From Acaryochloris thomasi RCC1774 (GTDB lineage Bacteria; Cyanobacteriota; Cyanobacteriia; Thermosynechococcales; Thermosynechococcaceae), in NCBI RefSeq assembly GCF_003231495.1, contig NZ_PQWO01000016.1, positions 70,219 through 102,218 of the forward strand: 32,000 nt of DNA. The letters are read 5' to 3'. The position numbers and the translations under genes are program-made. This document shows positions 1-32,000 of the stretch, one piece after another (within the stretch, counting starts at the first letter, position 1; each line of letters starts with the position of its first letter). The notes under the pieces are model-generated. The model saw only the letters and a program-made list of their open reading frames with translations. It had not been told where the DNA came from and searched no databases.

Positions 1-151
1 TTACCGTAGGCAATGGAAAATCAGCGTAGATTATCCGACCGTTATGCTCGACCTGCTCAGCCTTATCTTTAAGCAAGAGAACTACCGCACGACGCCAGCT
101 CGTGATGTTTAGCGGTTCATAGGATGCATTGAGGACCAGTACTTTGCCCAT
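1..151 (-). CDS. HNH endonuclease family protein, N-terminal part only (gene runs off the left edge)
   Basis: The reverse complement of 1..151 reads from ATG (151..149) as MGKVLVLNASYEPLNITSWRRAVVLLLKDKAEQVEHNGRIIYADFPLPTV, with no stop before the window edge. I associate this N-terminus with the small conserved cyanobacterial HNH endonucleases. The HNH motif itself would lie outside the window. The ORF is absent from the track because it is truncated. Confidence 0.6.
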   Translation of the reverse strand, partial: MGKVLVLNASYEPLNITSWRRAVVLLLKDKAEQVEHNGRIIYADFPLPTV

Positions 152-499
152 CGTGCGTTTTTAAAGGCAATTTGTCCCAGATATTAGCACAGCATGGCCG
201 TTACCGACTGCTTTGTACCTCATTTTGAACAACCCTGATGTCCTCTCTAGCAGTTTCCAAGGGGCAAGCCACTGCGGCTTTTAAGGAGGTCACAACTGAG
301 GCCCAACGGGCCAAAACCGTCTACCCAGGTTCGGTAAATACCCCTTCATGAACGGGGTGAAAGCACCGCAGTATAGGTGAAGGAGACCTGCACGTTGAGG
401 CGGATGCTGTTATGGCCCTCTCAATCTGCTGTTTTCTATAAGCGTCGGCTAAGGCTGCTTAGACAGGCGGATATTTTTAGAAGGAGCTGTAAGCATCCC

Positions 500-2407
500 A
501 TGGCAAAAGTTGTTGGAATCGATTTAGGAACAACCAATTCTTGTGTGGCAGTGATGGAGGGGGGGAAGCCCACTGTTATTGCTAATGCAGAGGGGTTTCG
601 CACGACCCCATCGGTGGTTGCCTTTGCAAAGAATGGCGATCGCCTTGTGGGTCAAATTGCCAAGCGTCAGGCGGTTATGAACCCAGAGAATACTTTTTAT
701 TCTGTGAAGCGGTTCATTGGGCGGCGGCAGGATGAAGTCAATCATGAGACCACCGAAGTCCCTTACAAAATTCTCAACGTCAACGGTAGCGTCAAGCTGG
801 ACTGTCCGGCAGCGGGCAAGCAGTTTGCCCCTGAAGAGATCTCGGCGAATGTCCTGCGCAAGCTTGTGGAAGACGCTAGTAAGTACCTTGGCGAAACCGT
901 AACTCAAGCTGTGATTACGGTTCCTGCTTATTTCAATGACTCCCAACGACAGGCCACGAAAGACGCGGGCAAGATTGCAGGTATCGAAGTTCTTCGCATT
1001 ATCAACGAGCCAACGGCAGCATCTCTGGCCTATGGCTTAGATAAGAAGAGTAATGAAACAATTCTTGTTTTTGACTTGGGTGGTGGTACTTTTGACGTCT
1101 CTGTTCTAGAGGTCGGTGATGGCGTCTTTGAGGTGCTGTCAACATCTGGCGACACACACCTAGGTGGCGATGACTTTGACCAGAAGATTGTGGATTACCT
1201 CGCTGGCGAGTTCCAAAGCTCAGAAGGGATTGATCTGCGCAAGGATAAGCAAGCGCTCCAGCGGCTAACAGAGGCGGCTGAGAAAGCCAAAATCGAGCTG
1301 TCGAGCGTCACTCAAGCGGACATCAACCTGCCGTTCATCACTGCGACTCAAGATGGTCCTAAGCACTTAGATACGACGCTGACGCGAGCCAAGTTTGAAG
1401 AGCTATGCTCTGATCTCATTGATCGCAGCCGCATCCCGGTGGAGAATGCGGTGCGCGACGCCAAAATTGATAAGAGCGCCATTGATGAAGTGGTAATGGT
1501 GGGTGGCTCAACCCGTATTCCTGCGGTCTTAGACACTGTGAAGCGTGTTCTAGATAAGACTCCAAACCAGTCGGTGAACCCGGATGAAGTTGTGGCCGTC
1601 GGCGCTGCGATTCAGGCAGGTGTCCTGGCCGGTGAAGTCAAAGATATTCTGCTCTTAGATGTTTCACCTCTCTCTCTGGGGGTTGAAACGCTGGGTGGTG
1701 TAATGACGAAGCTGATTCCTCGGAACACGACTATCCCCACCAAGAAGTCTGAGGTCTTCTCCACGGCTGTGGACGGTCAGACCAATGTAGAGATTCACGT
1801 TCTCCAAGGAGAGCGGGAAATGGCGACGGATAACAAGAGCTTGGGAACTTTCCGGCTTGATGGAATTCCGGCAGCACCAAGAGGTGTCCCTCAAATTGAG
1901 GTGATCTTTGATATTGATGCTAACGGTATTCTGAACGTTACGGCGAAGGAAAAAGGCACGGGCAAAGAGCAGTCCATTAGCATTACAGGCGCTTCGACGC
2001 TTTCGGACACTGAGGTTGATCAGATGGTTCGGGATGCGGAGACAAATGCCTCGGCTGACCAGGAGCGTCGTGAGAAGATCGAGGTCAAGAATCAGGCCGA
2101 TACGCTTGTCTATCAAGCTCAAAAGCAGATGGAAGAGCTAGGTGACAAGGTTGAAGGACCGGAGAAAGAGAAGGCTGAAGCGTTGGTGACTGATTTGCAA
2201 GATGCGATCGCATCTGAAGACACCGAGCGCATGAAGTCTCTGACCACCGAACTTCAGCAGGCACTGTACGCCATCGGCACTCAGCTCTACCAGCAGGGAG
2301 AAGGTGAAGCACCTCCATCTGACGGTGGCGCAGCTCCAGGACCAGAAGGCGGTAGCGACGATTCCGGTGAAGATGACGTAATTGACGCTGAGTTTTCTGA
2401 GAGCTAA
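500..2407 (+). CDS. dnaK: Molecular chaperone DnaK (Hsp70)
   Basis: Track ORF 377..2407 carries Hsp70 signatures: [26 protein letters not shown], and the acidic tail DDVIDAEF. I moved the start to ATG 500 ([14 protein letters not shown]), which follows AAGGAG at 481..486. The 41 codons upstream from GTG 377 are Arg-rich and do not look like Hsp70. Confidence 0.97.
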
Positions 2408-2436
2408 AGCTAGCGAGCATTAGCACCTCACTCCGT

Positions 2437-2470
2437 ATATCCCTCTGCGCTTGGGCAGAGGGATATTTTG
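2437..2470 (+). terminator. Rho-independent terminator downstream of dnaK
   Basis: The stem ATATCCCTCTGC / GCAGAGGGATAT has loop GCTTG and is followed by TTTTG, 30 nt after the dnaK stop. Confidence 0.7.
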
Positions 2471-2543
2471 TTACGGGGTAAAAAGCGCAACCTGTTATTT
2501 ATATAAAGTTTGTTGGGATTATTGTTGAGATTAAAAGCAGGGT

Positions 2544-2559
2544 GCGCTAAATTTAGTGT
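2544..2559. promoter_or_regulatory. Candidate NrdR box upstream of nrdJ
   Basis: GCGCTAAATTTAGTGT is a near-perfect 16-bp palindrome resembling the NrdR-box pattern (acaCwAtATaTwGtgt). It lies 37 to 52 nt upstream of the nrdJ ATG. Confidence 0.4.
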
Positions 2560-2586
2560 TAATTTTCTGACCTTCTGAACGCCTCG

Positions 2587-2602
2587 GCACTAGATATGGT
2601 AC
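2587..2602. promoter_or_regulatory. Weaker second NrdR-like box overlapping the nrdJ start codon
   Basis: GCACTAGATATGGTAC partly matches the same pattern. Its centre is about 43 bp from the first box, roughly four helical turns. The match is degenerate. Confidence 0.2.
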
Positions 2603-5600
2603 TTGCACAATCCCCAACGTCTGAACTGAGCGAATCCCAAAGAGCCGTTTTGCAGAAATATCTGATCAATGGTGAAACATCTTGGGAGGCAGTCGCCCAG
2701 CGTGTCGCTCGATTTGTGGCTAGCGCCGAACCGACACCCGAGCTTCAGCAAACCTGGGAGCAGAAATTTCTCTCCATCCTGCTACCCATGAAGTTTGTGC
2801 CCGGAGGGTCCATCCTGGCAAACTCAGACCACGGCACCCACGGGATGCTCAACTGCTTTGTTTTGTCCTCCGAAGATCATATCCATGACATCACCAAGCT
2901 AGTCTCCGATTCAGTTTTGACCACCAAATTCCGGGGCGGCGTTGGCATCAACATCGGTGCAGAAGGCGACAAAGGCTACATTCGTCCCAAGGGTGCGCCC
3001 TTCCAAGATGGCAAAGCCCTTGGTCCCTGCGCTGTTCTAGATATGGTGTCCGAGAACTCCAAGAAAATCACCACAGGCAACAAAGCCCGCCGCGGTGCCT
3101 TCCTATTCTCAATGAACTGGCGTCATCCAGATGTCTGGGAATTCATTCAGGCGAAGACCCAGTCCACTATCGACGCCAATCTCGTCAAAGGCATCATCGA
3201 AGAAATGGCGCAGTTAACGCTCAGTGATGAGCCTGCCGCCGAAAAGCAAGCGAAATTGACTGCTCTGCAAAACCAGTTGGGTACAGCCTGGGTCGAGACC
3301 CACCTCAACCCCGAAGGAAAACGCGATCGCAGATGGCACAACGCCAACATCTCAGTACAGCTCGACGACGAGTTCTTTGAAAAGCTCGACCAAGGAGACG
3401 AAGAAGCCCAGAAGCTGTGGCACACAATGGCACAGAATGCCCACGACACCGCTGATCCGGGCCTGCTTTTGATTGATAACGCCAAACGTCGCAGCCCCAT
3501 TCGAGATTTTGTCACCTGCACAAACCCCTGCGTCACAGCCAATACCTGGATCCACACCGGAGAGGGAGCACGCCAAGTCAAAGATTTAGTTGGCATCCAG
3601 CACAGCACTTACGTTAATGGCGAGCTGTTTAGCACTACGCGTGAAGGCTTTTGGGCCACAGGCGACAAACCTGTCTTTCGGTTGCAGACTCAGGAAGGTT
3701 ACCACCTACGGTTGACCGGAAATCACCGAGTCTTGAAGGTCACAGCCCAGACCCGACGGCGTCAATATACAGAGTGGGTAACAGCAGACGCTCTAGAGGC
3801 AGGCGATCGCATCCTTCTCCACAACCACCGTCAGATTTCCCCTTGGCAAGGTGCAGGAACGCAGAACGAAGGCTGGCTTTTAGGAAGCTTAGTGGGCGAC
3901 GGTACCTTTGCAAATAATGCCTCTGGGGCAATGCAGGGCATTCTGGCATTCTGGGGCGAGCATCATCAGCCCATGCTCAATCACGCAGTTACGCTGCTCA
4001 ATCAAATTGACTGTACAAGCTCCTTTGGCCGTTCCTATGCCGTGGCAGGAACCTGCACTCAGCAGAAACAGAAGGGCGTTGTCTCGACCGTTCGCTTAGC
4101 GAGGTTGGCTCAGACCTTTGGAATTAAACCCGGCCACAAAACCATAACGACCGCTGTCGAACAGGCCAGCTACGCTTTCTATCAAGGATTCCTACAGGGA
4201 CTTTTTGATGCCGACGGAAGCGTCCAGGGGAACCAAGCAAAGGGCGTGAGCCTGCGTCTGGCACAAAGTGATTTACCGCTTTTAGAAGCAGTACAGCGCA
4301 TGCTTCTCAGGATGGGAATCGCTTCCACCGTTTATGCTCAGCGCCGAGAGGCACAGGAGCGTCTACTACCCAACGGTCAAGGAGGAACTGCTCTCTACGC
4401 CTGTAAGGCTCAGCACGAGCTAGTCATCGCAGGAAATAATATCCAGCAATTCGCAGAACAGATAGGCTTTCAGGATCCAGACAAAGCGGCAAAATTGAAC
4501 ACTGTTCTCGCAACTTACGTCCGCACACCCAATCGAGAGCGATTCGCGGTTACCGTCACATCACTAACCCCCGACGGTATCGAGACCGTCTATGACTGCA
4601 CCGTCCCTGGTCCGGCCTGCTTTGATGCCAATGGTCTAGTCGCCCATAACTGCGGAGAAATTTTCCTGCCGCCAAATTCTGCCTGCAACCTCGGCTCCCT
4701 GGTTCTTACTAAGTTTGTACACCGTGACGAGCAGGGCGAGATCAACGTTGATTGGGATGATTTAGCTGAAACCGTCGGAATTTCAATTCGCTTTCTTGAT
4801 AACGTATTGAGCGTCTCTGAGTTTGCCACCCCGGATCAGAAAGAGAACGTCACCAACGTCTTTCGTCAGTTGGGCCTAGGAATAATGGGCTGGGCTGACT
4901 ATCTGAAACTGGCCCGGATTCCCTATGACTCTCAAGAACATCTCGAAGCCATTGACCACTGGGGAAGCTGGATTGCTAACCATGCCTACCGGGCCTCAGA
5001 AACCATTGCAGCAGAAAAGAGTCCCTGCGGTGTATGGTCACAAATCAAAGACGTTAAGACCGGCAACCCCTTTGAAATGTGGGTTGATAGTGAAGGCAAC
5101 CACTACAATGGTGCCGAAGTGCTGGAGAGTGATCGCCAAGATCTAGCGCAAGTCCCTCGCCGGAACGCCACCGTACTTTCCATCGCCCCCACCGGCAGCA
5201 TTGCGCAGCTAGCAGCCTGCTCCTGGGCCTTTGAACCTGACTTCGGCCTCACCCTCTGGAAACAAGTCTTTGTGGACGCCTCTAAGAATGAGCAGAACTG
5301 GGTCCAAATCCTCAACCCCTATCTTGATGAGCTGGATCTATCTGACGCGGATGCTGAGATCGTCAAGCAAACGGGTTCCCTCGCAGGTACTCAATATGCG
5401 ACAGCACATCCAGACGTTACTGGCAGCTTCAAGATTGCCCGTGAAATTCCACCCGGCTGGCATATCATTGTCCAGTCAAAATGGCAGGACTGGATTGACT
5501 CTTCCATTTCTAAAACCATTAATCTCCCGGCTCAGGCAACCGTCGAAGAGATCAAACAAATCTATCGCTTAGCAGAGAAAGCCGGACTCAAAGGTGTTAC

Positions 5601-5676
5601 CATCTATCGATCTGGGACCCTAGACTCTGAACCGATTAAGGTGGGTGAAGCCGAAAAATCAGAGGAGACGGCTTGA
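2596..5676 (+). CDS. nrdJ: Class II (adenosylcobalamin-dependent) ribonucleotide reductase catalytic chain, containing an intein
   Basis: Track ORF of 1026 aa. The class II active-site finger TNPCGEI is present but split: ...FVTCTNP | C-VTANTW...LVAHN | CGEIFLPPNSACNLGSL. Other RNR-like blocks include GGVGINIG, PRRNATVLSIAPTGSI, SKTINLP and KGVTIYRSGT. Removing the intein leaves a 652-aa extein. Confidence 0.93.
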   Translation: MVLAQSPTSELSESQRAVLQKYLINGETSWEAVAQRVARFVASAEPTPELQQTWEQKFLSILLPMKFVPGGSILANSDHGTHGMLNCFVLSSEDHIHDITKLVSDSVLTTKFRGGVGINIGAEGDKGYIRPKGAPFQDGKALGPCAVLDMVSENSKKITTGNKARRGAFLFSMNWRHPDVWEFIQAKTQSTIDANLVKGIIEEMAQLTLSDEPAAEKQAKLTALQNQLGTAWVETHLNPEGKRDRRWHNANISVQLDDEFFEKLDQGDEEAQKLWHTMAQNAHDTADPGLLLIDNAKRRSPIRDFVTCTNPCVTANTWIHTGEGARQVKDLVGIQHSTYVNGELFSTTREGFWATGDKPVFRLQTQEGYHLRLTGNHRVLKVTAQTRRRQYTEWVTADALEAGDRILLHNHRQISPWQGAGTQNEGWLLGSLVGDGTFANNASGAMQGILAFWGEHHQPMLNHAVTLLNQIDCTSSFGRSYAVAGTCTQQKQKGVVSTVRLARLAQTFGIKPGHKTITTAVEQASYAFYQGFLQGLFDADGSVQGNQAKGVSLRLAQSDLPLLEAVQRMLLRMGIASTVYAQRREAQERLLPNGQGGTALYACKAQHELVIAGNNIQQFAEQIGFQDPDKAAKLNTVLATYVRTPNRERFAVTVTSLTPDGIETVYDCTVPGPACFDANGLVAHNCGEIFLPPNSACNLGSLVLTKFVHRDEQGEINVDWDDLAETVGISIRFLDNVLSVSEFATPDQKENVTNVFRQLGLGIMGWADYLKLARIPYDSQEHLEAIDHWGSWIANHAYRASETIAAEKSPCGVWSQIKDVKTGNPFEMWVDSEGNHYNGAEVLESDRQDLAQVPRRNATVLSIAPTGSIAQLAACSWAFEPDFGLTLWKQVFVDASKNEQNWVQILNPYLDELDLSDADAEIVKQTGSLAGTQYATAHPDVTGSFKIAREIPPGWHIIVQSKWQDWIDSSISKTINLPAQATVEEIKQIYRLAEKAGLKGVTIYRSGTLDSEPIKVGEAEKSEETA
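3529..4650 (+). mobile_element. Intein (374 aa) with LAGLIDADG homing-endonuclease domain inside nrdJ
   Basis: - N-terminal Cys1 block: CVTANTWIHTGEG.
- Block B T-x-x-H: LRLTGNHRVL.
- Two LAGLIDADG motifs: WLLGSLVGDGTF and FLQGLFDADGSV.
- C-terminal block: VYDCTVPG...NGLVAHN, followed by +1 Cys (CGEI).
- The segment is in frame: both (3529-2596) and (4651-2596) are divisible by 3. Confidence 0.9.
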
Positions 5677-5738
5677 GATGGCGGCGGAGAGATCTTTAAT
5701 CTTCCGTCGCTCCTCACCACCGCTACCAAGGAAAAATC

Positions 5739-6878
5739 ATGGCTCGCAAAGGAAAAATCATGGCGCACACTGACAAGCTCCTGAGTCTAGCTGACCAGTT
5801 TCCCCAGGCATTTTCAGATACGATCAAGCCTTTGACGCCTCCAGAGGCCCAGAACTCATCTCAGACATCACAAGAAGAGACTCTGGTTGTTGATCCCAGC
5901 AGCAGCGAGTCGGCAGTCTCTACCGATAGCCAGACTTCTGATATCGAAGCAGGGGGGGCTACGCCTGAACCGACCGCAGAAGATCGGCAACCATTCCAGC
6001 AATCCACGCTAAGCCAGCCATTCCCCACTCAGTTCCTGGCTCTTATGCAGGAGTTTCCTCACGCTTTCGCAGACACATCGGAAGCCCCGCGCCCCAGCAA
6101 TGACGAGCCGTCAGGAGCCGTTTCTCTGTCGGCAGAAACAGCCGCCGACTCAGATGGCTCAGAGCAGAGGAACGCGATCGGCGCGACTTCCGAGCCATCT
6201 CTCAGCACTGCATCATCTCTACCGCCAGGGGACTATGACCAGGCACTCCAACGCCACATTTCCACCTTCACATGGGGGGAAGTCCAAATCTTTCTCACCT
6301 ATAGCCCGCAAGAACTGCGCTCTATTTGGGTGACGGTTGGTAAGTCAGGAACTGAAGTGCAGTCCCTGTGTGAAGCTATCTCACGGCTGATTAACTTGTT
6401 GCTTGAAAAACAGACGCCTATCCCTGAAATTTGTCGCCAGATCAGAGGCATTCGTGGCGCTGATTCCGAAGGATTAGGTCCGAATCGCATTCTGGGGCTT
6501 GCTGACTTAATCGGAAAAGCTCTGCATGAGGCACCCGCAAGACTATCTCCGGCAAGTGCGGCAGACGCTAACGAAGCTTCGACGCTCACACCGGACCATT
6601 CAGGCGACATTACTCACGAGTCAGCCTCTATCAACAGCAGTCCAGCCCAGTCAGAACCAGTTACGGCTACGAACGCAAGTCCAAGTGGAAACGGAACACC
6701 AACCGTGCCCCTTTCCTTGCCCGCAGTAGAAGTGCTACAGACAGCAGCGACCTGGAGCATACCAGAGGTCGGCAACTTAACAGCCATGCTGTGTCCAGAA
6801 TGCAGCGCTGAGCTGCATCATATGAACGGCTGCTCGGGAGGCGCTTGTCCAGTTTGTGGCTACAGCAGCTGTAGCTGA
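5739..6878 (+). CDS. Stand-alone NrdJ C-terminal-module-like protein (NrdJb-like): TSCPD-like segment plus C-terminal Cys4 zinc ribbon, embedded in long low-complexity regions
   Basis: - aa ~166-263 (nt ~6234..6527) read RHISTFTWGEVQIFLTYSPQELRSIWVTVGKSGTEVQSLCEAISRLINLLLEKQTPIPEICRQIRGIRGADSEGLGPNRILGLADLIGKAL. This follows the pattern of the TSCPD region found at the C-terminus of many class II RNRs.
- The C-terminus CPECSAELHHMNGCSGGACPVCGYSSCS (nt 6792..6875) is a CxxC...CxxC ribbon.
- The ORF lies directly downstream of nrdJ, in a different frame.
- An alternative ATG at 5760 has an identical RBS context. Confidence 0.6.
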   Translation: MARKGKIMAHTDKLLSLADQFPQAFSDTIKPLTPPEAQNSSQTSQEETLVVDPSSSESAVSTDSQTSDIEAGGATPEPTAEDRQPFQQSTLSQPFPTQFLALMQEFPHAFADTSEAPRPSNDEPSGAVSLSAETAADSDGSEQRNAIGATSEPSLSTASSLPPGDYDQALQRHISTFTWGEVQIFLTYSPQELRSIWVTVGKSGTEVQSLCEAISRLINLLLEKQTPIPEICRQIRGIRGADSEGLGPNRILGLADLIGKALHEAPARLSPASAADANEASTLTPDHSGDITHESASINSSPAQSEPVTATNASPSGNGTPTVPLSLPAVEVLQTAATWSIPEVGNLTAMLCPECSAELHHMNGCSGGACPVCGYSSCS

Positions 6879-7291
6879 CGATGGGTCAAACAAAAAAGTA
6901 AGACAGAATTGGCATCTCATCGTTGAAGAAACACTGCCAAAAGGTATATTCTCACCATTTTATAATCAAAAAAAGCAATTGAAGCTGTTTTTCCCATAAG
7001 CTCAACTAATCCTTTAGGTAATTGTACTTGTCTGTTGTCAGGCTGGTGTGACAATGGGTTGGGCATGCTTGAGCCTATTCATCTGCAATATTAGACTGCG
7101 TTCGATCAGCGATTGAGGGATCCTTGTCCGAGAATATGCGGATTCCAAAATCAAAATCGGCATGGTAGGTTAATTAAGTTCTGTTAAGGAAGCACGAAAT
7201 CGTAACGAGTACAGAGTTCCTCGCCACTTGATGTTGTCAGTGTCGAGTGCAAGGTGCCCTTGATTGCAGAAATGCCCTCTATTGCAGAAAT

Positions 7292-8278
7292 ATGAAAACT
7301 AAACCTATATTGACTGGCCTTGCTTCGGCCCTCGTTGTCTCAGTTGTTTGCGCCCTATCAGTTAGTCAGGCAAGTGAGCAGACTGGCGAAGCATTACAGC
7401 CTGAGCAAGGCGAGGCTACGGTTACTCAATCTGAGCCTGAATCTGAGACAACGGTTCCAGAATCGAGTGTAGAGAAAGTCGGAGAAGTTGAAGCTGAAGC
7501 CACTGAGGCTTCTCTAACTCAGCTCTACAGTCATGAAATATTAGGTAAGTCAGCGGTTACGCTTTACGTTAAAGATATCCCTGTCGTCACGTTTCTCGGG
7601 GACAGTTCAAAAGCAAAGGCTGCGGCAGGAACAAAGGTTGCTGGTGATGCCTCTATTGACGAGACAAAAGATCCGATGTGGCGCGCCACTACAGTCGCTG
7701 CCAAGATCAATCAATTTCAGCAGTCTGGGGCTAACGCTGATCTTGTACGCGTAATTTGGGATAAAAAGCAAAAAACCTACGTCATCCGGGTGCAGGATGA
7801 GCAACTGCTGGCGATCAATCAAGAGACGATTCTGCCAAAAACCACGAAAGATGTTGCAGAAGATGCGCTCAAAATCACCAACCTCCTACGCAGGCAGCTA
7901 GGAGAGGACAAGGCACTGACCGATATTCCTGGTCGTCCGAAGCCTAAGATTGCCAAGGCCGCCAAGAACAAAAATGCTGCTGTACGCTATCAGCTCAGTG
8001 GTCAGGCTTCTTGGTACGGCGGTTACTTTCATGGTCGTAAGACGGCTAGTGGTGAGCGATATAATCAAAATGCTTTGACTGCAGCCCACAAGACTCTAAG
8101 ATTTGGAACTCGCGTACGGGTGACAAACCTTAATAATGGCCGCTCTGTGGTGGTTCGCATCAATGACCGGGGGCCCTTTGTCAGGGGGCGGATTATTGAT
8201 ATGTCTCGAAAAGGGGCACAGGCCATCGGCCTGACAGGAAGCGGCGTTGCTCCCGTCAGAGTCGACGTATTGAAATAA
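7292..8278 (+). CDS. rlpA: RlpA-family (double-psi beta-barrel) septal-ring lytic transglycosylase-like lipoprotein
   Basis: The C-terminal block GQASWYGGYFHGRKTASGERYNQNALTAAHKTLRFGTRVRVTNLNNGRSVVVRINDRGPFVRGRIIDMSRKGAQAIG is a classic RlpA DPBB domain. I set the start at ATG 7292 (MKTKPILTGLASALVVSVVCALS, a signal peptide) rather than the track start at 7247. Confidence 0.85.
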   Translation: MKTKPILTGLASALVVSVVCALSVSQASEQTGEALQPEQGEATVTQSEPESETTVPESSVEKVGEVEAEATEASLTQLYSHEILGKSAVTLYVKDIPVVTFLGDSSKAKAAAGTKVAGDASIDETKDPMWRATTVAAKINQFQQSGANADLVRVIWDKKQKTYVIRVQDEQLLAINQETILPKTTKDVAEDALKITNLLRRQLGEDKALTDIPGRPKPKIAKAAKNKNAAVRYQLSGQASWYGGYFHGRKTASGERYNQNALTAAHKTLRFGTRVRVTNLNNGRSVVVRINDRGPFVRGRIIDMSRKGAQAIGLTGSGVAPVRVDVLK

Positions 8279-8468
8279 ACTCTTTCTCAATATCCATGAG
8301 GCGCAAGGCTCCTGACAGCTCAGTCGGGAGCCTTGCTCATAGAAAGTCCATCACTGCGGTTCTGTCACTCAATTAAAATAAGAGAAGCAAAATCTAGAGG
8401 CCCAAAGCCAAAGCAGGCTAGATTGAGCAACAGTTGCAACACGTCGTGCACATGGAGCATCTCAGTTA

Positions 8469-8807
8469 ATGAGCGAGTTCGGCAATGATCCAAAGCAGGC
8501 AGCCCCGGAACCGGAGGTCGATTCCACGGTGGAGCCAGAGGCCAGTGCTAAAACGAGTATCGAAGAGTTTTTCGTAAATGCGAATACGGTGACGACCCGC
8601 GTCAGGGAACTGCTCCGAGAGGGCAACGTTCGCCAGATTGTCATCAAAACTGAGGCGGGACGCCCGTTTTTCAAGATTCCTTTTACTGTGGGCTTTATCG
8701 GTGGTACGTTGGGTTTAATGATGTCTCCTCTACTCATAACGTCTGTGGCTGCGCTAGGAGTACTGGCTGGACGCTTAACCCTGGTTGTTGAAAAGAATAT
8801 AGACTAA
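8469..8807 (+). CDS. Small conserved protein, DUF4342-like
   Basis: 112 aa. The pattern ...ELLREGNVRQIVIKTEAGRPFFKIPFTVGFIGGTLGLMMSPLL... followed by a hydrophobic tail matches what I recall for DUF4342. Confidence 0.45.
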   Translation: MSEFGNDPKQAAPEPEVDSTVEPEASAKTSIEEFFVNANTVTTRVRELLREGNVRQIVIKTEAGRPFFKIPFTVGFIGGTLGLMMSPLLITSVAALGVLAGRLTLVVEKNID

Positions 8808-8829
8808 TCCGCCTCTAGAACTCTGCACT

Positions 8830-9270
8830 ATGGAATTTAAAACACCGGCCCAGCAAGATGGCTTCAAAAAAGTGCGTGGTTGGATGGATGAATTGTTCAG
8901 CCAAATCCCGTGGGAAGTACTAGATGAACCGGGTGTGGGTTTGTTTATGGGGTCAGCTTGGGTAGAAGTCCGGCTCTACCCTTGGAATGAAGATTCTGTC
9001 ATTAATATTCGCTCTACCGTGGTATCTGAGGCCAAATTAGATGCAACGCTGCAGAACTTTTTGCTGAGGGAAAACGCTGAACTGAGATTCGGGGCGTTTT
9101 CTCTCAATGAGGCTGGGGACATTCTGTTTGAGCATACGATTGTTGGCTCGACCTGCGATCCTCAAGAGCTAGAGGCATCTGTGATGGCGGTGCTGCAGGC
9201 CGCTGATGATTACGATGATCAGATCGTGAGCCGCTGGGGTGGCAAACGCGCATTGGATAAAAGCCCCTAG
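8830..9270 (+). CDS. Hypothetical protein, possibly YbjN-domain (chaperone-like) family
   Basis: 146 aa and acidic. The segment LLRENAELRFGAFSLNEAGDILFEHTIVGSTCDPQELEASVMAVLQAADDYDDQI resembles the YbjN-type fold pattern. The assignment is from memory only. Confidence 0.4.
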   Translation: MEFKTPAQQDGFKKVRGWMDELFSQIPWEVLDEPGVGLFMGSAWVEVRLYPWNEDSVINIRSTVVSEAKLDATLQNFLLRENAELRFGAFSLNEAGDILFEHTIVGSTCDPQELEASVMAVLQAADDYDDQIVSRWGGKRALDKSP

Positions 9271-9870
9271 CTAAAATTACTGTACGCTTTCCTTTGTTTT
9301 TGGCGATGGCAACCATTGCTGTCTCGTTGTAATTGCTGCGACTGATTCTTTTCTGTAGGTCTACAAGTCGTCCCTCTCATCAGACAGCCGCAGCAATCCT
9401 AGTTGACTGACAAAACTTTCTCACTTGACGGTTGAAACCGCAGCTATACGAAGATGATCTGCCTGCGCGGATTGTCGAAAGCCTTGATATGTATAGTCTG
9501 CAGAGGCAGGCTTCGTTCTTGTAAGTGCGAATTTTGTTCGCCAGCTTCTTCAATTACCAGGTATAGCAAGACACCTACTAATTAGGGCAGTTAAATAGCT
9601 GCAACCCTTTTATGGCCTAGAAAAGCTGTCCTAAATCGGTTGCGTGCTGTAGCGTTATTTCCCTGAGAAAAGCGCAATAAATATTAAGCGTTTGCCGTGT
9701 CGATATTAGCTAACGCTGTGAGTGAACTTAGCTCCACAACGGCACTGAATGCTGTTCATTAACCTATCGAGGTCAGTAAACAGTACAAGCTTCTAAATCC
9801 TTAAAACAATGTCAAGAGTCTTCAATCTTGCGGGCGCTGCACTGCATTTTTGTTAAAATTGGTAAACATA

Positions 9871-10143
9871 ATGATAATTTTGCTTGCCACTGCGGCTGGA
9901 CTCGTACTCTGGTCATTTCAGCTCATGCGATCGGCTCTAAGATTGCGTGAAGCATCGCTGATCTTTGCCGGTACGCTAGTCGCTCTCTCCGCTGTGGGTT
10001 TAGTGGCAGTCTACCTGTTGATGGATAGCTGCATGGGTTACTTGTCTGCAGATATGGCACCATCAGAGGCTTCGCCCCCAATTGTTGTGCAGCAGCAAAG
10101 CTTAGTTCCTTCCGATCGCTCTTCTGAATTCCGCATTCTGTAG
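9871..10143 (+). CDS. Small hypothetical membrane protein
   Basis: Track ORF 9850..10143 starts at TTG. ATG 9871 gives MIILLATAAGLVLWSFQ..., with two hydrophobic segments. I recognise no homology, and an antisense ORF of similar size also exists. Confidence 0.3.
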   Translation: MIILLATAAGLVLWSFQLMRSALRLREASLIFAGTLVALSAVGLVAVYLLMDSCMGYLSADMAPSEASPPIVVQQQSLVPSDRSSEFRIL

Positions 10144-10398
10144 GACGAAGCAAGTTCCGTAGTCAGCACACTGACGTGTTTTAGGTTCACGAATAACGAA
10201 TTTTAATCAGTGAGTTTTTGGTGGTTGAAATTTAGGGCACTCTTAAGAGTGGAGTGAGGTTTGAAGCGTGCCTTGCCTGCTTTGCTGTCTGTGGAGTGAT
10301 TAACTCGATGGTCGGTGAGGGGAGTTTAATCAGCTTGAGTTCCCTTAGGGGCGTATTCTGGTAGACGTATAGAATTTTGAAGCCATACTTAGTCAAAC

Positions 10399-10989
10399 AT
10401 GACCATTGAATTGTTGAGATCGCTAGCTTGGACCGACTACCGGCTCTCTCTCTTGTTTGTAGTCTTAGCGCCACTGGGTTTACTGATTTGGTCGATTACT
10501 AAGAAGGCCAAGCCCATCACCAATCTGCTCGTGATCTACTGGCGAGTTGCCAGTCTACTTCTGATTGCGGTGTACCTAATGATGGCAGAATTACCGTTTA
10601 GCTTTATTGTGCGATTCTGCGGCTTGTTGCTAGTGCTGATCAGTCTTTGGTTCTGGGCAGACCTAAACGAAGAGATTGAAGATCAGCGGGGTGAGCTGAA
10701 GCTGGCTTTTGGCGCTTGGCGCTGGGCCATGACTTTTTACTGTGGAATAGCCGCCATTGGTCAACTGCCGTTTCTGAAATGTGCGTTGTCGAAAGAAGCT
10801 ATTTCTGATTCGATGTGCCAAGTCTGGCTCCAGGCTCCTTGGGGTTACAAAGCGCTCTTGCATGGAGGTACCAATGCGGGGAAACTGGGTTTTATTGCCA
10901 TGATTGCGCTGGTGCTGTACGGCCTCTACTTTATTTATTTTCTGCTGTTCCGTTTGGCTAAGCAGGGACGTTCTGCGACTGGCTTCTAG
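10399..10989 (+). CDS. Conserved integral membrane protein (about 5 TM segments), function unknown
   Basis: 196 aa with several long hydrophobic stretches: LLFVVLAPLGLLIWSI, VASLLLIAVYLMMA, FCGLLLVLISLWFWA, and IAMIALVLYGLYFIYFLLF. Confidence 0.6.
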   Translation: MTIELLRSLAWTDYRLSLLFVVLAPLGLLIWSITKKAKPITNLLVIYWRVASLLLIAVYLMMAELPFSFIVRFCGLLLVLISLWFWADLNEEIEDQRGELKLAFGAWRWAMTFYCGIAAIGQLPFLKCALSKEAISDSMCQVWLQAPWGYKALLHGGTNAGKLGFIAMIALVLYGLYFIYFLLFRLAKQGRSATGF

Positions 10990-11023
10990 TTCTGCTCGTG
11001 CTTAATGGAGAGTCCCTAGCGAT

Positions 11024-11320
11024 ATGCAAAGTCCTGGATATCGACTGGAGCAATATACCTTACAGCATCTTCAGGAGGTGCTACTGGTGCAGGTTGAAAG
11101 TGAAGGTCAGAGGGATGAGGTTGTCATTTTTAAGGGTTACTCTAGTTCTTTGACTAGTCCGACGAACTTTGATCCAGATATGCCGGTGCTACCAGAACAG
11201 GCCAGAATTTTGACGGTTGATCGCTTAATGGGGCCTTACAATCCGGCTGAGCCTCAGTATCTACAGCGGGGCTTGTCATGGCCGGAGATGCAGGCTGTTT
11301 TAGCTGCAGAGGGACTCTAA
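11024..11320 (+). CDS. Hypothetical protein (98 aa)
   Basis: A clean ORF in a + strand gene run with tight spacing to its neighbours. I recognise no motif. Confidence 0.45.
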   Translation: MQSPGYRLEQYTLQHLQEVLLVQVESEGQRDEVVIFKGYSSSLTSPTNFDPDMPVLPEQARILTVDRLMGPYNPAEPQYLQRGLSWPEMQAVLAAEGL

Positions 11321-11332
11321 CGGAGGCATCAA

Positions 11333-12115
11333 ATGATGCGGCTATTCAGAACTTTTGTGCCTTTCTATGTTCTCGCGTTGATGCTAGCGGTTGATGCGGT
11401 ACAGGCGGCAGAGTGGTCTGAGATTCTACGTCGCGGGCACTTGGTGGTGGCGGTCAAGGACAATCTTAGACCGCTGGGGTTCCGTGATCGGCAAGGTCGG
11501 CTCCAGGGGTTTGAAATTGATTTAGCCCGACAGTTGGCCCAAGATTTGCTGGGGGATTCAACGGCGGTAGTGCTGAAGCCTGTTTTGAACCAGGATCGGC
11601 TCACGGCTGTCATTGAAGGAGAGGTAGATGTTGCGATCGCAAACATAACCCGCACCGACAACCGTAGGCGGATCGCCAACTTCAGCTTGCCCTACCACAC
11701 CAGCTCCACCCAACTGATCACTCAAGCCTCACAAATCCGCGAAGCCAAAGATCTGCAGACGATTGCAGTTCTGCAGCATTCCCATAATATTGCAGTCCTC
11801 AAATCCGCATTCCCCAACACGAATCTGATTGGTGTCCGTACTTACCAAGACGCCATAACCCACCTAGAAACGCAAAAAGCTGATGCCTTTGCGGGTGATC
11901 AAGCCGTTCTTACTGGCTGGCAGCAAAAAAACTCAGCCTATCGAATCATCGGGCAACCCCTAGCTCGTCAGCCTTTGGCAGTCGCGCTGCCGAAGGGCCT
12001 GCAGTACAACTCGCTGCTAGACAAGATTAATCAGTCATTAGATCAGCTCAACCAGTCAGGATGGCTAGAGCAACGCCGACAGCATTGGGGACTAGAACAG
12101 CACCGCAAACTTTGA
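11333..12115 (+). CDS. Periplasmic substrate-binding protein, amino-acid ABC transporter type (family 3 SBP)
   Basis: It has a signal peptide (MMRLFRTFVPFYVLALMLAVDAVQA). Typical family 3 blocks are present: LVVAVKDNLRPLGFRD..G.L.GFEIDLARQLA and ...DVAIANITRT..R...ANFSLPY... Confidence 0.8.
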   Translation: MMRLFRTFVPFYVLALMLAVDAVQAAEWSEILRRGHLVVAVKDNLRPLGFRDRQGRLQGFEIDLARQLAQDLLGDSTAVVLKPVLNQDRLTAVIEGEVDVAIANITRTDNRRRIANFSLPYHTSSTQLITQASQIREAKDLQTIAVLQHSHNIAVLKSAFPNTNLIGVRTYQDAITHLETQKADAFAGDQAVLTGWQQKNSAYRIIGQPLARQPLAVALPKGLQYNSLLDKINQSLDQLNQSGWLEQRRQHWGLEQHRKL

Positions 12116-12160
12116 ACAGTTTGATAGGCTGAAGACAGCGTCGTTTATGAAATCCTGTTA

Positions 12161-12718
12161 ATGCAAGCTCTAAAAAGTCTGCCTTTAGCCACAATTTATT
12201 TGGCACTCTTGCTCGGCCTTCTCCTCTTTGCCGTGATCATGATTGGTCGCCAAGTGATGCAAACCCGCAAAACCGAATCCACGATCGCACGCCTGCAGAC
12301 AAAGATTCGCGAAGGCTCAGGCAGTGTCGAAGAATATTTTGAGCTGGGCAGCATTTACCTGATGAAAAAACTGCCCGGTCAAGCGGTGGGACAGTTTCAG
12401 AAAGCCATCAAGCTGATCGAAGCAGACGAAGAGATTCCGCCCGAGAGTGCGCCGATCTATAACGCTCTGGGTTTTGCCTTCTTCAATCAAGATCAGTTTG
12501 ATATGGCGATTCGTCAATATAAAGAAGCCCTCGAGCGTCAGCCGACCTATGTGACAGCGCTCAACAACTTGGGGCATGTCTACGAGAAGAAGAATTTGAC
12601 CTCGCAGGCGCTGGAAACCTACGAGAAGAGTTTAGAGCAAGACCCTAAAAATTCCACCGCCAATCGCCGCATCAAGGTACTCAAGCGTCGGCTTGTCCCC
12701 ACAAGTCCCACTAGCTAA
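12161..12718 (+). CDS. TPR-repeat protein with N-terminal membrane anchor
   Basis: An N-terminal TM segment (LPLATIYLALLLGLLLFAVIMIG) is followed by TPR-like repeats: YFELGSIYLMKKLPGQAVGQFQKAI, YNALGFAFFNQDQFDMAIRQYKEALE and LNNLGHVYEKKNLTSQALETYEKSLE. Confidence 0.75.
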   Translation: MQALKSLPLATIYLALLLGLLLFAVIMIGRQVMQTRKTESTIARLQTKIREGSGSVEEYFELGSIYLMKKLPGQAVGQFQKAIKLIEADEEIPPESAPIYNALGFAFFNQDQFDMAIRQYKEALERQPTYVTALNNLGHVYEKKNLTSQALETYEKSLEQDPKNSTANRRIKVLKRRLVPTSPTS

Positions 12719-12729
12719 GGCAACTCACC

Positions 12730-12984
12730 ATGCCTGATCAATTAATGTACAGCGAGGATATGTACGTCGTGATTGAGACGGGACAACCCGAACAATTTTT
12801 GACGGCGGCAGAAATGCTCTCTCGACTGGAATCACTCCTGCAGCAATACCCTGAACAAGCAGCAGACCTGCAGCATCTGCCAACATTGACCGCCCAGGCA
12901 CAGCATTTGCTAAATACAGGCTGTGAGCTGGATCTTGGCGACGAACAGTATCTGCAGTGGTATGCCGTCCGTCTTGAAAAATAA
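12730..12984 (+). CDS. Small conserved cyanobacterial protein (possibly CRR7-like)
   Basis: 84 aa. The N-terminus MPDQLMYSEDMYVVIETGQPEQFLT and the C-terminus QWYAVRLEK resemble what I recall of cyanobacterial CRR7-family proteins. The memory-based assignment is weak. Confidence 0.35.
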   Translation: MPDQLMYSEDMYVVIETGQPEQFLTAAEMLSRLESLLQQYPEQAADLQHLPTLTAQAQHLLNTGCELDLGDEQYLQWYAVRLEK

Positions 12985-13006
12985 CCTTCTTTGGCGTCAC
13001 TGAACT

Positions 13007-14935
13007 ATGGCTAATTCTGTCGTTGCCCCCTACGGCTCTTGGAAGTCGCCGATCACCTCTGAGCTGATCGTCGCCGGCAGCATTGGTCTAGGTGATTTAG
13101 CCATTGATGGCGACAATCTCTACTGGACAGAACTACGCCCCACTGAAAAAGGACGCTCTGTTCTGGTTCAACAAACAGCAAGGGGCAAAAGCGATGTGAC
13201 TCCTGCTCCCTGGAACGTTCGCTCGCGCGTCCATGAATACGGCGGTGGAGCTTTTCTTGTCGATCAGGGCACCGTTTACTTCACAAACAATAGTGACCAG
13301 CGACTGTACCGCCAACGAGAGGGGCAATCCCCGGAATCTCTGACGCCAGAGACCACTCATGATCGCTACACCAATCCCATCATTGATCACCATCAAGACC
13401 GCATCCTCTGCATCCGCGAAGACCATCAGGCAGAAGTCACCAATACTTTAGTCAGCGTTGACTTAAAGACGGATAGCGAAAAGCCCGTCCAGACTTTGGC
13501 GCAGGGCCATGACTTCTATGCCTCTCCCTGCCTTAGCCCCGACGGCACTCAGCTTGCTTGGCTCACCTGGGATAACCCCAATCTCCCCTGGGATGGCACG
13601 GATCTCTGGCTGGCTACGTTCGAGGCGGATGGCACTCTCTCACAGCCACAGCACATTGCGGGTGGCACAGATGAATCAATCTTTCAGCCTCAGTGGTCCC
13701 CTGACGGACAGCTTTATTTCATCTCTGATCGCACTGGCTGGTGGAACCTTTATCGCTGGCAAGAGAGTAAAGCCCATCCTCTCTGTCCGATGTCGGCGGA
13801 GTTCGGCCTCCCTCAATGGGTGTTTGGCATGTCAACCTACGGCTTCATTGCTGCCGAGCAGATTCTTTGTTCCTACAATCTTCAGGGACAGTGGCATCTA
13901 GGACGCCTGGATGTCAGCAACGGCCAGATGCAAGAAGTTGAGACGGACTACACCAATATTTCGGGCCTGAAGGTCGGGCCAGCCTTCGCCACATTTAAAG
14001 GCAGCTCTCCTACAACGGCAACAGAAATTGTGCAGCTCGATCTGAAAACGGATCAGCAATCGGTTGTCTGTAGCGCCAGTCAACTCGATCTTGACCCGGC
14101 CTATCTCTCTGAGCCAGAGCTGCTGGAATTCCCAACAGAGGGGGGCCTGACGGCCTATGGATTTTATTACCCCCCTAAAAATAAGGATTTTCAAGGCTCC
14201 ACGACGGAAAAGCCGCCTTTGATTGTGAAGAGCCACGGGGGGCCAACGGCGGCAACGTCAAGTAGCTTGAGCTTAAAAATTCAGTACTGGACCAGTCGCG
14301 GTTTTGCTGTTCTAGACGTGAACTATGGCGGCAGTACGGGCTATGGCCGCGCCTATCAGCATCGCCTGCGTGATCAGTGGGGGATTGTAGATGTCGATGA
14401 CTGCGTGAACGGTGCCCAGTATTTAGCGAAGCAAGACCTTGTGGATTGCGATCGCATGGCGATCACCGGCAGCAGTGCAGGCGGCTACACAACATTAGCG
14501 GCTCTCACGTTTCGGGATGTGTTTAAGGCCGGGGCTAGCTACTACGGCATCGGCGATCTAGAAGCGCTTGCTAAAGACACCCATAAGTTTGAAGCTCGCT
14601 ATCTCGACCGACTAATTGGCCCCTATCCCGAGCGTCAGGATCTATATCAAGAGCGCTCCCCCATCCACCACGTCGAGCAGCTATCCTGTCCCGTGATTTT
14701 TTTGCAGGGACTTGAAGACAAAGTGGTGCCGCCGAATCAGGCTGAGGCAATGGTCAATGCCTTGAAAGAGAAAGGGATTCCGGTGGCCTACGTCACCTTC
14801 CCTGAAGAACAACATGGTTTTCGGCAAGCTAAGAATATCAAGCGGGCCCTAGATAGTGAGCTGTACTTTTATTCGCAGGTTTTTAGATTTGCGATCGCAG
14901 ACACCGTTGAAGCGGTCCCCATTGAGAACCTTTAG
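13007..14935 (+). CDS. S9 family serine peptidase (prolyl oligopeptidase / dipeptidyl aminopeptidase-acylaminoacyl peptidase type)
   Basis: 642 aa. An N-terminal beta-propeller-like region with WSPDG repeats (SPDGTQLAW, WSPDGQLYF) precedes a C-terminal alpha/beta domain. That domain has the nucleophile elbow GSSAGGY, an acid near QGLEDKVVP, and His in EEQHGF. Confidence 0.88.
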   Translation: MANSVVAPYGSWKSPITSELIVAGSIGLGDLAIDGDNLYWTELRPTEKGRSVLVQQTARGKSDVTPAPWNVRSRVHEYGGGAFLVDQGTVYFTNNSDQRLYRQREGQSPESLTPETTHDRYTNPIIDHHQDRILCIREDHQAEVTNTLVSVDLKTDSEKPVQTLAQGHDFYASPCLSPDGTQLAWLTWDNPNLPWDGTDLWLATFEADGTLSQPQHIAGGTDESIFQPQWSPDGQLYFISDRTGWWNLYRWQESKAHPLCPMSAEFGLPQWVFGMSTYGFIAAEQILCSYNLQGQWHLGRLDVSNGQMQEVETDYTNISGLKVGPAFATFKGSSPTTATEIVQLDLKTDQQSVVCSASQLDLDPAYLSEPELLEFPTEGGLTAYGFYYPPKNKDFQGSTTEKPPLIVKSHGGPTAATSSSLSLKIQYWTSRGFAVLDVNYGGSTGYGRAYQHRLRDQWGIVDVDDCVNGAQYLAKQDLVDCDRMAITGSSAGGYTTLAALTFRDVFKAGASYYGIGDLEALAKDTHKFEARYLDRLIGPYPERQDLYQERSPIHHVEQLSCPVIFLQGLEDKVVPPNQAEAMVNALKEKGIPVAYVTFPEEQHGFRQAKNIKRALDSELYFYSQVFRFAIADTVEAVPIENL

Positions 14936-15006
14936 CATCCAATGGGGAACCGAATATCCGCGTATATAACCGTCAGTTTTATACGTTATTGGCTAATGTT
15001 TATACG

Positions 15007-15303
15007 CTATTGGCTGATAGGTTCACCATCTAATAGCTCTAGCTGTCCTGACTCTCTCAGACAAGCCAAACGCCAGGTTTGAGACGTTACCTTACCCGGA
15101 AGATAGCCTGCAATGGTCAGATGAGTGGGCTGTCCACCCGAATTGGTCTTGACCAGCAGCTCTCCATTGCTCTGGCTCATGATCACCGCCTCAATTTCAA
15201 ACTCACCCTCCTGCTCCCAAGGCATCGCTTCACCAGGCTCGACCTCTTGAGGATTACTGCGGCGCACCGCACGATTATCGTTAGCAGGATTGGAAACAGA
15301 CAT
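15007..15303 (-). CDS. Hypothetical protein (98 aa from ATG 15303; track ORF starts at GTG 15312)
   Basis: Minus-strand ORF MSVSNPANDNRAVRRSNPQEV... I recognise no motif. It converges on the S9 peptidase gene. Confidence 0.4.
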   Translation of the reverse strand: MSVSNPANDNRAVRRSNPQEVEPGEAMPWEQEGEFEIEAVIMSQSNGELLVKTNSGGQPTHLTIAGYLPGKVTSQTWRLACLRESGQLELLDGEPISQ

Positions 15304-15359
15304 GACAAACACCCTAGGGGAGATAAAACGACAGCTATTATTAGGCTATCACCTTAGAA

Positions 15360-16781
15360 ATGCCTGAAGATGTATTCCTTACATCTTCTCCCTCAGATCA
15401 CCGAAGCCTTTCTGGCCAACTGTGGCCCCCCTTCCCCAGAAAGGACATGAGTGGGACACTACGGTTATCTTCGCTTTCTTTGTCTCCCCTAGAATGCATG
15501 CCCCTTCCACCTGAGTCATCCCTCCCCGAGCCTGAAGAGACTTCCGGCCCATTAAAGGAGCAGGCGTCGTTCAACCGCCGCAGATCTGCCTCTGACCGGT
15601 CATCCATTTCTCAACAGCCAAAGCCGCTTAGATTTTGGGCCGAGACCTCATCCGCGATTGACGTCAATCTCCAAAATCTCACGCCTCAGCAGCTTAGCTT
15701 GCTGACTGTGATTACAGTTGTTCTGATCTTTTTGGGTCTCTTTCTCCAGAGTGCGTTGATCGGTCTGCCTGCCGCCGCTATTGCTCTATTCCTTTCACTG
15801 CGGATGGTTTGGGCACCCCTACAGCAGATTTTTCGAACCTCATTTCCTAACCCTTACCGCCAGTGGGCGATCGCAACCGCCGTCGGAGTAGTTGCCCTGC
15901 TCGGCATCGCCTACTTCACGGGTCTCATTGGTCTGATTTTGTCTCTCGGGCGACGCATCAACTGGGAAGCCTTTGGAGCCTTGGCAGAGGCATTCGGGGC
16001 GGTTGGACAGATCTTGGTGGCTTTTTTAGCGTTGTTCGTGGCTTGGCGTCAGTACATCATCTCGAAGGAGCTGACGAGCCAGCAGAACCGGATTACCCAG
16101 CAGCAGACCATTGACGCCTATTTTCAGGGAATTTCTGACCTCGTTCTTGATGAAGATGGCTTACTAGAAGACTGGCCTTCTGAACGTGCGATCGCAGAGG
16201 GTCGCACCGCCGCCATTTTAGGGGGACTCAGTGCAGAGGGCAGAGCCAAAATCCTTCGATTTCTCTCCAGTGCCAAATTATTGACCCCGCTCAAACGCGA
16301 TCGTCGTTTAGGTCGAGCAATTTTTGATGGCTTAGGTGGTTATGAAGAAGATATTGAATATGGCGTACGGGTGATTGACCTCGGCAGCATGTTGGCCCAT
16401 TCAGACTTAGCGGCGACGGATCTCCAGCAGACTGAGCTGAGTGACGCTAACCTCATTGGGGCTGATCTACAGGGATGTGATCTCAGCCGCGCTAATCTTT
16501 CTCGCTGCATTCTCTATGGCGCAAATTTAAAGCACGCTGATTTTAGTCGGACAAAGCTTTATCACGGGACAGCAGAGACGGCTACACCCCGCGATCGCAT
16601 CAACGCCCCGAACTACGTTAAGGGCACCCAAACCGGAGCGATCATCGAAAATGTCGACCTCACCCAGGCTCGGAATCTCTCACCCGAGCAGCGCTACTAT
16701 TGCTGCGCTTGGGGCGGCTCCAAAACACGCGCTACCGTTCCCGGCGGCTGTGAAGGCATTCCGAACAAGCTCGAAGATTAG
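15360..16781 (+). CDS. Membrane-anchored pentapeptide-repeat protein
   Basis: - The N-terminus is Ser/Pro-rich.
- About four hydrophobic segments follow (e.g. LLTVITVVLIFLGLFL, AIATAVGVVALLGIAYFTGLIGLILSL, ILVAFLALFVAW).
- The C-terminal pentapeptide repeats read DLAATDLQQTELSDANLIGADLQGCDLSRANLSRCILYGANLKHADFSRTKL.
- The true start is uncertain; internal Met codons exist at aa 30 and 47.
- Its stop TAG (16779..16781) overlaps the stop of the convergent gene. Confidence 0.75.
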   Translation: MPEDVFLTSSPSDHRSLSGQLWPPFPRKDMSGTLRLSSLSLSPLECMPLPPESSLPEPEETSGPLKEQASFNRRRSASDRSSISQQPKPLRFWAETSSAIDVNLQNLTPQQLSLLTVITVVLIFLGLFLQSALIGLPAAAIALFLSLRMVWAPLQQIFRTSFPNPYRQWAIATAVGVVALLGIAYFTGLIGLILSLGRRINWEAFGALAEAFGAVGQILVAFLALFVAWRQYIISKELTSQQNRITQQQTIDAYFQGISDLVLDEDGLLEDWPSERAIAEGRTAAILGGLSAEGRAKILRFLSSAKLLTPLKRDRRLGRAIFDGLGGYEEDIEYGVRVIDLGSMLAHSDLAATDLQQTELSDANLIGADLQGCDLSRANLSRCILYGANLKHADFSRTKLYHGTAETATPRDRINAPNYVKGTQTGAIIENVDLTQARNLSPEQRYYCCAWGGSKTRATVPGGCEGIPNKLED

Positions 16782-17416
16782 TGCGTCTCTTTAGTTTGGC
16801 CGTCAATCAAAGCACTCCAATCGTCAGCCTCTACCGCAGACTTCAAATTCTCTGCCTTTGAAGCCGCTTCTTTCTCTTTTTCCTTTAGCAGCGTTTCATC
16901 CGCCATTGCCGTTCGCAGCTTCAGCTTTTTCGCTTCATGGGCTTCGCGCTCTGCAGCCGACATCACCGCCGCCGCACTAGCACCCACCGTGGCCGACCAA
17001 GTCCCATCCCCTTCATTTCCTGGGGGTACTGACCCATTCTCTGAGATCCAGGCATCGCGCAGCGCCTCCATTTCAGACCGCTTAGGAAACTGAAACGCCT
17101 GCACCCGGACAAAGGCACAGACTTGGGGACCGTTATCCGTGATGTGGCCTCTCAGTGCAAGCCCCACATTACGAGAATAGCCAACATACTGGGCTTGCTG
17201 CTGCTGATTGAACACGGCATAAACGCCCGCAATTTTCCGGTCTTCTGCCGTTGTTAGCCAAGATTCAAGGTCTAGGATTTCATTACTCTGGGAGACTGCA
17301 GGCGTTTGTTGCGAGACGCCATGTTCATCACCGGAACTGTAAAGGAAGTCGTGCAGTCCTTGATGATTCTCCGGTACATTTTGATGCTCAAGAGTGGGCT
17401 TGGGCGTCTTTTCCAT
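16778..17416 (-). CDS. Hypothetical protein with GIY-YIG-like N-terminal segment
   Basis: 212 aa. IAGVYAVFNQQQQAQYVGYSRNVGLALRGH resembles the GIY...YVG/YIG core of GIY-YIG-domain proteins conserved in cyanobacteria and plastids. The C-terminus is Lys/Glu-rich. Confidence 0.45.
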   Translation of the reverse strand: MEKTPKPTLEHQNVPENHQGLHDFLYSSGDEHGVSQQTPAVSQSNEILDLESWLTTAEDRKIAGVYAVFNQQQQAQYVGYSRNVGLALRGHITDNGPQVCAFVRVQAFQFPKRSEMEALRDAWISENGSVPPGNEGDGTWSATVGASAAAVMSAAEREAHEAKKLKLRTAMADETLLKEKEKEAASKAENLKSAVEADDWSALIDGQTKETH

Positions 17417-17780
17417 TACAGAACTCTCCTGACCGGGTAAATAAAAGAATGCTTTGCAATCAGCGACAGCAAAAGCTGTCCCTCAACCATCATAGATGTA
17501 GGACGGCGGCTGTACGACCGAGCATTAAACTCAATAACTTTCATTCGGGTGTATCTAGCGATGAATATCATCTCGAAGGAATGGAACCGGCCAATCAAAA
17601 ACTGGCGAACAGCGCTCTCAATTTTGCGATCCTGTCCCCAAAACGCTTTGCCCTGTCGATAAAAAGCGCTTACACAAAAATCAGGTCACGCTCGGGTGGC
17701 CCTGGCAAAACACTCGGCCAACCTCTGCTTGTTTCTACTTTTTTGAGTAGGCTAGACTTAGTTTACTTAGCTATCGATAG

Positions 17781-18017
17781 GTGACAGGAATGGTACATCA
17801 GAAAAACGTGCTCACGACCTTAGGATGTTCAAGCTCTCTGCTCTTGGCCTTAGCTGTAACCCAGCCCGCGACAGCAGTCCCCAGCGTTGAAAACGTTATG
17901 CAAGCTGACCAGGGTGTCCCTACACTTGTTGCTGAACAAAAAGGTACCCTTGACGATCTGTTGGGCTGTACTTGCCCTACCTGCTCTGCATCAACACCCA
18001 TTGAGACTGTTCTTTAA
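17781..18017 (+). CDS. Small secreted Cys-containing peptide (hypothetical)
   Basis: 78 aa. It has a signal-peptide-like N-terminus (VLTTLGCSSSLLLALAVTQPATA|VP). The predicted ~46-aa mature part ends in LLGCTCPTCSASTPIETVL. I recognise no homology. Confidence 0.35.
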   Translation: MTGMVHQKNVLTTLGCSSSLLLALAVTQPATAVPSVENVMQADQGVPTLVAEQKGTLDDLLGCTCPTCSASTPIETVL

Positions 18018-18037
18018 AGCTGCAGTAGCCCCTGTAT

Positions 18038-18916
18038 TTACCCCTGCAATATGGGGAGAATGAGGTTTGCGATCGCATCTCCAAATTCTTCAGCCATTCC
18101 CAAGCTGCCCTGCGAACGAACGGACTGGATGTTAGCAAGCTTCGCCATCGCCTCCATTTCTGCCAGTGATGCCGGTGGAGCCTGTTCTGCGATCACCACC
18201 ATCACCGGCACCGATGGCTTTTCGATTGCGGCTAGAAACTCCGCTCTTTGAGACACCGGATCTAAGCTACCCGTGACAAAGGCAGCGGGCGCATATCGCG
18301 CCCCAGACTGTTGCGTCCCTTCATACCGCTGCGCGATAAAGTCCGGCGTTAACGCGGTTTCATTGACGAACACATGCCGACGATACATCCACTTTAGAAA
18401 CCCAGGTCGCGTATTGAGGCCATACAGTGCGGAGCCGATCAAAGGCGTTCTCACCAGGTCTCGCACGCCGTTGCGAACAGACTCGGACGCACCCATCACC
18501 GCTAACGGTCCCCGCCAAGTGGGGGCGACTAAGACAATCCGTGACCAAGACTCCAGTGCCAAGGCATAGCCTGCGGCATGTCCCGCCGCGACCACCGCCA
18601 CGTCTTCGGTAAACGTGTCTCGCACAAAGTCCTGCAAGAACTGACGGAACAGCGCCGGTTGATAGTCGAGCTTCAGGCGATCGGACTCGCCAAAACCCGG
18701 CCAGTCTAGGAGCGTGACCTGAAAATGAGACGCCAGCGCCTGGGCTAGGGTTGTTAGCTCTGCCCGCGTGGAGACCGTGCTAAAGGACGGTAAGAGCAGG
18801 ACCGATGGACCGGAACCGAGGACTTCGGTGGCAATATTGATGGCTTGTCCCTGCCATTGCCAGGCATAGGTAGAGAGGGTGCCCTGGGGATCTGTCGTTA
18901 GCATTAAACCCTCCAT
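18038..18916 (-). CDS. Alpha/beta-hydrolase-fold protein lacking the canonical nucleophile serine
   Basis: 292 aa. The fold markers are VLLLPSFST, DWPGFGESD, and a nucleophile elbow that reads AAGHAAGYA (G-H-A-A-G at nt 18569..18583) instead of G-H-S-x-G. Confidence 0.75.
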   Translation of the reverse strand: MEGLMLTTDPQGTLSTYAWQWQGQAINIATEVLGSGPSVLLLPSFSTVSTRAELTTLAQALASHFQVTLLDWPGFGESDRLKLDYQPALFRQFLQDFVRDTFTEDVAVVAAGHAAGYALALESWSRIVLVAPTWRGPLAVMGASESVRNGVRDLVRTPLIGSALYGLNTRPGFLKWMYRRHVFVNETALTPDFIAQRYEGTQQSGARYAPAAFVTGSLDPVSQRAEFLAAIEKPSVPVMVVIAEQAPPASLAEMEAMAKLANIQSVRSQGSLGMAEEFGDAIANLILPILQG

Positions 18917-18979
18917 TTTGGCTCAACACATATAGCTAAACGCATCTTCATTATCCGACAAACGAGGGAGCTTATCTTT

Positions 18980-19008
18980 TATGCAATGATAATCGTTATC
19001 ATTGTATA
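18980..19008. promoter_or_regulatory. Zur/Fur-type operator palindrome in the divergent promoter region
   Basis: TATGCAATGATAA-TCG-TTATCATTGTATA is a 13-3-13 inverted repeat with one mismatch. Its core TGATAATcGTTATCA fits the 7-1-7 Zur-type box. The 19-nt core AATGATAATCGTTATCATT is identical to the one at 29279..29309. It lies 64 to 92 nt upstream of the minus-strand gene start (18916) and 23 to 51 nt upstream of GTG 19031. Confidence 0.7.
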
Positions 19009-19030
19009 AGGTCCGTCTTAGGGAGGGTGT

Positions 19031-20245
19031 GTGAAGAGCCAGATAGATATTGCCGTGATCGGGGCCGGACCCCAAGCGCTGACGTTAGTGACCCATCTGC
19101 TGCAGAAGAAGCAGGCTCTACGCGATCGCATCCAAGTCTTTGATCCCAGCGGCACCTGGATGGCGCAGTGGCAACAGCAGTTTGCGGCGCAGGAGATTCC
19201 CTATTTGCGATCGCCTGGTGTGCATCACCCCGATCCTAAACACACCCTATTCAACTTTGCTGAACGCCGCCAGGATGAGCTGCATCTGCCCTACAATCGG
19301 CCCGGTACAGCACTGTTTCAAGATTTCTGTGAAACTGTCATTGATCGCTGGCAACTGCGCGATCGAGTGACCGCAGCCCAGGTGATGAAGTTAACGCCGT
19401 TGCCGTCCCGATTTCAGCTTCAGTTGAGTAACGGCGAACAAATTGAAGCGCGGCGGGTCGTTTTAGCGACGGGCGGCGGCAAAGCACAGGTGCCTGCCTG
19501 GGTTGCCCAGGTTAATCTCCATCCTCCAGAACGGCTGTGTCACGCCCAAGATGTTTGCCTGCCAGAATTACCGGACCTGACGGGTGAAACGGTTTTGATT
19601 GTCGGTAGTGGGCAGTCCAGCGCTCATTTAGCGGTGGGGGCTGTTGGGCGAGGCGCGAGGGTATTGCTGATGGCCCGTCGGACCCTGACGGAAAAGCTAT
19701 TTGATGCGGAACCGGGTTGGTTGGGGCCGAAGTATCTGAAGGGTTTCCAGGCAGAGCAAGACTGGCAAGTGCGCTGGCAGATGATTCAAGCGGCCCGGAA
19801 CGGCGGGTCAATTGCGCCGGAGCTGCTGCATCGACTGCGGCGATATTCACGTTCTGGGCAAGTCACCTTTTATGAGCGCTGTCATGTATCTAATGCGACC
19901 TGGCAAGGAGAAGCATGGCAGGTGCAGTGTAGTTTGCCGACTGTGCATGATTGTTTAGCACATCAGTCTATTGATCGGATCTGGCTGGCGACGGGAACGC
20001 AGACGGATATTACAGCGCATCCCTTAATGGGGGAGATTTTGGAGCGATATCCGAATCAGATTGTCAATGGCCTGCCGGTGTTGGATGAGCACTTGCGCTG
20101 GCCCGGTTGTGAGCTATTTTTGATGGGACCGTGGGCGGCGCTGCAGGTGGGGCCGGTGGCGAGGAATTTGCATGGGGGTCGGATGGGTTGCGATCGCATT
20201 GTCCCGGCATTAACCAAGGCCAGCGTTGCTCGAACTGTTGCCTAG
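19031..20245 (+). CDS. FAD/NAD(P)-binding oxidoreductase (two Rossmann motifs; N-hydroxylating-monooxygenase-like architecture)
   Basis: 404 aa starting at GTG, with GGGAGGG at 19021..19027. The first dinucleotide fold is IDIAVIGAGPQALTLV and the second is VLIVGSGQSSAHLAVGAV. The precise subfamily cannot be determined by eye. Confidence 0.75.
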   Translation: MKSQIDIAVIGAGPQALTLVTHLLQKKQALRDRIQVFDPSGTWMAQWQQQFAAQEIPYLRSPGVHHPDPKHTLFNFAERRQDELHLPYNRPGTALFQDFCETVIDRWQLRDRVTAAQVMKLTPLPSRFQLQLSNGEQIEARRVVLATGGGKAQVPAWVAQVNLHPPERLCHAQDVCLPELPDLTGETVLIVGSGQSSAHLAVGAVGRGARVLLMARRTLTEKLFDAEPGWLGPKYLKGFQAEQDWQVRWQMIQAARNGGSIAPELLHRLRRYSRSGQVTFYERCHVSNATWQGEAWQVQCSLPTVHDCLAHQSIDRIWLATGTQTDITAHPLMGEILERYPNQIVNGLPVLDEHLRWPGCELFLMGPWAALQVGPVARNLHGGRMGCDRIVPALTKASVARTVA

Positions 20246-20485
20246 AGTTTCAAAACTGGTAAATCTAGAACCTGGTGCAGGCAGTATATTTATTGGCTTA
20301 AGATACCCAAACTTAGTCTTTTGAATACGGTGAACAACAGGATAATCCCCTCAGGGCCGGAGTCATCTGACTTCTGATTGATAATGCTCTTGTCTCAGAG
20401 TTATCAGGTTCTTGGTGGATAATACTCTCCCGGCCAGAGTTATTATGCATCATCCGTATAATTAATAGTTATAGCAGCTAGGGAG
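20141..20485 (+). repeat. Copy A of a diverged ~350-bp direct repeat (last ~105 nt of the flavoprotein CDS plus a ~240-nt hairpin-rich leader)
   Basis: It aligns with 24286..24640 through shared blocks, in the same order: GGTGGCGAG.AA.TTGC.TGGGGG, GGATGG..TGCGAT, ATTGT.CCGGCATTA, AAAACTGGTA, CTGGTAAAT, TGCAGGCAGT, CCCAAACTT, GGTGAAC, CAGGATAAT, CCTCAGGG, GAGTTATCAG, CATC.GT, TAATTA, TAGTTA. It contains three hairpin units at 20339..20366, 20378..20405 and 20416..20443. Confidence 0.8.
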
Positions 20486-20586
20486 ATATAGTGAGCATTC
20501 CAGGGATCAGGAATGCCTTCATATTAAGGATTCTGGAGATGAAAACATCCTAACCGTCTGCCTCTCTACGATAGATTTTTGAAACC

Positions 20587-21474
20587 ATGAACGAGCAAGC
20601 ACAGTTACCAGAACCTCCGCAGTTTTCTGACGAGGAAATGCAGAGATGCCGAGAAACTGGCGACTTCATGCCTATGCTTTTTGAGTGGTACAAGTTTGTT
20701 GGTCATGTCTGCATATTTTTCGCCCAATTACAGAGAGAGTCACCAACAGTCAGAGAAATTTTACCAATCCACTTTGCTATTCTTACTGGGCTACTAAACC
20801 GTTGTGCGAGATTGATGCTGTCAAACATAGCGCTTTCCCATAATGGAAATTTTGGAGAGACAACAGCACTCTTGGACAGGTGTATTTTTGAATCTTGCCT
20901 CAAATTAGATTGGCTGTGTCATGAAGGAAATGATGATAGTTTTCAGTGCTATTTGGCGGGTGGACTCAAAACAGAAATAGAGCTTGAAAAAGAAATAAGG
21001 GGAAAAATAACTGAGCGAGAAGACAGCGAAGTTCTTCACATTGAAAAGCGTATGCTTTCATCTATTGATCGCTATATCAATGCTGCAGGATTGAGCCGCG
21101 AAGAAATTATCGAAGCTAAAAAGCTACCCGATGTTTCTGCAATGCTTCGAGATTTAGGCCATGAAAGGTTAATGTACGTAGTTGCACAACGGCTGGGTTC
21201 ACATCATGTACATGGAACCTGGCCAAGCCTTTTACTACATTACCTTGAGGTTGATGATGATGGTGGTTTCACTCTCAGAGATCATGATTGTCATACACAT
21301 CCAAATCAATTTGTAATGACCCCGCTTCAGGTTTTGGGGGCGATTACATCATTTATTGTTTTTGTAATCGAGGCCGAAGATGCAGAAGGCATTGTGAGCT
21401 TGTTAGATTCTATTCAAGAAGAAATTCTGAACATCAATGGCGAAATGATTGGGAGCGACTTTCAGCGTTCATAA
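20587..21474 (+). CDS. Hypothetical protein (295 aa), AT-rich cassette gene; predicted all-alpha, possibly DUF5677-like, with an Rx4-6H (HEPN-like) motif
   Basis: A clean ORF in a visibly AT-rich segment with no HIP1. Notable motifs are LNRCARLMLSNIALSHNG, LLDRCIFESCLKLDWLCHEG and AQRLGSHHVHGTWPSLLLHYL. I recognise no enzymatic signature. The family assignment is from memory and weak. Confidence 0.6.
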   Translation: MNEQAQLPEPPQFSDEEMQRCRETGDFMPMLFEWYKFVGHVCIFFAQLQRESPTVREILPIHFAILTGLLNRCARLMLSNIALSHNGNFGETTALLDRCIFESCLKLDWLCHEGNDDSFQCYLAGGLKTEIELEKEIRGKITEREDSEVLHIEKRMLSSIDRYINAAGLSREEIIEAKKLPDVSAMLRDLGHERLMYVVAQRLGSHHVHGTWPSLLLHYLEVDDDGGFTLRDHDCHTHPNQFVMTPLQVLGAITSFIVFVIEAEDAEGIVSLLDSIQEEILNINGEMIGSDFQRS

Positions 21475-21565
21475 CAGTTCTAACGCTTGTGGATAAATTG
21501 ATACTGATCTCTGAATTACGGGCATAATAGCCTGATACAACACTTGTTAAATATAGGTTTAAACA

Positions 21566-21781
21566 ATGCCTCAAGTAAAAAGATTTGATATTAAGGGTGA
21601 GAACGGAATCGATGAAAGTGCCTCTGTCGGCATACATGAGTTAATTGTGAAAGTGGATGGTCAGCCTTTTTCAGAAAAAAGTTCAGCAAAGGCAAGCCTT
21701 ACTTGGTACAACAGCAAAAATGAACTTCAGGGATACAAAGTTGTCCCTTTTTTGGATGGATATGCTTTGTACAAACCGTAA
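21566..21781 (+). CDS. Hypothetical small protein (71 aa), co-oriented partner of the 295-aa cassette gene
   Basis: It begins with ATG, 91 nt after the upstream stop, and shares the same AT-rich composition. It ends 9 nt before the MITE-like element. I recognise no homology. Confidence 0.4.
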   Translation: MPQVKRFDIKGENGIDESASVGIHELIVKVDGQPFSEKSSAKASLTWYNSKNELQGYKVVPFLDGYALYKP

Positions 21782-21790
21782 AGTAGAGTA

Positions 21791-22073
21791 GTGCCACCTA
21801 CATTCCGCAGGTTAGTGAATTCTTGTAAACCTTTTCCAGTAAAGGCTTTGAGCCTTAGCTTGAAACTCAAGAATACCTCCCTCAGATCGTTGAGATACAG
21901 GTGGCCGATTAACCTGTATTGCTTCTCTAATCTGGCTTCTAGAGAGTCTGTGATCTGTTTTTTCAGGTGATGCAACCTGGATTGATGGAACAGAGTCGAT
22001 TTTTGACAGGCCCTGTAACCTTTATCTAGTATGGCTTCTAGAAAAGCGTACTACCTGCGGAATGTAGGGTGCC
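21791..22073. mobile_element. MITE-like element or heavily deleted IS relic with terminal inverted repeats
   Basis: The left end GTGCCACCTACATTCCGCAGGT (21791..21812) pairs with the right end ACCTGCGGAATGTAGGGTGCC (22053..22073). The 16-nt core CCTACATTCCGCAGGT is a perfect inverted repeat. The ~240-bp interior has only an 82-aa ORF fragment on the minus strand and no intact transposase. Confidence 0.6.
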
Positions 22074-22103
22074 AAGGCGTTCTGTGATAGCAAAACCACT
22101 TCT

Positions 22104-22928
22104 CTAGCCCATACCATTTTCATTCTCGTCCAAGCTGAGGGTAAATCCTGTCACCCATCCTCGCTGAACCCACAGCGGAAGCAGTGCTGTGACGGCTATG
22201 TCTGCGGTGCGGTCCTCAAGCTGGGCGCAAATCTCTCCAAACTGAGCACCGGAAGCAAAGGCTTGTAATAGCTGCCATTCAGCGGCATTGGGTAAGTCAA
22301 TCCGGGTTTCATACTGGTCTCGCCAGAGAAATAGATTGACCTCACCCTCGCTTAGATCGACAGTTTCGGTACTGGATGCATCGGCTTGATTGACCTGCCA
22401 AATTCGGTGTATAGGGTACGGTGAGGTCAGTAAAATGCTACTGGCTGGGAGCTGAAACACTAAATCAGGCCAACGGCCGGGGGGCACTTTACTCAAGGCT
22501 GCTAGATCTAAAAGGGGTTGGTCTTTACTGTTGAAGATACGGTGCCAATTCCACTCTAAATGGGCCACATCCGGCAGATAGGGGAGCGAGGCAGCCGGTT
22601 CAAACTGGGCTAGAAAGTCAGAGAGCTGTTCCCCATAGTCCCCTAAATCGGGTGATTGCGATGGATACCGACGGATATATTGACGAGCCATAGTGGTGAA
22701 AAACTGGGTTCCCACCAACCGACCGCACACAGGATAAATATCTTCTAGAGCACGACTGAGTTTGCCAACAACGCTGCCTTGATAGGCCGACAGACCTCGT
22801 TCAAAGGAGAGATGTTCAGTGCTACGCATCTGGGGTTTGAGCTGCTGGATGCTGTCGGAGTCTTTAGTTGCGATCGCACTATAAAACAACCGCTGTAGCT
22901 CTCTCAGTTCTGGGGGTGGTGTTGACAT
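22104..22928 (-). CDS. bufC: DUF2063-family protein (BufC/MbnC-like RiPP recognition partner of the DUF692 enzyme)
   Basis: 274 aa. The segment LSAYQGSVVGKLSRALEDIYPVCGRLVGTQFFTTMARQYIRRYPSQSPDLGDYGEQLSDFL fits the DUF2063 N-terminal pattern. Its start overlaps the upstream DUF692 gene by 25 nt. Confidence 0.75.
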   Translation of the reverse strand: MSTPPPELRELQRLFYSAIATKDSDSIQQLKPQMRSTEHLSFERGLSAYQGSVVGKLSRALEDIYPVCGRLVGTQFFTTMARQYIRRYPSQSPDLGDYGEQLSDFLAQFEPAASLPYLPDVAHLEWNWHRIFNSKDQPLLDLAALSKVPPGRWPDLVFQLPASSILLTSPYPIHRIWQVNQADASSTETVDLSEGEVNLFLWRDQYETRIDLPNAAEWQLLQAFASGAQFGEICAQLEDRTADIAVTALLPLWVQRGWVTGFTLSLDENENGMG

Positions 22929-23725
22929 AGATAGGTATCAGCCTGCTGTGCTTCGGCCATCAAAACATCAAAGCTAGGAATATCCGTATCCCACTCAATC
23001 AGCGTCGGCACCGGACCAAACCGCTGGAGTGCCTGTTGATAAAGCGCCCAGACTCTAGGCTGTACCGGGTAGCCGTGGGTATCGAATAAAAAGTGGTCCT
23101 GCTCTTCGTAACCGGCCAGATGAATCTCCTTGACGCGATCGGTGGGAATGGCTTCCAGATAGTCCAACGGGTCAAAGGCGTGATTCGCGGCATTGACGTA
23201 GACATTATTGATATCCAAGAGCAGATCGCAATCAGCCTCAGCCACGAGAGCGGCAATAAACTGCCATTCGGCCAAGCTGTTGTGGCGAAACTGAAGGTAA
23301 GGCGATAAATTTTCAATGAGAATCCGCCGACCAAGGAAGTCCTGCACCTGCGAAATCCGATCTGCAACGTAATGGAGGACCGATTCAGTGTAGGGCAACG
23401 GAGCCAAGTCGTTGAAGTAATGACCATTGACCGAAACCCAGGCCAAGTGATCGGAAATATAGACGGGTTCAATCCGATCAGCAAGCCGCTTGAGCTGGGT
23501 CAGGTAGTCAATGTTGAGGGGATCTGCAGACCCCAGCGACAGACTAACGCCGTGCAGCGTGAGCGGATACCGTTCCCGGACTTGTTCTAGATGATAAAGG
23601 GGCAAACCACCCCCCAAATAGTTGTCGGAGAGGGCTTCTAGCCAGGGTACGGCGGGTTGATGAGCGAGGATGTGGGCGTAATGTTGCGATCGCAACCCAA
23701 TCCCAGCTCCCTGAATCTCAGGCAT
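22904..23725 (-). CDS. bufB: DUF692 / UPF0276 multinuclear non-heme iron oxidative enzyme (MNIO; MbnB/BufB-like)
   Basis: GAGIGLRSQHYAHIL, LEALSDNY, LHGVSLSLGS, ISDHLAW, ILIENLSPY, LLDINNVYVNAANH, EIHLAGY and LIEWDTDIP are the conserved DUF692 blocks. I set the start at ATG 23725 (MPEIQGAGIGLR) rather than the TTG at 23782 used by the track. Confidence 0.88.
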   Translation of the reverse strand: MPEIQGAGIGLRSQHYAHILAHQPAVPWLEALSDNYLGGGLPLYHLEQVRERYPLTLHGVSLSLGSADPLNIDYLTQLKRLADRIEPVYISDHLAWVSVNGHYFNDLAPLPYTESVLHYVADRISQVQDFLGRRILIENLSPYLQFRHNSLAEWQFIAALVAEADCDLLLDINNVYVNAANHAFDPLDYLEAIPTDRVKEIHLAGYEEQDHFLFDTHGYPVQPRVWALYQQALQRFGPVPTLIEWDTDIPSFDVLMAEAQQADTYLCQHHPQN

Positions 23726-23802
23726 TGAACGATAGATACTCCAAAATGTCAGGGTGTCTGCTGTCAACAAACAGGCACCCAAAATACATGAGATAGATAG
23801 GT

Positions 23803-24117
23803 TTAATCCTCTTCCTTTTCTGCTTCCGCCTCTTCAGCAGGCGGTGCGGCCTCTTTCAACGTTGAGCCAACAATTTTTTCGCAGGTTCCAGCAGGCACAT
23901 AAATCCATTCTTCTGGGTCATTGTCGACTGTCGCTTTACCAGAGCAGTCATGCTTGCTCGTGCCACAGTCGTTGAGACCGGTCTTGACGATTCCGGCGCA
24001 TTTTTCAAATCCAGCCTTACCGGCAACTGCATCATCAGATTGATTTGCAAGTATTCCGAGGGCAAGCACACTCGATAAAGCGGTGGTCACGGCGACGGCT
24101 TTGGTTGTTGTGTTCAT
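23803..24117 (-). CDS. bufA: DUF2282-family secreted peptide (bufferin BufA1-type RiPP precursor) with acidic C-terminal extension
   Basis: A signal peptide ([24 protein letters not shown]) precedes the core [48 protein letters not shown], which has the four conserved Cys of DUF2282. It is the first gene of the DUF2282-DUF692-DUF2063 operon. The extra tail is [20 protein letters not shown]. Confidence 0.8.
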
Positions 24118-24285
24118 AATGGTGGATAGACTCCAAGGGATTTACTGTGTTGAGCTAGGCAACCCAATCATGGGAAGTCGCTCTCATTGATAATACGAAT
24201 AACTATGACGATTGGATGTGGAAACGTGAATCTCTTTGAGATGCGTCAGCTTGTCCTTGGCGTCTGTCAGCGCTTTGGCTGCTGA

Positions 24286-24407
24286 TAGCAACTGGGGGGC
24301 AAGTGGCGAGAAACTTGCGTGGGGGGGCGGATGGCGTGCGATGGCCGTTAGCGAAGCCCTTCCTCTAAAGGCAGGCCGGAGACCACTGCATTGTTCCGGC
24401 ATTAGCG
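24286..24407 (+). pseudogene. Relic of the 3' end of a flavoprotein gene (paralogous to the end of CDS 19031..20245)
   Basis: It aligns with 20141..20214 (CDS codons for ...VGPVARNLHGGRMGCDRIVPAL) but is interrupted by a ~46-nt insertion (24343..24388). There is no upstream coding continuity. Only spurious overlapping ORFs occur on both strands (24184..24402 minus, 24236..24454 plus). Confidence 0.55.
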
Positions 24408-24640
24408 AAAACTGGTATTGCCCACACAGTCACATAAGGTTTTATGCCTGGTAAATTTAATATCTGATGCAGGCAGTTCATCGCGTAGGACTTTTCAATC
24501 TTGAGATTCCCAAACTTGGTTTTCTAAACATGGTGAACTCCAGGATAATATCCTCAGGGTCGGATTTATCCGGTTTTTGGCGAAAATATCTCTAATGCCG
24601 GAGTTATCAGCTGCCATCGGTCTAATTATAGTTAGACCTC
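24286..24640 (+). repeat. Copy B of the diverged ~350-bp direct repeat (gene-end relic plus hairpin leader)
   Basis: See copy A for the shared blocks. It contains two hairpin units at 24543..24571 and 24582..24609. The first, GGATAATATCC-tcagggtc-GGATTTATCC, is followed by GGTTTTTGG and so looks like a terminator. It has an extra 35-nt insertion after AAAACTGGTA and lacks the third hairpin unit of copy A. Confidence 0.8.
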
Positions 24641-24763
24641 TATGCTATCTGTGGAGAGCGCAGAGGTAAACGTTATATGAAATCAATGATTCAACAGGTA
24701 ATTATGGGTAGCCTAAGGCAGAAGGATTGAAATCTTGTATAGTCTAGACACCAAAGCAATAAC

Positions 24764-26308
24764 ATGTCGATTTCTCAACAACGATTACATAAGCTAGAGA
24801 TAATCAAGCTAAAGAATGTTAGAGACGTTTGTATTTCATTTGAAAACAAAAATATAACTGGCATTCTTGGTCCAAACGGTTATGGAAAGTCGACTATTCT
24901 TCATGCGCTTGCCTGTTGTTTCCAGCCACCAAATCAAGGACAAGAAGACTATAAATTCAGTGATTTTTTTCTGCCAAGCCCTGATGCATTATGGGCAGGT
25001 AGTGAACTAAGATTAGTTCATACTTATCGTCAATCCTCTCAACTGCACGAAGGTGTGGAGCAAGTCTACGGAAAGAGCAGCGATCGGTGGAAACCAATAT
25101 ATAAAAGAAGGCCAACAAGGAATGTACATTATTTTGGTGTGGACAGTTGTGTCCCACTCATCGAATCAGAAAAACGAAATGTAAAAATCAATTACTCAAC
25201 CGAGAACTTAAGTGAAGATATTATTACTACAATCTTAGAGAAAGCCTCGTATTGTCTTAATCGGAAATATACAGCTTATAATATTCATAAGCATGGCAAA
25301 GGGAGAAGGTTTATTGGCGTTGAAGCTAATGGAATTAGATACTCTGCACTAAGCATGAGTGCTGGAGAACAGAAAATGTTCTTGTTGCTATAAAAAGTTT
25401 TTAGAGCCTCTAAAAACAGTCTTATTCTTATAGATGAATTTGACCTGCTTTTGCATGATTCAGCAATGAAAAACCTTATAAAGATTATATCTGAAAGAGC
25501 AGCACGTTATAATCTGCAAGTTGTATTTACAACGCATAGAGAATCAATTATTGAGCTGTCGGATTTAATTAATATAAGACATATTTTTGGAACGTCAGAA
25601 AAAACTCTTTGCTTTGATGAGACAAAACCCGATGCGATAAATCGTTTAACAGGGACTCAACCTAGATTGATTGAGATTTTCGTTGAAGATGATCTGGCTA
25701 TGGCGATTACAAAAAAGGTGGCAGGTCAACTGCGTATTTCCAAGCATGTTTCTGTACAAAGGTTCGGTGCTGCTATAAATTGTTTTACAGTTCTATCTGG
25801 ATTACGTCTACGTGGTGAAAATTGCGACAATAGTATTTTTGTGTTGGATGGAGATGTCTATAGAACTCAAGAAGAACAAAAAATACGGATAGAGGCTGTT
25901 TTAACTGGAAATGATGAACGGTCAAAATTACTTCGAGAATCTAGTCTTGCGAAAATAAAATGCTTAAACCTTCCAGAAAACACCGAGCCTGAAAAATATA
26001 TTCATAGTATTATTACCGGGCTAGAAGAGACTGACGATAACGAACATAATGAAATAATTGAAGTTGCTAAGCAAATTGCGGCTGTTGATGACAGTCATAA
26101 GTTTGTAGATGATATAATACGCAGGCTTGACTGGAATCGAGATGTCGGATTATCAAAAATAATCGATCTGATTAGCTCTACTCAAGAATGGGCTAATTAT
26201 GTTTCTAGCGTAAATGATTGGTTGATTTCAAAAAGAGAATTGGTGCAAGAGACTACTTCCCAAGAAGTCTCTTGCATTGCGTCGCAGCGAATGGAAGGGA
26301 GATCTTGA
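24764..26308 (+). pseudogene. ABC/OLD-like ATPase fused to a TOPRIM/DUF4435-like domain, interrupted by one in-frame TAA (25391..25393)
   Basis: - Track ORFs 24764..25393 and 25451..26308 are in the same frame ((25451-24764)=687).
- The 57 nt between them contain no further stop and encode the Walker B region: ...SAGEQKMFLLL*KVFRASKNSLILIDEFDLLLH.
- Other ATPase motifs are Walker A GPNGYGKST and the H-loop VVFTTHRES.
- The C-terminal half has the TOPRIM-like acidic motifs IEIFVEDDLAMAI and IFVLDGDVY.
- The segment is AT-rich and I saw no HIP1. Confidence 0.7.
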
Positions 26309-26411
26309 TGTTGAGTTTGGTCTATCTGCCGCCGCTGAACTCAGCCGTTAGACGTAAGTTCTCCCAAGTTCAAATATCCTAAACTCATCAAGGCTAGTTG
26401 CTTGCCCTGCC

Positions 26412-26427
26412 GTATCCCACAGGATAC
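26412..26427. promoter_or_regulatory. Candidate HigA operator palindrome
   Basis: GTATCC-CACA-GGATAC is a perfect 6-bp inverted repeat ending 10 nt upstream of the higB ATG (26437). Confidence 0.3.
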
Positions 26428-26436
26428 GATTAGGCT

Positions 26437-26727
26437 ATGCTTGAAATCCGCGAAACCCAAGTTTATGCTTGTTGGTTCAGCAGCTTACGAGATAGGCGGG
26501 CCAAAGCACGCATCGATACTCGAATTCGTCGCTTATCTCTGGGAAATCCAGGTGATGTTAAGCCAGTTGGAGCAGGTGTCTCTGAACTTCGTATTGACTA
26601 TGGGCCAGGTTACAGAATTTATTTCATTCAGCGCGGATCAGCCGTGATTGTCTTGCTTGCCGGTGGAGACAAACGGACCCAAACCCAAGACATCAAACAA
26701 GCGCTTGAATTAGCTGAAGATTTATAG
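26437..26727 (+). CDS. higB: Type II toxin, RelE/ParE superfamily (HigB-type 'addiction module killer protein')
   Basis: 96 aa. FSSLRDRRAKARIDTRIRRLSLGNPGDVKPVGAGVSELRIDYGPGYRIYFIQRGSAVIVLLAGGDKRTQTQDIKQA is the typical pattern of this toxin family. The toxin gene comes first, followed by the antitoxin 10 nt later. Confidence 0.85.
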   Translation: MLEIRETQVYACWFSSLRDRRAKARIDTRIRRLSLGNPGDVKPVGAGVSELRIDYGPGYRIYFIQRGSAVIVLLAGGDKRTQTQDIKQALELAEDL

Positions 26728-26736
26728 GAGGATGAC

Positions 26737-27042
26737 GTGCCTAAAACTAAAACTCAGCCTTGGGACGCAGCAAATCACTTAGAAACTAAAGAGGACATAG
26801 CAGCATATCTCGAAGCGGCGCTTGAAGATGGAGATCCTGCCTTGATTACTGCCGCCCTTGGAGATGTTGCTCGTTCTAAAGGAATGACACAGATCTCGCG
26901 TGATACTGGCCTTGGTCGTGAAAGTCTCTATAAAGCGTTATCTGTCGAAGGTAATCCAGAATTTGCAACGATTCTCAAGGTTTTTCAAGCTTTAGGCCTT
27001 CAGTTACAGGTGAAGACAGTTGAAAGTGAAAGCTTTGTCTAA
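26737..27042 (+). CDS. higA: Type II antitoxin, HigA-family HTH 'addiction module antidote protein'
   Basis: 101 aa starting at GTG. WDAANHLETKEDIAAYLEAALEDGDPALITAALGDVARSKGMTQISRDTGLGRESLYKALSVEGNPEFATILKVFQALGLQL is the typical pattern. AGGAGG lies at 26727..26732. Confidence 0.85.
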   Translation: MPKTKTQPWDAANHLETKEDIAAYLEAALEDGDPALITAALGDVARSKGMTQISRDTGLGRESLYKALSVEGNPEFATILKVFQALGLQLQVKTVESESFV

Positions 27043-27264
27043 CAACGCCATGCAAGCAACGCTCGATTCAAGCTATCAGTTGTATTTTTTCACACTTCTG
27101 CTTGCGCCCCTGAAGAATCACCGTTGAGATGAAGCGGTAGCCAGAAGCTGCCCCGTCAGGTTGGGTTGACGCAGGAAATTCAATACCGTAGGAATAATTG
27201 AAGCCTTGTGATCCAAGAAGCGAGGATCCGTGAAGCATAATCCATTCAATTCTCTTAGAAGTCG

Positions 27265-28296
27265 TTAGCGAAATCCTTGACCGCGTGAGCTTTGAGTCCA
27301 GAGCTGCCATTCTCCCTGTTGACCGCCCATTGCTAACGTCTGGCCGTCAGGACTCCAGGCCAGCGCCGACCCGCTGACACCCTTCAGTGCTTGTACCAGC
27401 TTATGCCCTCCTTTCCATAAACACAGGTAGCCATCGGCAGCAGTAGAGGCAAGCAGGGTTGTGCCCGGTTGAAATGCGATCGCATTCACCGTCTGCGTAT
27501 GCCCATCTAACAGCTCCGCCTCCCAGCCTTCTCCTTGTCGTTGCCAAGTGATTACACAATCGCCGCTGGCAGCGGACAGCAGCGGTATCGTCTCCGCCCA
27601 GGCCAGATGTCGTACTTTTCCCGGAAATCCCGTCATCCGCCAGGGCGTATCCTGATCCCAAGGCCACACTATCAAGGTGCGATCCAGATTCCCCGCAGCT
27701 AAATATTGCCCATCCGGTGACCAATCCACACAAACACTGGCAGCCGGAATCTCACGAATCGCCGGATCATCATCCCAGTCTTGCCAAATCTTCACCCCCT
27801 GGTGTCCTCCCACCGCTAGCCAATCCCGCTGAGGATGCCAAGCCAAATCCAACACCGAAGAGCTTTCAAAGGCCAGGGTTGTGAGTACGCTTTGGGTCTC
27901 AACCTCCCATACTTGAGCATAGCGCCCCAAGTTAAAGGCCAGCTCCAGCCGTCGCGGATGCCAGGTGAGCTGATCGACCCAAGTTCGGGGATTCTCTAGA
28001 GTGGTCAGCAATGCTGGGGACTCCTGGGTCATCTCCCAGACACACAGGCGACCCTCTTGACCGCCTGCTGCTAAAAAACGACCATCATGGGAGTAAGCCA
28101 AGGCATCGACCGATTGCCCCGTGCTGCTCTGTAGACAATAGGTTTGCTGTGTCCCCCGATGGAGACACTGAATCGCTCCTGACCCATCGCAGGCGGCGAC
28201 CTGCTGGCTGTCGGGGGACCAGGCAATCGCCGTTACATAGTCATCGAGAGTCCCACGCCATTTGAGATTGAGCTGGGGCTGCTTTAAGCGAGGCAA
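27265..28296 (-). CDS. WD40-repeat protein, translationally coupled to the upstream COG0523 gene
   Basis: 343 aa with repeated W-SPDG/HP and WD-type units: AIAWSPDSQQVAA, LAYSHDGRFLAAGG, LTWHPRRLE, LAWHPQRDWLAVGG, VDWSPDGQYLAAG, LAWSPDGQTLAMGG. Its start overlaps the COG0523 stop by 13 nt. Confidence 0.85.
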   Translation of the reverse strand: MPRLKQPQLNLKWRGTLDDYVTAIAWSPDSQQVAACDGSGAIQCLHRGTQQTYCLQSSTGQSVDALAYSHDGRFLAAGGQEGRLCVWEMTQESPALLTTLENPRTWVDQLTWHPRRLELAFNLGRYAQVWEVETQSVLTTLAFESSSVLDLAWHPQRDWLAVGGHQGVKIWQDWDDDPAIREIPAASVCVDWSPDGQYLAAGNLDRTLIVWPWDQDTPWRMTGFPGKVRHLAWAETIPLLSAASGDCVITWQRQGEGWEAELLDGHTQTVNAIAFQPGTTLLASTAADGYLCLWKGGHKLVQALKGVSGSALAWSPDGQTLAMGGQQGEWQLWTQSSRGQGFR

Positions 28297-29255
28297 GCTT
28301 GGAACTCCTTGCTTAACTGAGCTTCATCAAGGTTGCGACCAATGAACACCAGCTCATTTTTGCGGGTCTCGTTGGCCTTCCAGGGGCGATCGGCGCGGCC
28401 ATCAAAGAGCATATGGACACCTTGAAAGACAAACCGCTCGTCTTCTCCGGCAATGTTCAAAATGCCCTTCATCCGAAAGATATCTGGCCCTTGGGTCTGC
28501 AGCAGATTACCTAGCCAGCCATTCAGGCGCTCTCCATCAATCTCTCCTGATTCAGTCAGGGCCACGGAACCCACTGTTTGATCATGCTCGTGGGCATCTT
28601 CACCCAAAAATTCAGGATCAATCTCTAGGGCACGACTGAGGTCAAAAGCGCTTACCCCCAGGATGGACTCCATCTCGACGGCGGCATCCTCGGTTCGATA
28701 AATCTTTGCGATCGCATTCATTACCCGAATCCTGCTTTCTAGATCAGCCAAGTCTGTCTCGCTGACCAGATCGGTTTTATTGAGCAGAATTACATCGGCA
28801 AAGGCGATCTGCTCCTGGGCCTCATCTGCCTCCCAGTGCTGATGAATATGCTTGGCATCCACCACCGTCACCACCGCATCGAGACTGAGCTGCGTCTGCA
28901 TGTCTTCATCGACAAAGAAGGTCTGAATCACCGGAGCCGGATCAGCCAACCCAGTCGTCTCAATCACCATATGGTCAAACTGATCTCGACGCCGCATCAG
29001 GTTGCCAATAATGCGAATCAGATCCCCCCGCACAGTGCAGCAAATGCATCCATTATTCATTTCAAAGATTTCTTCATCGGCATCAATCACCAGTTGATTA
29101 TCAATGCCCACCTCACCAAACTCATTGACGATCACCGCCACCTTCTTGCCATGCTCATGGGTGAGGATGCGGTTGAGCAGTGTGGTCTTCCCGGCTCCGA
29201 GATAGCCTGTCAGCACCGTTACAGGAATGGTCTCTAATGTTGCAGCATTAACCAT
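28284..29255 (-). CDS. COG0523-family (CobW/ZigA/YeiR-like) metal-chaperone GTPase
   Basis: 323 aa. The motifs are P-loop GYLGAGKTTLLN, the metal-binding CxCC motif NGCICCTVRGDL, ETTGLADP and NKTDL, plus a CobW_C-like C-terminus (IFRMKGIL...FVFQGVHMLF). A Zur-type palindrome lies 24 to 54 nt upstream. Confidence 0.9.
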   Translation of the reverse strand: MVNAATLETIPVTVLTGYLGAGKTTLLNRILTHEHGKKVAVIVNEFGEVGIDNQLVIDADEEIFEMNNGCICCTVRGDLIRIIGNLMRRRDQFDHMVIETTGLADPAPVIQTFFVDEDMQTQLSLDAVVTVVDAKHIHQHWEADEAQEQIAFADVILLNKTDLVSETDLADLESRIRVMNAIAKIYRTEDAAVEMESILGVSAFDLSRALEIDPEFLGEDAHEHDQTVGSVALTESGEIDGERLNGWLGNLLQTQGPDIFRMKGILNIAGEDERFVFQGVHMLFDGRADRPWKANETRKNELVFIGRNLDEAQLSKEFQACLA

Positions 29256-29278
29256 GCAGTTACCCTATCAAGTTGTCC

Positions 29279-29309
29279 CTATAGAATGATAATCGTTATC
29301 ATTCTATAG
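29279..29309. promoter_or_regulatory. Zur/Fur-type operator: perfect 14-3-14 palindrome upstream of the COG0523 gene
   Basis: CTATAGAATGATAA-TCG-TTATCATTCTATAG has perfectly complementary arms. The core TGATAATcGTTATCA matches the 7-1-7 Zur-type box and is identical to the core at 18980..19008. Confidence 0.8.
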
Positions 29310-29397
29310 GTCTAAAGAGTTAGAGTCCAGGTATTTTGACGATAACTTTCAGGCCAGCTTGGTCCAGTAATAGTGCAGGGGTTCAATTGCCCTATTC

Positions 29398-29793
29398 TCA
29401 GGTTGCAGCATTAACCTGAGTACAGTTCTGGCACAGGCCAAAAAATTCCAGCGTATGATAAAAAACTTGAAACTGTTGGGTTTGGGCGAGCTGTTGCTCT
29501 AGGTCGTGTACAGGGCATTCCTGTAAAGGCAAAGAACGACCACAGTTAACGCAGGTAAAATGATGCCGGTGCGCAGAGGCAATGCTGTAGATGTATTCAC
29601 CATTAGCGAGAGGCCGCGCCTGGACTTTGCCGATAAGCTGCAGAGCTTTAAGGGCACGGTATACCGTTGCTAAGCCGACCTGTTGCTGCTGTTGTTTCAA
29701 GGCTTGATGCAAAGACTGGGCAGACAGCTCTTCTGCAGAGGAAAACAAGACTTCCAGAATTCGCCGTTGATTGGCAGTTAGTTTTTCTTTCAT
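29398..29793 (-). CDS. zur: Fur-family transcriptional regulator, most likely Zur
   Basis: 131 aa. A winged-helix N-terminus (LTANQRRILEVL...GLATVYRALKAL) is followed by the metal sites HRHHFTCVNCG and GLCQNC. It lies immediately upstream of the palindrome-controlled COG0523 operon. The Zur versus other Fur paralog call rests on context. Confidence 0.65.
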   Translation of the reverse strand: MKEKLTANQRRILEVLFSSAEELSAQSLHQALKQQQQQVGLATVYRALKALQLIGKVQARPLANGEYIYSIASAHRHHFTCVNCGRSLPLQECPVHDLEQQLAQTQQFQVFYHTLEFFGLCQNCTQVNAAT

Positions 29794-30006
29794 TCTTTAT
29801 GCTTCCTGCGGTTCCCTGAGAGCAGTGGATGTTGGCGACAAAGTCATGATAGCGATCTGTGGGATAGGTTGCGATCGCATCAACAGCTCAAATCAATGCG
29901 ATCAATAATTCCTCCGAGGTGATTAAAGTGCAGCAGCTCAGAGTCAGAGAACCCTGCCTTTTGACCTTCCGCTAGACTAGGATTAATCTTTCCACCCCAT
30001 TGTCCT

Positions 30007-30822
30007 ATGGCTCCTGTCGATGCCATCACCTCTACCTCTAACCCTGAAGTCTTACCGACTCCAGTAGAGGCAACACGTCCTGAAGATTACAGCGCCCCTC
30101 CCACAGATCTTTACAGCGACGAACCGTCCTTGGAAACCGACTTTCACCGCGACCAAGTTGACTTGCTGATTCGTCTGTTGAAATACTGGTGGCAAGAGCG
30201 CAATGACTTTTATATCTCTGGAAATCTCACCGTCTACTACAGCGCCAGTCAAACCAAAAAGCGAGATTTTCGTGGACCCGATGTATTTGTGGTGCTGGGG
30301 GCTGAAAAGAAAAACCGTCGCAGTTGGACCATTTGGGAAGAAGGGGGTCAATACCCCAACCTAGTGATCGAGCTACTATCAGATTCCACTGCTGCCGTAG
30401 ATAAGGGCACCAAGAAAGATTTATATGAAAAAATCTGGCGCTTGCCAGAGTATTACTGCTTCCATCCTGAGACGTTGGAATTTACTGGGTTTCGGTTAAT
30501 GAATGGCGAATATGAAGCCATTTAAGCTGACGATAGTGGCAGGCTAGAGAGTCAGCAATTGGGTCTAGCTTTAGGAATTCACGAACGACAACTGCGCTGG
30601 TTTACCGCAATAGGTGAACTGATTCCGTTACCTGAAGAGATTGAACGACAGCAGAAAGAGCAAGAGCGACAGCAGAAAGAGCAGGCCGAACAACGAGAGC
30701 AGCAAGAACGTCAAGCTAAGGCGCAGGCCGAACAGAGAGAACAGCAGGAACGCCAAGCTCGACAACGCCTAGAGGCATATCTTAGATCGCAGGGCATTGA
30801 CCCAGAGCATTTACCAGAATAG
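30007..30822 (+). pseudogene. Uma2-family (DUF820) putative endonuclease with Glu/Arg/Gln-rich coiled-coil tail, interrupted by one in-frame TAA (30523..30525)
   Basis: - Track ORFs 30007..30525 and 30559..30822 share a frame ((30559-30007)=552).
- There is no other stop between them: ...NGEYEAI*ADDSGRLESQQLGLALGIHERQLRWF...
- The Uma2 pattern is present: DEPSLETDFHRDQVDLLIRLL, GNLTVYY, PDVFVVLG, PNLVIELLSDST and DKGTKKDLYEKIWRLPEYYCF.
- The tail has tandem coding repeats (ERQQKEQ x2, AEQREQQERQA x2). Confidence 0.7.
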
Positions 30823-31068
30823 GGGTATTGCACGCTGCACAGCAGACCCTCTTTTTATCGCGGGATTGTTTGCCGCAGCTTGGCCCAATCCATTATTTCG
30901 TCACTTCAATGACAAGAGACGACCAGTTGCCAAGGAGCCTCTATAACTCAACTTTCAGAGCCGTCATCGGTCTTACTCTTGTAGGGCATTTGGCAAAGTG
31001 TTGGATGTCTGCGTTGAGATTGCCTCTACGCAAAAAGGCAATTGAGTTGAATATACTGCCGCTAGGAT

Positions 31069-31506
31069 CTAGGAGAGCCAACCCCAGTGATGGCTGCTCT
31101 GGGAATTGAGTAAGGTACGCGAGGCTTGCTGGTTAGACGGCTCTTCTTCAGTCTCTTGAAGAATCTGCAGTAGCTCTGCAGAGTTAGGTGCAGCTAAGAC
31201 CTGATCGGTGAGGGATGTCATATGCTGGCCCACAATATCGTAAACCAGCTGCATATCGTTGACGCCCACCAGTTGGGTTTGCATCGCGCCAAAGCCTGTA
31301 CGTAGAATCTGAGCGTTGGGTGTGGCCGGGAGCCGCTTCAAAAAAGAGGCGAGGGAGTCCCGTACCTCGGCCGGGGTCAATTCTTTCTGGATCTGAGTGG
31401 GGGTTGCAGCGGGTTGACTGAGGGCAGGTAGATTTGCCGGTTGTGGGGCTTCATTGACGGGTGAAACCAGAGTCATCACCGACAGGGCATAACATCCAAC
31501 ACACAT
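31069..31506 (-). CDS. Hypothetical protein
   Basis: A 145-aa minus-strand ORF with a Pro/Ala/Gln-rich N-terminal region. I recognise no motif, and the start is uncertain (alternative Met at aa 11). Confidence 0.35.
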   Translation of the reverse strand: MCVGCYALSVMTLVSPVNEAPQPANLPALSQPAATPTQIQKELTPAEVRDSLASFLKRLPATPNAQILRTGFGAMQTQLVGVNDMQLVYDIVGQHMTSLTDQVLAAPNSAELLQILQETEEEPSNQQASRTLLNSQSSHHWGWLS

Positions 31507-31733
31507 AGAAAGACTCTCCTACATTGCTTAATAGATAAACTGAGGCTGACAGTATCAATGCCTGCAATCAAGTTGTTTGATCCAGAACCATTTGTACAGT
31601 TGACTGAGCAGACAGCTTCTCTGTTCCATCACTCTTGATTTTGCAGTTGCACTGACGGGTCTTTAGGCTCGTTTATCTAAGACTCACGTAGCATAGCGTT
31701 CTCGCTAAAGGGTCGCAACCATAAACGGCGATC

Positions 31734-31760
31734 AAAAAATGCCCTCAGGGAGAGGGCATT
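31734..31760 (-). terminator. Rho-independent terminator of the porin gene
   Basis: On the minus strand, AATGCCCTC-TCCCT-GAGGGCATT is followed by TTTTTT. It begins ~30 nt after the porin stop codon. Confidence 0.75.
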
Positions 31761-31791
31761 AGCAATGATGGGGGATTTCAATGGGAATCTG

Positions 31792-32000
31792 TTAGAAGGA
31801 GAACGTCGTGCGTAGAACCCCTTGAATCAGTGCATTCTGGTCAATGTTGTTGGGGTCAGTAATCACCATGACGGCAGGCGTAATCGTGATGTTGTCATTG
31901 ACCGGAATACGATAGAACCCCTCAAAGTTAGTCTGATCCGGCTGACCTGGAGCAATGAACGGTTGCCCAGCCGCAAAGGAAAGCATTGAGCCAGGGATCA
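31792..32000 (-). CDS. OprB-family (cyanobacterial SomA/SomB-type) outer-membrane porin, C-terminal part only
   Basis: The C-terminal sequence ...FEGFYRIPVNDNITITPAVMVITDPNN...ALIQGVLRTTFSF ends in an aromatic residue, as is typical of these beta-barrel porins. The ORF continues past the right edge. Confidence 0.55.
   Translation of the reverse strand, partial: IPGSMLSFAAGQPFIAPGQPDQTNFEGFYRIPVNDNITITPAVMVITDPNNIDQNALIQGVLRTTFSF

Follow-up and report, generated by a model that had tools for sequence, protein, structure and literature searches.

The attI1 site of class 1 integrons consists of a simple site (L and R boxes, G|TTRRRY) and of upstream IntI1-binding direct repeats, DR1 and DR2, and a single attI is normal for one integron. 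The Xanthomonas integron downstream of ilvD is a sedentary one that stays at a fixed locus and whose integrase has decayed (Gillings et al., 2005, as outlined in bioRxiv 10.1101/2025.06.18.660453). Clusters of attC sites without an integron integrase (CALIN) have been proposed to originate from intI loss or genome rearrangement, and their definition relies on attC only, since most integrons have no known attI (Cury et al., 2016, PMC4889954). The locus described here, part of a 32,000-nt stretch of DNA (the window), is a decayed case of this well-known gene-capture system, and the kind of element is not new. The ~180-nt non-coding part of each of two repeat copies, A and B, very probably represents the attI region that adjoins intI in a family of cyanobacterial integrons, here left without intI; its identity as attI is based on homology and position (Table 1).

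Table 1. Features of the locus, in window coordinates.
Feature	Position	Strand	Description and evidence
Flavoprotein gene	19031..20245	+	intact; Lys/Orn N-monooxygenase-like FAD/NAD(P) protein; Pfam NAD_binding_9 + Lys_Orn_oxgnase
Copy A spacer, flavoprotein stop to attI	20246..20296	+	alignments
attI_A, orphan (putative)	20297..20474	+	nhmmer E=3e-65; homologous to sequence adjoining intact intI in L075, L076 and L078
attI_A unit 1	20340-46 / 20360-67		GGATAAT / GAGTCATC
attI_A unit 2	20379-85 / 20398-406		TGATAAT / GAGTTATCA
attI_A unit 3	20417-23 / 20437-45		GGATAAT / GAGTTATTA
Cargo A	20469..21781	+	DUF5677 gene 20587-21474 (Pfam); 71-aa ORF 21566-21781
MITE-like element	21790..22080	.	290 bp, ~27-bp terminal inverted repeats, internal direct repeat; read from sequence
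Bufferin operon	22104..24117	-	DUF2063/HvfC, MNIO, DUF2282 precursor; Pfam; host GC
Flavoprotein 3'-end relic, copy B	24260..24437	+	stop codon 24435-24437; translations
Copy B spacer	24438..24499	+	homologous to 20246-20296
attI_B, orphan (putative)	24500..24637	+	two units; nhmmer E=1e-51
attI_B unit 1	24543-49 / 24562-71		GGATAAT / GGATTTATCC
attI_B unit 2	24582-87 / 24600-09		GAAAAT / GGAGTTATCA
Cassette B1	24632..26347	+	OLD/HEC-04-like ATPase-TOPRIM gene 24764-26308; PADLOC + Pfam
Cassette B2	26348..27116	+	HigB-like 26437-26727 + HigA-like 26737-27042 toxin-antitoxin pair; Pfam Gp49, dnstrm_HI1420

A first-pass annotation had described a direct repeat of ~350 bp with conserved blocks in the same order, and this was confirmed. 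In a pairwise alignment, 20141-20485 and 24286-24640 showed 73% mean column identity with collinear blocks, and Smith-Waterman comparison of 20196-20408 with 24388-24610 scored 83, as against 19.4±2.2 (maximum 26) for 200 shuffles. A repeat search returned copies A and B as the two longest direct repeats in the window, of 111 nt (71%) and 90 nt (70%). In copy A, the coding part is formed by the last ~105 nt of the flavoprotein gene, whose orthologs we found at 54 cyanobacterial loci. Copy B had been read as a disrupted coding relic lacking a gene body, and we agree: homology to the gene begins at ~24260 with no gene body upstream, so that ~175 nt of the gene end are kept, and these are frameshifted by 1 nt and interrupted at 24343-24387 by an insertion of ~45 nt, which falls within a sequence that is a HIP1 site in copy A. 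The relic translates as GQVARNLRGG / RMACD / IVPALAKTGIAHTVT, as compared with GPVARNLHGGRMGCDRIVPALTKASVARTVA in copy A, and both end at a stop codon in the identical position. One ~40-nt internal unit of copy A is absent from copy B. The ~45-nt insert is 84% identical to positions 4084-4126 of another locus, L068.

Downstream of the stop codon, the copy A spacer is common to copy A, copy B and L001b and is partly present in L001a, and alignments place the 5' end of intI at this position in integrase-bearing relatives. attI_A begins with a 5' block (CTTAAGATACCCAAACTT..GGTGAAC), continues with three ~40-nt units and ends in a simple site, CCGTATAA-TTAATA-GTTATAG, with a predicted crossover G|TT at 20468|20469; its junction 7-mer, GTTATAG, departs from GTTRRRY. 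In attI_B the simple site is GGTCTAA-TTATA-GTTAGAC (GTTAGAC at 24631-24637), with the crossover G|TT at 24631|24632. The conserved ~40-nt units may be IntI binding sites. In all 10 of 10 distinct leader copies that we aligned, similarity ends directly after GTTA, while their 5' ends differ, being formed by intI, intI relics, a DUF29 gene, a HigA stop or the flavoprotein end. A promoter scan called a promoter-like TTATCA-17-TATAGT in attI_B, directed into the cassettes and matching the consensus at 9/12 positions, and called none in attI_A; a cassette promoter in the attI region may be active.

A tblastn search detected no IntI-like coding sequence or intI relic in the window, and no transposase was present among the window ORFs run against Pfam, a set that leaves out, among others, 8469-9270 and 30559-31506. 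The first-pass annotation was therefore right that no integrase is visible in the window, but its view that mobilisation is unexplained no longer holds, since relatives keep intact or truncated integron-integrase genes beside the leader. Matches to the leader HMM lie directly upstream of, and divergent from, three different intact IntI genes, in L075 (Alkalinema sp. FACHB-956; E=2e-25), L076/77 (E=8.5e-39) and L078/79 (E=2.4e-31). The L075 integrase, P0086, has the IntI-specific insertion (..ALARKYxNA..WQYVFP..DPRSG..RRHH). Leader-adjoining ORFs in L057, L067 and L072 gave N-terminal matches to integron-integrase models only (NF011946, 1.4e-5 to 4e-13; TIGR02249, down to 1.4e-14), and P0006, a longer relative, scored 5e-32 as an integron integrase versus 2e-3 as XerC. 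An integron-integrase gene or relic lies beside, and divergent from, the leader at eight loci. Within the same neighbourhood in other cyanobacteria we found a full IntI (L050), an IntI fragment (L046) and attC sites (L003, L016, L021, L033 and L043).

One relative, L076, is a complete integron, with attI, four cassettes and attC matches (best E=4e-17). Its leader ends in the 7-mer GTTAGGC, which exactly complements R'' (GCCTAAC) of the first cassette's attC, and the rule is kept at 3/3 junctions along the array, with 7/7 nt complementary at the next two. It is also kept in L075 (GTTATCT / AGATAAC). Canonical attC hairpin folds were obtained for L075 (z=-4.35) and L033 (z=-3.27).

We also considered whether the module is a cis-regulatory RNA leader, a riboswitch or simply a regulated promoter (of the Zur/Fur type, for instance) with no link to integrons, which was kept while ordinary recombination swapped the genes downstream. 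The module does always lie 0-130 nt upstream of a same-strand ORF, contains a -35/-10-like pair and occurs in Zur-regulon neighbourhoods, and its GATAAT/GTTATC half-sites are similar to the 7-1-7 boxes TGATAATCGTTATCA found at 18985 and 29285; however, they are spaced by 14-16 nt rather than 1. This explanation is extremely unlikely, as it leaves unexplained the divergent integrase gene or relic, the exact complementarity between R'' and junction, and the attC behind the cargo. A hairpin RNA leader, as annotated in the first pass, was rejected: there were no Rfam matches, the fold z-scores were -0.02 for copy A, which thus has no fold signal, and -2.15 for copy B, and the GGATAA/TTATCC half-sites vary without compensatory changes.

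The AT-rich, foreign-looking gene sets reported behind each copy were evident from composition, with a GC content of 0.33-0.43 in these stretches (0.37-0.43 in cargo A) versus 0.50-0.59 in the flanks. HIP1 is likewise absent from both (0 in 20246-22103 and 0 in 24118-27067) and present twice in the bufferin operon, as had been stated, although its absence is only weak evidence because ~2.5 sites would be expected from the window density. In cargo A the attC HMM found no recognisable attC, and the sole R''-like sequence, CATAACAG, overlaps the DUF5677 stop.

Judged by its sequence, the cargo of copy B is two cassettes bounded by decayed attC remnants. The earlier identification of an OLD-like ATPase-TOPRIM gene and HigBA stands, with the amendment that the former is a single gene interrupted by an in-frame TAA at 25391-25393 (a pseudogene). 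The decayed attC of B1, at about 26273-26355, comprises L' (CGCCGCTGA) and R' (GTTAGAC, 26347-26353); its motif is confined, within the 948 kb searched, to B1 and integron loci, and it aligns with the attC of the intact integron L075. While the B1 attC was itself a seed of the attC HMM that scores it, the HMM was not trained on the B2 remnant at 27037-27116, which it matched with E=2.4e-4 when only the window was searched and with E=7e-3 when all loci were. R'' of B2 (GTCTAAC, 27037-27043) exactly complements the first 7-mer of the cassette, G|TTAGAC (7/7). Neither of the two window remnants folds better than shuffles. The "reusable landing pad" with different cargo behind each copy, as first imagined, thus corresponds to an integron attI, with the copy B cargo delimited by attC remnants. 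Further leader copies, which the first-pass annotation had proposed to look for, lie beside integrases or their relics and in other contexts, with differing, strain-specific cargo.

Copies A and B are separated by the bufferin operon, which is ancestral core DNA and not cargo. The proposed comparison of synteny yielded both empty sites and other cargo: in L080 the flavoprotein and bufferin genes are 40 nt apart with no insert, an empty arrangement that the synteny suggests to be ancestral, L002 likewise has no insert, and in L081 the copy A position is occupied by a DUF29 gene, attI and two cassettes with attC, to which the bufferin operon is adjoined. The operon is also near the flavoprotein gene in A. 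marina (L003). This, together with its host GC and HIP1 sites, argues against a single integrative element that inserted into the flavoprotein 3' end with its own replacement gene end, either site-specifically or by Campbell-type integration of a circle that bore a homologous piece of the gene end, and whose attL and attR would be the two copies. Such an element would account for an intact gene end on the left and a shortened, diverged one on the right, both in the same orientation, and there are parallels in L053, which duplicates the last 322 nt of the gene (89% identity) around a 3.8-kb insert, and in L001, with a diverged duplicate of the upstream intergenic region around a 2.1-kb insert. 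We nevertheless consider it improbable, given that the repeated module occurs without flavoprotein sequence in at least seven other contexts, that no integrase lies between the copies, and that a three-way comparison of A, B and L001b revealed no crossover mosaic. In favour of the earlier suggestion of integration into the flavoprotein 3' end, the duplication of the gene end around an insert in L053 is comparable, which makes this gene end a recurrent recombination partner. A MITE-like element stands between cargo A and the bufferin operon; no second copy of it was found in the loci compared.

In the mechanism that we propose for the integron, attI is the stretch from intI to the cassette insertion point, which would hold integrase-binding repeats and probably a cassette promoter. 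IntI, which intact relatives encode divergently ~25-55 nt upstream of the attI sequence, would act on the terminal simple site (..CGTATAA-N6-G|TTRRRY) and join to it, by recombination, a circular cassette through its attC hairpin, so that everything to the left of the G would remain constant and everything to the right would be captured, AT-rich, strain-specific cargo. A TTATCA-17/18-[T/A]ATAGT promoter that overlaps the simple site would drive transcription of the cargo. In the window, intI would have been deleted, leaving the flavoprotein stop, ~50 nt and attI; the same arrangement without intI is found in L001. This deletion would have frozen the platform, with units and attC sites decaying and one cassette gene bearing a nonsense codon, and it could now be served only in trans, if at all.

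Since the bufferin operon is ancestral and in place, and L080 is uninterrupted, copies A and B are two separate insertions. Copy B (flavoprotein relic, spacer, attI and two cassettes) is inserted with the bufferin promoter on one side and the Zur-regulon block on the other, and it derives from the same type of flavoprotein-attI junction as copy A. In their non-coding parts, copy A, copy B and L001b are equally distant from one another, with A and L001b agreeing at 27 informative sites, B and L001b at 23 and A and B at 18; copy B differs from A as much as the ortholog of another organism does. The age of copy B to which this equal distance points, and its derivation from coding sequence in which the stop codon has kept its register, would also suit the remnant of a second flavoprotein paralog that was mostly deleted together with its own downstream attI, as the first-pass annotation had offered. 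That origin is very improbable and is not supported: 0 of the 54 related loci have two full-length flavoprotein genes, the only second match being the L053 fragment; relatives have MICAH, CDF or ArsR genes or a second bufferin precursor at the copy B position; and the paralog would have had to run convergently towards the bufferin promoter region and overlap it. As to where the separately inserted copy B came from, we tentatively suggest DNA uptake from a related strain in which flavoprotein, attI and cassettes abut the Zur block, one end being anchored by Zur-block homology and the other joined illegitimately near 24260. Leader/attI copies number two in the window, 4.2 kb apart, two in L001 and three in L067; this multiplicity is unexplained by IntI chemistry.

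Compared with genomic islands at gene 3' ends, the locus shares a direct repeat that includes a gene 3' end and foreign AT-rich DNA beside each copy. Unlike in those islands, no single element is enclosed by the repeats, an island integrase is absent, and the DNA between the repeats is largely ancestral. As in attI1, the terminal simple site is an inverted repeat whose closing GTT forms the cassette junction, GTTAT-type motifs are repeated upstream, and the site adjoins intI in divergent orientation; in contrast to attI1, to which it has no sequence similarity, the site is ~180 nt long rather than ~65 nt and has one to three accessory units of ~40 nt, which are inverted repeats of the form GGATAAT-N14-16-GAGTTATCC and putative IntI sites. 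Like CALIN, the locus has cassettes with attC-like sites and no intI nearby, but its landmark is attI itself, and its attC number only two, both decayed and both behind B, with none behind A. A further likeness is to the Xanthomonas ilvD integron, as far as the account cited above describes it: both are platforms beside one conserved housekeeping-type gene across related taxa, with intI often truncated or lost, arrays that differ between close relatives, and cassettes consisting of ORFans and toxin-antitoxin pairs. Relative to that same account, intI is fully gone here and only attI and cassette remnants are left, a stretch of 4.2 kb holds two attI copies (relatives have as many as three), a piece of the neighbouring gene is attached to one of the copies, and the host is a cyanobacterium, with the platform in a zinc-regulon island neighbourhood.

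The two segments could be aligned block for block, and a local alignment (20196-20408 against 24388-24610) scored 83, compared with 19.4±2.2 for shuffled sequence; in a repeat search, the two longest direct repeats of the window both came from this pair. The repeat proposed in the first-pass annotation is therefore real, and so is the disrupted gene-end relic that it described in copy B. Upstream of its non-coding part, copy B still translates as the flavoprotein C-terminus, in the order GQVARNLRGG, a 1-nt frameshift, RMACD, an insertion of ~45 nt, IVPALAKTGIAHTVT and an in-register stop. Homology to the flavoprotein gene starts near 24260, so that copy B keeps ~175 nt of the gene end without the gene body. 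The inserted ~45 nt may be a small HIP1-associated insertion element; an 84%-identical sequence, also adjoining GCGAT, is intergenic in another organism (L068, a metagenomic contig).

We collected orthologous flavoprotein loci and searched them by BLAST and HMM for the non-coding module of ~180 nt, which recurs at the loci listed in the table. A pattern scan of metagenomes gave 10 matches, only one of which (L057) was a true copy. The module consists of a 5' block, CTTAAGATTCCCAAACTT..GGTGAAC, a middle made of one to three ~40-nt units, each GGATAAT-N14-16-GAGTTATCC, and a 3' end, ATCCGTATAATTA(A)TAGTTA. In 10/10 distinct copies the similarity ends directly after GTTA and a different ORF follows each time; the 5' boundary is not constant among copies. 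Judged by these alignments, the module is a multi-copy element whose 3' end is constant. In L002, a relative lacking the insert, the ends of two convergent genes are separated by a stretch that holds a Zur-box-like palindrome, ATGATAACCGTTGTCA, with CGCCATATTAG behind it. It looks like the final attI unit together with the first part of the simple site, and is possibly a minimal remnant.

Coordinates of the features in the window and in the comparison loci
Feature	Locus	Position	Context
Ribonucleotide reductase gene	window	2596-5676	contains an intein with a LAGLIDADG endonuclease domain
Fur/Zur-type box	window	18985-19003	upstream of the divergent flavoprotein/abhydrolase pair
Flavoprotein gene	window	19031-20245 (+)	
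Copy A	window	20141-20485	attI_A at 20297-20474
MITE-like element	window	21790-22080	290 bp; internal 31-nt direct repeat 21913/22012
Bufferin operon	window	22104-24117 (-)	between the copies
Copy B	window	24286-24640	attI_B at 24500-24637
~45-nt insertion	window	24343-24387	splits a HIP1 site (GCGAT↓CGC)
OLD/HEC-04-like gene	window	24764-26308	in-frame TAA at 25391-25393
Decayed attC remnant	window	26273-26355	right behind the OLD-like gene
Weaker attC-like site	window	27037-27116	across the HigA stop
Fur/Zur-type box	window	29285-29303	upstream of CobW
Fur-family gene	window	29398-29793 (-)	right flank
Imperfect 21/42-nt tandem repeats	window	30638-30742	code a Q/E/K/R-rich stretch of a small ORF located behind a Uma2-family gene
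Module copy	L001b		behind the flavoprotein gene of the closest relative
Module copy	L001a		second L001 copy, within a 2.1-kb insert upstream of the flavoprotein gene
Module copy	L006 (Acaryochloris MAG)		8 kb downstream of the flavoprotein gene, behind a DUF29 gene
Module copy	L065 (A. marina pREB6)	7965-8149	conjugative plasmid; orphan attI 20 nt upstream of a hypothetical 190-aa gene
Module copy	L066 (pREC2)		as for L065
Module copies	L057, L068-71		metagenomic contigs
Module copies	L067	19-223, 4462-4631, 5935-6064 (minus strand)	three attI copies within 6 kb on one contig
Module copies	L072, L081		
Remnant-like stretch	L002	2809-2826	
Duplicated intergenic region	L001	1700-1810 and 3890-3995	around the 2.1-kb insert
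Duplicated gene end	L053	7676-7997 and 11514-11835	last 322 nt of the flavoprotein gene
Relative of the ~45-nt insertion	L068	4084-4126	

The first-pass annotation had taken the module for a hairpin leader. An Rfam scan of the whole window gave no match at the gathering threshold, RNA folding of both copies yielded no convincing structure, with copy A no better than shuffles (z=-0.02), and the half-sites vary without compensatory changes. By these results the module is not an RNA leader, and it shows the hallmarks of neither a cis-regulatory RNA nor a riboswitch. A scan for tRNA and tmRNA genes found none, which removes a tRNA-type att site. Ends of IS200/IS605 elements, dif/Xer sites and plasmid iterons were dropped since the associated genes are lacking and the evidence for an integron is direct; Zur operator arrays have the wrong half-site spacing to account for the module units. 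The motif GCCGTTAR occurs no more often than expected by chance.

The direct evidence comes from the neighbours of the module. In L057, L067 and L072, short divergent ORFs flank it at a distance of 20-35 nt, and their family matches fall only on the N-terminus of "integron integrase" models (NF011946, TIGR02249); another copy in L067 is preceded by a second, more decayed integrase relic. On that contig, integrase N-terminal relics accompany 2/3 attI copies, and one copy begins right at a HigA stop codon. No integrase relic was detectable beside the pREB6/pREC2 copy, for which the sequence upstream of the pREB6 copy was searched. A search with a longer relic fragment, P0006, recovered full-length cyanobacterial proteins annotated as integron integrase. 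Three of the four intact-integrase loci that we inspected have the module in attI position, directly upstream of intI and divergent from it: P0086 in L075 (Alkalinema sp. FACHB-956; HMM E=2e-25), P0100 in L076/77 (8.5e-39) and P0077 in L078/79 (2.4e-31). The IntI-specific insertion is present in P0086, P0168, P0068 and P0072. The fourth integrase, P0168, is encoded in the same assembly as L001, and its attI is of similar build with other repeats and the same CGTATAAT..GTTAGCC end; L073 follows this pattern as well. The differing repeats would fit accessory sites that co-evolve with their integrase.

Both window copies are homologous (HMM E=3e-65 and 1e-51) to the sequence that in three integrons separates intact intI from the first cassette. 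On the strength of this homology and of its position, we identify the module as the attI region of an integron, in both window copies. Searching the window by tblastn with the intact P0086 gave no match, in keeping with the first-pass statement that it holds no integrase; the intI of a complete integron is thus missing there.

The point of recombination could be located in L076, a complete integron with four cassettes and attC sites. Its module-end 7-mer, GTTAGGC, is the exact complement of the R'' box of the first cassette, GCCTAAC, and the same holds for the two junctions that follow (GTTAGAC/GTCTAAC and GTTAGCT/AGCTAAC), so that the match is 7/7 at 3/3 junctions. The L075 junction also matches at 7/7 (GTTATCT/AGATAAC), and L057, L067, L073 and L081 match at 6/7 each. 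Such complementarity is characteristic of recombination between attI and attC at G↓TT, and it places the crossover at the terminal GTT of the module. A putative cassette promoter was called as a consensus match in copy B (TTATCA-17-TATAGT) and none was called in copy A. The first-pass interpretation is partly right: the landing pad that it described is a reusable pad with different cargo behind each copy, namely an integron attI, and not an RNA leader.

Behind copy A stand a DUF5677 gene and a 71-aa ORF; behind copy B, an OLD/HEC-04-like ATPase-TOPRIM gene and a HigBA-type pair. The gene contents described earlier hold for both cargoes, except that the "two" OLD ORFs are one gene whose sole interruption is a single in-frame TAA, making it either a recent pseudogene or a candidate for read-through. 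GC drops to 0.33-0.43 in the cargoes. HIP1 is absent from both, as the first-pass annotation had noted. Beyond the DUF5677 cargo lies a MITE-like element with ~27-bp terminal inverted repeats, GGCACC(C)TACATTCCGCAGGT, of which we found no second copy in ~1 Mb of comparison loci.

A first crude scan for attC sites (R''/R' complementarity of at least 6/7 plus paired ends) gave nothing credible in the window, and its attC remnants were recognised only by comparison with the attC sites of intact integrons. The cassettes of these loci share an attC family with R'' yTAACAA, L'' TGCAGCGGACG, L' CGCCGCTGA and R' CGTTAGrC, and L075 (z=-4.35) and L033 (z=-3.27) form canonical attC hairpins. The site behind the OLD-like gene is a homologous, decayed attC remnant whose 3' half, CGCCGCTGAACTCAGCCGTTAGAC, is nearly identical to that of L075. 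The site at the HigA stop is weaker, with E values from 2.4e-4 (HMM not trained on it) to 7e-3. Neither site has a fold that stands out from shuffled sequence, consistent with decay once the integrase had been lost. The HigBA cassette starts with G↓TTAGAC at 26347, matching its own R'' GTCTAAC at 27037 at 7/7; the OLD-like cassette matches at only 4/7 (GTCTCTT). Counts of GTCTAAC/GTTAGAC in the window do not exceed chance overall; only their positions are informative. No attC is recognisable behind copy A; a candidate behind DUF5677 (21466-21556) was rejected for want of a fold and of an HMM match.

We then considered how the two copies are placed in their neighbourhood. The near-perfect 7-1-7 Fur/Zur-type boxes of the window read TGATAATCGTTATCA. 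Its right flank holds the Fur-family gene, CobW and a WD40 gene, and the neighbourhoods of relatives add ZnuABC, FolE, ALAD, CDF and ArsR. The whole looks like a zinc regulon, to which the Lys/Orn-monooxygenase-like flavoprotein would belong by the same reading, and possibly the bufferin operon also. In the close relative L080 (MNIO 87% identical), the order is abhydrolase - flavoprotein - bufferin operon - MICAH - CDF - ArsR - 83 aa - WD40 - CobW - Zur, with the flavoprotein gene and the bufferin operon convergent and 40 nt apart, and with no attI. L081 carries DUF29, attI and two cassettes with attC at the exact position of copy A and its cargo, and has an attI array there only; L002 has no insert behind the flavoprotein gene. 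By this comparison the bufferin operon that separates the two copies is ancestral. The flavoprotein stop and the 3' end of the bufferin operon enclose copy A with its cargo; copy B with its cargo stands in place of MICAH..ArsR, with the bufferin promoter on one side and the 83-aa gene on the other. By synteny, the two copies are separate insertions into an ancestral zinc-regulon neighbourhood. An integrative island whose attL and attR duplicate a gene end, the earlier proposal of one integrated element supplying a replacement gene end, would make the copies its two ends; it fails on L080, which is without both attI modules yet keeps the bufferin operon in place, and on L081, with its array at the position of A only. 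Near the flavoprotein gene of other cyanobacteria we also found a full IntI (L050), an integrase fragment (L046) and attC sites (L003, L016, L021, L033 and L043).

The ~175 nt of gene in copy B must have travelled with it, whether B was copied or imported. A spacer of ~50 nt that replaces intI is common to A, B and L001b, and partly to L001a, so that all four go back to a single flavoprotein-ΔintI-attI junction. The non-coding parts of A, B and L001b are equally distant from one another, which rules out B as a recent duplicate of A. A three-way analysis of informative sites among them detected no crossover mosaic and gave no support for Campbell-type integration, and attI sites are not moved by IntI chemistry. 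We prefer a reading in which DNA of a related strain, where flavoprotein-attI-OLD-HigBA abutted the Zur block, was taken up; its right end would have been joined by homology and its left end illegitimately at ~24260. The alternatives are that B is an old segmental duplication or the product of paralog decay. Duplication of gene ends or flanks through recombination with related DNA seems to be recurrent here. In L053 (Cyanothece sp. SIO2G6), the duplicated gene ends are 89% identical and flank a 3.8-kb insert with psbE/psbF-like paralogs, a TPR gene and an unknown ORF, with neither integrase nor attI. In L001, the 95-nt abhydrolase/flavoprotein intergenic region, including its Zur box, occurs as a diverged duplication around an insert of a one-unit orphan attI, a 252-aa ORF and an HNH endonuclease gene, the left junction of which falls exactly at the box end.

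The comparison defines, for a number of cyanobacterial integrons, both a conserved attI region of ~180 nt and an attC family. Platforms that have decayed and lack an integrase become recognisable, and integron capture can be named as the source of "orphan AT-rich cassettes" in cyanobacterial genomes; in the window, this explains the apparent integrase-less hotspot in the zinc-regulon island and marks the OLD-like defence gene and the HigBA pair as probable integron cassettes. The multiple attI copies, some with a piece of a neighbouring gene, raise a modest question about duplication or transfer of the platform. Modules now stand at several chromosomal sites and on plasmids (pREB6/pREC2), and the L001 organism, with an intact IntI on another contig, exemplifies a possible source in trans. 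It is conceivable, though we think it improbable, that attI modules, each with its binding repeats, simple site and promoter, are units of spread rather than wreckage, forming a "multi-attI" distributed integron. Modules would then be copied or imported with a few hundred bases of whatever stood upstream, and would act as extra platforms for docking and expressing cassettes, with an integrase gene elsewhere in the genome serving them in trans. The general view of how integrons work is unchanged, because the copies in the window look inactive.

Integrons have already been reported from cyanobacteria (PMC2426708, PMC4889954), and the IntegronFinder work states explicitly that attI is unknown for most integrons (PMC4889954). 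Our limited literature search found no description of this attI architecture, of its conservation across cyanobacterial integrons, or of orphan attI sites occurring several to a locus and on plasmids. The element itself is a decayed sedentary integron and as such known in kind. One of its nearest analogues is the ilvD-linked integrons of Xanthomonas, in which intI is inactivated (bioRxiv 10.1101/2025.06.18.660453). The other is the CALIN elements (PMC4889954), defined by at least two attC within 4 kb and no intI; behind copy B there are two decayed attC-like sites 0.7 kb apart, the second of them weak, and no intI.
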